NCBI GenBank assembly: GCA_050291445.1 | Contig: JBNKJW010000241.1 | Span: 6,943-70,942 of the forward strand | Length of the DNA: 64,000 nucleotides | Direction: 5' to 3' | Source of the DNA: Bacteroidales bacterium | GTDB lineage: Bacteria; Bacteroidota; Bacteroidia; Bacteroidales; NBLH01 | Shown: in pieces, positions 1 through 64,000 of the stretch | Layout: each line of letters opens with the position of its first letter | Numbering within the stretch: position 1 is the stretch's first letter | Made by a program: the position numbers and the translations under genes | The notes under the pieces: generated by a model | The model's input: the letters and a program-made list of their open reading frames with translations, nothing else | Database searches by the model: none | What the model was told of the DNA's origin: nothing

Positions 1-573
1 CAAAACCCCTATTTAAAAGGGCTCAATTTTTTTACTGAGTTGTTCAATGCCATCCAGAACAATAATAGTCTTTTTATTAAATATCAGGGTTTTAATCAGC
101 CCAAACCTGATGAATATACTTTTCACCCCTGGTACTTAAAACAATTTAATAATCGCTGGTTTTTGTTTGGATGGAATGATAAATACCAGGATTTAAGCAA
201 CATGCCCATTGACCGAATCCTATCAATTAATGAGTCCAAAACCACCTATTTACCAAACACGAAAATTGATTTCGAAGAATATTTCGAAGACCTTGTTGGA
301 GTTACAATAAAACCAGGTGCCCAATTAGAAAAAGTAATTATAAAAGTCAAAAATAAATTATGGCCTTATATTGTAAGCAAACCAATCCATGGCTCTCAAA
401 AAGTTAAATCTAGAAATGAATCAGAAACAATCATTGAATTAAACGTAATCATCAACTATGAATTTAAATCTCTTTTATTTTCTTACATGGATGGCATTGA
501 AATCATAGAGCCGGTGAGCTTAAGAGAAACATTTAAAGCGGTATCAGAAAACATATTTTTAAAGTATAAATAA
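1..573 (+). CDS. WYL-domain transcriptional regulator, C-terminal part (5' end upstream of window)
   Basis: The frame is open from nt 1, with no stop before the TTG at 40 used by the ORF track. Contains LFIKYQG...FHPWYLKQFNNRWFLFGW...MPIDRILSI (WYL-domain signature) followed by a WCX-like tail (GIEIIEPVSLRE). The HTH would lie outside the window. Confidence 0.75.
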   Translation, partial: QNPYLKGLNFFTELFNAIQNNNSLFIKYQGFNQPKPDEYTFHPWYLKQFNNRWFLFGWNDKYQDLSNMPIDRILSINESKTTYLPNTKIDFEEYFEDLVGVTIKPGAQLEKVIIKVKNKLWPYIVSKPIHGSQKVKSRNESETIIELNVIINYEFKSLLFSYMDGIEIIEPVSLRETFKAVSENIFLKYK

Positions 574-637
574 CTTGTGCACTTATGTTGCATACATTAA
601 TATCATTTTTGCTGTGTAATTTTAATATAATACCATC

Positions 638-2446
638 ATGACAACACAGAAATTAATTGATAACCTAATATTAAATGAAAATGCTTATTTCTTTACAAAG
701 ATTAGATCTGGACTACTTAGTAAAGCACTCATTGAAAGAACCTTTAAGGAGGCTTCATTGGAAAAAGCAGGAAACTTCCTATTGAATAAAGTTAAACAGA
801 CAATTCAGGTTGATGGCCAAAACATAGAGTATTCAATCTGCGTGTTCAAATATTCAAAAAAACCTTCCTTTATTAAAGAGGAAGTTGCTAATTGGTATGA
901 AATAAAGTTGGCATACATTGTCATTGTTGATTTTGATTCTTATGTTGCCATATCAAAAAGAAATATTTCAGGAACAAAAGAATTATATAAAAAAATATTT
1001 CCAATAGATTATAAAACAATGTCGTCCCTTTTTATAAAGGAATCAACTGCAATTGAGAAACTATCTATGAACAACATGAATGTTTCAGATAATGCTGTTC
1101 GACAAAAAAGCATGGAAGCAATTGACTTAAAAGAAAGTGTCTCAACCTTTGGATTGCAAAGTTATATATTGAGTAACATAAGATTAAATAATGACGATGA
1201 CAAAGTGTCCCTATCTCTCAATTCATCACGAATAAATAGATTTGGCCGGAAAAACAATCTTAATTTCTTTACCTCCTGGTCAAAAGTGATAATTGATAGA
1301 ATAATAAACTTTACCGAAACAAATAATTTTATTTCATCATTTGCCCGTCCTTTGAATTTTGAAGATGAGAGTCAATCATTGAAGCCAATTGCTGTTCTAT
1401 TTCTTTTCACAAAGCTTTATGATGCTTATGAAGCAGGAAAAATTGAATCTACAAAAATTATACTTGAAGATATTGAAAGAGATATTGATTTAGTCTCAAT
1501 TCTGGATAATTTTTCAAGACTTATTAAGATTAATGAATTAAAACGCGGCAAAAGTAATTCATATTTTAAAGTAGATACTTCGATAGTAAATGACTTGACT
1601 GTTTCAATTAATCAAAAATCAATATCATTACGTTCACCAAAATTAAAGAATGTTATAATAAAATTCTCTGATGAAACAGAAATCTCAATAATCGAATATT
1701 TTAATAGATATAGTTGCTTTATAATAAATTTTGACAGAGTTGAACTCGTTTATAGTCACAGAAAACTTTTTAAGGATAGTCGTCTTTTAGGAAATACAGA
1801 GAATTTCCTAAAAGTATTTAAACCATACGGTGAACTTGACAATGTGACTAGTGAGAAAGGTTCAATAAACAAGTCTTCTACTGAGTTTTCATCTGAATCA
1901 ATTTTTGGATTCGTTGAGAATGAATTTCTAAATGACTCGCAATATTTTATTTGTGATGATTTAGGTCGGGAATGGGCAGACCATATTGGTTTGTATGATG
2001 ACAGCATTTCTTTTTTTCATTCAAAATATAAAGACTCTGAATTTTCGGCTTCAGATTTTCAGGACATTGTAGGCCAAGCGCAAAAGAATTTGGGAAATCT
2101 AAGTCCTGTAGATAATCAATTTCAAAGCAAAAAAGAATTGTGGGACAGAAATTATGTCTTAAAAGGCACTGAGTCAAAGATTTCAAGAACCCGAAAAGGT
2201 AGTTCTTCAGAGCAAGCAGTAGACTATTTTAAAGAATTAAAAACATCTCTAAACATAACAAAAAGGGTATATCTTGTCATAAACTTTATTTCTAAAAGTG
2301 AATTATCAGATAGACTTGATAAATTAAAAAGAGATGAATCGTTCAAAGAAAGAAATGAAGTAATCCAAATTTTATGGTTTATTTCATCGTTAATTTCAAG
2401 TTGTTATGAAGTTGGTGCTGAATCATATATTATTTGTAAACCTTAA
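638..2446 (+). CDS. hypothetical 602-aa protein, no family recognised (candidate defence-island gene)
   Basis: Long uninterrupted ORF 64 nt after the WYL gene on the same strand. The only suggestive motif is FICDDLGREWADHIGLYDDSISFFHSKY near the C-terminal third (possible degenerate nuclease-like acidic/Lys cluster). Followed by a hairpin. Confidence 0.6.
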   Translation: MTTQKLIDNLILNENAYFFTKIRSGLLSKALIERTFKEASLEKAGNFLLNKVKQTIQVDGQNIEYSICVFKYSKKPSFIKEEVANWYEIKLAYIVIVDFDSYVAISKRNISGTKELYKKIFPIDYKTMSSLFIKESTAIEKLSMNNMNVSDNAVRQKSMEAIDLKESVSTFGLQSYILSNIRLNNDDDKVSLSLNSSRINRFGRKNNLNFFTSWSKVIIDRIINFTETNNFISSFARPLNFEDESQSLKPIAVLFLFTKLYDAYEAGKIESTKIILEDIERDIDLVSILDNFSRLIKINELKRGKSNSYFKVDTSIVNDLTVSINQKSISLRSPKLKNVIIKFSDETEISIIEYFNRYSCFIINFDRVELVYSHRKLFKDSRLLGNTENFLKVFKPYGELDNVTSEKGSINKSSTEFSSESIFGFVENEFLNDSQYFICDDLGREWADHIGLYDDSISFFHSKYKDSEFSASDFQDIVGQAQKNLGNLSPVDNQFQSKKELWDRNYVLKGTESKISRTRKGSSSEQAVDYFKELKTSLNITKRVYLVINFISKSELSDRLDKLKRDESFKERNEVIQILWFISSLISSCYEVGAESYIICKP

Positions 2447-2468
2447 TAGTAAGAAAATGCGCTATTAG

Positions 2469-2524
2469 TCAGGCGTAAGCCAAGTCCCCCATTTTGGGGG
2501 CAGAAAAGCTTTGCTGGTGCCTGA
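2469..2524 (+). terminator. compound hairpin downstream of the 602-aa gene
   Basis: ccccc-atttt-ggggg (2486-2500) nested inside tcaggc (2469-2474) / gcctga (2519-2524). No clear U-tract. Confidence 0.35.
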
Positions 2525-2629
2525 TCACATTGTGTTCCTTAACATAAAACAAAATATGATATCAAAATGACCAACTATCTTCCATCCAGCTTTAAAAGTT
2601 TCTACCTTTAGCCCTCTAAACAAAAAAAT

Positions 2630-4216
2630 ATGATAACCGGAGAATTAAAGTCAAAAATAGATCAAATTTGGAACGTATTCTGGACAGGTGGGGTCACCAA
2701 CACCATTACAGTGGTGGAGCAGCTCACCTATCTCATTTTTATTAAAGATTTGGACAACATTGAAACCTTAAACGAGTTAAAAGCCAAGCGCGGTTTTAAA
2801 TACACCCCCATCTTTAACAAAGAGCAACAACATTTCCGTTGGAAAAACCTAAAAGAAATGGATGTGGCTCAACGTCACACCATTTTTTCCAATACAATAG
2901 ATGGTATCTTCCCCTTTATACGTGAATTAGGCAAAGATAAAAGCCTGTTTGCCACGCACATGCGAGGAGCCACCTTTGGAATTTCCAAACCGGCAACGCT
3001 TGACCAGGTAATGGAAAAACTCGAAGCCATTGACATGAGTGACCAGGACACCAAAGGCGACATTTACGAATACCTGCTCTCAAAATTGGAAGGAGGAGGC
3101 ACCGCAGGCCAGTTCCGCACCCCAAGGCACATTATAAAGATGATGGTTCGTTTAATGCAACCTACTTTGGATGATATCATTGCCGACCCGGCATGCGGTA
3201 CAGCTGGTTTTTTGGTAGCCTGCAAAGAATACATTGACAAGCACTACGATGTAACCGAAATTGACAAAAATTCAGAGCACATCAACAAGCACATGTTCAA
3301 TGGCATGGAGTTCGATGCTACCATGCTGCGCATTGCATCCATGAACCTGTATTTGCATGGAGTAGAAGAACCCAACATTATTGATGTAGATGCCGTAAGT
3401 AAAGACAACACCATTGCCGAAACTTACACCTTAATTTTAGCAAATCCGCCATTTAAAGGCACCATTGACAAAGAAAGCATTGCCACCGGCCTGAAAAATG
3501 TAACCGACACCTCAAAAACCGAACTTTTGTTTCTGGCCTTAATGCTTCGCCAGTTAAAATCAGGAGGACGCTGTGCAGTAATTGTGCCCGATGGCGTATT
3601 GTTTGGCAATGGCAAAGCCCACAAATCCATTCGCGAAGAAATCATTGCCAACAACAAGCTGGAGGCTGTTATTTCTATGCCCAGTGGCATATTTAAACCC
3701 TATGCCGGGGTAAGCACTGCCATTTTAGTTTTTACCAAAACAGGCACAGGCGGCACCGATAAGGTTTGGTTTTACGACATGAAAGCCGATGGCAAATCCC
3801 TCGACGACAAGCGTAACCTGCTGATAAGCGAAGAAATTTTCGACAGCTTTGTAATGACCACCGGCATTAGCCAGGAAGAAGCCGACAAATTGCACGACAA
3901 TTTCAACCTGCCAGACATTATCACTCGTTTTCGTTCCCTGAGCGCGGTCACTGAGCGAAGTCGAAGTGAAGCCGAAGGGAGCGGAGCCGACTCCCGGTCA
4001 TCGAGCGGAGTCGAGATGAACCGCAAACGCACCGACCAATCCTTCCTCGTACCTTTCAACGAAATCAAAGAAAACGAATGGGATTTATCCATCAATAGAT
4101 ACAAGGAAATTATATATGAAGAGATTAAATTTGACAGACCTGAGGAAATAATAGGACGTATTAAAAAGTTAGATGATGAAAGATTAAAATTAATTCAAAC
4201 TCTTAGCAATATTTGA
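2630..4216 (+). CDS. hsdM: type I restriction-modification system, DNA methyltransferase subunit M
   Basis: HsdM_N-like N-terminus, AdoMet motif DPACGTAGFL, catalytic NPPF (aa 272-275, nt 3443-3454), and C-terminal FLVPFNEIKENEWDLSINRYKE typical of HsdM. Confidence 0.95.
   Translation: MITGELKSKIDQIWNVFWTGGVTNTITVVEQLTYLIFIKDLDNIETLNELKAKRGFKYTPIFNKEQQHFRWKNLKEMDVAQRHTIFSNTIDGIFPFIRELGKDKSLFATHMRGATFGISKPATLDQVMEKLEAIDMSDQDTKGDIYEYLLSKLEGGGTAGQFRTPRHIIKMMVRLMQPTLDDIIADPACGTAGFLVACKEYIDKHYDVTEIDKNSEHINKHMFNGMEFDATMLRIASMNLYLHGVEEPNIIDVDAVSKDNTIAETYTLILANPPFKGTIDKESIATGLKNVTDTSKTELLFLALMLRQLKSGGRCAVIVPDGVLFGNGKAHKSIREEIIANNKLEAVISMPSGIFKPYAGVSTAILVFTKTGTGGTDKVWFYDMKADGKSLDDKRNLLISEEIFDSFVMTTGISQEEADKLHDNFNLPDIITRFRSLSAVTERSRSEAEGSGADSRSSSGVEMNRKRTDQSFLVPFNEIKENEWDLSINRYKEIIYEEIKFDRPEEIIGRIKKLDDERLKLIQTLSNI
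3938..4020. repeat. GC-rich in-frame mini-insertion inside hsdM with two related ~22-nt units
   Basis: cggtcactgagcgaagtcgaag (3944-3965) and cggtcatcgagcggagtcgaga (3994-4015) lie 50 nt apart. The local composition is clearly GC-richer than the flanks. Encodes SAVTERSRSEAEGSGADSRSSSGVEM in the variable linker before the conserved C-terminal HsdM helix. Confidence 0.5.
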
Positions 4217-4217
4217 T

Positions 4218-5414
4218 ATGAATAATCAAGTTAAAATAGATGATTGCTTTGATTTTGTCAGAAATGGTCTATCGATAAAACAGGAGAATGGCAAAAAAGG
4301 AATACCAATAACAAGGATTGAGACAATTTGGAATTCTAATATTGATATAAATAGGTTTGGGTATGCAGATATATTTGATATCGATAAATACTCTTCTAAT
4401 TTATTATCTGTTGGTGATTTATTAATGACTCATATTAATAGCCCAAAGCATCTTGGTAAATGTGCAATTTATGAAGGTATTCCAGAAAAGCTGATACATG
4501 GAATGAATTTACTATGCCTAAGACCATCAGAAAGTTTATTCCCCAAATATGCCTTTTACTTCTTCAATTCAAATAATTTTAAATCAAAAATTCCAAAAAT
4601 AAGCAATCAGTCTGTTAATCAAGCAAGCTTTTCAGCAGGTAAGCTTAAGGAACTCAAAATCCCCCTCCCCCCCCTCCAAACCCAAAAAAAGATTGCCCAA
4701 ATCCTCGACCAGGCCGATGCCCTGCGCAAAAAGACACAACAAATTATCGATGAATACGATAAACTCGCCCAATCCATCTTTTTGGATATGTTTGGGGACC
4801 CGGTTACTAATCCGAAAAGGTGGGAGAAAAGACTTTTAGGAGATATTACAAACCTTGTTACAGATGGTAAACATGGAGACTGCAATGATGAAGAAAATTC
4901 TGGTTATTATTTCATTAGTGCTAAAGATGTAAATAATTCAACAATTAACTATTCTAATGCAAGGCAAATAGTAAAAAAAGAGTTTGAAGAAGTTGATAGA
5001 AGAACAAATCTTCAACCAGGTGATTTAGTTATGGTAAATACTGGTGCAACTATTGGAAAGATGGCAATTGCAAAAAATATTCCTGAAACCAGAAAAACAA
5101 CTTTTCAAAAAAGTGTAGCTGTAATAAAATGTAAGGAAGAATTAATTAGAAGTATTTTTTTGAAATATGTATTTCTATTAAGAATAAACACATTTGCTAA
5201 TAGAGGTTCTGGATCAGCTATAAAAAACCTTTTATTATCAGAAATGAGAAGGTTTAAAATTATTGTTGCTCCTATTGAACTCCAAAACCAATTTGCAGAA
5301 AAAATAAAACTCATCGAACAACAAAAAGAACTGGCAAAACAAAGTTTAAAAGAGAGTGAGGATTTATTTAATGCACTGTTGCAAAAGGCGTTTAAGGGGG
5401 AGTTGGTAAAATAG
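4218..5414 (+). CDS. hsdS: type I restriction-modification system, specificity subunit S
   Basis: Starts 1 nt after the hsdM stop. Two variable TRDs are separated by the conserved spacer LPPLQTQKKIAQILDQADALRKKTQQIIDEYDKLAQSIFLDMFGDP, with a second conserved helix at the C-terminus (ELQNQFAEKIKLIEQQKELAKQS...LLQKAFKGEL). Confidence 0.9.
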   Translation: MNNQVKIDDCFDFVRNGLSIKQENGKKGIPITRIETIWNSNIDINRFGYADIFDIDKYSSNLLSVGDLLMTHINSPKHLGKCAIYEGIPEKLIHGMNLLCLRPSESLFPKYAFYFFNSNNFKSKIPKISNQSVNQASFSAGKLKELKIPLPPLQTQKKIAQILDQADALRKKTQQIIDEYDKLAQSIFLDMFGDPVTNPKRWEKRLLGDITNLVTDGKHGDCNDEENSGYYFISAKDVNNSTINYSNARQIVKKEFEEVDRRTNLQPGDLVMVNTGATIGKMAIAKNIPETRKTTFQKSVAVIKCKEELIRSIFLKYVFLLRINTFANRGSGSAIKNLLLSEMRRFKIIVAPIELQNQFAEKIKLIEQQKELAKQSLKESEDLFNALLQKAFKGELVK

Positions 5415-5429
5415 GAATTTTTAAATAGC

Positions 5430-5447
5430 CCTGGGCTTCAGCCCGGG
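5430..5447 (+). terminator. GC-rich hairpin between hsdS and the nested cassette (possible attenuator or REP-like hairpin)
   Basis: cctgggc-ttca-gcccggg gives a 7-bp stem with one G-U pair. No U-tract follows. Confidence 0.3.
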
Positions 5448-5505
5448 TAGAACAATACCATATCAAACATGGCTTTAGCCAAATTAATAAGATATAAAAA
5501 ACAAT

Positions 5506-6111
5506 ATGGAAACAAACTTTAACAATGAAATTTTCCCAACTGAAAAATTCAAAACTGAGAGTGAGTATATTGCCTCTTTAATTCAAACCATTGATTCTAT
5601 CGAAACTGATATACAAAAGAGAGCAAACACTCTGATAAAACTGGAAACTTTTTATGAAAAAAGAGAGGCTGATGAAAAACGCATGGCCAGGCTTGATTTA
5701 TTTAAGAAAGAATTTGGTGAATTAAATGTTACAGACAAGAAAGGAAAAACCAAAAAATACGAAGGCCTTTATATTTTTATTGATAAGGACAAACCAGTAT
5801 ATGTAGGTATTTCCAGAAATATTATTTCTCGTTTACGAAATCATGCGTGGGGCAAAACTTCTGTCACTTCCTCTTTAGCTTATTTAATGGCAAAACAAGA
5901 ACATGGGAACTTAAATAAGGATATTTACAAGGACAACATAAACGAAATAAGGGAGAAATATCTCGAAAAAGTTCGGGAATTTAAGTTGTATATCTATCCA
6001 TTTAAGGGACAGGAGAATACTGAAACTTCTGAGTATTACTCCCTCCAACTTTTGGAGGTATTACTTTCTGTTAGATTAAAAACTTGTTGGAACACATTTA
6101 AAACCCATTAA
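5506..6111 (+). CDS. GIY-YIG nuclease-domain protein with N-terminal coiled-coil region
   Basis: EGLYIFIDKDKPVYVGISRNIISRLRNH (aa 86-113) fits the GIY..YIG..R..H pattern. First gene of the coupled five-ORF run. Confidence 0.6.
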   Translation: METNFNNEIFPTEKFKTESEYIASLIQTIDSIETDIQKRANTLIKLETFYEKREADEKRMARLDLFKKEFGELNVTDKKGKTKKYEGLYIFIDKDKPVYVGISRNIISRLRNHAWGKTSVTSSLAYLMAKQEHGNLNKDIYKDNINEIREKYLEKVREFKLYIYPFKGQENTETSEYYSLQLLEVLLSVRLKTCWNTFKTH

Positions 6112-6113
6112 AT

Positions 6114-7265
6114 ATGTATTTTTTCTCCGAAACTGACCCTAATTATCGTATCAAAGGCTCCAGAGATCCATTGGGTTTTCAAAGCCTGTGGGCGGCTGCC
6201 GGTCATAAAGCAGTAGCTCATCTTTCAACGGTTTCGGCCAACCTGCGTGATTTTATGATTTTGGCTTATGCCACCTACTTTTATGGAAACAGAAATGAAA
6301 GTTATTTTCTGAATTTCTTTTTAAAATTTGAGCAGGTTTGCGCCTATGCCCGCAAAATATATCTGCCAGCAGAGGGTTTCAATGGAATCGATTTTGTAAA
6401 TAAACGGAAAGATGACCCCAGTTTTTTTATCTCTTTAAAGCCATCGGACACACTACTTAGCAATCAGCGCGCCTATGGCATTTATGGTAAATACATTCGT
6501 CCTACGCGCGACATGGGTTTTACCAGGGCCGAAGAATTTAATTCAGTAATGGAACAGTCTCTGTCTAAAACGAACAAATTGGCTGTTCTTCGCTTTGTAG
6601 AGCAATTGCTGAATAATGATAGAACAGAAATTGTCAAAGATGAACTTAAGCCAATGGCTGATTTATTAAGCCAATTAACCCAACCGGAGAAAGAATTATA
6701 TCGGAATTATCTTTTAAAAGTTCCTGACAGCAATCATCCTCAAAACAATTTATACTCTTTAGTAGAAAATAACCGAAGTATTGCTGAAAGCGAATTTAAC
6801 CTGCATGCTACTGTTCAGGTTCTACAAAATCAAGAGGGCATCTCTGCCGAGTTAAACAATGCTCTTGAAAATATCAGAAATACGGATAGAGTGCTTTTGC
6901 CTTTAAATAGGTGTTTTACACACTTATTAGGCCAGTCGCAATGGACATTGAAACAAATTGAAGATGACAGCTTTATTCAGAACTTACCAAGGAGTATTAA
7001 TTATGTGTTTACCGATTCCACCATGCAGGATCTTAATGGGATATTATCGCTTAAAAGCACCGAACTAATTGACAAAATAATAGAAAGAAATGACCATGTA
7101 AAACAAGGAGGACGTGCGTGGATTAAGAAAAAAGATGGCTTATACAAAGTAATTTATGGAGAAAGCGGCCAGATACAAGCCGATATCGATTTCGAAAACA
7201 GCTATGAATTCCCCTATTTTTTAAACACCTGGTTACATCTTTACAAACAAATAGAGTTAAATTAA
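6114..7265 (+). CDS. hypothetical 383-aa protein, no family recognised
   Basis: Starts 2 nt after the GIY-YIG stop, and its own stop overlaps the next ATG (TAATG). Conserved-looking N-terminal block IKGSRDPLGFQSLWAAAGHKAV. Has only two Cys residues and no CxxC-type zinc-ribbon motif. Confidence 0.6.
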   Translation: MYFFSETDPNYRIKGSRDPLGFQSLWAAAGHKAVAHLSTVSANLRDFMILAYATYFYGNRNESYFLNFFLKFEQVCAYARKIYLPAEGFNGIDFVNKRKDDPSFFISLKPSDTLLSNQRAYGIYGKYIRPTRDMGFTRAEEFNSVMEQSLSKTNKLAVLRFVEQLLNNDRTEIVKDELKPMADLLSQLTQPEKELYRNYLLKVPDSNHPQNNLYSLVENNRSIAESEFNLHATVQVLQNQEGISAELNNALENIRNTDRVLLPLNRCFTHLLGQSQWTLKQIEDDSFIQNLPRSINYVFTDSTMQDLNGILSLKSTELIDKIIERNDHVKQGGRAWIKKKDGLYKVIYGESGQIQADIDFENSYEFPYFLNTWLHLYKQIELN

Positions 7266-9223
7266 TGGAGCAGTACGTTATTATAGAAAAGCTAAAAGAA
7301 GCAATCAATGGGCGCAAGGTAATAGCTGCGGTATTTTACACCTTTAATTTTGATGCTCGCTTTTTCGAAAACTATTTGCTGCCAATCTTTTTACCACATG
7401 TAAATTTTTCCGATAATGAAATTCAAAACACCATACTTTGGCGCAAATATGTTAACGATTTGCCCTATGTGACTGTTTATTGCGATTTTCATGCAAAAAG
7501 TGACAATGCTCCGAATTTACCCTACCTGGTAAGAACAATAGACCTTCCAGCTGTAAATGGTCACAAAGCCTGTTTTCACCCAAAAGTTTCATTTATATTG
7601 CTTGAAGATGAGTGTTTATTGGTGCTAACTGGTTCTAATAACTTAACAGTTGGTGGTTGGTGCACAAATAGGGAAATAATAGCCATTAAAGAGCTTCAAA
7701 ATGGGAGATATTTTCCATACGAGCAAAAACACCAACTCTGGGATTTTTTGAAAACTAGCAACCAACTTAATGGAGCCGATTATTCAATTGCAGAAAAAAA
7801 CATTGATGCTTTCTATAGCAAAAGGCTGCACACTGAAAATGCCGATTTCTTTTTCTTTAATTCTGCGAAAAATTCATTTATCGATTATCTAAAAAACATT
7901 ATTATAAATGATGATGATACCCATTTTGAAAAAATAGAGGTTATTAGTCCGTATTTAACCACGGGAATTAATTTAGTTAACCAATTAACAGAAATTGTAA
8001 ATAAAGAAAACATCTATTTTAATGTTCCCTATAAAAACAGTGAAGAAGCTGAGATTACACAAGAAAACTATTATGCTTTTCAGCAGGCAGGGGTAAAATG
8101 GTCAAGATTAAAGCTTAAAGAATCAGAAAAAGGCTTTCGGTTTAATCACAGCAAAATATATCGCTTAAAAACGAGTAAAAAAGCGTACACAATTCTAGGT
8201 TCGGTAAATTTCACCGAAACTGCTTGGAAGGGAAGAAAAGATAACGGAAATCTTGAAACTGCAATTGTTTACGTTGAACCACTCGAAAACTGGCAACCTC
8301 TTTTAGAGCAATTCCACAATAATGACATCATCTTTGCAAAAGAGCAGACGGATGAAACCCATGTGGATAATCGAATGGATGCCCCTGATTTAGCGTTTAA
8401 ATTGAATTGGACTGAAAGAACGCTTGAATACAATAATTTGCCCGATTTCAAATTCTCAGGGCTCATTAAATTCATTGCAAAAAACATTGAGTTAAAAGAA
8501 GGATTAAACGCGCTAAAATTAGAGGATGCAATGCTTGAAGAGCTTGCTCAAAATCCTGCCATAAGGGTGTGGCAATACCATGTTAAACGAGAGCTGATTT
8601 ATTTTCCGGTACAGGAAGGTTTTGAGAGTAAACCAATCCCGCAAAAACTTAGATTAAAGGATGGGGAGCTTATTCAATTATGGGAAAATGTTTCGATAAA
8701 AGAAGTGAACAAATCTGAAATTGCTGGCCTTATTGAAAAGTTTATTATGGCTCGCATGAATGTCGATGGAGATTTGAAAAAGGAAACAGAGCTTTCAAAA
8801 TCAACACTTAATTTAATGGCATCGCATATTAGTGCCTTAATCCGATTGGAAGAACGCATTTTTACAGCACCAAAACTAAAACGGGATTACCTGATAGCCA
8901 AGGAGTTAATTGACTACTATCTGTTTGTCGTTAATATTGATACACTTTCAGGATATCAGGATTTGCTTGACGAAATGTATCAGGAAAAGACCATTTTACC
9001 TGGGGTCTATTGGTTCTTGTTAAATGTCCTTATTAATGATTTTTACAATTACGATAAAATAAAAAAGTTCTATAAAGAGGTAGAATGTCCTGTTAATGAT
9101 TTAAAAAACAGGATTGATGTTATAACAAAAAAAAATCAAACAATCACTGACAGACTTAAAAATGAGTTAAAAGAGGATGGCCTCAACATGGATTTATTAA
9201 AATGGATTAAAAAGGAGTTGTAA
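7265..9223 (+). CDS. phospholipase-D-family (dual HKD) nuclease with ~330-aa C-terminal extension
   Basis: HKD-1 is CFHPKVSFILL..LTGSNNLTVGGW (H105/K107, nt 7577). HKD-2 is FNHSKIYRLK..ILGSVNFTETAW (H294/K296, nt 8144). Residues 325-652 have no recognisable motif. Confidence 0.85.
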   Translation: MEQYVIIEKLKEAINGRKVIAAVFYTFNFDARFFENYLLPIFLPHVNFSDNEIQNTILWRKYVNDLPYVTVYCDFHAKSDNAPNLPYLVRTIDLPAVNGHKACFHPKVSFILLEDECLLVLTGSNNLTVGGWCTNREIIAIKELQNGRYFPYEQKHQLWDFLKTSNQLNGADYSIAEKNIDAFYSKRLHTENADFFFFNSAKNSFIDYLKNIIINDDDTHFEKIEVISPYLTTGINLVNQLTEIVNKENIYFNVPYKNSEEAEITQENYYAFQQAGVKWSRLKLKESEKGFRFNHSKIYRLKTSKKAYTILGSVNFTETAWKGRKDNGNLETAIVYVEPLENWQPLLEQFHNNDIIFAKEQTDETHVDNRMDAPDLAFKLNWTERTLEYNNLPDFKFSGLIKFIAKNIELKEGLNALKLEDAMLEELAQNPAIRVWQYHVKRELIYFPVQEGFESKPIPQKLRLKDGELIQLWENVSIKEVNKSEIAGLIEKFIMARMNVDGDLKKETELSKSTLNLMASHISALIRLEERIFTAPKLKRDYLIAKELIDYYLFVVNIDTLSGYQDLLDEMYQEKTILPGVYWFLLNVLINDFYNYDKIKKFYKEVECPVNDLKNRIDVITKKNQTITDRLKNELKEDGLNMDLLKWIKKEL

Positions 9224-9226
9224 ACA

Positions 9227-12200
9227 ATGCATTTATCAGAGGAAATAGCAAAAAAGATTATCAATCTTAATCCCTATCCTGAAAAGCAAATCATTGATTT
9301 TGACCTGGCTGAAAGGCAGTTTCAGGTTATTCTTCGGGGATTTAATTATTTGTTACAACCCGAAAATAAATTCTTGTACATTGGTGATGAAGTCGGATTA
9401 GGCAAAACTTATATTGCATTAGGAATAGCCTCACTTTTAAGATTGTATTCTGAAAGCCCTGAAACATATATTGATACGATACTCGTTCCAAAGGAGAATT
9501 TGCAATACAAATGGTTTAAAGAAATACGTAACTTTATCAGTCATAATTATTTAGAAAAAGACAACATTGTAAAATCCGTATTAAACCGTCCTGTAGGACA
9601 GCTAAAGGACAAGAGCATAAAAAAATCTCTGGCAGTCTTTGAGAAAGATCATGCCCAATATGTCATTTACCGCAATTCATCATTTAGCATTGCATCAGAT
9701 AACGAGGAAGAAGAGAACTCAATCTGGATTAGTAAGTTAACAGAAAAACTACCTGAAGAACAAAAACAACTTTTCCAACAAATTACAAAACGATTCAGAA
9801 ATAACAATAGCTTAATAAAAAGGGCATATGCCTATTTATTTAACCACACGCTGCCTGAAACAGATCTGCTTATTGTTGATGAAGCCCATAATTTCAGGCA
9901 TGGAACAGGCAAAGATGTTTCAATCAGGAATCAAACAGTTTCACGTATGTTTGGAGCTGTTCATGATGATGAGGAACTTTTCGAGTATTTTCCTCAGCTT
10001 ATAGAATTATCAAAACCAAAAGTAAAAAAGCTGCTCTTACTGTCAGCTACTCCCATAAATAATTCATTACTTGAAATAAAAAACCAATTGGATTGTTTTA
10101 TTCCTAATCATCGGTTTTCTCATTTGCCGAATGATAAAGAGGGTGAAGAATGCATAAACAAAGCTTTAAATGAGTTTATGATTCGCGGAGTAATGAATGT
10201 TAAGGTAAACAATGCTCAATATAGCAGAAACGGGTATCGGCATGAGCATCGCAACGGAAATGTCGAAATGAAAGAGTTTTCAGGGCAGCAGATTCTGAAG
10301 GACAATGCCACCTCTTTAGTGTTAAGTTTGATGCAATATAAAATAATTAAAGAACTTAAATTAAAAAGTGGGAATCAGTTTGAAATGGGAATGCTTGCTG
10401 GGTTTGAAAGCTTTCAAAAAGCAAGCTCCACCTACGAAGATGAGACCCTTTCAAGCCGAAAAGAAAAGGAAGCCAAAGATGAAGCGGTGTTAAAGCAAAT
10501 CATTGAATCATACAGTGAGACTTTTAAAAACTATCCTCCCCATCCTAAACAAGAAAGTTTGGTTGAAGAGCTTTTTCAATTAATGATCCAACGAGAAAAA
10601 TCACTGGTTTTTGTACGTCGGATTGCATCTGTCAGGGAACTTGAAAGAAAGTTGTTTAAAAAGTACAGTGATTTCCTCATTGAAAAAATCAAGAAGGTTA
10701 CAGTAGGGACAGATATTGAATCAATAAAGGTTTTACTAAGAAACTACGAGGATGAATTCGTCCGCGAAGGAATAGAAACAACATTAGATGTTCTTGAAGA
10801 AAGGATAAAATACGATTTAAAACGAGATGAAAATTACCAGCCTGATAATGGAGAGTCAATTGAGCAGATAATTTCAAAAGATTTACGTGAAATTTTTTAC
10901 TCTCTGGTTGATAACACTGAGATTAATAACTACAGGGAAGAAATAAAAAGTCATGTTGGACGTAAAAACATCAAACAGGAGTTAAAAGACATTGCAAAAG
11001 ACCTGATAATCAGAAAATGGAACAACATTCTTGTTCTTGATGAAGCTGAAGATGAGGATGATGAGAACACATTGCAGGAAAATTATCATAATGAGGAGAG
11101 GGCTCCCTATTTCTTTCAGCGATTTTTTTACAACGAAGGAAAAAAATTCAAAAACAGGAGCTATAAAAAGGACTGGTATGAACTAAACCTGGTTTTACTT
11201 AATGATAAATACAATCTGTTTGATTTAAAAAGGAAGAAAATATTATGTCAGGAATATGAGTTTTTTGATGAGCTTGTTGATGTTAAAAAATTCAAGTCAT
11301 TAACTGACAAAACAATTGAGGCAATAAAAAGTGATTTACTTACAGAATCAGAAATCAATAGCGAATTTAGAAGCAACACTTTCTTAACCGAGTTATTATT
11401 AAATTTATGCGAAGTCGAATTTTCAACATGGGTTGATTACCATAAAAAACTTATCTCAAACAGCTATTATTCGCGTTTTCTTAAAGAAATTGACTTCTTG
11501 ACTGAAATATTAAAAAGTATTTTCAGGCAGGGAAGCGGTTTATTACCGGCATTTATTGCTGAAGCAAAAACATCAAAAAAAGAAGATCCAAGAAAGGCAT
11601 TTATCAGTGAAATGAAAGACCTGTTGACTGGTGAGTTTGATTTTGTACTTGACGAAATAAAACAGGTTTTGAGAGATTATGAAAAACTCGTTGAAAGAAA
11701 TTTCGATGACAAAGATAAAATCAGATACAACCTGATTCAGCAATTACCAGTTGCCGGAATTAGCGGGCATCACAAAAAAGATGTCAGAAAATCTGCCATA
11801 CAGTTTCGCATGCCGGGTTATCCTTATGTTCTTATTACTACCGACATATTAAAAGAAGGAGAAGACCTGCATGCTTATTGCAAAAACATCTATCATTATG
11901 GTATAGCCTGGAATCCTTCCGATATGGAACAAAGAACTGGTAGAATTGATCGGGTAGACTCAATGGCCTACAGATTGATTAAAGAAGTTGAAAAGAAAGG
12001 TTTAAGTGAAATTCCGTTTCATAACAAACTCCAGGTCTTTTATCCTTATTTGGCTGATACTCTCGAAGTAAATCAGATGATAAAGTTGTTTGACGGAATG
12101 GACAAATTCATTGAAATATTTTATAATGATCTATCAGCAACAATTGAGAAAAATTCAAAAGCCAATGTGGATGATATTGTTTTGGATATTCCTGAGCAGC

Positions 12201-12739
12201 GTAAAGGTCTTTTGAAATCAAAATATGATTATGACTCATTCTCCCAGTTCTATAATGGTGAAGAACTTTGCTTAAAAAGCGCAATTGGCACAACCTTCGA
12301 TGAACTTTCTTTAAAACTGAATCAAATACTTTCAGAATTATTAAAATTTGAATACAAAGTAAAACCAGAGTTTGATTTTCATGATTTGGCTATTTCCGGT
12401 ATTATGTCTGTTAACGACAGAAATGGGCCATTTAAACTTTATTTTAATCAGAAAGAACAACCAGGTCAATTCGAGTTTAAAATGAAATCGTTGTTAGGCA
12501 AAGTACAGTTACTTGGCAAAAAGTCCAATAAACAAAAACTTGAAGAAGAAATACAATTAAGAAGTGTTGGTGAAAAAATTGAATTAGAAATAAAAGAATC
12601 AAACTCATTCGCTTATCTTACTACCTCTGCTGGTTATTCAATAGCAATAAATGAAGTAGTGGATAAACTTATTAAACTGATCAAAATAACTGATGATATT
12701 GAATATAAGATAATTGGTACTGACGAAATTCCGGAATAA
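9227..12739 (+). CDS. SNF2-like SF2 ATPase/helicase, C-lobe split by a large charged insertion
   Basis: Motif I DEVGLGKT (K60, nt 9395-9409), motif II VDEAH (218-221, nt 9878), motif III LLSATP (270-275), motif IV-like KSLVFVRRI (458-466), motif V LITTDILKEGEDL (869-881), motif VI QRTGRIDR (902-909, nt 11930). A ~350-aa E/K/D-rich insertion lies between aa ~481 and ~833. Confidence 0.85.
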   Translation: MHLSEEIAKKIINLNPYPEKQIIDFDLAERQFQVILRGFNYLLQPENKFLYIGDEVGLGKTYIALGIASLLRLYSESPETYIDTILVPKENLQYKWFKEIRNFISHNYLEKDNIVKSVLNRPVGQLKDKSIKKSLAVFEKDHAQYVIYRNSSFSIASDNEEEENSIWISKLTEKLPEEQKQLFQQITKRFRNNNSLIKRAYAYLFNHTLPETDLLIVDEAHNFRHGTGKDVSIRNQTVSRMFGAVHDDEELFEYFPQLIELSKPKVKKLLLLSATPINNSLLEIKNQLDCFIPNHRFSHLPNDKEGEECINKALNEFMIRGVMNVKVNNAQYSRNGYRHEHRNGNVEMKEFSGQQILKDNATSLVLSLMQYKIIKELKLKSGNQFEMGMLAGFESFQKASSTYEDETLSSRKEKEAKDEAVLKQIIESYSETFKNYPPHPKQESLVEELFQLMIQREKSLVFVRRIASVRELERKLFKKYSDFLIEKIKKVTVGTDIESIKVLLRNYEDEFVREGIETTLDVLEERIKYDLKRDENYQPDNGESIEQIISKDLREIFYSLVDNTEINNYREEIKSHVGRKNIKQELKDIAKDLIIRKWNNILVLDEAEDEDDENTLQENYHNEERAPYFFQRFFYNEGKKFKNRSYKKDWYELNLVLLNDKYNLFDLKRKKILCQEYEFFDELVDVKKFKSLTDKTIEAIKSDLLTESEINSEFRSNTFLTELLLNLCEVEFSTWVDYHKKLISNSYYSRFLKEIDFLTEILKSIFRQGSGLLPAFIAEAKTSKKEDPRKAFISEMKDLLTGEFDFVLDEIKQVLRDYEKLVERNFDDKDKIRYNLIQQLPVAGISGHHKKDVRKSAIQFRMPGYPYVLITTDILKEGEDLHAYCKNIYHYGIAWNPSDMEQRTGRIDRVDSMAYRLIKEVEKKGLSEIPFHNKLQVFYPYLADTLEVNQMIKLFDGMDKFIEIFYNDLSATIEKNSKANVDDIVLDIPEQRKGLLKSKYDYDSFSQFYNGEELCLKSAIGTTFDELSLKLNQILSELLKFEYKVKPEFDFHDLAISGIMSVNDRNGPFKLYFNQKEQPGQFEFKMKSLLGKVQLLGKKSNKQKLEEEIQLRSVGEKIELEIKESNSFAYLTTSAGYSIAINEVVDKLIKLIKITDDIEYKIIGTDEIPE

Positions 12740-15700
12740 TGGCAACAAACTTTCAATTCTTACAATCCGAATGGCCCGAGTTTTTCCAACGCTCAGCCAA
12801 AGCCGAAAAGTTAATGATTACCGATCCGCGCACTTCATTAACCTATGCCCGCATGGCTTTAGAACTGGCTGTTAATTGGATGTACGAAAACGACCCCGAT
12901 TTGGAATTGCCATACGATACCTCTCTGAATTCCCTCATGAAACAACATGAGTTTAAAAATCAATTTGCTCACCGACTTTACAACGACATTGACATCATTC
13001 GCAAAGTAGGCAACCTGGCCATTCATAACAAGCCGGTTTCTGCTGTCGATTCAGAAAAAATAACCACCAACCTTTTCTATTTTGCAAAATGGTTTGCCAA
13101 ATCCTACACCGAAACCGATGCAATTGAAGCAGGGCTGTTTAATTACGACATCATCCCCAAAGAAGGCGAGGCAGCTTTAAGTAAAAAACAACTCGCAAAC
13201 CTTCAGCAGCAGTTCGATAAAGATTTAAAAAGCTCGCAGGAAGAACTAAAAAAGACCCTTGCACGCAACAAAGAGCTACTGGAAGAAAACGAACTACTCA
13301 AAAAGCAATTACAAGCGCAAGCAGAAAAATTTGAGGCGCAGAAAGAAATTGCCAACCACGAGGACGAAATAAAACACCCTCGTAACGAATACGAAACAAG
13401 GAAATACATCATTGATATTGCCTTGCGTGCTGCAGGTTGGGATTTGCAGGGAGTTAACGACAAGGAGTTCAAAGTGGAGCACATGCCCCTTTCAACCAAC
13501 AAATCCGGAACCGGCTATGTAGATTACGTCCTTTGGAACGATGATGGAAAACCCCTTGCTTTGGTTGAAGCCAAAAAAACTCTGGAATCAGTAAAAAAAG
13601 GAGAAAACCAGGCTCAGTTGTATGCCGAAAGTTTAGAAAAAATGTTTGGTGTGCGCCCGGTAATGTATTACACCAATGGTTTTGAAACGTATATGTGGGA
13701 CGACCAGTTTTACAAAAAATCCCGTCCCGTACATGGTTTCTATACCAAAAGCGAGTTGCAAACCATTTTTTACAGACGCCAGCACCGAAAAGACATTCGT
13801 AAACACGAAATAGATACCCTGATAGCAGGGCGTTCGTACCAAATGCGTTCCATCAAAAGTATTGCAGAGCATTTTTCAGGAAACGACAAAGCAACAGGCA
13901 AACTAATTGGAACCAATCACGGAGCCTTATTGGTTTTAGCAACAGGAACCGGAAAAACAAGAGTCTCCATTGCTTTTAGTAAATTGATGTTCGAGGCTAA
14001 CTGGGCAAAACGCATCTTGTTTTTGGCCGACAGGGTAAGTCTGGTCAACCAGGCAAAAAGGGAATACACAAAACATTTGCCTGACCATTCCAACGTAAGT
14101 TTGTTGGAAGAAAAAGAAAATACCACCACCCGTTTGGTATTCTCCACCTATCAAACCATGATGGGCTTAATTGACGAACTAAAAGACGGCGAAGAGCACT
14201 TTTACGGCGTAGGCCATTTCGATCTAATTATTTTCGACGAAGCACACCGCTCCATTTATCGTAAATACCAGGCCATTTTCGAATATTTCGATGCCTTGTT
14301 CCTGGGCTTAACTGCCACACCAAAAGACAGCATCGATAAAAATACCTACGAAATTTTTGGCTTGGCCGATAAAAAGCCAACCGATGCCTATCCGTTTTGG
14401 GAAGCAGTAGAGAAAAAGCACCTGGTAGGTTATCGTAGTATCGAAGTGCCTACCAAGTTCCAGACCCAGGGCATCAAATACAAAGACCTTTCACCTGAAG
14501 AAAAAGAAGAATTTGAAAACGAAATACTCGATGGTGAGGAAGCAACAGGCAATGAAAGGGTTGATAAAAATGCCCTGAACAAGTGGCTGTTTAATAAAGA
14601 CACAACCATAAAAACGCTGAATTACATCCTGAAAAATGGAATCAAAAAACGGGGTGGTGAAGAAATAGGGAAAACCATCATCTTTGCACGTAACCGCAAA
14701 CATGCCGAATTCCTGAAAGACATGCTGCTTGACATGGATAAAGAGCAATACAGCAATGATTATGTAAAAGTAATCACCTACAAAGAAGAAAAAGCCGAAG
14801 AATTCATTCGTCGTTTTTGTGATGATGAAGTAGAGCGTCTGCCTCAAATTACTATTTCAGTTGACATGCTCGATACAGGAATTGATGCGCCAAGCGTAGT
14901 CAACCTGGTGTTTTACAAACCAGTAAAGTCATTTTCAAAATTCTGGCAAATGATAGGCCGTGGTTCCCGCTTGCGGCCAGATTTATTTGGCCCGGGAAAG
15001 GACAAAGATAAGTTCTTGATTTTTGATTTATGTGGCAATTTCGAATTCTTCGAAGAAAACCCCGAAGGCATTGAAACAGGCATTCAAAAAAGTCTTACCG
15101 AAATTATCTTTAACCTGAAACTACAACTGGCACAATACCTGAAAGATGGAAAGCTTCAGAAAAACGAGGAATTTCAGCAATACCGCACCAAACTACTGGA
15201 TGAATTATATTCCGACATTGCAAACCTTGACAAAGACAGGTTTGACGTAAAAATGAAATTAAAAACCGTGCTCGAATACGGCAGCGATAATCGTGAACTG
15301 TGGAATCACCTGCAAAAGAAGGATGTTCAAACCATACAGGATGAATTAGCCATACTGGTAAAACCAGCAAAAGACGATACCGACTTAGCCCGTTTTTACG
15401 ACAAGTTGTTATATACACTTATCTTAAAACGCATCGAAACACCGGTTTCCGAAGTATATTTTGATAAATATGTTGGCCAGATTTCAAGAGTAGCCAATCT
15501 CTCACAAAAGCTGTTAACGAAAACCTCCATTCCAAAAGTCAGGGAAAAAGAAGACCTGATAAAAATGCCCTTAGACGAAAACTTTTGGAAATTGGATGGC
15601 ATTACCCATTTGGAAAACATTAGGTCAGGCTTGCGCGACCTCATAAAATACATCGACAGAGAAGACCAGAAATATGCTGTAACAGATTTTGAAGACACCT

Positions 15701-16236
15701 TATATGAAGAAAATGTCAAAATAAAAGATTATGTAGGTAATGAGCCTCCGGCAAGTTACGAAAGCCCGTTTAAAAACAACATTCACCGATTAGAAGAAAT
15801 CATTCGAAAAAATCAGAACAACATCACCATAGGTCGCATTCGAAGCGGCCAGCAAATAACCAAAGAAGAATTACAATCATTGGAGTTGATGTTATTCAAT
15901 GAAAAACTAAAAAAGGAAGAAATCGAAAAAGAATTAGGAAAGCAGTTAGACCTTACTAAATTCATCATTGAACTAACAGGCCTAAGCGAAGAACACGTTA
16001 ACCTGGCCTTTGCCAATTTCATCAACACCTATCAATTAAATTCAGTACAAATTGAATTTCTGGAAACCATCAAACAATTCCTGACCAAAAACGGCAAAAT
16101 AAACCCCATGAAACTATACGACTCACCATTTAAAAAATACCATAACCTTGGCATCGAAGGCGTATTCAACAACGAACAAACTGATAAGATTTTTGAGTTG
16201 GTAGAGAGGTTGAATGGGGTTACTAAAGGTGCATAA
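12739..16236 (+). CDS. hsdR: type I restriction enzyme, endonuclease/translocase subunit R
   Basis: The ATG overlaps the helicase stop (TAATG). PD-(D/E)xK core GYVDYVLW..PLALVEAKK (D262, E277, K279), helicase motifs ATGTGKT, FDEAHR, TATP and QMIGRGSR, and an EcoEI-R-type C-terminal segment (NSVQIEFLETIKQFLTKNG). N-terminal helical module plus coiled coil (aa 1-215). Confidence 0.9.
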   Translation: MATNFQFLQSEWPEFFQRSAKAEKLMITDPRTSLTYARMALELAVNWMYENDPDLELPYDTSLNSLMKQHEFKNQFAHRLYNDIDIIRKVGNLAIHNKPVSAVDSEKITTNLFYFAKWFAKSYTETDAIEAGLFNYDIIPKEGEAALSKKQLANLQQQFDKDLKSSQEELKKTLARNKELLEENELLKKQLQAQAEKFEAQKEIANHEDEIKHPRNEYETRKYIIDIALRAAGWDLQGVNDKEFKVEHMPLSTNKSGTGYVDYVLWNDDGKPLALVEAKKTLESVKKGENQAQLYAESLEKMFGVRPVMYYTNGFETYMWDDQFYKKSRPVHGFYTKSELQTIFYRRQHRKDIRKHEIDTLIAGRSYQMRSIKSIAEHFSGNDKATGKLIGTNHGALLVLATGTGKTRVSIAFSKLMFEANWAKRILFLADRVSLVNQAKREYTKHLPDHSNVSLLEEKENTTTRLVFSTYQTMMGLIDELKDGEEHFYGVGHFDLIIFDEAHRSIYRKYQAIFEYFDALFLGLTATPKDSIDKNTYEIFGLADKKPTDAYPFWEAVEKKHLVGYRSIEVPTKFQTQGIKYKDLSPEEKEEFENEILDGEEATGNERVDKNALNKWLFNKDTTIKTLNYILKNGIKKRGGEEIGKTIIFARNRKHAEFLKDMLLDMDKEQYSNDYVKVITYKEEKAEEFIRRFCDDEVERLPQITISVDMLDTGIDAPSVVNLVFYKPVKSFSKFWQMIGRGSRLRPDLFGPGKDKDKFLIFDLCGNFEFFEENPEGIETGIQKSLTEIIFNLKLQLAQYLKDGKLQKNEEFQQYRTKLLDELYSDIANLDKDRFDVKMKLKTVLEYGSDNRELWNHLQKKDVQTIQDELAILVKPAKDDTDLARFYDKLLYTLILKRIETPVSEVYFDKYVGQISRVANLSQKLLTKTSIPKVREKEDLIKMPLDENFWKLDGITHLENIRSGLRDLIKYIDREDQKYAVTDFEDTLYEENVKIKDYVGNEPPASYESPFKNNIHRLEEIIRKNQNNITIGRIRSGQQITKEELQSLELMLFNEKLKKEEIEKELGKQLDLTKFIIELTGLSEEHVNLAFANFINTYQLNSVQIEFLETIKQFLTKNGKINPMKLYDSPFKKYHNLGIEGVFNNEQTDKIFELVERLNGVTKGA

Positions 16237-16328
16237 TCTGTCCTTTTTGAAAATAGATTTAAATGCGCAACTATTGCAAAAACTGATATGTCTAGCCTTA
16301 TACATATATAAATGGTGCTTCATTTTAG

Positions 16329-16538
16329 CCCCTGATGGTGCAAAAATCCGAGGCCTTTTTTTATAGTTCTGGTTTAGCTTGCGCAACCTGAACCCAAAAT
16401 ACAGAGAAGTTTACTCGCTTAGCTTCGTGAAATTGCCTTTGGCTAAGTTGCAACTTCGGACAATGCGAAGCATAAAAATTATTACCCTGGCTGAAAATAT
16501 TGGGCTTTTATTTATAAGGATGGTTAGCAAGTAATGTT
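16329..16538. repeat. direct repeat copy A (~208 bp)
   Basis: Manual alignment to 18898-19105 gives ~20 substitutions over ~200 nt (~90% identity), same orientation. Confidence 0.75.
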
Positions 16539-16550
16539 TTATACCACAAA

Positions 16551-16652
16551 ATGCAGGATCAAGATACAAACTTCCCTGATGGTATTCACCCCAACGAAAA
16601 GGCCGAGGATATTAAAAAGTTACTTACAGGCACAATTTATACTATTACATAG
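16551..16652 (+). pseudogene. possible remnant of an SGNH/GDSL hydrolase C-terminus
   Basis: The short ORF MQDQDTNFPDGIHPNEKAEDIKKLLTGTIYTIT contains DGIHPN, which resembles SGNH block V (DxxH). There is no upstream coding continuation of useful length. Confidence 0.25.
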
Positions 16653-16718
16653 GAGATAACCCCATGCATAGAAACAATCAACCTGCAAGAACCATTCTGT
16701 TTGTAAACAAGCTTGCTA

Positions 16719-17927
16719 TCACATTTTTTGATCCAATGACATTCCTTTGTCTATATATGCGAACTCAGGAATTTGCTTATTCAAAAAATCAACAATTCTT
16801 TCTTTGGTGACATGTTGATCAAACAAATCATTAGCTCCTTTTAATATTTTTTGTGGACTAGCCTGACCATTTAGATCGGGTTTAATTACATTTATCATCG
16901 AAAAGCGATTATAAATAATCTCATCATCCTCTGAAAAAAACTCTTCGTATGCTTTTTCCCCGGAAGTATTAGTATCAAATAAATAAACGGGATATTTCTC
17001 TTGCTTTCCCTGTTGGAGTAAAGTGGCCTTTTCCTTGGCTTCTTGCTCGTTTGAACAATAATCAACATCCTTTTCTAAAGCATCAAAAAACGCACCCACA
17101 GTTTTTCGCATCGGAATTAGATCGTTTTCTGCAGATAATTGTGGCACAAATGTTTCACCAGTTTTACCAAGAACACATGCCAAAAGACACAAAGTACCTG
17201 ATTCTACAGGGGTAACGAAGTAACGGTTAATGTCCTTTGGACAAACAATCGGCTGCTTTTTTTCGTACCTGTTAATATAGCTATTTAAAAGACTACCATT
17301 TGAAAAAGCTACATTGGCAAATCTGGCAGTAGTAATTTTAAACTTGTTTTTATAGGAAAAAATAATGTCTTCCATTATTTTTTTTGTTGCCCCCATAATG
17401 CTAACCGGGTTAGTAGCTTTATCTGTTGAAACACAGAAGAAAGATTCCGGAGGATTTTCATCCAATAATTTCAACAACTTATATGCATTGATAAAATTAT
17501 TCTTGAACATCGCCTCAATAGCATATTCATCTTTCTCGCTTCGAACGTGCTTATGAGCAGCAAAATTTGCCACAATATCAAATGGGCCTTCATTTCTCCA
17601 TATCTTTTTAAATATATCACTTGAGAAATCAATTGGATAAGTCTTAATTTCCGGAAGACTTTCGTAATCTGAGCTTCTAACATCACGAACCAACTCTGCA
17701 AGTCCATTTTCGCTAACATCAATAACATAAAGCCGTTTTATCTTAAAATGTAATAATTGCTGTATAAATTGCGACCCAATTGATCCTGCCCCACCAATAA
17801 CCAACACAGACTTATTGTTCACTCTTGAAGCTATTTCAGATTTATGTTTTATCAAATCGTCTTGAAACAGGTTTTCCTTTCTGCCCGTTATTTCTTGTAG
17901 GGCTTTTGTAATTGTGGTTTTATTCAT
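16719..17927 (-). CDS. polysaccharide biosynthesis protein, CapD/WbpM-like nucleotide-sugar dehydratase/epimerase family
   Basis: Rossmann motif VLVIGGAGSIGSQF, then AAHKHV, STDKATNPVSIMGATKK, RFANVAFSNGS and RYFVTPVESG, all characteristic of the Polysacc_synt_2 family. Confidence 0.75.
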   Translation of the reverse strand: MNKTTITKALQEITGRKENLFQDDLIKHKSEIASRVNNKSVLVIGGAGSIGSQFIQQLLHFKIKRLYVIDVSENGLAELVRDVRSSDYESLPEIKTYPIDFSSDIFKKIWRNEGPFDIVANFAAHKHVRSEKDEYAIEAMFKNNFINAYKLLKLLDENPPESFFCVSTDKATNPVSIMGATKKIMEDIIFSYKNKFKITTARFANVAFSNGSLLNSYINRYEKKQPIVCPKDINRYFVTPVESGTLCLLACVLGKTGETFVPQLSAENDLIPMRKTVGAFFDALEKDVDYCSNEQEAKEKATLLQQGKQEKYPVYLFDTNTSGEKAYEEFFSEDDEIIYNRFSMINVIKPDLNGQASPQKILKGANDLFDQHVTKERIVDFLNKQIPEFAYIDKGMSLDQKM

Positions 17928-18562
17928 AAAAATTGTGGTTTTATTTATTTTTTTTAAATATCCAAGAGGGTCAAATTGATTTATGAAAAGCGGGGCAAAC
18001 TTAATAAAAGTAGCTTCCTATGGCAAGTTATCTATGTTTTTCTTATGTTTCTTTTTACCAATCACTTATTTCAATTGATGTATAAAAAGATATTGGTGAT
18101 AAGCAAATACTTCATAACCAGCCCATAAATTAACTCAGAATTTCCAATATTATTATTCGGATTATTCATTTTTATGATTAAAAAAGAGGTGTAATGTTGT
18201 TTCGTCAAGAATTCAACTTATTCATGAATAGAACCATAATTCTGTGATTCTCATTCTCAATAAATATAGCTAAACAAGCGTTTTCAGTTGAATTTATTAT
18301 CTCACTTATTGTTAAAAAATAGAACATTTAACTATTCCTTAAAAAAAGCTATAAGAAATATTGATTTTCCATAGAAAGTTACTTGATAACTTGGCAGTTC
18401 TATTTCATTTATTACAATTGATACTTTTATACTAAGCCAGCTTGGAATATTGTAAAATAGAATTTCATGATGGCTTTGTATAATTGTAATGCTTGATGGC
18501 GAAGACATGATGGGGCTACAATAATTCATTGTACTGACACAAAAGGATATACAGCCAAATAT

Positions 18563-18788
18563 ACACTAGCGTCATGTCAAAGCTAATGTTTCTGGTGACA
18601 ACACCTGGCAAGTGCACCAGGAGCTGTATCAAAACTAACTTTTGGTCGCTGTACTTCGGCAAGCTCAGCAACCAAGCCTATCGAAGTGCTCAATGACCCT
18701 CACTTTTAAGACTTTTACCTACGGTGAGGGCTTCGCCGTTGATACAGCCCCTAATTACCAGAAATATCAAATTTGACTTAACACTAGT
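18563..18788. mobile_element. MITE-like / long-hairpin palindromic element (~225 bp, non-coding)
   Basis: Imperfect terminal inverted repeats: actagcgtcatgtcaaagctaatgtttctggtga (left) against the reverse complement of the right end, actagtgttaagtcaaatttgatatttctggtaa (~26/34 matching). Inner complementary blocks gagctgtatcaa / ttgatacagc. Central hairpin ccctcac...gtgaggg (18697-18730). Confidence 0.5.
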
Positions 18789-18858
18789 AACTAAATGGTC
18801 TTTTGGTTAGCAGTTATTAGCAATTTAAGTTAGTAATATTGGTGATATTAATTCTAAC

Positions 18859-18898
18859 ACATTTGGTGCATGTGTAATACTTCTTCATCAAATACTTC
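18859..18898. other. 40-nt fragment matching rpoA coding sequence (38/40 identity to 29623-29662)
   Basis: acatttggTgcatgtgtaatacttcttcatcaaatActtc versus acatttggCgcatgtgtaatacttcttcatcaaatTcttc, same orientation on the + strand. This is antisense to the rpoA mRNA region encoding [13 protein letters not shown]. Confidence 0.8.
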
Positions 18899-19105
18899 CC
18901 CTGATAGTGCAAGAATGCTAGGCCTTTTCTTATGGTTCAGGTTTAGCTTGCACAACCTGGATCTAAAATACAGAGAAGGTTAGTCGCTTCGCTGCGTGAA
19001 ATTGCCTTTGGCTAAGTTGCAACTTCGAACAATGCAAAGCATAAAAATTATTACCCTGGCTGAAAACGTTGGGCTTTTATTTATAAGGATGGTGAGCAAA
19101 ATGTT
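18898..19105. repeat. direct repeat copy B (~208 bp)
   Basis: See copy A. Lies ~105 nt downstream of the 3' end of tRNA-Ser. Confidence 0.75.
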
Positions 19106-19209
19106 CATTTTTAATATGGAGCACATGCGAAACATTTTGCCGAAAAATAATGCACCCCCCTGAAAACAAAAAAGTTGAAAAAATGTTTCCATTTCTTCAA
19201 CCATTTCTG

Positions 19210-19298
19210 CGGAGAGGGGGGGATTCGAACCCCCGGTGCAAGTTTCCCCACACGCCGGTTTAGCAAACCGGTGGATTAAGCCACTCTCCCACCTCTCC
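19210..19298 (-). tRNA. tRNA-Ser (anticodon GCU)
   Basis: The reverse complement reads GGAGAGG-TG-...-CCGGT TTGCTAA ACCGG-long variable arm-GGGGG TTCGAAT CCCCC-CCTCTCC-G. It has a 7-bp acceptor stem, a GCT anticodon in a 7-nt loop, a class II long variable arm and a GTTCGAATC T-loop. Length 89 nt, no encoded CCA. Confidence 0.9.
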
Positions 19299-19684
19299 AA
19301 TAAAGCGTTGCAAAAGTAAAAAAATAGATTTCTATTACCAAAATTTTCGACAAAAAAACTCCAATGTTTTTTAAAGTAGTTGTCCATAAAAAAAAGCATA
19401 CGCTCCCTTGCTAATAATATCAATAAATAAAAAACATTTATTCACAATCTTTCTGAATAGCAAATTTATTATCCATCCCCGCACAAGAAGCTCAAAGCAT
19501 TGAAAATCAACACAGAAACACCCCACCACGAAATACTATTTTAATTCTCTAATAAGAAAAGTTTTTGCATAATATTTTATATCCAATTTTTTTTTAACTA
19601 AATTTAAACACGTTTTTAAAAAACCTAAATAAAATAACCAATTAAGTCTTGTAGTTTTAGGCTTTACAAATCAATTAACCTGAA

Positions 19685-20539
19685 ATGCGCCAACTAAAAA
19701 TAACTAAACAAGTTACAAATCGTGAAGCAGCTTCGCTGGACAAGTACCTCCAGGAAATTGGCAAAATAGAATTACTTACTGCTGATGAGGAGGTTGAACT
19801 TGCTCGCAGGATTAAGCAAAACGACTATCATGCCTTAAATAAGTTAATTAGGGCCAATCTTCGATTTGTCGTCTCGGTATCTAAACAATATCAAAACCAA
19901 GGACTTACGTTGCCCGATTTAATCAACGAAGGCAATATTGGACTAATTAAAGCTGCCAAGAGATTTGATGAAACCAAGGGATTCAAATTTATTTCTTACG
20001 CAGTATGGTGGATAAGGCAATCTATCTTGCAAGCATTAGCCGAGCAGGCAAGAATTGTCCGGCTTCCGTTAAATAAAATTGGGTCAATTAACAAAATAAA
20101 CCAGGTTTTTGCTAAACTTGAGCAAGAATTTGAAAGAGCCCCCACACCTGAAGAAATTGCCAGGGAACTTGATATAGAAGCTGCTGACATTAAGCAAATT
20201 ATCAACAATACCGGGCACCACGTTTCAATGGATGCGCCAATTAGTCAGGAGGAAGACAACAACCTGTACGACATAATGTTAAGCAAGGACAGCATTACTC
20301 CCGAAAGCGACCTTCTTAGAGAATCGCTTAACAAAGAAGTTGAACGCATTTTATCCACTTTAACCAATCGCGAAGCAGAAATCATCCGGCTTTATTATGG
20401 TTTAAACGGACGTAATGCGCTTACATTGGAAGAAATTGGTGAAAAGTTTGACTTAACAAGGGAAAGAGTACGCCAAATAAAAGGAAAAGTTATAAAAGTA
20501 TTAAAATCAAGGAGCAAAATACTCCGCTCATATCTTTGA
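19685..20539 (+). CDS. rpoD: primary-type sigma-70 factor (Bacteroidota short RpoD/SigA)
   Basis: Regions 1.2-4 are present: [33 protein letters not shown], and region 4 [20 protein letters not shown]. Confidence 0.9.
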
Positions 20540-20770
20540 TCTAGTGTTCACTAAAATTGGTTTATCAATGTTTTCATTTTTTTGAAGTCCGATTTTACTT
20601 CTGTAAATGAGTAATTTAAAAACCCAGGCAACTCATAGAAATCGTTCTTTTACCAGGCTTCCATCAAAAGAATTTGAAAATACGCTGAAATATTTGTATA
20701 TTCAGGAGCTTTTATTAAAAATAGTAGAAACACAAAATTTATTTTTGGCATAAAATTAAATGAATTAAAC

Positions 20771-21883
20771 ATGGGATTATTTGACAAGCTTAAAGGCGAA
20801 TTAATAGACATTATAGAATGGCTGGATTCGACAGACGACACAATGGTCTACCGTTTTGAACGGAGAGGCAACGAAATAAAAAATGGGGCACAACTTACTG
20901 TACGAGAATCGCAAGTAGCGGTTTTCATTAACGAAGGTGAATTGGCTGATGTTTTTCCTCCGGGAAGGTATCAATTGACTACCCAAAACCTACCTATTCT
21001 TTCTACTTTAAAAGGATGGAAACATGGTTTTAACAGCCCTTTTAAAGCTGAGGTTTATTTCTTAAATACCAAAAGGTTCACCAATCAAAAATGGGGAACA
21101 CCAAATGTATTCTATATCCGCGATGCAGATTTTGGCAGCGTAAGCCTGAGAGCTTTCGGTACGTATACAATGAAAATTACCGATCCTGTAAAATTCATTA
21201 AAGAAGTAGCAGGAACATCAGGTGAGTTTACTACAGATGAAATTAAAGATGAAATGCGTAGCATGATAATAACGCGTTTTATTGATGCAATTGGTGAAAG
21301 CAAACTGGCTTTATTAGATTTTGCACAAAATTACAAGGACTTGTCTGAATTTTGCCAGGAAAAACTAGGAGAAGAATTCCAGGAATATGGTCTTGAAATT
21401 ACAAAATTCCTGATTTCAAGTATTAGTCTGCCTGATGAACTTCAGAAAAGACTTGATGAAGGAACAGGCATGAATATGCTGGGAGATATGAACAAATACT
21501 CTCAAATGAAAGGAGCTGATGCAATGAGTAATGCCGCTAACAACACTGGTGGAAGTGGCGGAGGCATGGAAAACATGATGGGTATGGCCATGATGCAGCA
21601 AATGATGAACCAGCAACAGCAACAACAAAACCAGCAGAACCAGCAGGGGAATAATCCACCGCCTCCACCACCAGGTTCACAATATCATGTATCTGTCAAT
21701 GGACAGCAAAGTGGTCCATTTGATTTGAATTCATTAAAACAATTGATCGCTCAAAACCAAATTACAAAAGAAACTTACGTTTGGAAAGAAGGAATGCCTA
21801 GCTGGCTGGCAGCAAGCCAGGTGCCTGAAGTGGCTGCGCTGTTTGGTGCAACACCACCTCCACCACCTCCACCACCAGCATAA
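20771..21883 (+). CDS. SPFH (band-7-like) domain protein with poly-Q/poly-P linker and C-terminal GYF_2-like domain
   Basis: The N-terminus MGLFDKLKGELIDIIEW...VYRFERRGNEIKNGAQLTVRESQVAVF is typical of YdjI/COG4260-type SPFH proteins. C-terminal YHVSVNGQQSGPFDLNSLKQLI...VWKEGMPSWLAASQVPE is GYF_2-like. Ends PPPPPPPPPA. Confidence 0.7.
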   Translation: MGLFDKLKGELIDIIEWLDSTDDTMVYRFERRGNEIKNGAQLTVRESQVAVFINEGELADVFPPGRYQLTTQNLPILSTLKGWKHGFNSPFKAEVYFLNTKRFTNQKWGTPNVFYIRDADFGSVSLRAFGTYTMKITDPVKFIKEVAGTSGEFTTDEIKDEMRSMIITRFIDAIGESKLALLDFAQNYKDLSEFCQEKLGEEFQEYGLEITKFLISSISLPDELQKRLDEGTGMNMLGDMNKYSQMKGADAMSNAANNTGGSGGGMENMMGMAMMQQMMNQQQQQQNQQNQQGNNPPPPPPGSQYHVSVNGQQSGPFDLNSLKQLIAQNQITKETYVWKEGMPSWLAASQVPEVAALFGATPPPPPPPPA

Positions 21884-21906
21884 GCATTTTCCAATTATAA
21901 AAACAA

Positions 21907-21945
21907 TAGAGATTATATCATTTTGGTATAATCTCTAACTTTTTG
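21907..21945 (+). terminator. intrinsic terminator
   Basis: tagagattata-tcattttgg-tataatctcta gives an 11-bp perfect stem, followed by acTTTTTg. Confidence 0.65.
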
Positions 21946-22029
21946 TAATTAGTACACCTGAAATCAAATACATGATATTTTCATGATTTATAAAAGCCCA
22001 AAAAAGTTCAATCAAATCAAATTAAAATA

Positions 22030-23145
22030 ATGGAAGAAAACCCAACAACTAGTTCAAACCAGGAAGAAATTGCATGCAGTAATTGTGGGGCTAAGCTCAC
22101 TTTTGCACCCGGAACAGATAGCCTTAAATGCGAGTTTTGTGGAACCTTAAACGAAATAGCCATTGATGAGAAACTTAGAGAAGAAGCTCACCAAGAGATT
22201 GATTTCCACGCCTTTATAAACCAACAATCGGATACAGCCCCAAAAGTTGAAGTGCTTGTGTTAAAATGCGATGGATGTGGGGCACAAACCACCTTTGATC
22301 CTAATGTAATGTCTGGGAGTTGCGATTTTTGTGGAAGCCCGCTAGCATCAAAAGAAGGCCATAAGACCAGTTTAATTGAACCTAAAGGAATGCTCCCTTT
22401 TAAAATTAAAGATAAAGAAGGTGTTGATTTATACAAAACATGGCTTAGGAAGCTTTGGTGGGCACCAAACAAGTTAAAATCCTATGCCAGGCAAACTGAA
22501 AAACTAGCGGGCATTTACATCCCTTATTGGACGTTTGATTCAAGTACCACAACCAGGTACACAGGTGAAAGAGGCGACAACTACCAGGAAACAGAGCGTT
22601 ATACAGAGAATGGGGAAGATAAAACAAGGACAGTTACCAAAACCAGGTGGCGAAGTGCCAGAGGAACTGTTTACAGAAACTTTGATGACGTATTGGTACC
22701 CGCAAGTCACACACTGCCAGTGAAATATGTAGACAGGTTAGAACCATGGGATTTAAACAACCTGGTACCTTACGACACCAAATACCTTAGCGGCTTTAAA
22801 TCAGAAAGTTACCAACAAAGTTTAGAAGATGGTTTTTCCACTGCACAGGGTAAAATGAAAAATGTAATCAGGGAGGATGTTCGTAGGGATATTGGTGGCG
22901 ACCACCAAAAAATCCACTCCATGAATGTTAACTTTGATGATGTTACCTTTAAACACATCCTACTTCCTATCTGGATTAGCGCCTACCGATACAACGAAAA
23001 AGTTTATCGTTTTATGATAAATGGAAGGACTGGCGAAGTGCAAGGTGAAAGACCTTATAGCTGGATTAAGATTACTCTGGCAGCACTACTTGTTATTGCA
23101 ATTGCTGTAACAGCTTACTATCTGTATGATAAATATGGAGGATAA
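22030..23145 (+). CDS. double zinc-ribbon protein with C-terminal transmembrane anchor
   Basis: Two CxxC...CxxC ribbons (CSNCGAKL..CEFCG and CDGCGAQT..CDFCG) and a terminal TM helix ITLAALLVIAIAVTAYYL. Adjacent to the SPFH gene. Confidence 0.6.
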   Translation: MEENPTTSSNQEEIACSNCGAKLTFAPGTDSLKCEFCGTLNEIAIDEKLREEAHQEIDFHAFINQQSDTAPKVEVLVLKCDGCGAQTTFDPNVMSGSCDFCGSPLASKEGHKTSLIEPKGMLPFKIKDKEGVDLYKTWLRKLWWAPNKLKSYARQTEKLAGIYIPYWTFDSSTTTRYTGERGDNYQETERYTENGEDKTRTVTKTRWRSARGTVYRNFDDVLVPASHTLPVKYVDRLEPWDLNNLVPYDTKYLSGFKSESYQQSLEDGFSTAQGKMKNVIREDVRRDIGGDHQKIHSMNVNFDDVTFKHILLPIWISAYRYNEKVYRFMINGRTGEVQGERPYSWIKITLAALLVIAIAVTAYYLYDKYGG

Positions 23146-23162
23146 ATAGTTTGAAAAGATTC

Positions 23163-23220
23163 ATGAGATTGAAGAGATTGAGTAAAGGCAGAACATGCAT
23201 CAATCTTCATTCAATCTCAT
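23163..23220. terminator. long hairpin between convergent genes (possible bidirectional terminator)
   Basis: atgagattgaagagattga (23163-23181) pairs with tcaatctt-ca-ttcaatctcat (23200-23220). Lies between the zinc-ribbon gene (+) and pgi (-). Confidence 0.45.
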
Positions 23221-23242
23221 TTCAATCTAAAAAATATCTTTT

Positions 23243-24589
23243 TTATGAGATCCTTTTCTTGATTTCTGCAGTTGCTTCTTCAAAACCAGGTTTCCCAAGC
23301 AAGGCAAACATATTCTTTTTATAAGCTTCCACTCCTGGCTGATCAAATGGGTTCACATCCAACATGTAACCACTTATACCACAAGCCTTTTCAAAGAAAT
23401 AAATCAACTGTCCCAGGGAGAATTCATCAATTTTCCCTAATTCTATCCTGATATTAGGTACCCCACCGTCAATATGCGCCAGCTTTGTTCCTAACTCTGC
23501 CATTTTGTTCACATCATCAACGTTTTTACCAGCAAGGTAATTAAGGCTATCAAGATTATCATCATCAGAAGGCACCAATACTTTATGATTTGTAGTTTTT
23601 ACTGACAAAACTGTTTCAAAGATATTTCGTAAACCTTCCTGAATATATTGCCCCATGGAGTGAAGGTCTGATGTAAAATCAACGCTTGCAGGAAAAATAC
23701 CCTTATTTTCTTTGCCTTCGCTTTCGCCATATAATTGCTTCCACCACTCTGCAACAAAATGCAGTTTAGGATTGTAATTCACCATAATTTCGGTGGTTAT
23801 ATTTTTACTGTACAAGGCATTTCTAGCAGCTGCATATTTAGCGGCAAGGTTTTCTTCAACTGCTACCTCCGGCTTGGTATCTGAAGCCATCTCTTTTGCA
23901 CCTTCAACCAGCTGAATGACATCAAACCCAGCTACAGCTATAGGCAACAAACCTACGGGTGTCAACACCGAAAAACGCCCGCCAACATCATCCGGAATTA
24001 CAAAGGTCTTATATCCTTCTGTATCTGCTAATTCCCTTAAAGCACCCCTTGATTTGTCAGTTACAGCAACAATCCTCTTAGCCGATTCTTTTTTCCCAAA
24101 TTTATTTTCCAAATCACTTTTTAACAACCTAAAAGCCAACGCAGGCTCAGTGGTGGTTCCTGATTTCGAAATAACAATTATGGCCCAGTTTTTATTTAAA
24201 AGATAGTTTTGCAACTCAAAAAGATAATCTTCGCTGATGTTTTGCCCTGCATAAACAACCTGAGTGCCTTCTTCAGATGGAGAATGAGCCCCAAAACTGT
24301 TCGACAAAGCATCAATAACCGCTTTTGCTCCAAGGTATGACCCTCCAATCCCAACAACTACAACAACATCGGCCAGTTGCCTTAGCTGATTAGCTGTTTC
24401 GTTTATCTCAGCCAGTTGTTCACCGGTAATTTCGTTTGGCAAATTAACCCAACCCAAAAAATCATTTCCTCTGCCTGTTTTTTCATGCAAAGATTGATTG
24501 CATTGAGGTGCCAATGCCATAAATTTGTCAATATCAGCCTGATTAACAAAGCTTGCTAATCCATCTAGTTCTAATTTTAATTTTCCCAT
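23243..24589 (-). CDS. pgi: glucose-6-phosphate isomerase
   Basis: 448-aa short-type PGI with [24 protein letters not shown] and the conserved C-terminal DQPGVEAYK. Confidence 0.9.
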
Positions 24590-25218
24590 TCTCCAAAATT
24601 TATAAAATAATGTGCAAAGATAAGGCTATCTTAGAAAAATGGTAACAAAAATTAGAAAAATTAACCCTTTAGTAAAATGGCAGGCAAAAGAAAAGGTGGC
24701 CAAAAAATCAGCCACCTGTATGAATTAAATCATTAAAACCATTAGCAACGCATCAAAAAATCAACCTTTAAAACTTATCAACCATTAAATACTACTCAAA
24801 AGGTATATTTGCTGCAATGGAATATCAAACTGCAATGAAAAATAAACTAATCTATTCCCCCATTCAAAATACTAACTAAAAATCACTAAATCCTTACAAC
24901 AATTTTGATGAGTCGTTAACTATTAATTAGACGTTTGACTTGAGTTTTTCGTTGCGTTAAAACAAAAATAATTAACGTTTTTTAACAATCCGATCTTCAG
25001 ATAAATAATGGAAGGGGCAACCAACATTATTAGAAAAATTAAAATCCCAAAAACACGCAGCTAACTGAAACACATAAACAAATAAAAATAAGGCTAATAC
25101 CGAATGGTTATCATGTAACGGAAATTAAAATTCCCTAACATGCTAATTTTTCGGCATTATTCCCTTTGGTCATGAGAACGTTCACTTCGTTCTCTAAGTT
25201 ATACTAAAGCCTTTTTAA

Positions 25219-26541
25219 TTATCTTGATAGCAGTCTGGTATAAGAAGTTGCGGCAAAAACAGCTTTGGGGGCAAAAATGGTTTGAAAAACACCCCTTGCA
25301 AGCAGAAATACGAGTAAGGCCAACCATAAAGCATGATTTTCATAATTTGGTTTCAGTAAATAATATAAAGGAGCAAACACAAAAAGCGCTGAAAGCAGCA
25401 TGGTATTACGCATTGCTTTTGAAGCGGTTACGCCAATATAAATCCCATCCCACAAATAAGATGCAAAGCTTAGCAGAGGGACAATTGCCACCCATATCAA
25501 AAAAGACTTTGCCCCCTGGATTATTTCTTCATTATCGGTAAAAACGAATAAAACAAGGTCGCCAAAAGCCATGTATGCAAGCGAGAAAATAACACTAAAC
25601 CCCAACCCCCATAAAAAAACATATTTAACTGTCTTTTTCAACATTTTTTTATCACTCATTCCTAAAAATTTGCCACTTAAGGCCTCAGCAGCATGTGCAA
25701 AGCCATCCATGATAAAGGAGAACATCATAAGGTATTGTAACAATAGTGTGTTTACTGCCAGGATATTATCGCTAATTTTAGCACTTTCTGCTGTAAAAAA
25801 TGAGAAAACGGATATCAACACAACTGTTCGTATAAAAATGTCGCGGTTCACGTTAAAAAAACGCTTTAATGCAACCCGCTCAAGAACTGTCTTTAATGAA
25901 AAGTGTTGAAATAATTGTTTGTGCTTTCTAAAAATCAGGTAACAAGTTACAAAAAAGCCCAAATATTGCGAAATTAAGGTGCCTAATGCAACCCCATTTG
26001 AAGCCATTCCTAGCTCATAAACAAAAATTAGGTTTAGCAATACATTTACTACATTTATCAAAATAGCAATATACATCGGAGTCTTAGCATCCTGCATACC
26101 AATCAACCATCCGGTAAGTGCAAAAAGTCCAATAGTAGCTGGTGCTGCATAAATACGGATATAGAAATACGTAGCTGCCAATTCCTCCACTTCCTGGCTC
26201 CCTTCAATAAAATAGAATCCAATTTGTTCAATCGGCACCTGAACAACAATTAAAAACAAACCACATAAAACAGCTATAAAAAGTGAACGGACAAGCAAAT
26301 GCAATAATTCACTATTATCACCTTTGCCAAAAGCCTGTGCAGTAAAACCGCCCGTGCCCATTCTAAGGAAATTAAAACTAATGTAGATAAAATTGAAAAT
26401 CATCCCACCCAGGGAAATAGCACCCAGGTATTTTTCTGAATCGAGGTGCCCCATGATGGCCAAATCGACCATTCCCAGCAATGGAATAGTGATATTGCTT
26501 ATAATGTTGGGGATGGCAAGATTTAGGATTCGTTTGTTCAT
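25219..26541 (-). CDS. MATE family efflux transporter
   Basis: 12-TM profile. The N-terminus LAIPNIISNITIPLLGMVDLAIMGHL is typical of MATE (DinF/NorM-like) proteins. Confidence 0.85.
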   Translation of the reverse strand: MNKRILNLAIPNIISNITIPLLGMVDLAIMGHLDSEKYLGAISLGGMIFNFIYISFNFLRMGTGGFTAQAFGKGDNSELLHLLVRSLFIAVLCGLFLIVVQVPIEQIGFYFIEGSQEVEELAATYFYIRIYAAPATIGLFALTGWLIGMQDAKTPMYIAILINVVNVLLNLIFVYELGMASNGVALGTLISQYLGFFVTCYLIFRKHKQLFQHFSLKTVLERVALKRFFNVNRDIFIRTVVLISVFSFFTAESAKISDNILAVNTLLLQYLMMFSFIMDGFAHAAEALSGKFLGMSDKKMLKKTVKYVFLWGLGFSVIFSLAYMAFGDLVLFVFTDNEEIIQGAKSFLIWVAIVPLLSFASYLWDGIYIGVTASKAMRNTMLLSALFVFAPLYYLLKPNYENHALWLALLVFLLARGVFQTIFAPKAVFAATSYTRLLSR

Positions 26542-26556
26542 GCCAATATACGAAGC

Positions 26557-28641
26557 TTAACTTTTAAACCTCCATGAAACGCCAAAACGATAGGATGCTT
26601 CATTCATAGGGTGTTTATCCAGAATAAAGTAATACTTATCCTTGCTCAGAATATTCATCATGTTTTCATACTTAAAAAACAACAACACTGTTTTTATTCG
26701 TGCATTGATGAAAACATTAATGATAGGATACTCGCCAGTATATACACCCGAACCTGCCTGGTGAAATTGTCCGACTATAGGGTTATACCCATAGGACCTG
26801 AATTTTGAGTAGTAAGCAACATCAAAGCCAACCTGCGTTTCAATACTAAATTTTTCAAGAAAATGATCCAGATCAAAATAGGTGGTATTATAAAAACTCC
26901 ATTCAGGCATACTGATTACATCTTCACCAAAATTTGGAGGCAATTGATAAACTACCTTGTTTTTTATAAAAAAACGGCCCAATTTAAAGTCCTTCTGCAA
27001 CCTAATAGAGGTTAGGTTTAAAACTTCGCCAGTAAGCTGCTGAAAGAGTGCATTAGAATCGCAATAAATATAGTTGGTAGTTAACTTGGTTGCAAACTCA
27101 CCTTTCAGCCTTATCGATGGAATGCTCAGCCCAGCTCTGATCTCCTGTTCATCAATATTAGAGAAAGTACTATCCCAGCTATAATGGTTCGATTCATAGT
27201 GTTCCTGAAAAAGGTAGGGGCTGTATTTTCTCAGTTTCAGTTTAAAATAAAAATCACTTTGTCGTTTGCCGATAATAATCCCTTTGCTTACCAACAAATC
27301 ACCACCAAAGTTATCCGCCTTGTTAGATTTGCCAATCACATCACCTAAATAATAATAGGCTCTGGCATTAAAAATAAACATTTTTGTGCGTGCATCAAGG
27401 CTTGCTGAGAGTTTTATATTATTGTAGTTAGTTTCGTAAACCGAGGAATCTTTCATTGAATAATATTCAACATCTCCTTCAGTATTAACAGAATCTCTAT
27501 GGGGTGCTAATATTGTATTAGTCCATTTAATATTTTCCATAGTACCACCTACAGTCAATCTTCCATTAAAATTAGGGCGATTTATTTCTTTTAATGTCCA
27601 ATACAAGGAATTCTCAAGCTTTGCATACCTGATTGAATCCCTGGTTTCTTTCAATACCTTTCCGGCACTTAACTCTTGTTGATAAAATAGCGTATCATAA
27701 TAACCTGTTTGTACACCTTCTTCACTGACAGTCGATTGCAGGGGGTCAGAATCAGCATATATTCTGTAATTATCATTATAGCTAAGCACATGGTTTATTC
27801 GCCCCAATTCCCTGAAAGTAGATTCGGTTGTGGTATCGTTTATGACAATTTTCTTTGTAAAGCCAAATTTATATTCTTGCGACAAGAAAAAGCTTCTGTC
27901 ATAATAAACCGAAGAAGCGGTTGTAAGAAAAGGTTGTGCAAATTCAGGCTCTACAGGTGCTCCATCATCACCTAAATGATTAATCCCGCCATTTTCAAGC
28001 GTTTTGAATTTATTCCGGATAAACCCGGCATGCATAGAATACCTCTCGCCTATATAACTAACAAACGGATTCATAGAATGCTCCGAGATTTCTGAATTAG
28101 GGAATTCCCCAGCTGATGAAATCAGTTTATACCTTATACCTATGTTCCAGTTTTTATTAATGTTTTGTGTAAACAAAGCATACAACTGGTTTTCATTTTT
28201 CGATTTTGAGGAGGTAGTCCAGTGAATATTAAAATAAGGGGATTTTGAATGGTAAAAAACCTGGTTCTCCTTTGTAAAAACATACGGGCGGTAATTGTTA
28301 TCAAAGATAAAATCTGTTTGGTCTTCCTCTTGTTGGCTAAAATAAATATTTGATTTCCAGGCACTACCAAGATTTCCCAACCAACTATTTGAAATACTGT
28401 ATTTGCCAACCGGATTGTATATCTGGAAATTATTAATTGTTGTATCAAATTCATAGGGTTCAATTAAAAAGCCCTGTTTTAATTGCCAACCATAAAGTTC
28501 ATTTTTAGTAGTATCCTCCTGCGCATTGGTCAGGAAATGAAAACTCAACAATAATGAAAAAAGCAGGATTGTTTTCCTCATCAACTCATATTTAGTGGCA
28601 TTGCCTAAGTTTATGCATTTAATATTCACAAAGTGCATCAT
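26557..28641 (-). CDS. putative outer-membrane beta-barrel protein (hypothetical)
   Basis: Signal peptide MRKTILLFSLLLSFHFLTNAQ begins at internal Met-21, so the likely true start is 28581. Aromatic-rich alternating pattern throughout. No specific family recognised. Confidence 0.45.
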   Translation of the reverse strand: MMHFVNIKCINLGNATKYELMRKTILLFSLLLSFHFLTNAQEDTTKNELYGWQLKQGFLIEPYEFDTTINNFQIYNPVGKYSISNSWLGNLGSAWKSNIYFSQQEEDQTDFIFDNNYRPYVFTKENQVFYHSKSPYFNIHWTTSSKSKNENQLYALFTQNINKNWNIGIRYKLISSAGEFPNSEISEHSMNPFVSYIGERYSMHAGFIRNKFKTLENGGINHLGDDGAPVEPEFAQPFLTTASSVYYDRSFFLSQEYKFGFTKKIVINDTTTESTFRELGRINHVLSYNDNYRIYADSDPLQSTVSEEGVQTGYYDTLFYQQELSAGKVLKETRDSIRYAKLENSLYWTLKEINRPNFNGRLTVGGTMENIKWTNTILAPHRDSVNTEGDVEYYSMKDSSVYETNYNNIKLSASLDARTKMFIFNARAYYYLGDVIGKSNKADNFGGDLLVSKGIIIGKRQSDFYFKLKLRKYSPYLFQEHYESNHYSWDSTFSNIDEQEIRAGLSIPSIRLKGEFATKLTTNYIYCDSNALFQQLTGEVLNLTSIRLQKDFKLGRFFIKNKVVYQLPPNFGEDVISMPEWSFYNTTYFDLDHFLEKFSIETQVGFDVAYYSKFRSYGYNPIVGQFHQAGSGVYTGEYPIINVFINARIKTVLLFFKYENMMNILSKDKYYFILDKHPMNEASYRFGVSWRFKS

Positions 28642-28680
28642 GCACGAAAATTGCAGACAAATCTACTTAAGATTGATTCA

Positions 28681-28717
28681 ATAACAAAACAAAAGGCTGC
28701 CTAAAACAGGCAGCCTT
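28681..28717 (-). terminator. intrinsic terminator of the ribosomal alpha operon
   Basis: aaggctgcc-taaaaca-ggcagcctt gives a 9-bp perfect stem (28693-28717). On the minus strand it is followed by TTTTGTTTTGTT. Confidence 0.7.
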
Positions 28718-28742
28718 ATAAAATCTTAAAGTATTTTAACAA

Positions 28743-29393
28743 TTACTCTTCTTTCTTTTCTTCTTCCGAAGTATCTTCTTTTTCGTCTTTCTTTTCTTCT
28801 TTAGTTTCCTCTACTTCGTCTTTTACTTCTTCAGTAGTTTCTGCAACCTCTTCAGTAGTCACTTCTTCAGCAGTTTCAACAACTTCATCCTTCACATCTT
28901 CTACTTCCTCTACAACTTCCTTCGTTTTCTTAGTTGTTTCAGTTTTGGCAGTAGTTGTTGTCTCATCAGAAGATTTCTTTCTACGAGAACGACGAGATTT
29001 TTTAGCCTTAGTATCTTTTTCAACCAACATGTTCTCGTTGTAGTCAACCAATTCGATAAAGCACATTTCTGCGCTATCACCTAACCTGGTTCCAGTTTTT
29101 AAAATTCTGGTATACCCACCCGGACGATCAGCAACTTTAACAGCAACTTCTCTAAACAGCTCAGTAACAGCATATTTGTTTTTTAGATAGCTGAACACTG
29201 TTCTTCTTGAATGTGTAGAATCATCTTTTGATTTAGTGATAAGAGGCTCAACATATACTCTCAAAGCCTTTGCCTTAGCAAGAGTTGTTTCAATTCTTTT
29301 ATGTAATATCAACGAAGAAGCCATATTAGCCAGCATAGCCTTTCTGTGCCCACTTTTCCTGCCTAAATGATTGAATTTCTTTCTATGTCTCAT
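28743..29393 (-). CDS. rplQ: 50S ribosomal protein L17 with ~90-aa acidic/lysine-rich C-terminal tail
   Basis: [24 protein letters not shown]... matches the L17 core. Last gene after rpoA. Confidence 0.95.
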
Positions 29394-29398
29394 TCCGA

Positions 29399-30391
29399 TT
29401 ACTCTTTGTCTAATTTATACTTACTAATATCCATTCCAAAAGTCAGATTCAAACCATCTAGCAGGTCATCCAACTCAGTTAAGGATTTCTTTCCGAAATT
29501 TCTGAATTTCAATAAATCAGTCTTGTTATAGACCACTAAATCACCTAATGTATCAACATCCGCAGCTTTCAAACAATTCAACGCTCTAACTGACAAGTCC
29601 ATATCGACCAGTTTTGTTTTCAACATTTGGCGCATGTGTAATACTTCTTCATCAAATTCTTCATTTTCGTAACTCTCTTCAGAATCAATTGTAATCTTTT
29701 CGTCTGAGAATAACATAAAATGATAAATCAATATTTTAGCGGCTTCTTTTAAGGCTTCTTTAGGGTGAATAGAACCATCACTTTGAATGTCTATAATCAG
29801 TTTTTCATAGTCCGTTTTCTGCTCAACCCTGTAATTTTCAACTGAATATTTTACGTTCTTAATAGGTGTAAATATTGAATCAATAGCAATAACACCTAAT
29901 TCAGAATCGTGCTTTTTATTTTCTTCAGCACCAACATAGCCTCGTCCCTTTTCAACAGTTAAGGTCATCTGTAGCTTAACATCTTGTTCCATTCTACAAA
30001 TAACAAGGTCTGGGTTAAGCACCTCAAAGTTAGTTAAGAACCGATTTATATCATCAGCCCTAAATGTTTCCTGACCAGAAATGGTTAAAGAAACAACTTC
30101 GCTATTTTCACCTTCCACCTTTTGCTTAAGGCGTACTTGCTTTAAATTCAGGATGATTTCAGTAACATCTTCAACTATCCCTGTAATGGTAGAAAATTCG
30201 TGATCTACTCCCTCAATTTTTAGCGAAGTTATGGCAAACCCTTCCAGCGAAGAAAGTAAGATTCGCCTTAAGGCATTACCAATTGTAATTCCGTAGCCTG
30301 GTTCAAGCGGTCTGAATTCGAATGATCCTTTAAAATCATCCGCTTCAAGCATGATTACCTTATCAGGTTTCTGAAAAGCTAAGATTGCCAT
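29399..30391 (-). CDS. rpoA: DNA-directed RNA polymerase subunit alpha
   Basis: 330 aa with NTD ([11 protein letters not shown]) and CTD ([14 protein letters not shown]). Conserved operon position. Confidence 0.95.
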
Positions 30392-30408
30392 ATAGTATTA
30401 GTTAATTT

Positions 30409-31017
30409 TTATTTAGAATAAAGTTCTACGATCAATTGCTCTTTAATGCTTTCAGGAATTTCAGAACGTTCTGGGACATTCATGAATTTTCCTGTTAATA
30501 AGCCATTGTCCCACTCCAACCAAGAATATTGGCTAGCTCTTGATGAGGCCAACGAGTCGGTTATAGCTTCAAGTGATTTAGATTTTTCACGGATGCTTAT
30601 GATATCACCTGGTCGAACTGAGAAAGAAGGAATATTTACAATTTCTCCGTTAACAGTGATATGACGGTGTGATACCAACTGACGGGCACCTGCTCTAGTA
30701 GGAGACAGCCCTAATCGGTAAACAACATTATCAAGACGTCTTTCTAACAATTGTAACAACACCTCACCAGTAATACCTTTACTACGTGATGCCTTATCAA
30801 ATAAGTTAGCAAATTGTTTTTCTAAAACACCGTAAGTATATTTTGCTTTTTGTTTCTCTTTAAGCTGAAGGGCATATTCAGAAACCTTTCTTCTTCTTTT
30901 GTTGGCACCATGCGTGCCTGGAGGATAATTCTTTTTATCTAAAAACTTATCTGCTCCGTAGATAGCTTCACCAAATTTTCTTGCAATCTTTGATTTTGGT
31001 CCAATATATCTTGCCAT
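30409..31017 (-). CDS. rpsD: 30S ribosomal protein S4
   Basis: [16 protein letters not shown]... plus an S4 RNA-binding domain. Confidence 0.95.
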
Positions 31018-31042
31018 TGCTCCTTAATTTCTATTATTAATA

Positions 31043-31432
31043 TTAAACTCTTCGCCTTTTTGCTGGCCTGCAGCCATTATGTGGTAATGGGGTAACATCC
31101 ATTATTTCGGTTACTTCAATACCAGCACCGCTAATAGCTCTAATAGCAGATTCTCTGCCATTTCCAGGACCTTTTACATATACTTTAACTTTTCTTAGTC
31201 CAAGGTCATATGCAGTCTTTGCACATTCCTCAGCAGCAACCTGGGCAGCATACGGAGTATTCTTTTTAGAACCTCTGAACCCCATCTTTCCAGCTGATGA
31301 CCAGGAAATTACCTGTCCAACATTATTTGTTAAAGATATAATAATATTATTAAACGACGAATGTATGTGCGCCTGTCCTAATGGTTCTATCTTAACAACA
31401 CGTTTTTTAGAAGCTTTTGTCTTTTTCGCCAT
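31043..31432 (-). CDS. rpsK: 30S ribosomal protein S11
   Basis: [14 protein letters not shown]...[14 protein letters not shown]. Confidence 0.95.
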
Positions 31433-31441
31433 GATTACTTA

Positions 31442-31819
31442 TTATTTAACCGCTTTTTTCTTATTTGCAATAGTTTTTCTACGTCCCTTTCTGGTTCGGG
31501 CGTTGTTTTTAGTTGATTGTCCTCGTAATGGCAGGCCAATTCTGTGACGAATACCACGGTAACAACCAATATCCATAAGCCTTTTGATGTTCATCTGCAC
31601 TTCTGAACGAAGTTCACCTTCAACCTTAAACTCATCATTAATAACATTTCTGATCTCGGCTTTTTGATCATCAGTCCATTCTTTTACCTTGATGTTCTTA
31701 TCAACACCTGCTTTTTCCAAAACCTTTTCCGCAGTACTTCGGCCTATACCAAAGATATAGGTTAATGCTACCGCGCCTCTTTTATTATCCGGAATATCAA
31801 CTCCAACTATTCTTGCCAT
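31442..31819 (-). CDS. rpsM: 30S ribosomal protein S13
   Basis: [14 protein letters not shown]...GIGRSTA. Confidence 0.95.
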
Positions 31820-31846
31820 ATAATCTAAAAAGTTTAATATTAAAAA

Positions 31847-31963
31847 TTAACCCTGGCGTTGTTTAAATTTTGGATTCTTTTTGTTTATCACATAAAGTCT
31901 CCCTTTTCTTTTAACAACTTTACAATCAGCTGAACGCTTTTTAACTGATGCCCTAACTTTCAT
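31847..31963 (-). CDS. rpmJ: 50S ribosomal protein L36
   Basis: Not in the ORF track (below its size cutoff). Manual minus-strand translation gives [38 protein letters not shown] between infA and rpsM. Confidence 0.9.
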
Positions 31964-31974
31964 TTTTCTAAAGT

Positions 31975-32193
31975 TTATTTGTATCTAAATGTAATCCTAC
32001 CTTTAGTTAAATCATAAGGCGACATCTCAACTTTCACCTTGTCTCCAGGTAAGATTTTAATATAATGCATTCTCATTTTTCCTGAGATATGAGCAACAAT
32101 AACATGTCCATTCTCAAGTTCAACACGAAACATTGCATTTGACAATGCTTCTTTTATAACTCCATCTTGCTCTATAGATGCTTGTTTGGCCAT
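31975..32193 (-). CDS. infA: translation initiation factor IF-1
   Basis: 72 aa, S1-like fold sequence [30 protein letters not shown]. Confidence 0.95.
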
Positions 32194-32199
32194 ATAAAT

Positions 32200-32976
32200 C
32201 TATTTGTTTCTAAGTACTTCTTCAACAAATTCAAAGGACGACAAAATATCCGCTTTACCTTGATCAACAGCAACTGTATGTTCAAAATGAGCTGATGGTA
32301 AACCATCTCTGGTTTTTATTGTCCAACCATCTTCCATTTGGTAGATTTCTTTCTTTCCCAGGTTAATCATTGGCTCAATTGCTAAAACCAATCCTTTTTT
32401 TAACTTAATTCCACTACCGCGTCTACCATAATTTGGCACTTCTGGTTTTTCATGCAGTTTCTTTCCTACCCCGTGTCCAACCATTTCTCGTACCACCGAA
32501 TATCCATTACTCTCGCAATGACTTTGAACAGCATAGCCAATATCGCCAAGCCTACTGCCAACCACAGCTTTTTCAATCCCTTTATAAAGTGATTCTTTTG
32601 TAACTTCTAAAAGTTTTAGAACTTCAGGTTTTATTTCACCTACAGTGAAAGTGTACGCCGAATCACCATAATAATTATTCATTAAAACTCCACAATCAAT
32701 CGAAACAACGTCACCGTTCCGAAGTTCATAATTTGACGGAATCCCATGCACAACTGTATCGTTTATAGAAATACAAAGTGTATTTGGATATCCATGGTAA
32801 CCCAAGAAACCTGGTTCTCCACCATTGTCTCTTATAAATTCTTCGGCTATTTTATCAAGTTTTAATGTAGACACACCTGGCTCAACTAGTTTAGCCATTT
32901 CGCCATGTGTTCTGGCAACCAACATATTACTTTTGCGAAGTAATTCTATCTCGTCAGCTGTCTTATAATATATCAT
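32200..32976 (-). CDS. map: type I methionine aminopeptidase
   Basis: VVHGIP, DVVSIDCG, VGHGVG and LAIEPM motifs. Conserved position after secY. Confidence 0.93.
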   Translation of the reverse strand: MIYYKTADEIELLRKSNMLVARTHGEMAKLVEPGVSTLKLDKIAEEFIRDNGGEPGFLGYHGYPNTLCISINDTVVHGIPSNYELRNGDVVSIDCGVLMNNYYGDSAYTFTVGEIKPEVLKLLEVTKESLYKGIEKAVVGSRLGDIGYAVQSHCESNGYSVVREMVGHGVGKKLHEKPEVPNYGRRGSGIKLKKGLVLAIEPMINLGKKEIYQMEDGWTIKTRDGLPSAHFEHTVAVDQGKADILSSFEFVEEVLRNK

Positions 32977-33002
32977 TAAACAAAGAACGTTTAAAATTCA
33001 AA

Positions 33003-34343
33003 TTAAATAGAAGAGACTGCACCACCTGCGCGGCCTTTAATTCTTCCAGATTTCATTAATCCATCGTAATGACGCATTAACAAATGACTTTCAATCTGCT
33101 GCAATGTATCTAACACAACACCAACTAAAATAAGTAATGATGTGCCACCAAAAAATTGAGCAAACTGATTATTTACTCCAGCAATCATAGCAAAAGCTGG
33201 CATAATAGCAACCAAGGCAAGAAAAATAGATCCTGGTAAAGTTATTCTTGACATCACTGAATCAAGATATTCTACCGTTTTTTTACCAGGTTTAACACCA
33301 GGTATAAAACCTCCATTCTTCTTCATATCATCCGCCATTTGGGTTGGATTAATAGTTATTGCAGTATAAAAATAAGTGAATAATACTACCATCGCTCCAA
33401 ATGTAAAGTTATACCAAAAACCTGTCATATCAGCAAAAGCAGCTGCTACACCTTGGGTAGTTTCAGTATCAAACTGCGCAAACATTAAAGGAATAAACAT
33501 TAGTGCCTGTGCAAATATAATTGGCATTACACCCGCAGCATTTACTTTTAATGGAATGTACTGACGCACACCACCATACTGTTTGTTACCTACAATCCTT
33601 TTTGCATACTGTACTGGTATTCTCCTGGTTCCTTGTACCAATAAAATACTCGCTGTAAAAACAAAAAACATAATTACGATCTCAACCAAGAAAGCAACTA
33701 GTCCTCCTCCTGATTGTTCAATTCTAGCACCAAATTCAGCAAATAAAGCAAAAGGTAATCTTGCAATGATACCAATCATAATAATTAATGAAATACCATT
33801 CCCAATTCCTTTATCAGTAATCTTTTCGCCTAGCCACATTACAAACATAGTACCCGAAACAAGGATGACTATTGAAGTTATCCAAAAGAAAGTACTATTA
33901 TTAACAATGGCTGTTGGTGATTGAGCATATACATTTGCTAAATAACCAGGTGCTTGTCCTGCAGTAATTATTACTGTTAAATATCTGGTAATTTGATTTA
34001 TTTTTTTTCTGCCACTTTCGCCTTCACGTTGCAACCTTTGAAAATAAGGGATAGCCATCCCTAATAATTGAATAACAATTGAAGCCGAAATGTAAGGCAT
34101 GATTCCCAAGGCAAAAATCGAAGCTTTTGAAAATGCACCACCAGAAAACATATCTAAAAGTGACATAATCCCACCTTGAGATTGTCCTTTTAAGCCTGCT
34201 AAAGCATTTGGATCTACCCCTGGAAGAACAACATGTGAACCCAGACGGTATATAAGAATAAAACCTATAGTAGCAAAGATCCGGTTGCGCAGATCTTCAA
34301 TTTTATAAATATTCTTTAATGTTTCGATTAATCCCTTCATCAA
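33003..34343 (-). CDS. secY: preprotein translocase subunit SecY
   Basis: 10-TM protein with IFALGIMPYISASI and the conserved C-terminal cytoplasmic region. Confidence 0.95.
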   Translation of the reverse strand: MMKGLIETLKNIYKIEDLRNRIFATIGFILIYRLGSHVVLPGVDPNALAGLKGQSQGGIMSLLDMFSGGAFSKASIFALGIMPYISASIVIQLLGMAIPYFQRLQREGESGRKKINQITRYLTVIITAGQAPGYLANVYAQSPTAIVNNSTFFWITSIVILVSGTMFVMWLGEKITDKGIGNGISLIIMIGIIARLPFALFAEFGARIEQSGGGLVAFLVEIVIMFFVFTASILLVQGTRRIPVQYAKRIVGNKQYGGVRQYIPLKVNAAGVMPIIFAQALMFIPLMFAQFDTETTQGVAAAFADMTGFWYNFTFGAMVVLFTYFYTAITINPTQMADDMKKNGGFIPGVKPGKKTVEYLDSVMSRITLPGSIFLALVAIMPAFAMIAGVNNQFAQFFGGTSLLILVGVVLDTLQQIESHLLMRHYDGLMKSGRIKGRAGGAVSSI

Positions 34344-34344
34344 A

Positions 34345-34791
34345 TTATAATTTTACGGCTGAACCTTTAGCTTTTTCAATAGCATCAATTGCTGACTTTG
34401 AGAAAGCGTGTGCTTTAACTTCCAATTTTTTTGTAAGAGTACCATTACCAAGAATTTTAACCAAATCTCTTTTCTTAGCAATGCCAGCTTCTACAAGAAG
34501 TTGGATGTCAATAGTTTCAACACCTTTCTTATCAGCTAACTCTTGAAGAACACTAACATTAACAGCTTTGTATTCTTTTCGGTTTATATTTTTGAAACCA
34601 AACTTAGGTACACGACGTTGCAAAGGCATCTGTCCACCTTCGAAACCAACCTTTTTTGAGTAACCAGAGCGTGATTTTTGTCCTTTATGACCTCTTGTAG
34701 AAGTACCGCCTTTTCCTGAACCTTCTCCACGTCCAATTCTCTTACGGTTTTTTACTGAACCCTCAGCCGGTTTTAAATTACTTAAATCCAT
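34345..34791 (-). CDS. rplO: 50S ribosomal protein L15
   Basis: [24 protein letters not shown]. Confidence 0.95.
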
Positions 34792-34811
34792 TGTAAATCA
34801 AATTATCTTTG

Positions 34812-34991
34812 TTATACTTCTTCGACAATTACCAAGTGGTTAACTTTCTCAACCATACCTTTAATCTGAGGTGTTGCATCGTGTTCAACAACGGAATTCA
34901 TTTTCCTCAAACCTAAAGCTTCTAATGTTTGCTTTTGCCTTTTGGTACTTCCGATTTTACTTTTTATCTGTTTTATTCTCAGCTTTGCCAT
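34812..34991 (-). CDS. rpmD: 50S ribosomal protein L30
   Basis: Not in the ORF track. Manual translation gives MAKLRIKQIKSKIGSTKRQKQTLEALGLRKMNSVVEHDATPQIKGMVEKVNHLVIVEEV* between rpsE and rplO. Confidence 0.9.
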   Translation of the reverse strand: MAKLRIKQIKSKIGSTKRQKQTLEALGLRKMNSVVEHDATPQIKGMVEKVNHLVIVEEV

Positions 34992-35003
34992 CTTTCAATT
35001 CTG

Positions 35004-35519
35004 TTAACCATTAAAAACTTTCTCAAGAGGTACATTACGATGCTGTGCAACAGTTAATGCATCTCTCATTTCCAATAAAGCATCCATCGTTGCCTTTACA
35101 AGGTTGTGAGGATTTGAAGAACCTTTTGATTTTGCTAAAACATCAGTTACACCAACACTTTCTAATACAGCGCGCATTGCACCACCAGCTTTTACACCAG
35201 TACCATGCGATGCTGGTTTTAATAAAACTTTTGCACCACAATATTTTGCGCTTTGCTCGTGTGGAATAGTACCTTTATAAATTGGTACTTTCACCAAATT
35301 CTTTTTAGCATCTTCAACACCTTTTGCAATAGCTGTGGTTACCTCATTAGCTTTACCTAAACCATACCCAACGATACCGTTTTCATCACCTACAACAACT
35401 ATAGCGGAAAAACTAAAAGTTCTACCACCTTTTGTTACTTTAGTAACCCTTTTGATAGCAACTAACCTGTCTTTTAACTCTAAATCGCTGGTTCTAACTT
35501 TTCTTATATTTGTAGACAT
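35004..35519 (-). CDS. rpsE: 30S ribosomal protein S5
   Basis: [21 protein letters not shown]. Confidence 0.95.
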
Positions 35520-35525
35520 AATGCT

Positions 35526-35885
35526 TTAAAATTTTAGTCCGTTTTCTCTGGCTGCGTCAGCTAATGATTTAACCCTACCATGGTATAAATAACCTCCACG
35601 GTCAAAAACCACCTCGTTGATTCCTGCAGCTGATGCTTTTTCTGCTACAGCTTTACCTACAAGGGCAGCTTGTTCTTTTTTGTTGATGTCTTTTTTCTCA
35701 GCAATCTCTTTTATCAGAGATGAAGCTGCAGCTAAAGTTTTTCCATTAACATCATCAATAACCTGAACAAAAATATTCTTGTTACTACGATAAACTGACA
35801 ATCTTGGTTTTTCAGACGTTCCAGAGATTTTCTTTCGGATTCGTCTCTTTATTTTATTTCTTCTTTCCTGTTTCGCTAAGGCCAT
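35526..35885 (-). CDS. rplR: 50S ribosomal protein L18
   Basis: [19 protein letters not shown]...[21 protein letters not shown]. Confidence 0.95.
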
Positions 35886-35904
35886 AATTCAATATTTTTA
35901 CCTA

Positions 35905-36459
35905 TTAACTAGCAGCTGCTTTACCAGCTTTTCTACGTAACTGTTCTCCAACAAACTTAATACCCTTTCCTTTGTAAGGCTCAGGCTTTCTAAATGATCT
36001 GATTTTTGCAGCAACTTGTCCAAGTAATTGTTTATCAGCACTTTTCAAAGTAATGATAGGATTCTGACGCTTCTCTGTTACTGCTTCGACCTTAACTTCT
36101 GGTGGAAGCTCAAGATAAATTGCGTGCGAGTATCCAACGGCTAATTCAAGTAACTGACCAGTAGATGTTGCCCTGTAACCAACGCCAACAAGTTCTTGCT
36201 TAATTTCAAATCCTTTTGAAACTCCTTCAATCATATTGTTAATCAATGAACGATATAAACCATGCATTGATTTATGACGTTTTTGCTCTGTTGGCCTAAT
36301 CAAGGTTAATGTTGTTCCTTCAAGTTTTAGTTCAATGTCAAGATCAACCTTTTGAGTTAACTCTCCCACCGGACCTTTGGCTTCAACAACATTATCTTTT
36401 GTTATGTTAACCTTTACTCCTGCCGGAATTTCTATTGGTAATTTTCCTATTCGTGACAT
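35905..36459 (-). CDS. rplF: 50S ribosomal protein L6
   Basis: MSRIGKLPIEIPAGVKV. Confidence 0.95.
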   Translation of the reverse strand: MSRIGKLPIEIPAGVKVNITKDNVVEAKGPVGELTQKVDLDIELKLEGTTLTLIRPTEQKRHKSMHGLYRSLINNMIEGVSKGFEIKQELVGVGYRATSTGQLLELAVGYSHAIYLELPPEVKVEAVTEKRQNPIITLKSADKQLLGQVAAKIRSFRKPEPYKGKGIKFVGEQLRRKAGKAAAS

Positions 36460-36471
36460 TCCTTTTTTCTA

Positions 36472-36867
36472 TTAATAAACATAACACAAAACTTCACCAC
36501 CCACATTTAAATTACGGGCTTCTTTATCTGTTATCACACCTTTTGAGGTCGATAAAATTGCTATTCCTAAACCATTAAGAACACGTGGAAGTTCATCAGC
36601 ACCTGTATACTTCCTTAAACCAGGTTTACTAATTCTTTCAATTTTCTTAATAGCAGAAACTTTGCTCTTTGGATGATACTTTAAAGCAATTTTTATAATA
36701 CCTTGCTTATCATCATCAACAAACTTGTAACTAAGAATATATCCTTTATCGTGTAATATTTTAGTCATTTCTTTTTTAAGGTTTGATGCAGGTATTTCTA
36801 CTACTTTATGTCCTGCCATCACTCCATTTCTAATCCGAGTAAGATAATCTGCAATAGGATCTGTCAT
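36472..36867 (-). CDS. rpsH: 30S ribosomal protein S8
   Basis: [15 protein letters not shown]. Confidence 0.95.
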
Positions 36868-36885
36868 TTTCTTTCAATTTAAATA

Positions 36886-37155
36886 TTACCAACTCGCTTT
36901 TTTAACACCAGGTATTAAACCATTCGCAGCCATTTCGCGGAAGGTAATCCTGCTAATTCCAAATTGTCTAATATATCCTTTTGGACGACCTGTTAATTTA
37001 CACCTGTTGTGTAAACGAACCGGAGATGCATTTTTAGGTAATTTTTGTAATGCTATGTAATCACCTTCTGCTTTTAATTTAGCCCTTTTCTCAGCAAATC
37101 TATCAACTAGTTTTTGCCTTTTTACCTCGCGGGCTTTCATTGATTCTTTTGCCAT
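36886..37155 (-). CDS. rpsN: 30S ribosomal protein S14
   Basis: 89-aa form ending [21 protein letters not shown]. Confidence 0.95.
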
Positions 37156-37156
37156 C

Positions 37157-37714
37157 TTATTTCTTATTTACATTTTTAAAAGGTAAACCAAATTCTCTTA
37201 ATAATGCGAATCCTTCTTCATCCGATTTTGCTGAAGTCACAAAAGTAATATTCATTCCCAGAATTTTACTTACCTTATCGATATTTATTTCAGGAAATAT
37301 AATTTGTTCCTCAATACCTAAAGTATAGTTACCTTTTCCATCAAACTTCGAATTAATTCCCTGGAAGTCCCTTACTCGTGGTAAAGATACAGCGACCAAA
37401 CGCTCCAGAAATTCATACATTCTTTCTCTTCGTAGAGTAACTTTAACACCAATAGGCATTTTTTTCCTAAGCTTAAAGTTAGAGATGTCTTTCTTAGATA
37501 AGGTTGCTATGGCTTTTTGCCCAGCAATATCGGTCAATTCAGCTATAGCAGTATCTAATAGTTTTTTGTCAGCTACAGCCTGTCCAACACCTTGGTTCAA
37601 AATAATTTTCTCCAATTTTGGAACTTGCATAATGCTCTTATATCCAAACTCTTTTTTCAAGCTTGGTATAATTTCTTCTTTATACTTATTTCTAAGATTA
37701 GGCGTGTAGTTCAT
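37157..37714 (-). CDS. rplE: 50S ribosomal protein L5
   Basis: Translated ORF recognisable as L5. spc-operon order. Confidence 0.95.
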
Positions 37715-38037
37715 TACTTAATCTCCTCATTTGATTTTTTAGAATATCGTACCAATTTACCGCTGTCATTTAACCTTCTACCAATTCGGGTGGCCTCGCC
37801 ACTAGATGGATCAACAACAGCTATATTTGAAATATGTATTGGAGCTTCTTTTTTAACAATACCACCATTTGGATTTTCGGAATTTGGTTTTGTATGACGA
37901 GAAACCATATTTACACCTTCAACAATGGCTTTATTTTTTTTTCTATCTACTTCCAACACCCGGCCTTTTTTATCCTTGTCCTCACCAGTGATGACAATGA
38001 CCATATCGCCTTTCTTTATATGTAACTTCTTTTGCAT
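37714..38037 (-). CDS. rplX: 50S ribosomal protein L24
   Basis: [23 protein letters not shown] (KOW motif). Confidence 0.95.
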
Positions 38038-38055
38038 AGGAATTATATTTTCAAA

Positions 38056-38421
38056 TTAAAGAACTTCAGGTGCTAAAGAAATAATCTTCATATTCTTTGC
38101 CCTTAACTCTCTGGCTATAGGGCCAAATATCCTTGTTCCACGCATCTCATCAGCATTGTTTAGCAACACTACTGCGTTATCGTCGAACCTTATATATGAA
38201 CCATCAGCTCTTCTAACTTCTTTTTTTGTTCTAACAACAATAGCCTTGCTAACAGTTCCTTTTTTTACTTCACTAGAAGGAATTGCACTTTTTACAGAAA
38301 CAACTACCATATCACCTAATGAGGCATACCTTTTTTTAGTACCACCTAAAACCCTGATTACCAAAACCTCTTTTGCTCCGCTATTATCAGCAACTGCTGT
38401 TCTTGATTCCTGCTGTATCAT
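38056..38421 (-). CDS. rplN: 50S ribosomal protein L14
   Basis: [18 protein letters not shown]. Confidence 0.95.
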
Positions 38422-38423
38422 AA

Positions 38424-38681
38424 CTATTTAGCCCTTTCAATAATTTCGACAAGTCTCCAACTTTTACTTTTACTCAAATGCCTGGTTTCCATTATTTTAA
38501 CGAAATCACCAACATTGCATGTATTTTCTTCGTCGTGCGCCATAAATTTTTTGGTCTTGTTGATGAATTTTCCATATATAGGGTGTTTCATCCTTCTGCT
38601 TACCAAAACTACAATGGATTTATCCATTTTATTGCTCACCACAGTACCCAAACGTTCTTTACGTAGATTTCTTTTTTCCAT
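38424..38681 (-). CDS. rpsQ: 30S ribosomal protein S17
   Basis: [16 protein letters not shown]...[13 protein letters not shown]. Confidence 0.95.
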
Positions 38682-38690
38682 GATCAGTAA

Positions 38691-38918
38691 TTAACTTTCT
38701 TTGTTTTCCAATTCTCTCTTGCGTATCTCAGTATTCAACCTAGCAATCATTTTTTTTGATTCACCAAGTTTGTTTGGATTATCAAGCGGAGATACTGCAT
38801 GGTTTAACCTCATACGAACCAATAATGATTTCTCGTCTTCGAGCTTTTCAATCAATTCTTTTGCTGTTAATTCTCTTATTTCAGAATTTTTCATCTGTAT
38901 ACTTTTTATATTTTTCAA
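38691..38918 (-). CDS. rpmC: 50S ribosomal protein L29
   Basis: MKNSEIRELTAKELIEKLEDEK... The true start is probably the internal Met-9 (nt 38894), giving a 67-aa protein. Confidence 0.9.
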   Translation of the reverse strand: MKNIKSIQMKNSEIRELTAKELIEKLEDEKSLLVRMRLNHAVSPLDNPNKLGESKKMIARLNTEIRKRELENKES

Positions 38919-38982
38919 CTGTCAAAGGGAGCCTTAAAAATCTTAACACCCGGGACATTGGCACTTTAGTTAGATCAATGCT

Positions 38983-39414
38983 TTAATCAATTAAAGCTTC
39001 ATCAAAATCATGTCGCACTACAAATTTTGTAGTAATTGGCAATTTTTGTGCAGCCAAGCGCAATGCTTCTTTTGCTATGTGATAAGGTACACCTTCTGCC
39101 TCGAATAAAATCCTTCCGGGCGTTACCCTGGCAACCCATAATTCAGGAGCACCTTTACCTTTACCCATTCTAACCTCTGCAGGCTTCTTGGTAACTGGTT
39201 TATCAGGAAAAATTCGAATCCAAATCTGACCTTCCCTCTTCATATATCTTGTAACAGCTTGTCGGGCAGCCTCTATTTGTCTTGCCGTAATCCACGTACT
39301 CTCTAAAGCTTTAATTCCGAAAGAGCCAAATGCCAATGTGTTACCACGCTGAGCATTACCTTTCATACGCCCTTTTTGCTGCTTTCTGTATTTTGTTTTT
39401 CTTGGTTGTAACAT
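38983..39414 (-). CDS. rplP: 50S ribosomal protein L16
   Basis: [19 protein letters not shown]. Confidence 0.95.
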
Positions 39415-39434
39415 AACACACTAAAAATTAAAAT

Positions 39435-40139
39435 CTATTTCCTGCTACGCTTTTTAAAGCCGCCTTTTTGTTGTCTTTGATTTTTTACTCCAAAATTTGG
39501 TGATAAATCACGTTTTCCGTATACTTCTCCTTTGAAGATCCAAACTTTGATTCCGATAAGACCAACCTTTGTTAAAGCTTCGGCTAAATGATAATCAATA
39601 TCTGCTCTAAAAGTATGCAACGGAATTCGTCCCTCTTTGTAAGTTTCAGAACGGGCCATCTCAGCTCCATTCAATCTACCAGAAACCAAAACCTTAATAC
39701 CACCAGCACCCATTCTCATTGAAGAAGCAATTGCCATTTTAATAGCCCTACGATAAGCAATATTCCCTTCAATTTGCCTTGCGATGTTAGCTCCAACAAG
39801 AGTAGCATCAAGCTCGGGTCGTTTAATTTCAAAGATATTGATTTGGACTTCTTTCTTGGTTATTTTCTTTAACTCTTCTTTCAGCTTATCAACTTCCTGA
39901 CCGCTTTTTCCGATAATAATACCGGGACGAGAAGTGTGAACAGTTACTGTAATCAGTTTCAAAGTACGCTCAATTACAACTTTTGCTACGTTTGCCTTGG
40001 CTAAACGTACCTTAAGGTACTTTCTGATTTTGGTATCTTCTACAAGTTTTGTGGCATAGTTGTTTCCACCAAACCAGTTAGAATCCCATCCTTTTATGAT
40101 TCCTAGCCTATTGCTTATCGGATTAACCTTTTGTCCCAT
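39435..40139 (-). CDS. rpsC: 30S ribosomal protein S3
   Basis: [13 protein letters not shown]...KH domain. Confidence 0.95.
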
Positions 40140-40544
40140 CTACTCTGAAATTTGTTTGCTTTCTAAAATAATTGTAACATGATTCGATCTTTTTCGAATT
40201 CTATGCGCCCTTCCTTGTGGAGCTGGCCTTAATCTTTTCAAAACTCTTCCTGAATCAACAAAAACTTCTTTTACAAAAAGATTAGCATCTTCCATTCGAA
40301 CTCCTTCATTTTTGTTTTCCCAGTTTGAAATTGCTGACAACAGTAATTTCTCTAATCTTCGAGAAGCTTCTTTTGGACTAAATTTAAGCACATCCAGTGC
40401 ACGTTTTACTCCTTCGCCACGAACTAAATCAGCAACCAGCCTCATTTTTCTCGGCGATGTTGGACAGTTTTTTAAAACTGCATAGTATTTCGTTTTTTTA
40501 GCCTCTTTTATTGCTTCTGCTCGGTTATGTTTTCTTGCTCCCAT
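40140..40544 (-). CDS. rplV: 50S ribosomal protein L22
   Basis: Translated ORF recognisable as L22. S10-operon order. Confidence 0.95.
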
Positions 40545-40574
40545 TGCTTAAATCATTTTCTTTTGGAACCTTCT

Positions 40575-40844
40575 TTATTTCTTTTTGTTTCCTGCATGCC
40601 CTCTAAACATTCTGGTTGGAGAAAACTCACCCAATTTATGACCTACCATGTTTTCAGTAATATAAACAGGGATAAATTTATTCCCATTATGCACTGCTAT
40701 GGTATGTCCAACAAAATCAGGAGATATCATTGAACTTCTTGACCAAGTTTTGATAACTGATTTCTTCCCGCTTTCGTTCATTGCTAGAACTCTTTTCTCA
40801 AGCTTGTAATGTATAAATGGGCCTTTTTTTAGTGAACGACTCAT
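40575..40844 (-). CDS. rpsS: 30S ribosomal protein S19
   Basis: [15 protein letters not shown]...[11 protein letters not shown]. Confidence 0.95.
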
Positions 40845-40863
40845 AATTCAACGTATCAAAGGA

Positions 40864-41688
40864 TTATTTTTTTCTTCTTTCTACAATATACTTATTAGAT
40901 GCTTTCTTTTTAGCTCTGGTTTTGTAACCTTTTGCTAACAAGCCTTTTCTAGAGCGTGGATGTCCTCCTGATGAACGACCTTCGCCACCACCCATTGGAT
41001 GATCAACCGGGTTCATTGCTACACCACGTACTCGCGGACGACGACCTAACCAACGGCTTCTACCAGCTTTACCAGATTTCTCTAACGCATGGTCAGAGTT
41101 TGATACTGAACCGATAGTAGCTTTACATGTAACAAGTATCATTCTTGTTTCTCCTGATGGCATTTTTACAATTCCATATTTACCATCTCTTGATGTCAAT
41201 TGAGCATAAGAACCCGCGCTGCGTGCAATAACACCACCCGCACCAGGTCTCATTTCAATGTTATGTATAACTGTTCCTAAAGGAATGTCGCTAAGATACA
41301 ATGAGTTTCCAACTTCTGGTGCTACTTTTCTTCCAGCATTAACTTCTTGTCCAACTTCTAATCCATTTGGAGCAATAATATATCTTTTCTCACCATCTGC
41401 ATATACTAAAAGTGCTATCCTTGCAGATCTGTTTGGATCATACTCAATAGTTTTCACTTTTGCAGGTATTCCTTCCTTATCTCTTGCAAAATCTATAACC
41501 CTGTATTTTTTCTTGTGTCCGCCTCCAACGTTGCGAACTGTCATTCTACCAGAATTATTACGTCCACCATTTCTCTTTTTTGAACGCAGCAATGACTTTT
41601 CAGGGCTTTGAGACGTAATGTCATCAAAGGTTCCTGCTACTTTCCCTCTTTGTCCCGGAGTGGTCGGTTTAATTTTTCGTACAGCCAT
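40864..41688 (-). CDS. rplB: 50S ribosomal protein L2
   Basis: [15 protein letters not shown]...[12 protein letters not shown]. Confidence 0.95.
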
Positions 41689-41693
41689 TTTTC

Positions 41694-41987
41694 TTAAATA
41701 TTGCTATAAAAATCTATTGTATCTCCCTCAATCAATGTTACGATTGCTTTCTTGTATGCCTTTGAGCGACCATGAACGATACCAGTTTTAGTATATCGTG
41801 ATTTGGTTTTTCCAGCATATACCATTGTATTTACAGAATCAACGGTAACATTGTACATACTCTCAACAGCTTTCTTAATCTGAATTTTGTTTGCATCCTT
41901 ATTGACAATAAAACCAAAGCGATTCATTGCTTCGCCCTGTTTTGTCATTTTTTCAGTTATAATCGGCTTTATTAAAATATCCATCAC
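41694..41987 (-). CDS. rplW: 50S ribosomal protein L23
   Basis: Translated ORF recognisable as L23. Operon order. Confidence 0.95.
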
Positions 41988-42610
41988 TAAAATGTTTTTT
42001 CAAGAACATCAATTGAACTCTCAGCAATGATAAGTGCTTTTGCGTCAAGGATGTCATAAGTTGTTAATTCTGAAACTGTTACAGTCTTGGCACCCTGTAA
42101 ATTTCTGGACGACAAATATATGTTTTTATTTGCATCTGTTAAAACTAAAAGTGATTTTTTATCAGCAATTTTTAAATTATCTTTAATTGCCTTGTATTCT
42201 TTAGTTTTTGGTGCATCGAAATTAAAATCTTCAACTACAATTAAGCTTTCTTCTTTAAGTTTGTATGCGATGGCAGATTTTCGTGCCAATTGCTTCATTT
42301 TCTTATTTAACTTGAAACTATAGTCTTTTGGTCGAGGGCCAAAAACTCTACCACCACCTCTGAAAAGTGGGTTCTTAATACTACCAAATCGTGCTGTTCC
42401 TGTACCTTTTTGTTTCTTAAGTTTCTTAGTACTTCCAGATATCTCGGCTCTTTCTTTCGCTTTGTGGGTACCTTGACGGTTATTTGCCATGTATTGTTTT
42501 ACATCTAAATAAATGGCATGATCATTTGGTTCAATCCCAAAAATTGAATCGTTAAGATTTACTTGTCGGCCTGTATCTTCACCTTTTATATTGTATACTT
42601 TCAGTTCCAT
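41987..42610 (-). CDS. rplD: 50S ribosomal protein L4
   Basis: [26 protein letters not shown]. Confidence 0.95.
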
Positions 42611-43227
42611 TACTTCTCAACAATTATATATGAACCTTTCGGCCCCGGAACGGAACCTTTAACTACTAATAAATTATTCTCTGGTATAAGTTTCATCACT
42701 TTTAAGTTAAGTACCTTAACCCTGTCTCCACCAGTTCTTCCGGCCATTCTCATGCCTTTAAATACTCTTGATGGATACGATGATGCGCCTAATGACCCAG
42801 GAGCTCTGTTTCGATTGTGCTGGCCATGTGTTTGGTCTCCTACCCCTCTAAAACCATAACGTTTAACAACACCCTGAAAACCTTTTCCTTTGCTAACTCC
42901 AACAACATCCAACCAGGTATCATCTTTGAAATAATCTACTGTGATTACATCACCTGGTTTCCAGTCTTTTACAAAACCTTTAAGCTCTATAACTTTTCTT
43001 TTAGGTGTTGTTTTAGCTTTTTTAAAATGCCCTTGTTCAGCTTTTGTTGTGTGCTTTTCTTTTTTCTCATCAAAAGCTAGCTGAACTGCATTGTAACCAT
43101 CTGTCTCTTCAGTCTTGATTTGGGTTACAGTACAAGGCCCGACTTCTATAACAGTGCATGGAATATTTTTTCCCTCGGCACTGAAAACGGATGTCATCCC
43201 GATTTTTTTTCCTATTAAACCTGGCAT
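42610..43227 (-). CDS. rplC: 50S ribosomal protein L3
   Basis: [15 protein letters not shown]. Confidence 0.95.
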
Positions 43228-43248
43228 CTTTTATTAATTTAAATGCTT

Positions 43249-43554
43249 TTACACTTTAATTTCTACTTCAACTCCACTTGGCAGCTCTAATTTCATTAAA
43301 GCATCAATCGTTTTGGGGGTTGAGCTATAAATATCAATCAACCTTTTGAATGATGATAGTTGAAATTGTTCACGTGACTTTTTATTCACGAAAGTCGATC
43401 GCAATACAGTAAATACTCTTTTATGAGTAGGTAATGGTATAGGACCGCTAACAACTGCACCTGTCGCCTTCACAGTTTTCACAATTTTTTCAGCTGAATT
43501 ATCAACTAAATTGTGATCATAAGATTTTAACTTTATGCGAATCTTCTGACTCAT
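43249..43554 (-). CDS. rpsJ: 30S ribosomal protein S10
   Basis: [15 protein letters not shown]...GPIPLPT. Confidence 0.95.
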
Positions 43555-43566
43555 GAGATTATTTTA

Positions 43567-45669
43567 TTATTCTGTTTTACCCATATTTGATTCAATAACT
43601 TCTTTTGCAATACCTTCTGGTACTGCTTCGTAGTGTGAAAACTCCATTGACGAAGTTGCACGCCCCGAAGAGATAGTTCTAAGCACTGTAACATATCCGA
43701 ATTTTTCTGATAATGGTACTTTTGCTTTTACTACTCTAGCGTTTCCTTTACTTTCCATTCCTTCAATCTGACCTCTTCTTTTGTTGAAATCAGAAATAAT
43801 GTCACCCATATATTCTTCAGGTGTAACTACTTCAGCAGACATAATTGGCTCAAGAAGAATTGGCTTAGCTTTAGCACCTGCAGTTTTAAACGCCATTTTG
43901 GCAGCTAATTCAAACGATAATTGATCAGAATCTACAGGGTGAAACGAACCGTCTAATAATGTAACCTTCAAACTATCAATAGGATAGCCTGCTAAAGGCC
44001 CATTAGACATTGCGTCTTTAAAACCTTTTTCTACCGATGGTATGTATTCTCTTGGTATATTACCACCCTTGACCTTATCAATAAATTGAAGACCAACATG
44101 TCCTTCATCAGCTGGACCAACAGTTACAATGATATCCGCAAATTTTCCACGTCCACCAGTTTGCTTTTTGAATACTTCTCGATGCTCGATAGTCTTAGTA
44201 ATTGTTTCTTTATAAGCAACTTGCGGAGCCCCCTGATTGCATTCAACTTTAAACTCTCTTTTCAACCTGTCGATTAGAATTTCCAGGTGAAGTTCACCCA
44301 TTCCGCTAATTACTGTTTGTCCTGTAGCGTCATCTGTTTTGATTTGAAAAGTAGGATCCTCTTCAGCCAGTTTGCTTAAAGCAACACCTAATTTATCTAA
44401 ATCTTTTTGAGTTTTTGGCTCAACTGCTACACCAATTACCGGATCAGGAAAGGTCATTGACTCAAGCACAATTTGCTGTCCTTCAGAACACAAAGTGTCG
44501 CCTGTACGTATATCTTTAAAACCAACTGCCGAACAAATATCACCCGCCTTAATTTCTTCCATCGGGTTTTGCTTGTTGGCATGCATTTGGTATAATCTTG
44601 AAATTCTTTCTTTTTTTCTTGTGCGGGGATTGTAAACGTAAGAACCTGATTTAATAACTCCGGAGTAAACCCTAATGTAGGCAAGTCTTCCAACAAAAGG
44701 ATCAGTAGCAATTTTGAATGCTAATGCTGAAAGTGGCTCTTCTTCCTTTGGTTCTCTTAAGATAGGCTCATCGTTTTTAGGATTATAGCCTTCTATTGCT
44801 TCAATGTCAAGCGGGCTTGGTAATAAAGCAGCAACGGCATCAAGTAAGCGTTGAACTCCTTTGTTTTTAAATGCCGATCCGCAAAGAACAGGAACTATCT
44901 TCATGTCGATAACTGCTTTACGAGTTACTTGCATAAACTCTTCTACAGTAATAGACTCTCGGTCTTCAAAAAAGCGCTCTAAAAACTCATCATCCGATTC
45001 AGCAACCGCCTCTACAAGCTTTTCACGCCATTCTTCAACAGTTTCTTTTAAATCTTCAGGAATATCAATATACTCGTATTTCATTCCCATTGCCTCGTCT
45101 TCAATCCAAACAATGGCTTTTCTTTCAATCAGGTCAACTATTCCTTTAAAATTTTCTTCGGCACCTATTGGTATTTGAAGAGGAACAGGGTTGGCACCCA
45201 ATTTATCTTTAATTTGTGAAACCACGTCAAAAAAATCAGCTCCGGTACGATCCATTTTGTTAACAAATGCCATCCTTGGAACTTTGTATTTATCTGCCTG
45301 ACGCCAAACAGTCTCACTTTGTGGTTCAACACCCCCTACTGCACAAAATAATGCTACAGCACCATCAAGAACCCTTAACGAACGCTCTACTTCAACAGTA
45401 AAATCAACGTGTCCGGGAGTATCAATTATATTAATCTTATATTGGTTATCTTGGTAATTCCAGAAAGTAGTAGTAGCTGCTGAAGTAATGGTAATACCTC
45501 TCTCTTGCTCCTGTACCATCCAGTCCATAGTGGCTGCACCATCGTGTACCTCTCCAATCTTATGCGTAATACCTGTATAAAACAATACACGCTCAGTAGT
45601 AGTGGTTTTTCCGGCATCGATGTGTGCCATGATACCGATATTTCTTGTATATTTTAAATCCTGCTTCAT
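43567..45669 (-). CDS. fusA: translation elongation factor G
   Basis: Canonical G motifs [17 protein letters not shown] and NKMD. 700 aa. Sits between rpsG and rpsJ. Confidence 0.95.
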
Positions 45670-45684
45670 TTCTTTTTTTAGCTA

Positions 45685-46161
45685 CTAGAATTTAAAGAAT
45701 GCAAACGCTTTATTTGCTTCTGCCATTCGGTGCATATCCTCTTTTCTTTTGTAAGCACCACCTTCTTCGTTGAACGCTGCAATAATTTCGGCTGCTAATT
45801 TTTCACCCATTGAGCGTCCACTGCGTTTTCTTGCAAAAGTAACCATATGTTTAATCGCAATTGAGACTTTTCTTTCGTTACGAATTTCCATTGGTACTTG
45901 AAAGGTAGCACCTCCAATTCGGCGACTTTTCACCTCAACCATTGGAGTAATATTCTCTAATGCTTTTTTCCATATTTCTAATGGTGTTTTTTCAGCATTT
46001 GGAGATTTCTCTTTGACAATATCTAATGCATTGTAAAAGATATTGTATGAGATGTTCTTTTTACCAGATATCATTAAATCATTAACAAACCTGGTAACCA
46101 GAGTATCGTTAAATTTTGGATCTGGTAATAAGATCCGCTTTTTTGGCTTTCTTTTTCTCAT
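45685..46161 (-). CDS. rpsG: 30S ribosomal protein S7
   Basis: Translated ORF recognisable as S7. str-operon order. Confidence 0.95.
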
Positions 46162-46188
46162 GTTGTGTTAATTCAACGATTTTACTAC

Positions 46189-46563
46189 TTATTTTTTTGG
46201 TCTTTTAGTTCCATATTTTGAACGACGTTGCGTTCTACCTTCAACACCTGAAGTATCCAAAGCTCCTCTGATGATGTGGTACCTTACACCTGGTAAATCT
46301 TTCACACGACCGCCCCTTATAAGAACTATTGAGTGTTCTTGTAAGTTATGTCCTTCACCAGGAATATATGCATTAACCTCTTTTCCGTTGGTCAACCGCA
46401 CCCTTGCCACCTTTCTCATTGCTGAGTTAGGCTTTTTGGGTGTAGTAGTATATACCCTGACACAAACACCCCGGCGTTGAGGACAATTATCTAAGGCTGG
46501 AGCTTTACTTTTATCTTCAATTTTGGCTCTTCCTTTTCTTACTAATTGCTGAATTGTAGGCAT
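46189..46563 (-). CDS. rpsL: 30S ribosomal protein S12
   Basis: [12 protein letters not shown]...[16 protein letters not shown]. Confidence 0.95.
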
Positions 46564-46607
46564 AAAGACTATATATTTTGTTAAATTTATCCTTTAAAAT
46601 CGGTCTG

Positions 46608-46615
46608 CAAAGGTA
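46608..46615 (-). promoter_or_regulatory. candidate Bacteroidetes -7 promoter box (TAnnTTTG) for the str operon
   Basis: The minus strand reads TACCTTTG ~45 nt upstream of the rpsL ATG. A partial -33-like ATTG lies 19 nt further upstream. Consensus match only. Confidence 0.3.
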
Positions 46616-47064
46616 TAAGATATTTTCTTTAATACAATAGAAAGCTTAAAGATTTTCTTTACAAATTGTTCTCTAGCACTTCCCATGAGACATTAGTATC
46701 TGAATATCAATATATTAAAACTGAAACCTTTTCTGTATTTTTTTAACATTTAAGCAATTTTAAACTTTTTTTCATCTTAAAAATAGTATGTTTTTAAAAT
46801 TGAGTTTCTCTCCATTTTTCTAATTGATACCTTATATTTCGTACCAACATAAAAAACAGACCTAAGATTTTAAATATTTTTGTGATAATAAGTATTATTG
46901 AATTGAGTAAAGTTCTTTCAAATCAATGTATTAAAAAGAATTTTAATAGGTATAATGAAAGCTTGGATCTATGTAAAATTTTATTAATTTTGACCGACTT
47001 AAAAATAAAATAATTGTTAAACTATTGTTTATATTAAATATATTAACTACTTAAAAAGGATAAA

Positions 47065-49221
47065 ATGAAAATATACGAAACGAAGGATATTCGAAATTTG
47101 TCGCTTTTGGGCAGTGCAGGATTGGGAAAAACTACATTGGCTGAGGCAATGCTTTTCGAAGGTGGAGTAATCAACAGACGAGGAGATGTTGGACAAAAAA
47201 ACACAATTTCTGATTACCATGAAATTGAGCATGAACGCGAAAGTTCCGTTTTTTCAACCGTATTATATACTGAATGGTTGGGAAAGAAAATTAACTTTAT
47301 TGATACTCCAGGTGCAGATGATTTTGTTGGAGGTGTAATTTCATCATTACATGTAACAGATACTGGTTTGTTGTTAATTAATGCTCAAAATAGTGTTGAA
47401 ACCGGCACTGAGATAATAATGAGGCATGCCGAGCGCTTAAAAAAGCCTATCGTTTTTGCAATTAATCAGCTTGATACTGATAATGCTAATTTTGACAAAT
47501 GTATTGAAGACGCAAAAAATGCTTTTGGAAACAAAGTAACCATCATACAATACCCGATCAACCAGGGAAGTGATTTCAATGCCGTAGTTGATGTACTTTT
47601 AATGAAAATGTACAAATGGGGTCCAGATGGAGGAAAACCTGAAATAGTGGACATTCCGGACAGCGAAATGGAAAAAGCTAAAGAGTTGAACAACGAATTG
47701 ATTGAAGCTGCTGCTGAGAATGATGAGAACCTGATGGAAGTCTATTTTGAGAAAGAAAGTCTGACAGAAGATGAAATGCGGGCTGGCATTAAAGAAGGTA
47801 TTAAAACAAGAGGCATGTTTCCTGTATTTTGTATTTCTGCAAAGAAAAACATGGGCGTGCGAAGAATGATGGAATTTTTGGGCAATGTTGTCCCTTCTCC
47901 TGATGAAATGGCCGCCCCAGTGGACACAGAAGGAAACGAAATTAAATGTGACTCGAATGGGCCTACCTCTTTATTTGTATTTAAAAACTCTGTTGAACAA
48001 CACTTGGGTGAGGTGCTTTTCTTTAAAGTGATGTCTGGTGTAGTAAACGAAGGTGTGGATTTAATTAACACCAACAAGCAGGGTAAAGAACGACTATCGC
48101 AATTATATGCTGTTGCTGGAAAGAACAGAGAAAAAATGGCAAAGTTTGTTGCAGGTGATATTGGTGCTACTGTAAAACTAAAAGAAACCAAAACAAACCA
48201 TACGCTCAATGAAAAAGGAGCTGACTGGAAGTTCCCTGCAATGCAATTCCCAGATCCTAAATTCAGAACTGCCATTAAAGCAGTTAATGAATCAGATGAT
48301 GAAAAATTAGGTGAAGTATTGCTCAGAATGAGCGAAGAGGATCCTACTGTTATTATGGAATACTCTAAGGAATTAAAACAGTTAATCCTGCATGGCCAGG
48401 GGGAATTCCATCTGAATACAGTAAAATGGCACCTTGACAAAATTCATAAAGTTGAGACCACTTTTATTGCACCAAAAATACCCTATCGTGAAACTATTAC
48501 TAAAGCCGCTCAGGCAGACTATCGACATAAAAAACAATCAGGAGGTTCTGGTCAGTTTGGTGAAGTACATTTAATAATTGAGCCACATGATGATAACAAA
48601 CCAGACACCAATAAATTTAAGCTGAATGGTGGTGAATACAACCTTCAATTAAGAGGAAAAGAAGAGCACGAATTAAAATGGGGTGGCAAACTTGTTTTCT
48701 TTAACTGTATTGTTGGTGGTGTGATTGATGCCCGATTTATGCCTGCTATACTAAAAGGTGTAATGGAAAAAATGGAAAACGGTCCGTTAACAGGTTCATA
48801 TGCCCGTGGAATTAGGGTTTATGTTTATGATGGGAAAATGCACCCGGTTGATTCAAACGAAATTTCATTTAAATTAGCCGGCGCCAAAGCATTCTCTGAT
48901 GCCTTTAAAAAAGCTGGTCCAAAAATCATGGAGCCGGTTTACAATGTAGAAGTACTTGTTCCGAGCGATGCTATGGGTGATGTAATGAGTGATTTACAAG
49001 GCCGAAGGGCAATGATTGAAGGCATGAACAGTGAGAAAGGTTTTGAAAAACTAAATGCAAAGGTGCCTTTGGCAGAAATGGGTAAATATGCAACTGCACT
49101 TAGCTCATTAACCAGTGGCCGTGCAACTTTCACCATGAAATTTGCTGAATATAGTGCTGTTCCTGGTGATGTACAAACAGAACTTCTGAAAGCATACGAA
49201 GCGGAGCAGGAGGAAGATTAA
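47065..49221 (+). CDS. EF-G-like translational GTPase paralogue with deviant G motifs
   Basis: Five-domain EF-G architecture (718 aa), but G1 is GSAGLGKTT, G3 is DTPGADDF (Ala at the catalytic His position) and G4 is NQLD rather than NKxD. Confidence 0.85.
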   Translation: MKIYETKDIRNLSLLGSAGLGKTTLAEAMLFEGGVINRRGDVGQKNTISDYHEIEHERESSVFSTVLYTEWLGKKINFIDTPGADDFVGGVISSLHVTDTGLLLINAQNSVETGTEIIMRHAERLKKPIVFAINQLDTDNANFDKCIEDAKNAFGNKVTIIQYPINQGSDFNAVVDVLLMKMYKWGPDGGKPEIVDIPDSEMEKAKELNNELIEAAAENDENLMEVYFEKESLTEDEMRAGIKEGIKTRGMFPVFCISAKKNMGVRRMMEFLGNVVPSPDEMAAPVDTEGNEIKCDSNGPTSLFVFKNSVEQHLGEVLFFKVMSGVVNEGVDLINTNKQGKERLSQLYAVAGKNREKMAKFVAGDIGATVKLKETKTNHTLNEKGADWKFPAMQFPDPKFRTAIKAVNESDDEKLGEVLLRMSEEDPTVIMEYSKELKQLILHGQGEFHLNTVKWHLDKIHKVETTFIAPKIPYRETITKAAQADYRHKKQSGGSGQFGEVHLIIEPHDDNKPDTNKFKLNGGEYNLQLRGKEEHELKWGGKLVFFNCIVGGVIDARFMPAILKGVMEKMENGPLTGSYARGIRVYVYDGKMHPVDSNEISFKLAGAKAFSDAFKKAGPKIMEPVYNVEVLVPSDAMGDVMSDLQGRRAMIEGMNSEKGFEKLNAKVPLAEMGKYATALSSLTSGRATFTMKFAEYSAVPGDVQTELLKAYEAEQEED

Positions 49222-49266
49222 ATTAGCGATTAAAACATAGACATTAGTCTTGGTAAATAAATAATT

Positions 49267-49294
49267 GGAGTAGGTTTTTGCCTGCTCCTTTTTT
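49267..49294 (+). terminator. intrinsic terminator after the EF-G paralogue
   Basis: ggagtagg-tttttg-cctgctcc gives an 8-bp stem with one G-U pair, followed by TTTTTT. Confidence 0.7.
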
Positions 49295-50363
49295 ATTGAC
49301 TTTTTTTGTAAAAATCCCCTAAATTTAAATTCAACGAAAAGTGGTTAGAGGCACCTGCTAAGTGGTAAATTGCCTGCCCATAACTTAATCGCAGCTTAGA
49401 AATCTTTATATAAATCCCCCAGGAAAAGCCAACTAAAAATGGACGTGTTGGTACCATCATCTCTTTTCGGCGTTGGTGGTTATAACCAGCCATTACTATA
49501 AAGTTCTTTGAGGGGATAAACTCAAGACTGAAAATGCTGTGTCTTAAAAAATTATCGAAAATATTGAACTCATATTTTTCTTCATTAAATTCACTTTCAG
49601 TTTCGGAAGAATAAGCTAGGTTTGAGTTTTTATCATAGGTTAAATCCCACTTATATAAATGATGCAGCAACATTGAAAACCTAAATGGGGCATGCTCCAG
49701 TTTTTGGGTAAGTCCAATTTGCATATCAAAAGGCAACGGCTCGTAATTACCTGCATAATAAGGCTTTAACTGAGTGCCGACATTTTTAAAAACAAAAGAA
49801 GCAGAAAACAAGTTATCTCTTGATACATAATTCATTCCCGCATCAAAGGCTAAACCAAATGATTTATAACTCTCCAGTTGGGAATATACAGGTTTTAAAT
49901 TCACCCCAATAGTAATTAAACTATCAAAAACAGGCCTGGCCCAAAAAACATTCAATGCCAGCTCAAAAGCTTTAAACTCACCAGTTATTTGTCCAGTTTC
50001 ATCAGCTTCAATAAATTTACCATAATTGATGTAGTGCAGTCCGGCTGCAAAAGTGCCCGTTTTTGCATAATCTTTTGCATAAGCTGTATAGCCATAATTA
50101 ATGCCTGCAAAATAATTTACATAGTTTAAAACAAGGTGCTTGGTCATTCCGGCGTTAAGCATTGCCGGATTATGATAAACAAAATTAAGGTCATTGTCGT
50201 TAATAGATATATTCTGGCCACCAAGTGCTGCAATGCGCGCAGAATTCGTGAGCTTTAAAAAAGTATAAGTAGAGTTACCTCCCACCTGGGCATAAAGCTG
50301 CGAACTTGCTAAAAGCAAACAACTAATTAACAGTAACCTTTTCACTTTTTCTATCATTCCCAT
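49293..50363 (-). CDS. PorQ-like outer-membrane protein (type IX secretion-associated family)
   Basis: Signal peptide, then GGNSTYTFLKLTNSARIAALGG, which I recognise as the PorQ/PorP-family N-terminal motif. Beta-barrel-like aromatic pattern. Confidence 0.55.
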   Translation of the reverse strand: MGMIEKVKRLLLISCLLLASSQLYAQVGGNSTYTFLKLTNSARIAALGGQNISINDNDLNFVYHNPAMLNAGMTKHLVLNYVNYFAGINYGYTAYAKDYAKTGTFAAGLHYINYGKFIEADETGQITGEFKAFELALNVFWARPVFDSLITIGVNLKPVYSQLESYKSFGLAFDAGMNYVSRDNLFSASFVFKNVGTQLKPYYAGNYEPLPFDMQIGLTQKLEHAPFRFSMLLHHLYKWDLTYDKNSNLAYSSETESEFNEEKYEFNIFDNFLRHSIFSLEFIPSKNFIVMAGYNHQRRKEMMVPTRPFLVGFSWGIYIKISKLRLSYGQAIYHLAGASNHFSLNLNLGDFYKKSQ

Positions 50364-51291
50364 TTAATTTTTTAAACGGAATTATTTTGTTTTTAAGGTA
50401 CATACCTCTTTTTAATTGCGATAAAAACAATCCCGAAAGTACAACTAATATCCCAAAGATATTAATATATGATAAGATTTCGTGCAAAAAGAAATAGGAG
50501 AAAATTGCAGTAAAAACAGGTATGATATTGGCAATGGTATTTGCTTTTACAAGGCCAAGTTCTCTGATTCCATAGGTAAATAACATAAACGCAACTGATG
50601 AAGCCAATATTGCCAGGGCTAAAATCGGCTTTATTATTTCAAAGGTTATTTCTACTGTTAGAAATTGTTCAAAATCAAAATAGGCAAAAAATGGAATGAA
50701 AAACAAAATGCCAAATAGGTTTTGATAAAAAATTATTGAAAACACATTGTACCGCTTTGCCACTTCAGTTACCACAACAGAGTATCCTATTGCACTAAAC
50801 ACAGCAAGTGCTAATAATAAAACTCCTGCTAATGATGCATTTAATCGAAAATCATTATCCAAAATCACTAAAAAAACGCCTGCAACTGAAACCAGAATAC
50901 CAATAAAATTTAAAGTGCTTAACTTTTCACGAAAAAAATACCAGGCTGCAACAGGTGAAAGAAGTGGGATGGTTGCAATTAAAACTGAAGATACCGTTGC
51001 ACTTACATACTTTAAGCCATAAGCTTCGCCAATAAAGTACAAGAAAGGTTCAAATAATGCCAGTAATGCTACCAGTTTAATATCTTTTTTCTTTAAGGGC
51101 TTTAATCGTTTAGTAAAAAAACCAATGGGCACAAGAAAAACTGTTGAAATAATTAAACGAAACAGAACAATGGTAAAAGGTTCGTAAAATTCCAGTAATT
51201 TTATTGACCAAATAAAGGAAAACCCCCAAAAAAGAGTTGCCAGAAACATTGCAAAGTAGGTAAATATCAGCTTCTTTTTTACTTCAGTCAT
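50323..51291 (-). CDS. EamA/DMT-family transporter
   Basis: ~10 TM helices with a duplicated EamA-like halves pattern. Overlaps the next gene by 41 nt. Confidence 0.8.
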   Translation of the reverse strand: MTEVKKKLIFTYFAMFLATLFWGFSFIWSIKLLEFYEPFTIVLFRLIISTVFLVPIGFFTKRLKPLKKKDIKLVALLALFEPFLYFIGEAYGLKYVSATVSSVLIATIPLLSPVAAWYFFREKLSTLNFIGILVSVAGVFLVILDNDFRLNASLAGVLLLALAVFSAIGYSVVVTEVAKRYNVFSIIFYQNLFGILFFIPFFAYFDFEQFLTVEITFEIIKPILALAILASSVAFMLFTYGIRELGLVKANTIANIIPVFTAIFSYFFLHEILSYINIFGILVVLSGLFLSQLKRGMYLKNKIIPFKKLNGNDRKSEKVTVN

Positions 51292-51459
51292 TAATTGTGC
51301 TTTTTAAGCCATCACCCCCAATATCACCCGTAATTAAAAAAGGTAATTAAAAACAACAAAAAGTCACTGGTATTGGCCTTCTTAAAAATTGCCCAAAGAT
51401 AGTTGCTTTCCATTGGAACACCAATGAATTACCCGATATATAAAAAAAATTAAGTTTTA

Positions 51460-52584
51460 TTAGTAGTTGGTCCTGGTATAAATCACATTTCTCTCTTTTA
51501 GGTAGTCAAAAAAGTATTGATAGTTTGATGCCTCTTCGCCAAGATATTCCGGAGGAATTATGCCTTTTTGATTATATTTTCCTTCAAGAAGAAGATTTGC
51601 AGCCGCTGTGCAGGTATATCCAGTAGTACGTGCCATTGAAATAGTTTTTGTGGCTTTATCGTACTTATCTAGTAAATAGTATTGATATTTCACTTCCTGA
51701 CCATTCTCCTCTCCTTCCAACCTTATACGCATTACAGTGTAATCTTCTTCGCCATCTTTTAGTTGCCATACTGGAAAAAGTAGTTTCGAAGTTAAATCTA
51801 TTGGTCTTATCATATGCCCATTTACATCCACCTCATCATACGAGAAGAAACCTGTTTCACGCAGTACCCTTAAGTACTCAACACACCCAGGATAACGTAA
51901 GGTTTTTTCAATCATGTCTGGCACTTTAATAGTATGTAAAATGGTACGTAAACCATCTGAATTCCAAGACTCTAAAGTTCCAACACCAGGAAAATCAATC
52001 AACTCAGTATCGGAAAGAGCCTCACGCACAACAACTTGCCCATTTTGAACATACCTGGCTGGTCGGATGTATTCTTCAATAACATCAATTGGTGAAAACA
52101 CAGCTTTGTATTCATAAGGCCAGGTTCGTTCAACAGGTAAACCACCAACCATACACTCGTATTTTTTTACTTCCATTTTTTTGTGGTAATGCCCAAGAAT
52201 TATATTTCCCATACCCGGAGCTACTCCACAATCAATAACTGCCGTAACATTGTGCCTTTTTGCCAGTTCATCCAAATCAAAAGGCTCTTCAGGAAAAAAA
52301 GCGATATCAACCACATTTTTACCCGCTTTAATTATTGTTTCCAACGTTTTGTATCCCATAAAACCAGGCACTGCACTAATAACCAAGTCGGCATCTTTTA
52401 TTAAATAATTGATATTTGCAGGGTTGTTTAAATCAGAATGGACAGCTTCAATATCATGAATATTTATCAAATACTCCAGTTCTCTGTCATTGATATCAAC
52501 TGAAATAACGTGATGTTTTTTATGTAAATCAATAGCTATAGCTTTTCCTACTCTCCCTGCTCCCAGAACAACAATTTTATGCAT
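51460..52584 (-). CDS. saccharopine dehydrogenase-family NAD(P)-binding oxidoreductase
   Basis: N-terminal Rossmann motif KIVVLGAGRVGKAIA. The length and C-terminal domain pattern are typical of the saccharopine/carboxynorspermidine dehydrogenase family. Confidence 0.7.
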   Translation of the reverse strand: MHKIVVLGAGRVGKAIAIDLHKKHHVISVDINDRELEYLINIHDIEAVHSDLNNPANINYLIKDADLVISAVPGFMGYKTLETIIKAGKNVVDIAFFPEEPFDLDELAKRHNVTAVIDCGVAPGMGNIILGHYHKKMEVKKYECMVGGLPVERTWPYEYKAVFSPIDVIEEYIRPARYVQNGQVVVREALSDTELIDFPGVGTLESWNSDGLRTILHTIKVPDMIEKTLRYPGCVEYLRVLRETGFFSYDEVDVNGHMIRPIDLTSKLLFPVWQLKDGEEDYTVMRIRLEGEENGQEVKYQYYLLDKYDKATKTISMARTTGYTCTAAANLLLEGKYNQKGIIPPEYLGEEASNYQYFFDYLKERNVIYTRTNY

Positions 52585-52661
52585 ACTACCAAGTTTAAAT
52601 CAGACAATAAATATTACATGCCTAATTTACTAAAAAATAGGAAATTAAAAGAAATCTTCGT

Positions 52662-54107
52662 TTATTTAATCAACTCGTCTAAAGTGTAACCTGCTTTTAA
52701 TAAATTAGATGGCCTAAGGATTTCCTCCAGCTTTTCGCGCTTTAACAGTTTTAAACTCTCATTGGCAACATAAATGTCCGTGTCAGCTTCCTGCATCTTT
52801 TTTGCCAGTTCGGATGCTTGGTTGTATCCAATGTAAGGAATTAATGCTGTGGTTATTGCAGGGCTTTTCATTAGTTTTTCGAGCGATTTATTTTCATTAA
52901 CTGTTAAGCCGGTTATAAGATGCTCCTCAAGACTGTTATTTGCAGAAATTAATAACTCTAGACTTTCAAGCATTGAGTGGCCAATTACAGGAATATAGGC
53001 ATTTAGCTCAAGGCAACCCTGGGCTGATAAACTTGAAACTAACATATCGTTGGCATAAACCTTATGAACCGCACTAACAACGAACTCAGGTATTACTGGG
53101 TTAATTTTTGAAGGCATAATAGAGCTTCCGACCTGCTTTTTTGGTAAATTCAAACCTCCATTTTCAATTATGTCTGAGCCCAAAAGGCGTAAATCATTCA
53201 CCATTTTCTCTAAATTAACGGCATGTGATTTTAAAATGGCATGCACTTCAACAAAAGAGTCAAGGTTGGCAGTTGTATCGACCAGGTTTTCGCCCCTTGT
53301 AAGAGGCAACTTTGTTAGAGCCTGTAGCTCTCGCACCACCTCCATAACATAAAACCTTGGAACCGAAATACTTGTTCCAATGGCTGTTCCGCCCAGGTTA
53401 ATTACTTTTATTCGTTCAAAACATTTCGAGACCCTCCACCAGTCGCGCGAAAGTGCGTCGTTGTAGCTGCTAAAAAGTCGACCAAAAGAGGTTGGTACCG
53501 CCTCTTGCATTTGTGTGTAGGCAATTCTCAGGCTATCGCGGTATTTTTTTTCCAGCCCTTCAATTGAACCTCTTAACCTATTAATAGCTTCTTCAAGATT
53601 GTTAAGCAGATGTATTATTGCCACCGTTAACGAAGTAGGTATTACATCATTGGTTGATTGAAAAATATTGGCCTGCTCAATAGGATCTATCTTTAAATAA
53701 TCTCCAGGTTTTAAACCTAAAGACCTTAAAGCTACGTTTGCTATTATCTCATTGATATTCAGATTAATACTAGTACCAGCCCCTCCCTGAATAGCTGGTA
53801 CAATAAAATGTTGGTAATGCTTACCTTGTGCTACTTCAACAGCAGCATCAATCATGGCGTCAAGTGTTTTATCTTGAATAAATTTAATGGGAAGCTCCTG
53901 ACCTGTATATTTTTGTTGGGCAGCTTTTTTAAACTTTTTATAGACTTGATAAACCGCCTGTTTTGTAATACCTAACGCCTTGTACCACTCAAAATTAAAT
54001 ACCGAATTGTTCTGAAAATTTGATTTGGCCCTGACTGAATGAATTCCATACAACGCTCCCTCCGGCACTTTTAATTCACCGATAAAATCCTTTTCTAATC
54101 GGTCCAT
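52662..54107 (-). CDS. aspA: aspartate ammonia-lyase-like class II lyase
   Basis: Fumarate-lyase signature GSSIMPSKINPVIPE, where the PV(I/V)PE variant favours AspA over fumarase. 481 aa. Confidence 0.7.
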   Translation of the reverse strand: MDRLEKDFIGELKVPEGALYGIHSVRAKSNFQNNSVFNFEWYKALGITKQAVYQVYKKFKKAAQQKYTGQELPIKFIQDKTLDAMIDAAVEVAQGKHYQHFIVPAIQGGAGTSINLNINEIIANVALRSLGLKPGDYLKIDPIEQANIFQSTNDVIPTSLTVAIIHLLNNLEEAINRLRGSIEGLEKKYRDSLRIAYTQMQEAVPTSFGRLFSSYNDALSRDWWRVSKCFERIKVINLGGTAIGTSISVPRFYVMEVVRELQALTKLPLTRGENLVDTTANLDSFVEVHAILKSHAVNLEKMVNDLRLLGSDIIENGGLNLPKKQVGSSIMPSKINPVIPEFVVSAVHKVYANDMLVSSLSAQGCLELNAYIPVIGHSMLESLELLISANNSLEEHLITGLTVNENKSLEKLMKSPAITTALIPYIGYNQASELAKKMQEADTDIYVANESLKLLKREKLEEILRPSNLLKAGYTLDELIK

Positions 54108-54118
54108 TTTAAAACAAA

Positions 54119-55285
54119 TTATTTGCTAATTGGCTGCGCAAATGTTTTTACGTTTTCGCCTGTAATGGTATCTTCACACAAAATCACCAACCTTTCCAAA
54201 ACATTTCTAAACTCTCTAATGTTTCCTGTCCATGTAATTTTCTGCAACTCTTTGATGGCATCTTCAGTGACGGTTTTAGGTGGCATTCCATAGTCTTCAC
54301 AGACCAGTTTCATAAAATGCTCTGTCAATAAAGGAACGTCTTCCAATCGCTCATTTAACGAAGGCACATGAATTAAAATTACACTTAAGCGATGATATAA
54401 ATCCTCTCGGAAGTTATTCTCAGCTATTTCTTTTTTTAAATCTTTGTTTGTGGCTGCAATAACCCTTACATCCACTTTTATTTTTTTATCGCTACCTACC
54501 CGATAAATGGTATTTTCCTGCAGTGCTCGTAACACTTTTGCCTGTGCTGAAAGGCTCATATCTCCAATTTCGTCAAGCAGAATGGTGCCACCATTTGCCT
54601 GTTCAAACTTTCCTTTTCGCTGTTTATGCGCCGAAGTAAAAGCACCTTTTTCATGCCCAAACAATTCGCTCTCGATTAATTCCGAAGGAATTGCTGCGCA
54701 ATTAACCTCTACAAATGGATATTGTGCCCGCTGGCTTTTTTCATGCAACCACCTAGCAACCAGCTCCTTACCTGTTCCATTATTTCCAGTTATTAATACT
54801 CTGGCATCAGTGGGTGCAACCCGGTCAATCATTTCTTTTATTTTGTTGATGGCCTCCGATTCACCAACCATTTCATAAGTCTTGCTAACACGGCGTTTAA
54901 GCACCTGTGTTTCAACAATTAAGTCTTTTCTTTCAAGTGCATTTCTGATAGTAACCAACAAGCGGTTAAGATCCAATGGCTTTTCGATAAAATCATAGGC
55001 TCCTTTTTTTAGCGCCTCAACAGCCGTTTCAACATTCCCATGGCCGGAAATCATGATAATTGGAACCTCGGGACAAATATCCATCAACTTTTCAATAACC
55101 TCAATACCATCCATTTGAGGCATTTTTATGTCGCATAAAATAACATCATACTTAGTAGCTTTGGCCAATTCAATTCCCTCAAAGCCATCTGATGCTATTG
55201 AAACACTATGATCCTCATATTCAATTATTTCCTTTAGTGTATCCCTTATCGGTTTTTCATCATCAATCACTAAAACTTTTGCCAT
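54119..55285 (-). CDS. sigma-54-dependent response regulator lacking a C-terminal HTH
   Basis: Receiver domain (VLVIDDE...DIKMP), AAA+ domain (GNNGTGKE, GAFTSA loop, ILLDEIGDM). Ends at aa 388 with no Fis-type HTH. Confidence 0.85.
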   Translation of the reverse strand: MAKVLVIDDEKPIRDTLKEIIEYEDHSVSIASDGFEGIELAKATKYDVILCDIKMPQMDGIEVIEKLMDICPEVPIIMISGHGNVETAVEALKKGAYDFIEKPLDLNRLLVTIRNALERKDLIVETQVLKRRVSKTYEMVGESEAINKIKEMIDRVAPTDARVLITGNNGTGKELVARWLHEKSQRAQYPFVEVNCAAIPSELIESELFGHEKGAFTSAHKQRKGKFEQANGGTILLDEIGDMSLSAQAKVLRALQENTIYRVGSDKKIKVDVRVIAATNKDLKKEIAENNFREDLYHRLSVILIHVPSLNERLEDVPLLTEHFMKLVCEDYGMPPKTVTEDAIKELQKITWTGNIREFRNVLERLVILCEDTITGENVKTFAQPISK

Positions 55286-55544
55286 TCTCGTTTTTTTTAG
55301 TCAATTAAAGACAAATATACTTTTTTCTAAGTAAAGTGATAAATTTTTTCCCTACAAATCATTTAAAAAGCAGTGATTTTTTCACCTTTAATAATAGAAC
55401 TCTACCAACTCACAACATAATTGTACAATTCTGTAATAATTTATGTAAAAAGTAATTAATTTTTCAATAAATTCACGTGTTTAATATAATTTAGCTCGAT
55501 TTTTGTCGTAGTACTGTTTTAGAATTAATCAAAAATAGAAAACA

Positions 55545-57884
55545 ATGAGGGCTTTAAGAACACTTTTGGTTTTAACCATTTCATTATCAACGCTAACTGG
55601 CATTGCTCAAAATGCAAAAAAACTATACAAATCAGGAAAAAATTACAGTAAAACAGGTAATTTCGAAAAAGCAACAGAACTTTTTTCTCAAGCAATTGAT
55701 CTAAACCCAAGTTTCACAAAAGCTATTTTGGCCAGGGCCGCTGCATATGAAGAGCTAATTGAATACAAAAAGGCGGCTGAAGATTATGCAACCTTAAGCA
55801 CAATGGAGCCAGACAAATCAACCTACTTTGTTAAGGCAGGCACACTATATTTTCATGCAAAAGACTACCAGAAAGCTATACCTCTGTTAAATTCAGCTGC
55901 AGATTTGGACTCAAAAAATGCAGACATCTATGTTTTTAAATCCAAAAGTTATTTTGAGCTAAAAAACTATCGAGAAGCTTTGGATGATATAAATAGTGCA
56001 TTAGTAATCGAACAAACTGGTAGCAACTACTACCAAAGAGGCCTTATTTATTCTGAAATGCAAAATTTTGCTGCTGCAAAAAAAGATTTTTTACAGGCGT
56101 TAATGTTCAATGCACAAAATTCAGAAGCACGAACTCAACTTGCTTTTACTCAGTTTAACTTAAAGGAGATAGACAATGCCTTGCAATCGCTCAATACAGC
56201 CATAAAATCCAATAGCAAAAATAAATCAGCCTATCTTTTGCGTAGCTATATTTATCGGCAACAATTAAAACTAAATGAAGCAATTAAAGATTTAACAACA
56301 GTTTTATCATACTACCCCAATGATAAAAAAATATTACTTCAAAGGGGAATCACTTTTAGCCAAAACAAGCAACATAGCGAAGCAATTACAGACTTGTCAA
56401 AAGTTTTACTTTTTGCAAAGGGTGACAAATTGGCACTTGAATACAGAGCAAAATCGTATCAGGCACTTAACAAAAAAAATGAGGCCATTAAAGATTTTAA
56501 TGAACTTTTAGGCTTAATTGAAAACGATAATAATAAAAAAGAACAAGTAGCTGGAATTAGAAAGCAACTTTTTGAACTTCAAAGAGAAAGCATCAATCCT
56601 AGAATTGTAATTATTCAGAAAAAGACAGGGTTAAAAAGCATTGAAGTTCCTGAGGGGCCTGATGAAGCTTCAATCAAAATTAAGATTGTTGAACAAAGTG
56701 ACATTTCCAAGCTTAAAATTGACGACACTGAAATTCCGTTTAACCAGAAAGAGATTAAAATTGGTGAAGAAATAGCTGTGGACATTGCCAATAAAACCAG
56801 TCTTAAAATTGAAGCAGTGGATGTTTATGGCAATAAAACACAAGAAATTTTCAACTTAAAAAGGGTAGATACCGGTTTCCCAAGAATAGCAATCACTACC
56901 CCTCTTTCATCAAAAGGCGACAAAATATTCCTTTCCGAATTATCTGATGAAATTGAGTTGCAAGGAAGGATTATGAGTAAATACAAAATTAGATCAATCA
57001 AAATTGACGATATCCCTGTTGACTTTAGCCAGCAAGCAAGCAATCCAAAATTTAGGGCAAGAGTTGTTATTGAAAATAAAGAATCGATTGAATTTGATGT
57101 TATTGACGCCGAAGGGAACCACTTGGTTAAACGATTTGCTATTGACAAAACGGATGCTGAAATGTTAAGCAAAAATCCGATGGGAAGAACCTGGGTTGTT
57201 TTTGTTGAAAACTCAAATTATAAATACTTTACCAATCTTGAAGGGCCAAAAAAGGAGGTCAATTTAATGGTAAAAGCACTCAACAACTATCAGATTGACA
57301 AGGTTATACACAAAAAAAACATGACAAAATCGCAAATGGATTGGTTTTTCAGGAGCGAACTTAAAAAACTAATTATTGATAACCGGGTTAACTCAATTAT
57401 GGTTTGGTATGCTGGTCATGGAAAATTCTTACAAGAAAATGGTTACTGGATACCTGTTGATTCAAAAGTTGATGATTTGTCAACCTACTACAATCTTAAT
57501 TCATTAAAATCGGCCTTGAAACCCTACGCAAAAGTAATCACTCACTCTCTAATTGTAACAGATGCATGCGAATCAGGACCAAGTTTTTACATGTCAATGC
57601 GTTCATTACCTACAGATAAAGATTGCAACAATACAAAATCAACGCGTTCTAAATCATCACAGGTTTTCACATCTACAGGAAAAGACCTGACCAATGGTGA
57701 TTCTAAGTTTACAGAATCCTTTGCGAATTCATTGGTGTTTAATTCAAAATCCTGCATCCCAATTGAACGAATTGTTAATAAAGTATCAAGAGATTTAGTG
57801 AAAACAAGCAATAAAAGACCTAAATTTGGTAAAATTTCAGGGTTTGGTGATGAAAACGGAAGTTTCATTTTCATAAAAAAATAG
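55545..57884 (+). CDS. secreted TPR-repeat protein with C-terminal caspase-like (peptidase C14) domain
   Basis: Signal peptide, ~8 TPR units (aa 25-330), a beta-rich middle region, then a His/Cys dyad context VWYAGHGKF...LIVTDACESGPSF. Confidence 0.8.
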   Translation: MRALRTLLVLTISLSTLTGIAQNAKKLYKSGKNYSKTGNFEKATELFSQAIDLNPSFTKAILARAAAYEELIEYKKAAEDYATLSTMEPDKSTYFVKAGTLYFHAKDYQKAIPLLNSAADLDSKNADIYVFKSKSYFELKNYREALDDINSALVIEQTGSNYYQRGLIYSEMQNFAAAKKDFLQALMFNAQNSEARTQLAFTQFNLKEIDNALQSLNTAIKSNSKNKSAYLLRSYIYRQQLKLNEAIKDLTTVLSYYPNDKKILLQRGITFSQNKQHSEAITDLSKVLLFAKGDKLALEYRAKSYQALNKKNEAIKDFNELLGLIENDNNKKEQVAGIRKQLFELQRESINPRIVIIQKKTGLKSIEVPEGPDEASIKIKIVEQSDISKLKIDDTEIPFNQKEIKIGEEIAVDIANKTSLKIEAVDVYGNKTQEIFNLKRVDTGFPRIAITTPLSSKGDKIFLSELSDEIELQGRIMSKYKIRSIKIDDIPVDFSQQASNPKFRARVVIENKESIEFDVIDAEGNHLVKRFAIDKTDAEMLSKNPMGRTWVVFVENSNYKYFTNLEGPKKEVNLMVKALNNYQIDKVIHKKNMTKSQMDWFFRSELKKLIIDNRVNSIMVWYAGHGKFLQENGYWIPVDSKVDDLSTYYNLNSLKSALKPYAKVITHSLIVTDACESGPSFYMSMRSLPTDKDCNNTKSTRSKSSQVFTSTGKDLTNGDSKFTESFANSLVFNSKSCIPIERIVNKVSRDLVKTSNKRPKFGKISGFGDENGSFIFIKK

Positions 57885-57903
57885 GTGCAACACTCAAAAC
57901 TAA

Positions 57904-60900
57904 ATGCAAAAAGCTAAACTGACAATCAAAAACATCATTTTTATTTTACTAAGCTTAACGCTTGGTGGCAACACCTTTTCTCAAAGTTATTATTTTGATA
58001 ATTATAGTGTTAGAGAAGGTTTAGCACAATCAACAGTTTATGACATCCTTCAGGATTCGTCTGGGTATGTCTGGTTGGGAACCTCAGCAGGGGTTTCGCG
58101 TTTTGATGGTATTAAATTTAATAATTATTCGTATAGAAACGGACTGGGGAAAAATGCAGTTCAGAAGGTTATTGAAGATAAATATGGGAACTTATGGTTT
58201 GGGCATAAAGGAGGCGCAATTAGCCGCTTGAAAAACGACACGATTCAAACCTTTTATTTAGATACCACGCAAGTTGACATAACTACCCTGCACGAAGACA
58301 AAGAAGGGAATATTTGGGCTGGAACATTTGGCATTGGATGTTTTAAAATAAAAAACCCCAATACACAGCTACTAAAAAATATAGATTTCATTCAATACAA
58401 AGAAAAACTTAATAAATATGTGTTTAAAGTTTTTGAGAAACGTGATGGTACACTATTTTTCATTGTACATGGGGGAATAAAATATTTTGATGAAAAAGTG
58501 GGAGAATTCAAATACTATCGACCAGAAAATCTCCCTCAGTTTTATCAGTTTACCTGTATGTTTGAGGATAGCAAAGGAAACCTTTGGTTTGGAACTGATA
58601 TTGGAGGGCTTTATAAATCAAATAAAAATGGCTCATACACCAGCTACATGGTAAAAGATGGCTTGGCCAGCAACTTTATTTCAACTATTTCTGAAGATAA
58701 ATCAGGTAAAATATGGCTAGGAACATGGGGCGAGGGGATCAATACCATTTCTGGTGACAAAATTGAAACTTACAATAAAATAAATGGCCTACCCGATTCA
58801 AAAATCAGGTGCATTGTAAATGATCTGGAAGGCAATGTGCTAATTGGAACAAATGAAAATGGACTTTGTATTTTTAAAGGCTCAGGCTTTATTAACTATC
58901 ATCAAAAAGATGGCATCAATGGAGAGCATGTAAATGCAATACTGCAAGATAAAAACGGCGCTTTCTGGTTTGGAACAGATTCCGGACTAACTGTTTTTAA
59001 TCAACAACCAGGCGTTTCAGAAAAAACGAAATATTACAACACCTCAAACAATAAAATACCTGAAGACAGAATCCACTTTATTAAAGAAGACAATAATGGC
59101 ACGATATGGATTGCAGGTGAAAACACAGTTGTTTCAAACACCCCTGGAACCGAAGAATTTATTTACAACCTATACATTAATGGCTACATCAGGCATAACA
59201 ATGTAATTACCTCAATGGTAATCGATAAGCATAACAGCATTTGGATTGGCACCATTGAGGGCTTATTTGTTTATGATATTGATTTAGACGCAATCTCACA
59301 ATTCAGCAAGGAATCTGGGCTTGCGAGCGACAACATCAGTGCTCTTTTTTGTGATTCAAAAAACAGGGTGTGGATTGGTTGTGAGCAGATGGGGTTAACT
59401 GTGTTTGATCCCGTTGATACTTTGTTTATTAATATTAAAGAACCTACTGGATTTACACCTATTTCTATAACAGAATCATTTGATAATAAAATATGGGTTG
59501 GTACACAGTCGCAAGGTATATTAGTATTTGATAATTACGCCCTGCATCAACATTTCACATACGAAAAAGAGCTACTATCAAACAACATAACAGACTTGCA
59601 TTCAGCAATTAACGACAATATATATATTGGCACAAGTCGTGGTTTAAATAAATACAACCCCAAAGAGCAAAGGTTTTCGAGTTACTCAGGCAAAACAGGT
59701 TTCACTGGCATTGAGGTAAAGAAAAGCTCTGGCTTTATTGATAAAGATGGAAACGTTTGGCTAGGAACAGTAAAAGGTGCCACTAAAATAATACTTGCAC
59801 AAAATCAGGACAATTTACTTGAGCCAAGAACCCATATTAACAAGTTGAGGGTTAACCAGAAAGAAGTTAAACTGCAAAACAACATTACCTTAAGTTATCT
59901 TGAAAATTCGATCATCTTTGATTATACCAGTATTTGCTTAAGCGATCCGGATGCTGTTGAATATAAAACAATGCTCGAAGGGGCAGAAAAAGAATGGCAA
60001 CCTGTTACAAAACAAACAACAGCAAGTTATACTGGTTTGCCACATGGTGAATATACTTTTAAGGTAAAAGCAAAAAATAGTGCAGGGATTTGGAACGAAA
60101 AACCGGTAACCTTTTCATTTAGAATAAAACCACCCTTTTGGAAAGCGGCGTGGTTTTGGGTAGTAGTCTCAATCATAGTGGTTTCTGCAATTTTTGCATA
60201 CATAAAAGTAAGAGAGCAAAAACTGGTGAAAGAAAAACAGGTGCTCGAAGAAAAAGTAAGAGAACGAACTATTGAAATAAGCGATAAAAACAAAAAACTT
60301 GAGGCTTTCAATAAAAACATTACCGGAAGTATTAAGTACGCAAAAAGAATTCAGGATGCGATGCTACCCAACGATGAGCACCTAAACAGCATTCTGCCAG
60401 AGCACTTTATCCTTTACAAGCCAAGAGATATTGTAAGTGGTGATTATTATTGGGCCACAAAAAAAGAGGACCATTTAATTGTGGCGGCTGTTGATTGCAC
60501 AGGTCATGGTGTACCAGGTGCATTTATGAGCATGTTAGGAATTACCCTGTTGGATGAAATTATCAACAAAAAAAATATTACAGATACTGCTGAAATCTTA
60601 AACCAAATGCGACAGGCTGTCATCACCTCTTTAAAACAGCGAGGCATACGTGGCGAAACACAGGATGGTATGGACGTTGCTATTGTTTCGATAAACACAG
60701 CAACCTTAGAAGCTCAATTTTCCGGGGCCTACAACCCCCTTTATTTAATTCGGAAAGATAAATTAATAAGGTACAAAGGAAACAGGATGCCTATAGGCAT
60801 TTATTATAAAAAAACAGGTGATTTTTCAAGTAAAACCATCCAGTTTGAAAAAGATGATCGCATCTACCTTTTTACCGATGGATATATCGATCAGTTCAAT

Positions 60901-61110
60901 GAATACAGCGGAGAAAAGTTAATGACCAAAAATTTTAGAAAGTATTTATTAAAATCGCAACACCTTTCCATGGAAAACCAGGGCAAATACCTTGAAGAAA
61001 AACTTGCAGATTGGCAGGGTAAAATAGATCAGGTGGATGATATATTGGTGATGGGGCTGAAAATTGACTTTAACAACAGGCAAACTGATCAGCAACACAA
61101 CACCACTTAA
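57904..61110 (+). CDS. sensor protein: two-component-regulator propeller repeats + Y_Y_Y domain + TM helix + PP2C/SpoIIE phosphatase
   Basis: Repeated G(T)xxGLxxF/Y propeller blades. Y_Y_Y-type block YKTMLEGAEKEWQP...GEYTFKVKAKNSAGIWNEKPVTFSFRIKPPFWK. TM helix AAWFWVVVSIIVVSAIFAYI, a coiled coil, and a SpoIIE-like GDYYWA...AAVDCTGHGVPGAFMS...DGYIDQ. Confidence 0.85.
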   Translation: MQKAKLTIKNIIFILLSLTLGGNTFSQSYYFDNYSVREGLAQSTVYDILQDSSGYVWLGTSAGVSRFDGIKFNNYSYRNGLGKNAVQKVIEDKYGNLWFGHKGGAISRLKNDTIQTFYLDTTQVDITTLHEDKEGNIWAGTFGIGCFKIKNPNTQLLKNIDFIQYKEKLNKYVFKVFEKRDGTLFFIVHGGIKYFDEKVGEFKYYRPENLPQFYQFTCMFEDSKGNLWFGTDIGGLYKSNKNGSYTSYMVKDGLASNFISTISEDKSGKIWLGTWGEGINTISGDKIETYNKINGLPDSKIRCIVNDLEGNVLIGTNENGLCIFKGSGFINYHQKDGINGEHVNAILQDKNGAFWFGTDSGLTVFNQQPGVSEKTKYYNTSNNKIPEDRIHFIKEDNNGTIWIAGENTVVSNTPGTEEFIYNLYINGYIRHNNVITSMVIDKHNSIWIGTIEGLFVYDIDLDAISQFSKESGLASDNISALFCDSKNRVWIGCEQMGLTVFDPVDTLFINIKEPTGFTPISITESFDNKIWVGTQSQGILVFDNYALHQHFTYEKELLSNNITDLHSAINDNIYIGTSRGLNKYNPKEQRFSSYSGKTGFTGIEVKKSSGFIDKDGNVWLGTVKGATKIILAQNQDNLLEPRTHINKLRVNQKEVKLQNNITLSYLENSIIFDYTSICLSDPDAVEYKTMLEGAEKEWQPVTKQTTASYTGLPHGEYTFKVKAKNSAGIWNEKPVTFSFRIKPPFWKAAWFWVVVSIIVVSAIFAYIKVREQKLVKEKQVLEEKVRERTIEISDKNKKLEAFNKNITGSIKYAKRIQDAMLPNDEHLNSILPEHFILYKPRDIVSGDYYWATKKEDHLIVAAVDCTGHGVPGAFMSMLGITLLDEIINKKNITDTAEILNQMRQAVITSLKQRGIRGETQDGMDVAIVSINTATLEAQFSGAYNPLYLIRKDKLIRYKGNRMPIGIYYKKTGDFSSKTIQFEKDDRIYLFTDGYIDQFNEYSGEKLMTKNFRKYLLKSQHLSMENQGKYLEEKLADWQGKIDQVDDILVMGLKIDFNNRQTDQQHNTT

Positions 61111-61466
61111 TCCACTAAAAAACAAGGCCTTGCATACAGAGCACAAGGTTACTATTTACTCCCTCCAAAGTTCTGATTTCTAATTTTTCGCCAAGGGATA
61201 TTATTTTCTACATAAAAATCAAAGTCATTTCAAGAGCAACTTTTTAAGCAGCAAGGTTTAGAATTTGTTTACACGTTACTTAGACACACAGCAACCAGGC
61301 TTGCCTAATTGCTCAACCTGAAAACCTTATCATATTGAATCGAAATATTACATTTGATACAACACGATTACCAAATTAAAAAAAACATTTTTCACATCTT
61401 CTTCCAGAATAAAATAATATTTTGCTCGTTTGTAAGAAGTAGTTAACTTAGTCTAACATTAAAAAA

Positions 61467-62138
61467 TTGAAAATTCTAAAAGCTAATAAAATGAAGACAA
61501 GAAGAAACTTAAAATCATTTACCTTAATAAAAAACAGTTTGGTTTTACTTGCTTTAGCAGCACTAATGGTTGGCCCAATTGGATGTAAATCAAAAAAGCC
61601 AGTTGTTGTGGATGACACTGATAATACTGAAAAAGTTGATACAAAACTTGTGCAGGCAAAAGCAACCTTAAAAGAACTGTTGAGTGATAATTGTACAAAA
61701 AGTATTGAAGAAAAAGAAAAAATTCTAGCAGAAATGAAAGCGATGAACTCTGATGATGCAGAGTTACAATCATTGATTAAGCAGGTGGAAGAAAACATTA
61801 AAAAGGAAAAAGAAGAAATAAGAATTGCCGAAGAAAAAGCCAAAGAAGCTGCAAAGCCCGAAAACAGATTAAGAAGATACTTTGATGGCATTGCAAAAGC
61901 ATCTGACGATGCTGCAGCGAATCAATTAATTACAGAGGCTCTGGAAATGTTTACTTCAGAAAAATCAAACGTTTTAATAATTATTGCAGAAGAAGGAGCA
62001 ATTAAAGATTACGACAAGCCAACAAAAATTGATGCCTACCTGAATTATTTAAAAACAACAAAAAACAACATCGACGATGTTGATGAAATTAAGTGGGAAG
62101 GTGAAAAAATCAAAACCCTTATTTTAAGGAAAAAGTAA
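61467..62138 (+). CDS. hypothetical lipoprotein
   Basis: Signal with lipobox LMVGPIGC|KSKK. E/K-rich helical middle region. Same strand as its neighbours. Confidence 0.6.
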   Translation: MKILKANKMKTRRNLKSFTLIKNSLVLLALAALMVGPIGCKSKKPVVVDDTDNTEKVDTKLVQAKATLKELLSDNCTKSIEEKEKILAEMKAMNSDDAELQSLIKQVEENIKKEKEEIRIAEEKAKEAAKPENRLRRYFDGIAKASDDAAANQLITEALEMFTSEKSNVLIIIAEEGAIKDYDKPTKIDAYLNYLKTTKNNIDDVDEIKWEGEKIKTLILRKK

Positions 62139-62160
62139 TTAGGTATTAAAAGATAAAAAA

Positions 62161-62739
62161 ATGAAGAAACTAAAATATTTATTCGTCATAAGTGCTTGTA
62201 CCATATTCATGCAACAAGCTATTGCTCAAGACGATATAAGTCCTCAAAGAAAAGCAGCCATTGACTCTCTTGCACTTGAAAAAGTTAGAGACTTAAGTAA
62301 GTATATTAGCATACTGGGCAACCAGGAAACCCCATGGTCAAAAGCAAAGGATGTTATTGACCGTGCACTGGAACTTTTTATGGATGATGCCGTAATGGAG
62401 GTATCCTCACTTTACAGAAAAAAAGTAAGTGTTTATCCGATAAAAGAGTATTTGGAGCGACTAACAAGGTTAAATTATGCAAAAGTTAACATTACCTGGT
62501 TTAACATCCAGTATGTCAGCGACCTTGTAAAACAACCCGATGGACGTTATGTTGGCGTTATTACCATCTTTCAGAAATTTGAAGGTGTAACTAAGGAAGG
62601 GCTTGTTTACAAAGACATTACAAAAAAAGACATCACCGTGTATGTTGAACGCAAACAGACCCAGATTGATGGGATACCTGTAGGCTTCTGGGATGTTTTA
62701 CTTGGTGATATACGTGTGAAAGAAACCACGAAAGGATAA
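62161..62739 (+). CDS. hypothetical secreted protein
   Basis: Signal peptide MKKLKYLFVISACTIFMQQAIAQ. No family recognised. Confidence 0.6.
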   Translation: MKKLKYLFVISACTIFMQQAIAQDDISPQRKAAIDSLALEKVRDLSKYISILGNQETPWSKAKDVIDRALELFMDDAVMEVSSLYRKKVSVYPIKEYLERLTRLNYAKVNITWFNIQYVSDLVKQPDGRYVGVITIFQKFEGVTKEGLVYKDITKKDITVYVERKQTQIDGIPVGFWDVLLGDIRVKETTKG

Positions 62740-62801
62740 ATTCCCAATTTTAAACAAGGGGTGAACCCGCAGTTAAAGTTGAGGGCAACTTCAAATTATA
62801 T

Positions 62802-62867
62802 ATTGGTATATTAGTGTATTAAAAACGGAATTGTTCTGTGTTAAAACCAACCCACTAATATACCAAT
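62802..62867. repeat. 15-bp perfect inverted repeat with 36-nt spacer
   Basis: attggtatattagtg (62802-62816) and cactaatataccaat (62853-62867), in the intergenic gap. Confidence 0.8.
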
Positions 62868-62978
62868 TTCAAATACACAAAACAGGTAATAGATACGCTA
62901 TGTAATGCCTGACATTTCATTTATTTGACCAACTTTGTTAAGACGAACCAACATCAAATGTCTTAAAAAAATAAAAAC

Positions 62979-63806
62979 ATGCGCACTACTATTATTACAT
63001 GCCTTGGAATACTTCTGGTATTTTCATCAGCACAAGCACAAAGTATTTACAATCAAACTGAAGATGAGTCTTCATTATATGCCTCAACTAAGCAGGTGAA
63101 CCAGTTTATCAGAAGGTTTAATGGCGAAGAAGACTTTAAGGGTGAAAGACTTTATCCAAAAGATAAGAAATACAGAAACCAGGGCTTAAGAAAAACCTAC
63201 TTAAACAACTTGTTTGATTTTGAAAATAGCTCGTTGCAATCTTCTAAAAAAGAATTTATTTCGCAGATTAATTCAGGCAGTCGTCCTGAGTATTTCGATT
63301 TCTATGGTGGAAGATGGTTTGCAGAAGTATCTGCCAAATTCCTGTTTAATGGAAAAGAAGAAGATGTTGTAATGTTTTTGAAACTTGAAAAAGAAACCGG
63401 CGGGTATAAATGGTCATTTACAGGCATTTATGCCAGATTTTTTGAGCAACAATTTAAAACATCACCTCCTACAAAAACAAAGTTTATTCACCCAATGAGT
63501 CACGAGGTAGACTTTATGAGCCTGAGAAAAGTTTTTAAAAACAGTAATAAAATTGAACATTATGCTCATAAAGATTATTCACCAGATTATTTAAGTTTGT
63601 TCTTTTATGAAATAAAAAGAGGTAAACTGACATTTCAGTCTATCACGAATGTTAAATTTCATGTTTTCCAAATTAACAACTGGTATTTTGAAATGCAGTA
63701 TTTCAACAGAAAAGGGGATAATACTGGTTGGTTAATTTCTAATCTTGTAAAAATTCCTGAAAAAGATAAAGCTTCATTAATAAAAACAATCAGTCATGAG
63801 AACTAA
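62979..63806 (+). CDS. hypothetical secreted protein
   Basis: Signal peptide MRTTIITCLGILLVFSSAQAQ. No family recognised. Confidence 0.6.
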   Translation: MRTTIITCLGILLVFSSAQAQSIYNQTEDESSLYASTKQVNQFIRRFNGEEDFKGERLYPKDKKYRNQGLRKTYLNNLFDFENSSLQSSKKEFISQINSGSRPEYFDFYGGRWFAEVSAKFLFNGKEEDVVMFLKLEKETGGYKWSFTGIYARFFEQQFKTSPPTKTKFIHPMSHEVDFMSLRKVFKNSNKIEHYAHKDYSPDYLSLFFYEIKRGKLTFQSITNVKFHVFQINNWYFEMQYFNRKGDNTGWLISNLVKIPEKDKASLIKTISHEN

Positions 63807-64000
63807 ACCTTTAATTGCTCAACTTTTTTTAATACTGGCACTTTCTTTTTTCACAAACAGTTTATTGTTTGCGCAAAAAGCAAAACATAAAAAGAAAAAT
63901 AAAGAAGATGTTGATTCAAGCCTTGTAGAACATCAAAATAAAGCTGCCGAACTTATTGAATTTATGTCGGGCACGCTAAATGCCATTGGAAGCGAAAACA
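63796..64000 (+). CDS. hypothetical secreted protein, N-terminal part (runs off the window)
   Basis: The ATG at 63796 overlaps the previous gene by 11 nt. MRTKPLIAQLFLILALSFFTNSLLFAQ is signal-like, and the frame is open to nt 64000. Confidence 0.5.
   Translation, partial: MRTKPLIAQLFLILALSFFTNSLLFAQKAKHKKKNKEDVDSSLVEHQNKAAELIEFMSGTLNAIGSEN

What the first reader, a model, noticed from the sequence alone, without database searches (positions are those of the whole stretch)
1..2446. WYL regulator followed by a 602-aa orphan protein at the head of the defence island
Seen in sequence: the WYL/WCX C-terminal region (1-573, open to the window edge) is followed after 64 nt by a 602-aa ORF that I cannot place in any family. 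Its only suggestive element is the acidic/Lys cluster FICDDLGREWADHIGLYDDSISFFHSKYKD (roughly aa 435-465), which could be a degenerate PD-(D/E)xK-like core. The gene ends in a compound hairpin (2469-2524), so it looks like its own transcription unit. Established knowledge: WYL-domain regulators (BrxR, CapW, PafBC-type) commonly sit directly upstream of phage-defence operons and repress them. Inference: the 602-aa gene may be a WYL-controlled single-gene effector, or the WYL protein may control the whole downstream island.
Basis: partly seen in the sequence, partly recalled or inferred. Interest (0 to 1): 0.55.

Follow-up and report, generated by a model that had tools for sequence, protein, structure and literature searches.

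The report
Untested defence candidate gene (PDC-S71)
The 602-aa gene is not an orphan: it belongs to a widespread, experimentally untested phage-defence candidate family (PADLOC PDC-S71), looks like a DNA-binding module fused to a probable nuclease, and sits as swappable cargo between a WYL regulator and a type I restriction-modification system.

Summary
"Orphan" is wrong. The 602-aa protein matches PADLOC model PDC-S71 over its full length (E 1.5e-214). It has about 1,000 homologue clusters, mostly in Bacteroidota. It has no Pfam, NCBIfam, PHROGs or PDB sequence match, and no paper names it.

AlphaFold models are confident. The N-terminal ~400 aa match phage RdgC-like proteins by Foldseek (E 5.7e-7). 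This is the RdgC/RexA/CENP-N DNA-binding fold, and the region is basic. The C-terminal ~200 aa holds nearly all invariant polar residues (E406, K407, D440, D441, E445, D448, K463, Q480, K483). It resembles PD-(D/E)xK nucleases only weakly (best E 0.03).

WYL linkage is local, not a family trait. Homologues at 82-83% identity have no WYL or restriction-modification neighbour. A sister contig has the same WYL gene (98%) and hsdM (94%) but carries four other genes in this slot. This WYL clade heads type I R-M arrays in 7 of 7 contexts. Operator-like GATATCATTTTT motifs lie upstream of the WYL gene and on both sides of the 602-aa gene.

Best reading: a single-gene DNA-sensing nuclease effector under local WYL control. 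No step of this has been tested experimentally.

The parts
1..573 (+). 3' part of the WYL-WCX regulator gene. The full gene encodes 336 aa and its start lies 438 nt beyond the window edge (L001 308-1318).
   Evidence: Pfam WYL E 1e-11 and WCX E 1.4e-5. Full gene seen on L001. No Pfam HTH hit in aa 1-150.
599..610 (+). Operator-like half-site AATATCATTTTT, matching 11 of 12 bases of the palindromes upstream of the WYL gene.
   Evidence: L001 has 5 sites against 0.49 expected, and 0 of 200 shuffles reach 5. Background over 1.16 Mb of loci is 0.047 per kb.
617..624 (+). TAATTTTA, a 7-of-8 match to the Bacteroidota -7 promoter box TAnnTTTG, 13 nt upstream of the ATG. This is inference only.
   Evidence: Read from the sequence. 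The consensus comes from established knowledge of Bacteroidota promoters and was not tested.
595..2598 (+). Swappable S71 cargo cassette. The left border lies between 594 and 612, and the right border is at 2598/2599.
   Evidence: blastn of L063 against L001 shows homology on both sides (98.3% and 94.3%) with different cargo between.
638..2446 (+). 602-aa ORF, a member of the PADLOC candidate family PDC-S71.
   Evidence: PADLOC E 1.5e-214 with full-length coverage.
638..1837 (+). N-terminal ~400 aa: beta-rich module with an RdgC/RexA/CENP-N-like fold. The aa 1-232 part is basic.
   Evidence: AF2 pLDDT 84. Foldseek against BFVD gives phage RdgC hits at E 5.7e-7 to 3.6e-4. The top PDB hit is CENP-N. 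Median pI 9.1, with conserved K157, R182, R198 and K205. Which S71 residues align was not reported; the N-terminal assignment is inferred.
1850..2443 (+). C-terminal alpha/beta domain (aa 405-602) carrying nearly all invariant polar residues. It is a putative metal-dependent nuclease.
   Evidence: Domain model pLDDT 94.7, pTM 0.92. Invariant residues. Weak Foldseek hits to Avs3, Nt.BspD6I, HincII, Cap4 and the R2 endonuclease.
1916..2089 (+). Candidate active-site core (aa 427-484): E427 on a helix, D440/D441 at the end of a strand, E445, D448 at the start of a strand, K463 at the end of a strand, and Q480/K483/N484 on a helix.
2468..2525 (+). Compound G+C-rich hairpin inside the cassette. It may be a terminator or a stabiliser, but no T-run follows it.
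   Evidence: No Rfam match.
2552..2563 (-). Second operator-like half-site GATATCATATTT, between the hairpin and hsdM. It is in inverted orientation relative to the site at 599-610.
2603..2610 (+). TACCTTTA, a -7-like box in the conserved backbone, 19 nt upstream of the hsdM ATG. This is inference only.
   Evidence: Sequence. The same TACCTTTA octamer follows the palindromes upstream of the WYL gene.
2630..5414 (+). hsdM (2630-4216) and hsdS (4218-5414) of the type I R-M backbone.
12739..16236 (+). hsdR, with an N-terminal DUF4145 domain. This is the end of the island.

Best explanation
The 602-aa gene is a horizontally mobile, single-gene candidate anti-phage effector of the PADLOC PDC-S71 family.

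- **N-terminal two thirds.** They are predicted to fold like RdgC/RexA-type DNA-binding proteins and probably bind DNA. This region may sense phage DNA or replication and recombination intermediates.
- **C-terminal third.** It is a compact alpha/beta domain whose invariant acidic residues and lysine (E427, D440, D441, E445, D448, K463) most likely form a metal-dependent phosphodiesterase site of restriction-endonuclease type. That site would cut DNA once the sensor is engaged.
- **Position in this genome.** The gene occupies a variable cargo slot between a WYL-WCX regulator gene and hsdM of a type I R-M island.
- **Regulation.** Expression is probably set by the WYL protein. It would act through GATATCATTTTT-type sites upstream of its own gene and on both sides of the cargo, and through read-through from the WYL gene.

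Shown: family membership, the cargo swap, the recurrence of the motif, the fold similarity, and the conservation pattern.
Inferred: DNA binding, nuclease activity, defence function, and WYL-dependent repression.
For: **Family**
- Full-length PDC-S71 hit.
- About 600-aa single architecture across 1,046 clusters.
- Patchy spread in Bacteroidota, plus Clostridia, Gammaproteobacteria and Chlorobiota.
- Decayed copies in L039, L043, L051 and L056.
- 29-30% GC against 35-38% in the flanking chromosome.

**Fold**
- Five BFVD hits at E <= 1e-3; three of them, and the sixth-ranked hit, are named RdgC. Probability 1.0, with 291-416 aligned columns.
- The top PDB hit is CENP-N. PMC11077077 places CENP-N's yeast homologue CHL4 in the same DNA-binding fold as RdgC and RexA.
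- The N-terminal part is basic and has conserved Lys/Arg residues.
- All invariant polar residues cluster in aa 406-484 on a helix-strand-strand-strand-helix core.
- The weak top hits for the C-terminal domain are enriched in PD-(D/E)xK nucleases.

**Context**
- The sister contig L063 has the same backbone with different cargo.
- Two of the four L063 cargo proteins match other PADLOC defence candidates: PDC-M04A (E 1.1e-15) and PDC-S39 (E 1.1e-26).
- WYL heads R-M arrays in 7 of 7 contexts.
- The operator-like motif is enriched, with both in-window copies in the 247 nt of non-coding DNA flanking S71.
- No terminator-like site lies between the WYL gene and S71.

**Prior**
- Four of eight other PADLOC candidates (PDC and HEC) protected E. 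coli when tested.
Against: - No experiment exists for PDC-S71.
- The RdgC similarity rests on Foldseek alone. TM-scores are low (0.28-0.38 by target length). The solved RdgC (2OWL, 2OWY) and RexA (8TWQ) structures were not in the PDB top 50.
- hhalign against RdgC and RexA profiles gave nothing. Pfam RdgC does not hit any of 66 family members even at E <= 10.
- No PD-(D/E)xK match is significant: best E 0.029, TM 0.33. RecA and adenylate-kinase folds are interleaved among the hits.
- The canonical (D/E)xK triplet reads H461-S462-K463.
- Immediate neighbours of homologues are a mix of mobile-element, defence and housekeeping genes. Enrichment near defence genes was not quantified.
- The operator-like sites next to S71 are half-sites only.
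Confidence: 0.5

Rival explanations
1. S71 is an accessory or guard component of the type I R-M system, in the manner of PrrC with EcoprrI. It would work only together with HsdMSR.
For: It lies directly upstream of hsdM on the same strand. PDC families were defined by being embedded in type I R-M, BREX or DISARM systems. HsdM lies within five genes of S71 in 4 of 57 loci.
Against: Homologues at 82-83% identity have no R-M neighbour. Most of the 57 loci have none within five genes. The sister backbone functions with different cargo in the same slot.
Confidence: 0.1
2. S71 is a DNA-metabolism protein of mobile elements, an RdgC-like recombination or replication modulator with a processing nuclease, and not an immune gene.
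For: RdgC-like fold. Tyrosine integrases occur in 9 of 57 loci, and an integron-cassette protein lies next to it in L003.
Against: There is no conserved mobile-element partner gene. No homologues were found in IMG/VR viral contigs. The same slot in the sister strain holds other defence candidates. The gene is catalogued by guilt-by-embedding.
Confidence: 0.15
3. S71 is a defence or conflict protein, but its C-terminal domain is not a nuclease. It could be another metal-dependent hydrolase or transferase, or a nucleotide-binding switch.
For: No structural match to a nuclease is significant, and P-loop-like folds are interleaved among the hits. The canonical (D/E)xK triplet is absent. An additional invariant SEKG motif (E406, K407) is not part of the classic nuclease core.
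Against: The weak hits recur on PD-(D/E)xK enzymes from five different families. Four invariant acidic residues and one lysine on a helix-strand-strand-strand-helix core are typical of that superfamily. The local DxD-like match to ABO glycosyltransferases fades when a more diverse profile is used.
Confidence: 0.2

Closest known systems
PADLOC phage defence candidate PDC-S71 (Payne et al. 2024, bioRxiv 10.1101/2024.01.29.577857)
   Same: Full-length HMM match, E 1.5e-214. Single-gene system found beside or inside a type I R-M locus.
   Different: The family is only a prediction with no assigned fold, mechanism or test. Here the gene lies between the regulator and hsdM, not between hsd genes.
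RdgC (PDB 2OWL, 2OWY) and lambda RexA (8TWQ): the RdgC/RexA/CENP-L/N DNA-binding fold
   Same: Foldseek similarity of the S71 model, presumably its N-terminal ~400 aa, to phage RdgC-like models and to CENP-N. The N-terminal surface is basic. RexA is the sensor of a classical phage-exclusion system.
   Different: No sequence or profile similarity. TM-scores are low. S71 carries an extra C-terminal enzyme-like domain. No RexB-type membrane partner was seen next to it (gene order; not searched for specifically).
Single-protein sensor-nuclease defence effectors with a PD-(D/E)xK domain (Shedu SduA, Cap4, the Avs3 nuclease domain)
   Same: A non-catalytic sensor region fused to a small domain with an Asp/Glu/Lys site. 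Avs3 and Cap4 are among the best weak structural hits.
   Different: No PADLOC or Pfam model of these families matches S71. The motif reads D448...H-S-K463 and is not canonical. The sensor fold is different.
WYL-domain defence regulators (BrxR, CapW, PafBC-type)
   Same: WYL plus WCX domains. Two palindromes lie just upstream of its own gene. It is the first gene of same-strand defence arrays.
   Different: No Pfam HTH hit in its N-terminal 150 aa. The ligand, repression and operator binding are all untested. This clade is tied to type I R-M arrays, not to BREX or CBASS.

Membership tests
PADLOC PDC-S71 | Match to HMM PDLC05077 over its full length | tested here: met
   E 1.5e-214, 712 bits; aa 6-602 against model positions 3-589 of 589.
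PADLOC PDC-S71 | Anti-phage activity | not testable with these tools
   No paper holds the name. It was not among the candidates tested.
PD-(D/E)xK nuclease superfamily | alpha-beta-beta-beta-alpha-beta core fold with a significant structural match | tested here: inconclusive
PD-(D/E)xK nuclease superfamily | Catalytic D...(D/E)xK motif on strands 2 and 3 | tested here: inconclusive
   D448 at the start of a strand and K463 at the end of the next strand are invariant. The (D/E) position is H461 and is not invariant. Other invariant acidic residues (D440, D441, E445, and E427 at more than 90%) could substitute.
RdgC family (Pfam PF04381) | Sequence or profile match to RdgC | tested here: not met
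   No Pfam hit in any of 66 members at E <= 10. hhalign probability 0.2.
RdgC/RexA fold class | Structural similarity to RdgC-type proteins | tested here: inconclusive
   Foldseek against BFVD gives E 5.7e-7 to 3.6e-4 at probability 1.0 for phage RdgC models, and the top PDB hit is CENP-N. TM by target length is 0.28-0.38, and 2OWL and 8TWQ are not in the PDB top 50.
RdgC/RexA fold class | Dimeric ring or horseshoe that binds DNA | not testable with these tools
   No multimer prediction or biochemistry was available. The only support is the basic N-terminal region.
Lambda Rex system | RexA sequence homology and an adjacent RexB-type membrane partner | tested here: not met
   hhalign against RexA gives probability 0.08. 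The downstream gene is hsdM.
WYL-type defence regulator (BrxR/CapW-like) | WYL domain plus C-terminal WCX domain | tested here: met
WYL-type defence regulator (BrxR/CapW-like) | N-terminal (winged) helix-turn-helix | tested here: inconclusive
   No Pfam HTH at E <= 0.1. The PADLOC WYL model PDLC01457 covers aa 22-319.
WYL-type defence regulator (BrxR/CapW-like) | Sits at the head of defence genes, with palindromic sites at its own promoter | tested here: met
   7 of 7 contexts. Palindromes at L001 226-263. A comparable motif repeat occurs in L064.
WYL-type defence regulator (BrxR/CapW-like) | Represses the downstream genes | not testable with these tools
   Needs reporter assays, EMSA or RNA-seq.
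Type I restriction-modification system | HsdM, HsdS and HsdR present on one strand | tested here: met

The most novel reading that the evidence does not exclude
S71 is a one-polypeptide counterpart of Rex-type exclusion. An RdgC/RexA-fold DNA sensor would recognise phage replication or recombination intermediates and directly switch on a fused, non-canonical restriction-endonuclease-like effector. In this genome a WYL regulator would keep it silent, in a hot-swappable cargo slot at the head of a type I R-M island.
Probability: 0.3. Interest if true: 0.75.

Novelty: new variant of a known kind. Interest (0 to 1): 0.55.

Why it matters
- **The family.** PDC-S71 is one of 145 catalogued but untested defence candidates, and nothing was known about its fold. 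An RdgC/RexA-like DNA-binding module fused to a probable nuclease gives a concrete hypothesis, with named residues to mutate.
- **Link to Rex.** It would connect the fold of the classical lambda Rex sensor to a widespread bacterial family.
- **The cargo swap.** Two near-identical WYL-hsdM backbones carry different cargo. This is a natural experiment showing a regulator-headed slot where defence genes are exchanged. It bears on how defence islands are built and co-regulated.

Tried and rejected
**Searches that found nothing**
- Pfam, NCBIfam, PHROGs and PDB sequence searches on S71.
- Pfam at E <= 10 on 66 diverse members: no recurrent family.
- hhalign against RdgC and RexA.
- IMG/VR viral contigs: no homologue.
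- Rfam on window 1-3000.
- A repeat-element reading of the hairpin: it occurs once in the window.

**Leads rejected**
- A local match of YFICDDLGKEWADHIGL to the DxD region of ABO glycosyltransferases gave E 0.002 with profile A1. It fell to E 0.28 with the more diverse profile A4, so I treat it as chance.
- A 1,018-aa homologue (P0208) carries an N-terminal peptidase S41 region with a signal peptide. This is probably a gene-call fusion and says nothing about function.
- A conserved WYL partner is rejected.

**Limits**
- Foldseek of the whole model against the PDB gave no hit at E <= 1e-3.
- The supplement of Payne et al. is cut off before any PDC-S71 entry.
- The last protein search, run with an RdgC profile, returned only close enterobacterial RdgC and added no diversity.
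- Neighbour genes in the 57 genome loci come from my own simple ORF caller, so short genes may be missed.
Full report
**1. Observation**

The first 573 bases encode the C-terminal 190 residues of a regulator with a WYL domain (E 1e-11) and a WCX domain (E 1.4e-5). A 64-nt spacer follows, then a 602-aa ORF at 638-2446. A compound G+C-rich hairpin lies at 2468-2525. Its MFE is -32.3 kcal/mol with z -2.9 against dinucleotide shuffles. It is the strongest hairpin among 47 homologous downstream regions, occurs once in the window and has no Rfam match. No T-run follows it, and the terminator scan did not list it.

The island continues with these genes:
- hsdM (2630-4216)
- hsdS (4218-5414)
- a GIY-YIG protein (5506-6111)
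- a three-gene PDC-M27-like module (6114-12739)
- hsdR (12739-16236)

Housekeeping genes follow.

**2. The 602-aa protein is not an orphan**

Pfam, NCBIfam, PHROGs and PDB sequence searches find nothing. PADLOC model PDLC05077, named PDC-S71, matches from end to end at E 1.5e-214.

PDC systems are 145 untested "phage defence candidates". Payne et al. derived them from genes embedded in type I R-M, BREX and DISARM loci. No paper in the library names PDC-S71. It was not among the eight PADLOC candidates (seven PDC and one HEC) tested in a later study, of which four protected E. coli.

The family is large. There are 358 close hits and 1,046 clusters at 50% identity, nearly all about 600 aa with one architecture. 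Members occur in 57 loci from as many species-representative genomes. Most are Bacteroidota, with single cases in Clostridia, Idiomarinaceae and Chlorobiota. Fragmented or remnant copies exist in L039, L043, L051 and L056. None was found on IMG/VR viral contigs. The WYL and S71 region is 29-30% G+C, against 35-38% in the flanking chromosome.

**3. Anatomy of the protein**

The AlphaFold2 model of the whole protein has pLDDT 84.3. The model of aa 385-602 alone has pLDDT 94.7 and pTM 0.92.

I aligned 246 sequences reaching down to 25% identity. The invariant residues are F235, F365, Y372, E406, K407, F423, D440, D441, E445, D448, K463, A471, Q480, K483, N484 and W580. E427, K498 and R519 are conserved above 90%. 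Every invariant polar residue therefore lies in aa 406-484. They sit on a helix (422-430), strand (436-439), strand (449-452), strand (456-463), helix (471-483) core.

Foldseek of the C-terminal domain against the PDB gives no significant hit. The weak top hits recur on restriction-endonuclease-fold enzymes:
- Avs3 nuclease (E 0.029, probability 0.66, TM 0.33)
- Nt.BspD6I
- HincII
- Cap4
- the R2 endonuclease

RecA and adenylate kinase are mixed in among them. The classic (D/E)xK triplet reads H461-S462-K463, so any nuclease site would be non-canonical. A local DxD-like match to ABO glycosyltransferases disappeared with a more diverse profile.

**4. The N-terminal two thirds**

Foldseek of the full model against predicted viral structures gave five hits at E <= 1e-3. 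Three of them, and the sixth-ranked hit, are named "recombination-associated protein RdgC". Their E-values run from 5.7e-7 to 3.6e-4 at probability 1.0, covering 291-416 columns, which is almost the whole target. The output does not say which S71 residues align. I assign the match to the N-terminal ~400 aa because the C-terminal domain has its own separate fold.

The best hit in the PDB search had been CENP-N. The RexA structure paper (PMC11077077) reports that RdgC, lambda RexA and the kinetochore proteins IML3 and CHL4 share one DNA-binding fold. IML3 and CHL4 are the yeast CENP-L and CENP-N. Two libraries therefore point to the same fold class.

Residues 1-232 are basic. The median pI is 9.1, rising to 10.0 for aa 140-206, and K157, R182, R198 and K205 are conserved.

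Caveats:
- TM-scores are low (0.28-0.38 by target length).
- 2OWL, 2OWY and 8TWQ were not in the PDB top 50.
- Profile comparisons with RdgC and RexA show nothing.

**5. Context and the WYL question**

In 57 genome loci there is no conserved neighbour. The 106 immediately flanking proteins include these:
- integrases (5)
- HTH_3 proteins (4)
- UvrD/GajB-like helicases (3)
- Shedu SduA (2)
- PDC-S69 (3)
- many housekeeping genes

WYL is not among the families hit by two or more of them. HsdM lies within five genes in only 4 loci. The closest homologues (82-83% identity) sit beside unrelated genes. One is in another defence cluster that includes a PLD-SNF2 protein and a BrxC/BrxD-like ATPase.

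The WYL protein behaves differently. It belongs to a very large and tightly conserved 336-aa clade. In all seven contexts examined it is the first gene of a same-strand array. The array usually runs WYL, an ~815-aa N6-methyltransferase/HATPase protein, a ~390-aa protein, HsdM, HsdS, and in some contexts HsdR. The first downstream gene starts 0-75 nt after the WYL stop codon.

Contig L063 has a 98%-identical WYL gene and a 94%-identical hsdM. A 6.2-kb block of four main genes replaces S71 there. Two of its four proteins match other PADLOC candidates, PDC-M04A (E 1.1e-15) and PDC-S39 (E 1.1e-26). The S71 cassette therefore spans window ~595-2598 and includes the hairpin. The WYL gene belongs to the R-M backbone, and S71 is exchangeable cargo.

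**6. Regulation**

Two palindromes, AAAT(A/G)GATATCATTTT, lie 22 nt apart, 45-82 nt upstream of the WYL start codon on L001. Allowing one mismatch, GATATCATTTTT occurs five times in L001, against 0.49 expected; none of 200 shuffles reaches five. The 64-kb window holds only two copies. One is at 599-610, just upstream of S71. The other is at 2552-2563 on the opposite strand, between the hairpin and hsdM. The background rate over 1.16 Mb of loci is 0.047 per kb, and other S71 loci do not carry the motif upstream of the gene.

A more distant WYL locus, L064, likewise repeats its own upstream motif in the spacer after the WYL gene. No terminator-like site separates the WYL gene from S71.

From this I infer, without a test, that the WYL protein regulates its own gene and the cargo next to it. 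This would follow the pattern known for BrxR- and CapW-type regulators.

**7. Verdict**

The sequence features are real. "Orphan" is wrong, and "conserved WYL partner" is wrong. "Defence-island cargo with a conserved acidic/lysine core" is right.

The most likely mechanism is a single-chain DNA-binding sensor fused to a non-canonical metal-dependent nuclease, expressed under local WYL control. I put confidence at about 0.5. No step has been tested experimentally.

The family is already catalogued as a candidate. The fold assignment and the cargo-slot polymorphism appear to be new, since no paper in the searched library names the family.

Noticed in passing
window 5506-12739: A GIY-YIG protein (5506-6111) and a three-gene module are embedded between hsdS and hsdR. 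The module is a 383-aa protein, a 652-aa PLD-like protein and a 1,170-aa SNF2-like helicase. The three proteins match PADLOC PDC-M27A, B and C at E 5e-6, 1.4e-23 and 1.3e-69. This is a second untested defence candidate in the same island.
   Followed up: partly
window 12739-16236: HsdR carries an N-terminal DUF4145 domain in addition to the usual HSDR_N, ResIII and EcoEI_R_C domains.
   Followed up: no
L063 7537-13718 (sister contig): The same WYL-hsdM backbone carries different cargo in place of S71: DUF3800 (PDC-M04A-like), DUF3825, a 426-aa protein and a 617-aa PDC-S39-like protein. The slot is a hotspot for exchange of defence genes.
   Followed up: yes
L064-L067, L078-L080 and the context of P0284: The usual cargo after this WYL clade is an ~815-aa N6-methyltransferase fused to an HATPase_c region (some also with a specificity-like region), followed by a ~390-aa protein with no Pfam hit or only a weak or faint S1CSD-TOTE-2 hit. 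These come ahead of hsdM and hsdS. This recurrent two-gene module is uncharacterised as far as these searches show.
   Followed up: partly
L001 226-263 (519-482 nt before window position 1): Two GATATC-centred palindromes 22 nt apart sit just upstream of a TACCTTTA -7-like box and the WYL start codon. They are a candidate autoregulatory operator. The same TACCTTTA box precedes hsdM at window 2603-2610.
   Followed up: partly
L039, L043, L041, L051, L056: S71 copies are split into two or three ORFs, truncated, or reduced to C-terminal remnants in the middle of contigs. Gene decay is recurrent in the family.
   Followed up: no
L003 9344-9649: In Prolixibacter bellariivorans the gene upstream of S71 matches the integron cassette protein Hfx_Cass5 at E 1.4e-15. 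S71 may lie in an integron-like cassette array there.
   Followed up: no
window 3001-4000: hsdM is much richer in G+C (46.5%) than its neighbours (29-35%). This suggests a mosaic origin for the island.
   Followed up: no
P0208 (1,018 aa): One family member has an N-terminal peptidase S41 region with a signal peptide ahead of the S71 part. It is probably a fused gene call.
   Followed up: partly

What the first reader, a model, noticed from the sequence alone, without database searches (positions are those of the whole stretch)
6114..7265. 383-aa protein with no recognisable domain, translationally coupled to the PLD nuclease
Seen in sequence: the ORF is intact and mostly helical-looking. It has a conserved-looking N-terminal block YRIKGSRDPLGFQSLWAAAGHKAVAHLSTVSANLRDFMIL, only two Cys residues with no CxxC-type zinc-ribbon motif, and no Walker motifs. 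Its TAA overlaps the ATG of the PLD gene. Inference: in multi-gene defence systems, the unknown small partner that precedes the nuclease and helicase is often the sensor or specificity subunit. This is the least explained component and the best place for novelty.
Basis: inference. Interest (0 to 1): 0.55.

Follow-up and report, generated by a model that had tools for sequence, protein, structure and literature searches.

The report
Unknown partner of PLD–SNF2 defence cassette
The 383-aa protein is real and is the always-present first gene of a three-gene cassette (unknown protein, PLD nuclease, SNF2 helicase) already listed as the untested phage-defence candidate PDC-M27, here nested inside a type I restriction-modification operon; what the protein does is still unknown.

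Summary
ORF 6114-7265 is intact, 56% helical, has two Cys, no CxxC and no Walker A motif. Its TAA shares one base with the ATG of the PLD gene. It matches nothing in Pfam, NCBIfam or the PDB, and a confident AlphaFold model (pLDDT 88.5) has no Foldseek match.

It is not an orphan, though. It is a divergent, mostly Bacteroidota member of PADLOC's PDC-M27A family. The direct hit is weak (5e-6). hhalign to canonical plasmid members gives 94-96%, and all 112 superfamily members tested hit the model. In every related locus with enough DNA the order is A, PLD, SNF2, with tight junctions. The three proteins' pairwise-identity matrices correlate at r of about 0.96, and no fourth gene is conserved.

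PDC-M27 was proposed because such cassettes sit embedded in other defence systems, and I found no experimental test of it. Here the cassette lies between hsdS and hsdR.

The closest characterised analogue is Azaca (ZacA, PLD ZacB, helicase ZacC), where all three proteins are needed to cleave T4 DNA. Protein A shows no detectable DUF6361/ZacA similarity.

The most likely role is an obligatory third subunit that licenses or targets the PLD–SNF2 nuclease. That role is inferred, not shown. Interest is moderate.

The parts
6114..7265 (+). Gene A: 383-aa protein, a divergent PDC-M27A family member (the finding)
   Evidence: ORF. PADLOC PDC-M27A hit at 5e-6. hhalign to canonical PDC-M27A proteins gives 94.5% and 96.3%. 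830 cluster representatives at E<=1e-3. AF2 model pLDDT 88.5, pTM 0.86.
6144..6263 (+). N-terminal signature block (Y11-L50) holding the GSRDPLGFQ, W26, G30, STVS and D46 motifs
   Evidence: Invariant in 50 homologues. At least 96% conserved in 234 superfamily sequences. D18 and W26 are invariant in 138 sequences that include canonical PDC-M27A.
6330..6503 (+). Second conserved stretch (E73-Q74, R80, N90-G91, Q118, Y121-G122, G125-K-Y127, R129-P130)
   Evidence: E73, G91 and Q118 are invariant across the superfamily.
6846..7163 (+). C-terminal region (about residues 245-350) with helix-helix-beta-hairpin topology, possibly winged-helix-like; holds conserved R325, N326 and W336
   Evidence: Secondary structure. 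W336 is invariant and N326 at least 96% conserved. A Foldseek search with the domain model gave no significant hit (best E 0.57), though many listed targets carry winged helices. This is a weak hint only.
7263..7267 (+). TAATG stop/start overlap between gene A and the PLD gene
   Evidence: In 44 related loci the spacing is -13 to +8 nt, with an overlap in 29.
7265..9223 (+). Gene B: 652-aa PLD-fold nuclease candidate with two HxK...GSxN motifs (H105, H295) and an unassigned C-terminal half
   Evidence: Pfam PLDc_2 3.7e-10 and RE_NgoFVII 8.4e-6. PADLOC PDC-M27B 1.4e-23 and ZacB 5.3e-7. Motifs.
9227..12739 (+). Gene C: 1170-aa SNF2-type SF2 helicase/translocase (GLGKT, DEAH)
   Evidence: Pfam ResIII, SNF2-rel_dom and Helicase_C. 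PADLOC PDC-M27C 1.3e-69 and ZacC 2.6e-24.
5506..6111 (+). 201-aa GIY-YIG protein 2 nt upstream of gene A; also embedded, but not a conserved partner
   Evidence: Pfam GIY-YIG 8.1e-6. No homologue beside the cassette in 26 related loci.
2630..5414 (+). hsdM (2630-4216) and hsdS (4218-5414) of the host type I R-M operon
   Evidence: Translations. Pfam annotation of the identical genes (HsdM_N, N6_Mtase; Methylase_S).
12739..16236 (+). hsdR (1165 aa; DUF4145 + HSDR_N + ResIII + Helicase_C + EcoEI_R_C); its start overlaps the SNF2 gene's stop by 1 nt, so genes A-B-C and the GIY-YIG gene lie between hsdS and hsdR
   Evidence: (REase_I 1.2e-177).

Best explanation
Gene A encodes the first subunit of a self-contained three-gene cassette: A, a PLD-fold nuclease and an SNF2 translocase. 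The cassette belongs to PADLOC's candidate phage-defence system PDC-M27, in a divergent and mostly Bacteroidota clade. Here it is nested, together with an unrelated GIY-YIG gene, between hsdS and hsdR of a type I R-M operon.

Shown: family membership, strict co-occurrence and gene order, tight translational coupling, co-divergence of the three proteins, a defence-island or mobile context, and the absence of any known domain or fold in A.

Inferred: A is made in step with the PLD protein and assembles with the PLD and SNF2 proteins into one complex. In that complex the SNF2 motor supplies ATP-driven DNA translocation and the PLD domain cleaves. A is the obligatory third, probably non-catalytic, subunit that licenses or targets cleavage. 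It may act through a winged-helix-like C-terminal region and a highly constrained N-terminal pocket or interface. This follows the Azaca precedent, where ZacA, ZacB and ZacC are all needed to cut T4 DNA. No cognate methyltransferase is conserved with the cassette, so self/non-self discrimination probably rests on a feature of the invader's DNA (modification or structure) rather than on host methylation.
For: - Family: the direct PADLOC hit to PDC-M27A is 5e-6. The window-family profile finds 830 cluster representatives, including a 410-460-aa group that hits PDC-M27A at 1e-11 to 1e-24.
- Canonical PDC-M27 cassettes on Vibrio and Rhodoferax plasmids score 1e-172 to 0 against the PADLOC models. 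Their A proteins align full-length with the window family by hhalign at 94.5% and 96.3%. All 112 superfamily members tested hit PDC-M27A.
- Partners: B hits PDC-M27B at 1.4e-23 and C hits PDC-M27C at 1.3e-69.
- Linkage: of 51 genome loci, every one with enough downstream DNA carries A, PLD and SNF2 in the same order. The A-stop to PLD-start spacing is -13 to +8 nt in 44 loci. Pairwise-identity matrices of the three proteins correlate at r 0.955-0.968 over 28 loci. No fourth gene is conserved.
- Context: flanking genes include type I HsdR, PDC-M01, PDC-M62, PtuA, AriA, GmrSD, AIPR, integrases and transposases. The cassette directly abuts hsdR in the window, L015, L032 and L033.
- Literature: PDCs were defined by embedding in BREX, DISARM or type I R-M systems (bioRxiv 10.1101/2024.01.29.577857). 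For Azaca, all of ZacABC are needed for T4 DNA cleavage and the ZacC Walker A motif is essential (bioRxiv 10.1101/2025.07.10.664194).
- Catalytic motifs are intact in B and C.
Against: - No experiment on PDC-M27 was found in the searchable literature, so even the defence function is a prediction.
- A's direct hit to the PADLOC model is weak and covers only 57 residues.
- Homology of A to ZacA (DUF6361) was not detected. One of 112 members hit ZacA at E 0.0017, which is within the noise range. The Azaca analogy therefore rests on architecture and on the homology of B and C only.
- The winged-helix reading has no significant structural match.
- The many invariant polar residues in the N-terminal 130 aa (D8, R17, D18, E73, Q74, R80, Q118, Y121) fit an active or ligand site at least as well as a passive adaptor.
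- No interaction prediction could be run.
Confidence: 0.55

Rival explanations
1. A is an enzyme or ligand/modified-base sensor with a new fold. The invariant N-terminal residues would form a catalytic or binding pocket (for a nucleotide signal, a modified base or a DNA end), and occupancy would switch the PLD–SNF2 machine on.
For: D18, W26, E73, G91, Q118 and W336 are invariant. D8, S16, R17, Q74, R80 and Y121 are at least 90% conserved in 138 sequences whose identity to the window protein falls to 16%. The model is confident yet has no PDB or BFVD fold match.
Against: No known catalytic motif is present, there is no metal- or nucleotide-binding signature, and the fold is mostly helical. In the analogous Azaca system, mutating conserved ZacA residues changed neither complex formation nor cleavage in vitro. 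The most conserved loop (residues 11-20) is modelled with low confidence (pLDDT 56).
Confidence: 0.2
2. A is a restraining (antitoxin-like) subunit that keeps the PLD–SNF2 nuclease inactive on host DNA until infection releases it.
For: A lies upstream of and is translationally coupled to the nuclease gene, which would ensure A is made first or in matching amounts. No methyltransferase is conserved with the cassette, so some other autoimmunity control is needed. Hachiman sets a precedent for a nuclease restrained by its partner (cited in 10.1101/2024.10.26.620412).
Against: In Azaca the third protein is required for cleavage rather than inhibitory. Remnant loci keep only the 5' end of A and have lost PLD and SNF2 together (L048-L050), which gives no sign of addiction. 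No locus shows PLD–SNF2 without A.
Confidence: 0.15
3. The cassette is a functional accessory of the type I R-M enzyme that surrounds it, for example a second nuclease and motor recruited by HsdMS, rather than an independent system.
For: It sits between hsdS and hsdR with 1-3-nt junctions. It directly abuts hsdR in 4 of 27 loci with long flanks, and type I parts lie nearby in about 8.
Against: Most related loci, and the canonical plasmid cassettes, have no type I genes next to them. The Hsd trio here is complete on its own. Embedding of unrelated systems in type I operons is a described general pattern.
Confidence: 0.06
4. The cassette has a non-defence role, such as DNA repair/recombination or mobile-element maintenance.
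For: SNF2 and PLD proteins also act in repair. Integrases and transposases are among the neighbours.
Against: The distribution is patchy, with decayed copies (L046) and remnants. Neighbours are mainly defence genes. Copies occur on plasmids and on a virome scaffold. There is no housekeeping family match.
Confidence: 0.04

Closest known systems
PDC-M27 (PADLOC-DB v2 phage defence candidate; genes A, B, C)
   Same: Same three-gene order: unknown A, PLD B, SNF2 C. All three window proteins have these models as their best PADLOC hits. A aligns full-length with canonical PDC-M27A by hhalign. The cassette is embedded in a type I R-M operon, which is the criterion by which PDCs were proposed.
   Different: A is shorter (383 aa against 445-470), and its direct HMM hit is marginal (5e-6 over 57 residues), so automatic annotation may miss it. 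The clade is mostly Bacteroidota, whereas the canonical examples seen here are on proteobacterial plasmids. C is about 300 aa longer than in those plasmid examples. PDC-M27 itself has no published functional test that I could find.
Azaca (ZacA-ZacB-ZacC; Millman et al. 2022, biochemistry in bioRxiv 10.1101/2025.07.10.664194)
   Same: Three genes in the same order and of similar sizes: an unknown protein, a PLD nuclease and an SF2 helicase. B and C give significant though secondary hits to ZacB (5.3e-7) and ZacC (2.6e-24). This is the only system of this architecture with biochemistry.
   Different: ZacA carries DUF6361. No A-family protein matched DUF6361 or, convincingly, PADLOC ZacA. B and C fit the PDC-M27 models far better than the Zac models.
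DISARM class 1 (DrmA, DrmB, DrmC-PLD, DrmD-SNF2, DrmMI)
   Same: It combines a PLD protein with an SNF2 helicase. C hits DrmD models across a 43-residue helicase motif.
   Different: There is no DrmA, no DrmB (DUF1998) and no dedicated methyltransferase. The DrmD and DrmC hits are far below family cut-offs (66.6 bits against a 610-bit cut-off).
Zorya ZorC/ZorD
   Same: A helical protein of unknown fold works with an SNF2-family helicase-nuclease. Canonical PDC-M27C proteins weakly hit ZorD models.
   Different: No ZorA/ZorB motor is present. The nuclease here is a separate PLD protein, not an Mrr-like domain fused to the helicase. A did not hit ZorC.

Membership tests
PDC-M27 (PADLOC candidate system) | Protein matching the PDC-M27A model | tested here: met
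   The direct hit is weak (5e-6, residues 95-151). Membership is secured by hhalign to canonical PDC-M27A proteins (94.5% at 7e-8 and 96.3% at 1.7e-9, both full-length) and by intermediate relatives that hit the model at 1e-11 to 1e-24. All 112 superfamily members tested hit the model.
PDC-M27 (PADLOC candidate system) | Adjacent PDC-M27B (PLD) and PDC-M27C (SNF2) genes on the same strand | tested here: met
   B scores 1.4e-23 and C 1.3e-69. Junctions are -1 nt and +3 nt. The same order holds in about 40 related loci.
PDC-M27 (PADLOC candidate system) | Demonstrated anti-phage activity | not testable with these tools
   No paper in the library mentions PDC-M27. It is not among the PDCs validated in PMC12881386.
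Azaca | ZacA with a DUF6361 domain | tested here: not met
   No DUF6361 hit among the listed matches for the window protein and 49 homologues, for 10 intermediate relatives or for canonical PDC-M27A proteins at E up to 10. PADLOC ZacA was hit by 1 of 112 members at E 0.0017, the same range as chance hits to Csm3 and Cas11b. A profile-profile or fold comparison with ZacA could not be run because no ZacA sequence or AFDB library was available.
Azaca | ZacB PLD nuclease and ZacC SF2 helicase | tested here: inconclusive
   ZacB 5.3e-7 and ZacC 2.6e-24 are significant but much weaker than the PDC-M27B and PDC-M27C hits. This indicates homology at superfamily level, not membership.
DISARM | DrmA helicase plus DrmB (DUF1998), with a DrmMI or DrmMII methylase | tested here: not met
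   No such genes lie in the operon or are conserved in related loci. The DrmD equivalog scores 66.6 bits against a cut-off of 610.
Type I restriction-modification (the host operon, not gene A) | HsdM, HsdS and HsdR all present and intact | tested here: met
   hsdM 2630-4216, hsdS 4218-5414 and hsdR 12739-16236. Gene A matches none of these families.

The most novel reading that the evidence does not exclude
Protein A has a previously undescribed fold. Its invariant N-terminal constellation (D8, R17-D18, W26, E73-Q74, R80, Q118, Y121) would form a true ligand-binding or catalytic site, for example one that reads a hypermodified phage base or a DNA end. That would make A the infection sensor that gates a PLD–SNF2 motor nuclease, and possibly the unrecognised structural counterpart of ZacA, uniting PDC-M27 and Azaca into one superfamily.
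Probability: 0.2. Interest if true: 0.7.

Novelty: new member of a known kind. Interest (0 to 1): 0.38.

Why it matters
PLD–helicase defence cassettes such as Azaca, PDC-M27 and part of DISARM are widespread, but the role of their third, domain-less subunit is unknown even where biochemistry exists.

This locus adds a well-sampled Bacteroidota clade. It has more than 150 sequence clusters and 51 genome loci, and it belongs to a superfamily of 830 representatives. It comes with a confident structural model and a short list of invariant residues to mutate. It is also a clear natural example of a candidate system nested inside a type I R-M operon.

If the invariant N-terminal site proved to be a sensor, it would explain how these methylase-less nucleases tell phage DNA from host DNA. 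As it stands, this is a catalogued but untested candidate system, so the finding gives testable detail rather than a new class.

Tried and rejected
- **Curated libraries.** Pfam and NCBIfam scans of the protein, 49 homologues, 10 intermediate relatives and canonical PDC-M27A proteins gave only scattered sub-threshold hits (EXOC6_Sec15_N, DUF956, DUF7822 and others), which I treated as noise.
- **PDB by sequence profile.** Only designed helical repeats appeared, at E>0.4.
- **Foldseek, full model.** Nothing below E=1 against the PDB or BFVD.
- **Foldseek, C-terminal domain model.** Nothing below E=0.5. The list is rich in winged-helix proteins but has no statistical support.
- **Getting a ZacA sequence for a profile-profile test.** The Azaca paper has no held supplements. 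tblastn of the SNF2 protein and of a canonical PDC-M27B against plasmids returned only PDC-M27, DrmD-type and generic helicases, with no Azaca locus.
- **P-loop idea.** I rejected it for 'AYGIYGKY'. The residue after GK is Tyr, the Lys is Arg in canonical members, and there is no Walker B motif or Rossmann-like fold.
- **GIY-YIG gene as a fourth component.** Rejected, because it is not conserved beside the cassette.
- **Promoter and terminator scans.** Counts in the operon were no different from shuffled sequence.
- **Literature.** Searches for PDC-M27 or for a validated PLD+SNF2+unknown system found nothing beyond Azaca.

Full report
**Observation**

The ORF at 6114-7265 (+) is intact and encodes 383 aa from an ATG that matches the N-termini of its homologues. 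Its TAA (7263-7265) shares one base with the ATG of the next gene, 7265-9223. The protein has two Cys (76, 267), no CxxC and no Walker A motif. DSSP on an AlphaFold2 model gives 56% helix.

G15-SRDPLGFQ-23, W26, G30, S38-TVS-41 and D46 are invariant in 50 homologues at 34-79% identity. A second cluster is equally conserved: E73-Q74, R80, N90-G91, Q118, Y121-G122, G125-K-Y127 and R129-P130.

**What the databases say**

- Pfam and NCBIfam give nothing for the protein, for 49 homologues, or for more distant relatives.
- A profile search of PDB sequences gives nothing.
- The AF2 model is confident (pLDDT 88.5, pTM 0.86). Foldseek finds no match below E=1 in the PDB or in BFVD.

The one library that recognises the protein is PADLOC. 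It gives PDC-M27A at 5e-6 over residues 95-151, while the neighbours hit PDC-M27B (1.4e-23) and PDC-M27C (1.3e-69).

**Securing the family assignment**

A full HMMER scan of 1.84 billion representatives with the family profile found 830 proteins at E<=1e-3 and 275 at E<=1e-30. These include a second group of 410-460-aa proteins. Ten of that group hit PDC-M27A at 1e-11 to 1e-24 and hit no Pfam family.

One of them (P0235, 445 aa) is followed by a 677-aa protein with an overlapping start and then a 1182-aa SNF2 helicase.

tblastn of the window's SNF2 protein against plasmids led to cassettes in Vibrio nigripulchritudo and Rhodoferax antarcticus. Their three proteins match the PDC-M27 models at 1e-172 to 0. 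Their A proteins, annotated 'hypothetical protein', align end to end with the window family by hhalign at 94.5% (7e-8) and 96.3% (1.7e-9). They share the DPLG...W...G...S..S, Q..G..G.Y..P and R...PW motifs.

All 112 superfamily members scanned hit PDC-M27A. Across 138 sequences, D18, W26, E73, G91, Q118 and W336 are invariant. The window protein is therefore a divergent, shorter member of PDC-M27A.

**The cassette**

A scan of one genome per species returned 51 loci. Almost all are Bacteroidota (Flavobacteriia, Sphingobacteriia, Chitinophagia, Cytophagia, Saprospiria, Bacteroidales), with a few Desulfobacterota and Campylobacterota MAGs.

- Every locus with enough downstream DNA carries A, PLD and SNF2 in that order on one strand.
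- The A-stop to PLD-start spacing is -13 to +8 nt in 44 loci and overlaps in 29.
- Pairwise-identity matrices of the three proteins over 28 loci correlate at r=0.955-0.968, and A and PLD have equal mean identity (0.37). The three genes are inherited and diverge as one unit.
- No fourth gene is conserved. The GIY-YIG gene 2 nt upstream of A in the window has no counterpart elsewhere.
- The only recurrent direct neighbour is hsdR: downstream in the window and L033, upstream in L015 and L032.

The two nearest genes on each side in 26 loci include type I HsdR, PDC-M01, PDC-M62, PtuA, AriA, GmrSD, AIPR, DpnII, integrases and transposases. Decayed copies (L046) and 5' remnants of A (L048-L050) also exist. 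A complete cassette lies on an unverified virome scaffold beside Sir2-like and AAA ATPase genes. This patchy, mobile, defence-island pattern is what is expected of a defence system.

**Local context**

In the window the operon reads as follows:

| Gene | Coordinates |
|---|---|
| hsdM | 2630-4216 |
| hsdS | 4218-5414 |
| GIY-YIG | 5506-6111 |
| A | 6114-7265 |
| PLD | 7265-9223 |
| SNF2 | 9227-12739 |
| hsdR | 12739-16236 |

Junctions run from -1 to +3 nt, except for a 91-nt gap after hsdS. The Hsd trio is complete. This is the 'embedded' arrangement from which Payne et al. derived the 145 PDC systems (bioRxiv 10.1101/2024.01.29.577857). Those systems are candidates. I found no paper naming PDC-M27, and it is not among the PDCs validated since.

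**How it probably works**

B has two HxK...GSxN motifs (H105, H295). C has SNF2 motifs I (GLGKT) and II (DEAH). Both should therefore be active.

The only characterised system with this architecture is Azaca. In vitro, ZacA (DUF6361), ZacB (PLD) and ZacC (SF2 helicase) are all required to cleave T4 DNA. The ZacC Walker A motif and the nuclease site are essential. Mutations of conserved ZacA residues changed neither complex formation nor cleavage (bioRxiv 10.1101/2025.07.10.664194). B and C show secondary but significant similarity to ZacB (5.3e-7) and ZacC (2.6e-24).

By inference, A, B and C form one complex. The SNF2 motor translocates on DNA, the PLD protein cuts, and A is an obligatory third subunit that licenses or directs cutting. 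No methyltransferase travels with the cassette, so discrimination probably depends on a property of the invading DNA.

Structure hints for A are limited:
- Residues 11-20 form a strongly conserved loop that is modelled with low confidence (pLDDT 56).
- The core is helical.
- A C-terminal region (about residues 245-350) has helix-helix-beta-hairpin topology and holds conserved R325, N326 and W336.
- A separate model of residues 240-383 (pLDDT 86.5) gave no significant Foldseek hit, although many of the weak hits carry winged helices. I treat DNA binding by A as a hypothesis only.

**Rivals**

- The density of invariant polar residues in the first 130 aa fits a ligand-binding or catalytic site as well as an interface, so 'sensor or enzyme of a new fold' is a live alternative (0.2).
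- A restraining, antitoxin-like role is possible (0.15).
- Functional dependence on the surrounding type I enzyme is unlikely, because most cassettes have no hsd neighbours (0.06).
- A non-defence role is unlikely (0.04).

**Comparison and membership**

The cassette meets the sequence and synteny criteria for PDC-M27. It fails the one testable defining feature of Azaca, a DUF6361 ZacA. A single ZacA hit at E=0.0017 among 112 proteins is no better than the chance hits to Csm3 or Cas11b in the same scan. It lacks DrmA, DrmB and a methylase, so it is not DISARM. It works like Azaca, but it is not shown to be Azaca.

**Verdict**

It is not new as a kind, because it belongs to a catalogued candidate system. 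What this analysis adds:
- the link between a large Bacteroidota clade and PDC-M27;
- evidence that the three genes form a strict co-evolving unit;
- a confident model with no known fold;
- a defined set of invariant residues.

Novelty: new member of a known (candidate) kind. Interest: 0.38. The most novel reading still open is that A is a new-fold sensor that gates the nuclease, perhaps the hidden counterpart of ZacA (probability about 0.2, interest 0.7 if true).

Noticed in passing
window 638-2446 (+), with 40-573 (+) upstream: The 602-aa ORF matches PADLOC single-gene candidate PDC-S71 almost full-length (1.5e-214) and has no Pfam or NCBIfam hit. It is preceded by a WYL/WCX-domain ORF. Together with the type I R-M operon and the embedded genes, the first 16 kb of the window look like a defence island.
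   Followed up: partly
window 5506-6111 (+): A 201-aa GIY-YIG protein (Pfam 8.1e-6; weak PADLOC UzuA hit at 1.2e-4) is also embedded between hsdS and hsdR, 2 nt upstream of gene A. It is not found next to the cassette in 26 related loci, so it may be a separate embedded defence candidate.
   Followed up: partly
window 12739-16236 (+): hsdR carries an N-terminal DUF4145 domain and an EcoEI_R_C tail. Its ATG overlaps the SNF2 gene's stop by one base, so the embedded genes are probably co-transcribed with the R-M genes.
   Followed up: no
window 2001-16000: hsdM and hsdR have higher GC (0.42-0.47 per kb) than hsdS and the embedded genes (0.31-0.38). This is compatible with later insertion of the embedded genes but does not prove it.
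   Followed up: no
window 19209-19298 (-): The only tRNA in the window (tRNA-Ser GCT) lies about 3 kb downstream of hsdR. It could be an integration landmark for the island.
   Followed up: no
L046 10001-16166; L048, L049, L050 near 10000; L045: L046 (Flavobacteriales UBA4466) has a decayed cassette with all three genes broken into fragments. L048-L050 keep only the first 53-75 codons of A, and in L049 and L050 this remnant sits directly after very large ORFs (2723 and 1622 aa), with PLD and SNF2 gone. This indicates frequent loss.
   Followed up: partly
L059 (MT835507.1, 'UNVERIFIED: Bacteriophage sp.', human faecal virome) 8998-15939: A complete A-PLD-SNF2 cassette (A is 404 aa; hhalign 99.5%, 3e-23) is flanked by a Sir2-like gene and AAA ATPase genes. 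No phage structural genes were seen in the 18 kb examined, so the scaffold may be bacterial or a defence-carrying mobile element.
   Followed up: partly
L033 3538-19501; L015 and L032 upstream regions: L033 repeats the window's layout: hsdM, other genes, then A-PLD-SNF2, then hsdR. In L015 and L032 the cassette is appended directly after hsdR. The cassette therefore recurs next to type I restriction subunit genes.
   Followed up: partly
alignment A4 (112 PDC-M27A superfamily proteins): One member hits PADLOC ZacA at E=0.0017. The tool does not say which member or which region. The hit is within the noise range but is worth a proper profile-profile test.
   Followed up: no

Follow-up and report, generated by a model that had tools for sequence, protein, structure and literature searches.

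The RecA2 lobe of a SNF2-like ATPase encoded in the window (the whole 64,000-nucleotide stretch of DNA that was analysed) is, according to structural models and sequence alignments, split at an unusual position, after motif IV, by ~345 extra residues (aa 492-838). These residues are predicted to fold into a compact domain of helices instead of forming a charged linker, and profile searches indicate that the module is specific to the PDC-M27C helicase family. We regard it as almost certain that a genuine domain is inserted here. Conservation patterns and analogy make a regulatory or partner-coupling role plausible, and we propose that the insertion may act as adaptor and switch of the motor, an explanation to which, taken as a whole, we assign a probability of roughly 0.4.

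A SNF2-like helicase nested in a type I restriction-modification operon

All features discussed below lie on the forward strand. The helicase gene (9227-12739) encodes a protein of 1170 aa, identified from its ORF, PADLOC and Pfam matches and nearest structures as the PDC-M27C helicase subunit of an Azaca-like system. PADLOC returned two PDC-M27C models (1.3e-69 and 4.1e-64), ZacC (2.6e-24) and DrmD (9e-14), while the Pfam families matched were ResIII, SNF2-rel_dom and Helicase_C. The pass for SNF2-rel_dom was marginal (27.5 bits against a cutoff of 24.9), because only aa 50-152 were covered. SF2 motifs I, Ia, II, III, IV, V and VI were all present in order (DEVGLGKT, VPKENLQYKW, DEAH, SATP, KSLVFV, TTDILKEGEDL and QRTGRIDR), were invariant in the family, and aligned with those of SNF2h and RapA. 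The RecA1 motifs, read from the translation and invariant in 77 homologues, span 9386-10054 (I, 9386-9409; Ia, 9485-9514; II, 9878-9889; III, 10043-10054). When the whole helicase was searched against the PDB with Foldseek, the best 42 matches were Snf2-family proteins (SWR1, INO80, Rad54, ZorD, Chd1, ISWI, RapA), with RIG-I ranking from position 43 on. Taken together, these results establish that the ORF is a SNF2-like ATPase.

The helicase is the last gene of a trio arranged A-B-C on one strand (6114-7265, 7265-9223 and 9227-12739), the ends of which overlap or nearly abut. The middle gene (7265-9223) encodes a ZacB-like PLD-family nuclease of 652 aa, assigned to PDC-M27B from Pfam (PLDc_2, 3.7e-10), PADLOC (PDC-M27B, 1.4e-23 over residues 7-386; ZacB, 5e-07) and hhalign. 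The first gene (6114-7265) encodes a 383-aa protein that matched PDC-M27A weakly in PADLOC, with an E value of 5e-06 for the whole protein and no single stretch passing; Pfam searches with E up to 10 returned only noise. A gene of 382-391 aa occupied the first position at 7/7 loci examined, and the three-gene set, its order and its sizes were kept at every locus examined. Based on these sequence matches, the helicase is a member of the PADLOC candidate PDC-M27, a three-gene relative of Azaca composed of an A protein, a PLD nuclease and a helicase. A literature search found no paper naming PDC-M27, which is a candidate system only.

The trio is nested within a type I restriction-modification operon. 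Upstream, at 2630-5414, lie ORFs for hsdM (2630-4216), recognized by reading its translation, and hsdS (4218-5414), which matched Methylase_S. Downstream lies hsdR (12739-16236), which matched Pfam ResIII, EcoEI_R_C and HSDR_N, and whose start codon overlaps the stop codon of the helicase gene (TAATG).

Interruption of RecA2 after motif IV

The segment between motifs III and IV is of the ordinary SNF2 type. Based on the model and on spacing in homologues, aa 301-457 (10127-10597) carry the first strands of lobe 2 together with helical protrusions (strands at 318-341; helices at 360-380, 417-433 and 440-454 in the AF2 model), and Pfam searches of this span with E up to 10 gave only noise. The span measures ~182 aa here and 177-196 aa across the 77 homologues, which is normal SNF2 size. 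It is followed by the motif IV strand KSLVFV and an unusually long helix that leads out of RecA2 (aa 458-491; 10598-10699), assigned from the model, Helicase_C and the DDX53/RapA alignment. In the AF2 model of the helicase (pLDDT 85.3, pTM 0.83), a strand at 458-462 and a helix at 466-491 are succeeded by helices only up to residue 835, then by a strand at 842-845, a helix at 853-860, the motif V strand at 868-871, a strand at 885-890 and the motif VI helix at 897-905. No strand of at least 3 residues was predicted between residues 492 and 841. RecA2 resumes at 11741-12046, as judged from Helicase_C, the RapA alignment and the model, with the VAGISGHH strand at 11750-11773, motif V (VLITTDILKEGEDL) at 11828-11869 and motif VI at 11930-11953.

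Profile alignments agreed with the modelled order. On the native helicase, Pfam Helicase_C covered profile positions 39-109 only, falling on aa 839-910, and the C-terminal part alone scored 33.9 bits. Following an in silico splice of aa 478 to aa 839, the match extended over positions 5-109 and reached 48.5 bits; the gain of 14.6 bits was obtained only when aa 436-478 were joined to aa 839 onward. Moreover, a profile of the spliced lobe gave a single unbroken alignment with the RecA2 domains solved for DDX53, eIF4A and E. coli RapA (residues 501-607), in which KSLVFV fell on motif IV of all three proteins and the splice junction corresponded to the loop that joins the post-motif-IV helix to the following strand. 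The distance from motif IV to that next strand was 339-427 residues, tightly distributed, across the 77 aligned homologues (35-72% identity).

We also considered whether motif IV had been mis-assigned, such that the extra sequence would represent the canonical SNF2 major insertion found in INO80, SWR1 and SRCAP, and RecA2 would be contiguous. The best whole-chain Foldseek matches were indeed SWR1, INO80 and SRCAP, whose alignments, ~1050 columns long, span a large insertion. However, the AF2 strand order, the gain of Helicase_C after splicing and the unbroken alignment of the spliced lobe argue strongly against this reading, and the motif III-IV span already has its normal SNF2 length. The region between blocks C and K, moreover, lies upstream of motif IV. 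It is there that the SNF2 major insertion, enlarged in INO80 and SWR1, is located (bioRxiv 10.1101/2023.08.09.551721). We therefore consider a mis-assignment highly improbable.

These results agree with most of what the initial annotation had read from the sequence. It had placed a motif IV-like KSLVFVRRI at aa 458-466, which is a strand in the AF2 model and aligns with known motif IV sequences; it had the next RecA2 segment resume at ~aa 844, and GISGHHKKDV starts at aa 844 within the strand VAGISGHH (aa 842-849); and it had counted ~260 aa past motif VI, where we find 261. Its range for the insertion, 10665-11725, covers aa 480-833, albeit one base out of frame, as the codon starts at 10664. 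It had also named an alignment with a contiguous lobe as evidence against an insertion; no such alignment was obtained, RecA2 being unbroken only after the insertion was removed.

Architecture and distribution of the inserted domain

The insertion (aa 492-838; 10700-11740) lies in the loop leading from the post-motif-IV helix to the next RecA2 strand, and appears in the AF2 models as an all-helical domain. Modelled in isolation it again contained helices only, with a pLDDT of 86.4 and a pTM of 0.80. A low-complexity charged linker was rejected in view of this confident fold and of an only mild enrichment in charge: charged residues make up 37.6% of the insertion compared to 28.7% of the rest of the helicase, and 31.7% compared to 27.6% as family means. 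The net charge over aa 480-838 is -17.

Four parts can be distinguished. The N-terminal helical arm (aa 492-600; 10700-11026), delimited from conservation and the model, consists of predicted helices at 498-532 (~35 residues), 545-557, 564-575 and 584-598. Conservation is low over the N-terminal two thirds of the insertion, the columns of the arm (0.29-0.38) being the lowest in the helicase. Next comes an acidic loop, ILVLDEAEDEDDENTLQENYHNEERA (aa 601-626; 11027-11104), in which aa 604 is the start of LDEAEDEDDENTLQE. Its predicted disorder is indicated by pLDDT values below 50 at 607-622 and its acidity by the homologues, in which the loop has a median length of 22 aa, 41% D/E and a median net charge of -7 that is never positive. 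An aromatic/basic patch, PYFFQRFFYNEGKKFKNRSYKKDWYELNLVLLND (aa 627-660; 11105-11206), follows directly, with the consensus YFF..YF...EG..FRKR.Y..DW...N..LLN, an invariant N654 and a median net charge of +4 in the 77 homologues. Both the loop and the patch are kept in the most divergent members of the family. Finally, the model and conservation define a C-terminal helical bundle (aa 712-838; 11360-11740) that bears the motif FRQGSGLLPAFIA at 11522-11560, is predicted with a pLDDT of 90-96, and includes the part of the insertion profile best matched in the shortest relatives (profile positions 234-341). Residues of the insertion that are invariant in the 77 homologues are N654, L758, G769, G771, E810 and N825. 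Because spacing is constant and these residues are invariant, the insertion is not attributable to chance.

Searches with the isolated insertion found no known relative. Foldseek gave no significant match in the PDB (best E 3.6) or among viral models (BFVD; best E 1.1), and Pfam with E up to 10 returned only noise. PADLOC likewise returned no match to the isolated insertion, PDC-M27C models included. The PDC-M27C model itself (892 positions) has a gap of its own, ~290 positions long, that separates its motif IV match from its motif V match. Since the isolated insertion matches no PADLOC model, the insertion of this subfamily has diverged strongly within PDC-M27C. An intein or recent mobile insertion was considered and rejected, as the sequence lacks intein or nuclease families, has a GC content like its surroundings and is kept in all relatives.

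Among 1.84 billion representatives, the insertion profile matched no more than 50 protein clusters, and its position was the same in all of them; PDC-M27C was the best-scoring model for each of the nine full-length insertion-bearing proteins scanned (9/9). All helicase homologues listed were full length, and the insertion was present in every relative detected. By comparison, the C-terminal region of the helicase (aa 941-1170; 12047-12736), which in the AF2 secondary structure comprises a helix and then a mixed sheet/helix domain at ~aa 1043-1162, matched no Pfam family at E up to 10 (noise only) and is largely missing from one relative. This 909-aa protein stops ~100 aa past motif VI and lacks most of this region, while retaining both partner genes and the conserved elements of the insertion. 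With most of the C-terminal domain absent from this relative, no family-specific module other than the insertion is found in all members.

The initial annotation had suggested predicting the structure, and the models described above do show a folded helical insertion inside RecA2. Its description of ~350 aa rich in E/K/D was close in length (~345 aa), although the charge enrichment proved modest, and the heptad or coiled-coil character that it noted was not confirmed. Its suggestion that the element is specific to this system is upheld by the profile searches.

Possible functions and relation to known systems

In the explanation that we favour, the conserved C-terminal bundle would be seated on RecA2, and the insertion would present the surface on which the PLD nuclease, the 383-aa subunit or both dock. 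Together with the patch that follows it, the acidic loop would constitute an electrostatic gate, shielding a patch that binds DNA or a partner until the correct DNA has been engaged, upon which ATP-driven translocation would be coupled to DNA cleavage. In the standard RecA topology, the loop after the post-motif-IV helix points away from the ATP/DNA cleft, so the motor core would be left intact by the insertion. Taken on its own, partner docking has about an even chance of being correct, whereas gating by the acidic loop is a tentative proposal with the odds against it. The conserved three-gene set and the 909-aa relative, which keeps its partners together with the insertion elements, lend support to docking. 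The proposal as a whole is also in keeping with published findings, set out below, on Azaca, on the INO80/SWR1 insertions and on a loop of DISARM DrmA. Disordered loops of acidic character occur widely and may have no functional effect. Low conservation of the N-terminal part of the insertion fits a surface under phage pressure and, equally, a loosely constrained spacer. In a bolder form of the proposal, the domain would represent an undescribed fold at an undescribed Snf2 insertion site, common to Azaca and PDC-M27 with fully diverged sequences; it would be a switch that licenses the PLD nuclease only once the motor is on phage DNA, with the acidic loop mimicking DNA over the patch until displaced. 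We consider this version unlikely.

Other roles can be envisaged for the same domain. It may instead be a substrate-specificity module that grips DNA and reads hypermodified cytosines or DNA ends, setting the target without docking a partner. The conserved aromatic/basic patch, with its median net charge of +4, would suit such a function, as would the variability of the N-terminal arm, which is expected of a specificity surface, and BmAzaca prefers glucosyl-hydroxymethylcytosine T4 DNA (bioRxiv 10.1101/2025.07.10.664194). However, the insertion as a whole is net acidic, resembles no DNA-binding or modification-reading fold known from Pfam, the PDB or BFVD, and is expected from RecA topology to emerge from a loop pointing away from the DNA-binding face; the sensor could just as well be the sheet-rich C-terminal domain or the 383-aa protein. 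On balance we find a specificity module rather improbable. We likewise asked whether the helicase dimerises through a hairpin or coiled coil made of the helices at 466-491 and 498-532, pairing motors as in type I enzymes. The modelled lengths of these helices at the base of the insertion (26 and ~35 residues), the heptad-like stretches of the initial annotation and the translational coupling of the helicase gene to a type I hsdR are compatible with an oligomerisation arm, but the isolated domain is compact (pTM 0.80) with no extended rod, the helical arm is its least conserved part, and no coiled-coil character was confirmed, making dimerisation through this arm quite improbable. Still less credible is the view that the insertion is a passive spacer or a relic of evolution that a permissive loop tolerates, with no specific role. 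Although the N-terminal two thirds are poorly conserved and the inserted stretches of PDC-M27C and ZacC lack detectable similarity, length is constant in every member found, down to identities of ~35%, there are invariant residues and regions folded at high confidence, and the acidic loop and adjacent patch persist in the most divergent members.

Insertions in SF2 motors are known from other systems. The Hel2i of RIG-I and the Snf2 protrusions, to which the initial annotation had likened the insertion, are all-helical modules on lobe 2 with regulatory or substrate-gripping functions, and both precede motif IV in the chain. The analogy thus extends to a helical accessory module on lobe 2 but not to its place in the fold, and the helicase carries the usual Snf2 protrusion region plus the extra domain. 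No Hel2i-like structure was found either, RIG-I being among the PDB entries to which the isolated insertion had no match better than E 3.6, and the site of insertion probably differs from that of Hel2i. INO80, SWR1 and SRCAP, the best whole-chain structural matches of the helicase (E 4e-08 to 2e-06), are also Snf2-type motors interrupted by several hundred residues for subunit docking, and the INO80/SWR1 insertions are docking sites for RuvB-like hexamers (PMC7445562). The two sites of insertion are different, the INO80/SWR1 insertion being in the major insertion region and the present one downstream of motif IV and its helix. The isolated insertion had no structural match to INO80, SWR1 or SRCAP in the Foldseek PDB search, and the operon genes that were analysed included none for a RuvB-like partner.

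DISARM provides a second point of comparison, as its SNF2-like motor DrmD is encoded with the PLD protein DrmC in a defence island adjoining restriction-modification genes. Motifs V and VI of DrmD account for its match to the helicase (9e-14), but DrmD has ordinary spacing (motif II at ~254 and motif V at ~581 of the profile), and the helicase scored 66.6 against NCBIfam DrmD, far under the cutoff of 610. DISARM also offers a precedent for an unstructured loop that blocks the DNA site of a defence helicase: in DrmA, such a loop covers the site until target DNA displaces it (PMC9142583). This trigger loop belongs to a helicase other than DrmD, and to another part of the chain than the acidic loop described here.

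The closest system is Azaca (ZacABC), which confers very strong protection against T4-like phages, and in which cleavage of phage T4 DNA requires all three proteins and the Walker A motif of ZacC (bioRxiv 10.1101/2025.07.10.664194). Gene order is shared with PDC-M27 and sizes are similar (~400, 600-700 and 1000-1130 aa in 20 genuine Azaca loci), and the PLD proteins of the two are homologous (hhalign to the ZacB family, probability 96.5% over 286 columns). In contrast, the 383-aa protein had no DUF6361 match with E up to 10, whereas genuine ZacA proteins matched at 3e-55 and 1e-65, and its hhalign probability to the ZacA (DUF6361) family was 4% over 41 N-terminal columns. ZacC shares core motifs with the helicase, although it has DEFQ in place of DEAH, and the helicase scored 84 bits on the ZacC model through the core motifs only, compared to 786-1127 bits end to end for true ZacC proteins. 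As in the helicase, the distance between motifs III and V is unusually long in ZacC (~590 aa, versus ~300 in DrmD), and a motif-IV-like KRLIFS lies ~366 aa ahead of motif V. These sequence features suggest that RecA2 of genuine Azaca helicases is interrupted at the corresponding point. In silico deletion on ZacC raised the Helicase_C score by no more than 1.4 bits, and the profile match then extended to position 19. The inserted stretches of the helicase and ZacC showed no profile similarity (hhalign probability 0.1%), and alignments beyond the core motifs from permissive whole-protein hhalign comparisons with ZacC, being unreliable, were disregarded. The experimental data on Azaca come from a distant relative of PDC-M27 whose inserted stretch lacks detectable similarity to the one described here.

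If the domain is a mere structural decoration, our findings amount to a note on the domain architecture of a candidate defence gene. They nevertheless define a single accessory module that is kept by every member of the PDC-M27 branch, can be placed precisely in the RecA2 fold and is without known structural relative in the PDB or among viral models, and they nominate the acidic loop, the YFF...FRKR...DW patch and the FRNGSGLLPAYIA motif as targets for mutagenesis. If Azaca helicases share this split, then the insertion site would be a feature of the clade, distinct from the site used by INO80 and SWR1.

Division of the RecA2 lobe after motif IV

The initial annotation had described a ~350-aa charged insertion splitting the RecA2 lobe of a SNF2-like ATPase (hereafter the helicase) at 10665-11725, a range that corresponds to aa 480-833 and is, immaterially, one base out of frame. 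The whole insertion, which we place at aa 492-838, is contained in a single ORF of 1170 aa (9227..12739, + strand). Its landmarks were confirmed from sequence: KSLVFVRRI, read as motif IV, occupies aa 458-466, the acidic run between the motifs starts at aa 604, the GISGHH... segment starts at aa 844, and 261 aa (~260 had been claimed) follow motif VI.

The N-terminal lobe of the helicase is of the ResIII/SNF2 type (Pfam), and in the native protein the Helicase_C match is confined to aa 839-910 (profile positions 39-109). A confident AlphaFold2 model built from 77 homologues (pLDDT 85.3, pTM 0.83) placed a helix (440-454), a strand (458-462) and a long helix (466-491) around motif IV, then helices alone as far as 835, after which the lobe resumed with strand 842-845, helix 853-860, strand 868-871 (motif V), strand 885-890 and helix 897-905 (motif VI). 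The predicted order of elements is that of a canonical RecA2, broken behind its first helix by a large block made up of helices alone. When aa 478 was joined in silico to aa 839, Helicase_C matched the joined lobe over profile positions 5-109 with 48.5 bits, compared to positions 41-109 and 33.9 bits for the C-terminal part alone. Likewise, a spliced-lobe profile built from 16 family members gave one unbroken alignment to RecA2 domains of known structure, those of DDX53, E. coli RapA (residues 501-607) and eIF4A. KSLVFV fell on motif IV of these domains, and the splice point in the loop preceding the next strand; the unspliced profile matched RapA in scattered fragments only. Since the model, the deletion and the spliced alignment all agree, we conclude that the lobe is truly split after motif IV, as originally proposed. 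A contiguous lobe with a mis-assigned motif IV, which none of the three supports, was rejected.

More than 700 database proteins matched the helicase. Among the 120 matches listed, nearly all were 1130-1230 aa long and most covered 92-100% of the query. In 77 homologues among the matches listed, 339-427 aa separate motif IV from the strand that comes next, while the motif III-IV span keeps to 177-196 aa. A profile of the insertion alone found just 50 clusters among 1.84 billion representative proteins; every full-length match (909-1212 aa) carried the insertion at residues ~470-880, and PDC-M27C, a model of the PADLOC candidate system PDC-M27, scored best for all nine of the full-length matches scanned. 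Taken together, these lengths, spacings and scores indicate, at the level of sequence, that the insertion is a defining, family-restricted feature of this helicase family.

Fold and conserved elements of the insertion

As modelled by AlphaFold2, the insertion is folded and all-helical. Modelled in isolation (aa 480-838), it gave a confident fold (pLDDT 86.4, pTM 0.80) of ~21 helices with one disordered segment. Charged residues make up 37.6% of the insertion versus 28.7% of the rest of this helicase, and on family average 31.7% versus 27.6% elsewhere. The enrichment is modest, and in view of the confident fold a charged linker was rejected. No family match was found in Pfam or PADLOC, and nothing significant was found against PDB structures (best E 3.6) or a viral model set (best E 1.1).

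Conservation along the insertion was uneven in the homologue alignment. Within the whole helicase, conservation is lowest (0.29-0.38) in a helical arm (aa 492-600), which is followed by a disordered acidic loop (aa 601-626). Across 77 homologues the loop is variable in sequence and constant in character: D/E account for 41% of its residues, its length has a median of 22 aa, and its net charge (median -7) is positive in none. Directly after it lies a conserved aromatic and basic patch (consensus YFF..YF...EG..FRKR.Y..DW...N..LLN; median net charge +4). The C-terminal third (aa 712-838), which runs back into RecA2, is best conserved and most confidently modelled (pLDDT 90-96); two invariant glycines lie in its motif FRNGSGLLPAYIA. 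The acidic loop with its adjacent patch, and likewise the C-terminal motifs, could still be recognised in the most divergent members (909-1022 aa). The C-terminal region of the helicase (aa 941-1170; 12047-12736) had no Pfam match and includes a confidently modelled sheet-and-helix domain (aa ~1043-1162), which is mostly gone from a 909-aa relative and shortened in a 946-aa relative; it may serve as an optional module for sensing or for binding DNA.

Operon setting and proposed role

The helicase scored best against PDC-M27C (1.3e-69), and more weakly against ZacC (2.6e-24), the SF2 helicase of Azaca, and DrmD of DISARM. It closes a trio that begins with a 383-aa protein (6114-7265; weak PADLOC match to PDC-M27A) and continues with a 652-aa PLD nuclease (7265-9223; PDC-M27B 1.4e-23, ZacB 5e-07). 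A type I restriction-modification operon (2630-16236) encloses the trio together with a small GIY-YIG gene, with hsdM/hsdS on one side and hsdR on the other; the trio of a Polaribacter relative (L001) likewise adjoins hsdM and hsdS genes. Co-translation of helicase and hsdR is suggested by TAATG at 12737-12741, in which stop and start codons overlap. The 201-aa GIY-YIG protein (5506-6111; Pfam 8e-06, weak PADLOC match to UzuA), encoded directly before the trio, is probably not a core component, since its gene was absent from the same position in the other loci examined.

Further features of the neighbourhood were recorded. The 91 bases that separate hsdS from the GIY-YIG gene (5415-5505) hold a GC-rich imperfect inverted repeat (GCCCTGGGCTTCAGCCCGGG) that could be a hairpin, terminator or attenuator within the operon. 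The hsdM product has a low-complexity stretch rich in serine, arginine and glycine at aa ~455-485 (SRSEAEGSGADSRSSSGVEMNRKR; 3990-4090), in the region of highest local GC (0.407 for 2001-4000). In the hsdR product (12739-16236), an N-terminal DUF4145 domain (aa 21-106) precedes HSDR_N, ResIII and EcoEI_R_C, the domains usual for such a subunit. At 40-2446, a WYL-domain protein (40-573) precedes a 602-aa protein matching PADLOC candidate PDC-S71 nearly end to end (E 1.5e-214), which would be a second candidate defence gene of the same island.

In RecA-type topology, the helix following motif IV heads away from the ATP and nucleic-acid face, so an insertion leaving the loop at its far end should spare the motor and project distally. 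In Azaca, T4 DNA cleavage depends on each of the three proteins and on the Walker A motif of the helicase (bioRxiv 10.1101/2025.07.10.664194), and the helicase must therefore touch its partners. Of the two family-specific modules of the helicase, the 909-aa relative lacks most of the C-terminal domain, yet it retains the conserved elements of the insertion and has the two partner genes. Because it is the only accessory module always retained, the insertion is our best candidate for the coupling surface. The acidic loop beside the basic and aromatic patch further suggests an electrostatic gate, whose logic would resemble that of the DrmA trigger loop of DISARM, which blocks the DNA site until displaced by target DNA (PMC9142583). 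The combined reading, an adaptor and switch, is tentative, and we put its probability at about 0.4; it competes with the insertion contacting DNA directly as a specificity module, serving as an oligomerisation arm, or acting as a passive spacer. The earlier interpretation as a regulatory or partner-binding element is a plausible proposal, and the conserved elements of the insertion offer clear points of attack for experiments on this uncharacterised, Azaca-like system.

Comparison with split SF2 motors and Azaca

Accessory insertions are common among SF2 motors, so another one is no great surprise, and this gene family is already listed as a candidate for defence. The observation itself was confirmed and refined; we found no description of its site after the motif IV helix, and the domain has no fold match in the two libraries searched (PDB and viral models). 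In the Snf2 block order the major insertion region comes before motif IV, and Hel2i of RIG-I also lies ahead of it. The top whole-chain structural matches of the helicase were SWR1, INO80 and SRCAP, then Rad54, ZorD, Chd1, ISWI and RapA. The first three are classic split Snf2 ATPases, whose insertion docks RuvB-like hexamers (PMC7445562). Their insertion lies between blocks C and K, in what is termed the major insertion region (bioRxiv 10.1101/2023.08.09.551721), whereas here that region is ordinary in length and the extra domain follows motif IV. The analogies drawn with Hel2i and SNF2 protrusions thus hold as parallels in function, but not in architecture or place in the fold.

A genome scan found many loci with a helicase at 786-1127 bits on the ZacC model, 20 of them with a three-gene layout like that of the trio; in the two checked, DUF6361 (ZacA) and PLD genes lay upstream of ZacC. 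Genuine Azaca loci (among L005-L048) occur in widely separated lineages, among them a Methanotrichaceae archaeon, Actinomycetes, Sphingomonas, Desulfosporosinus and Campylobacteraceae. Motif II of ZacC is DEFQ rather than DEAH. Motifs I and VI are separated by 818-926 residues in genuine ZacC and 845 in this helicase, and on the ZacC model motifs II-III fall within positions 204-290 and motifs V-VI within 843-905, in contrast to the ordinary spacing of DrmD (~254 to 581). Given this spacing and an invariant motif-IV-like K(R)L(V/I)FS ~366 residues ahead of motif V, Azaca helicases are probably split at the same place. In-silico deletion on ZacC improved Helicase_C by at best 1.4 bits, and profile comparison of the two inserted stretches found no similarity (probability 0.1%). 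The N-terminus of the 383-aa protein (GSRDPLGFQ...LSTVS) aligned weakly and colinearly with DUF6361 ZacA N-termini of L033 and L013 (hhalign E 0.0098), a likeness that could be very remote homology or chance. Since the PLD proteins are homologous (hhalign probability 96.5%), but neither the inserted stretches nor the first genes (4%) show demonstrable similarity, the locus is, on sequence comparison, best filed as PDC-M27, a sister of Azaca, rather than as Azaca.
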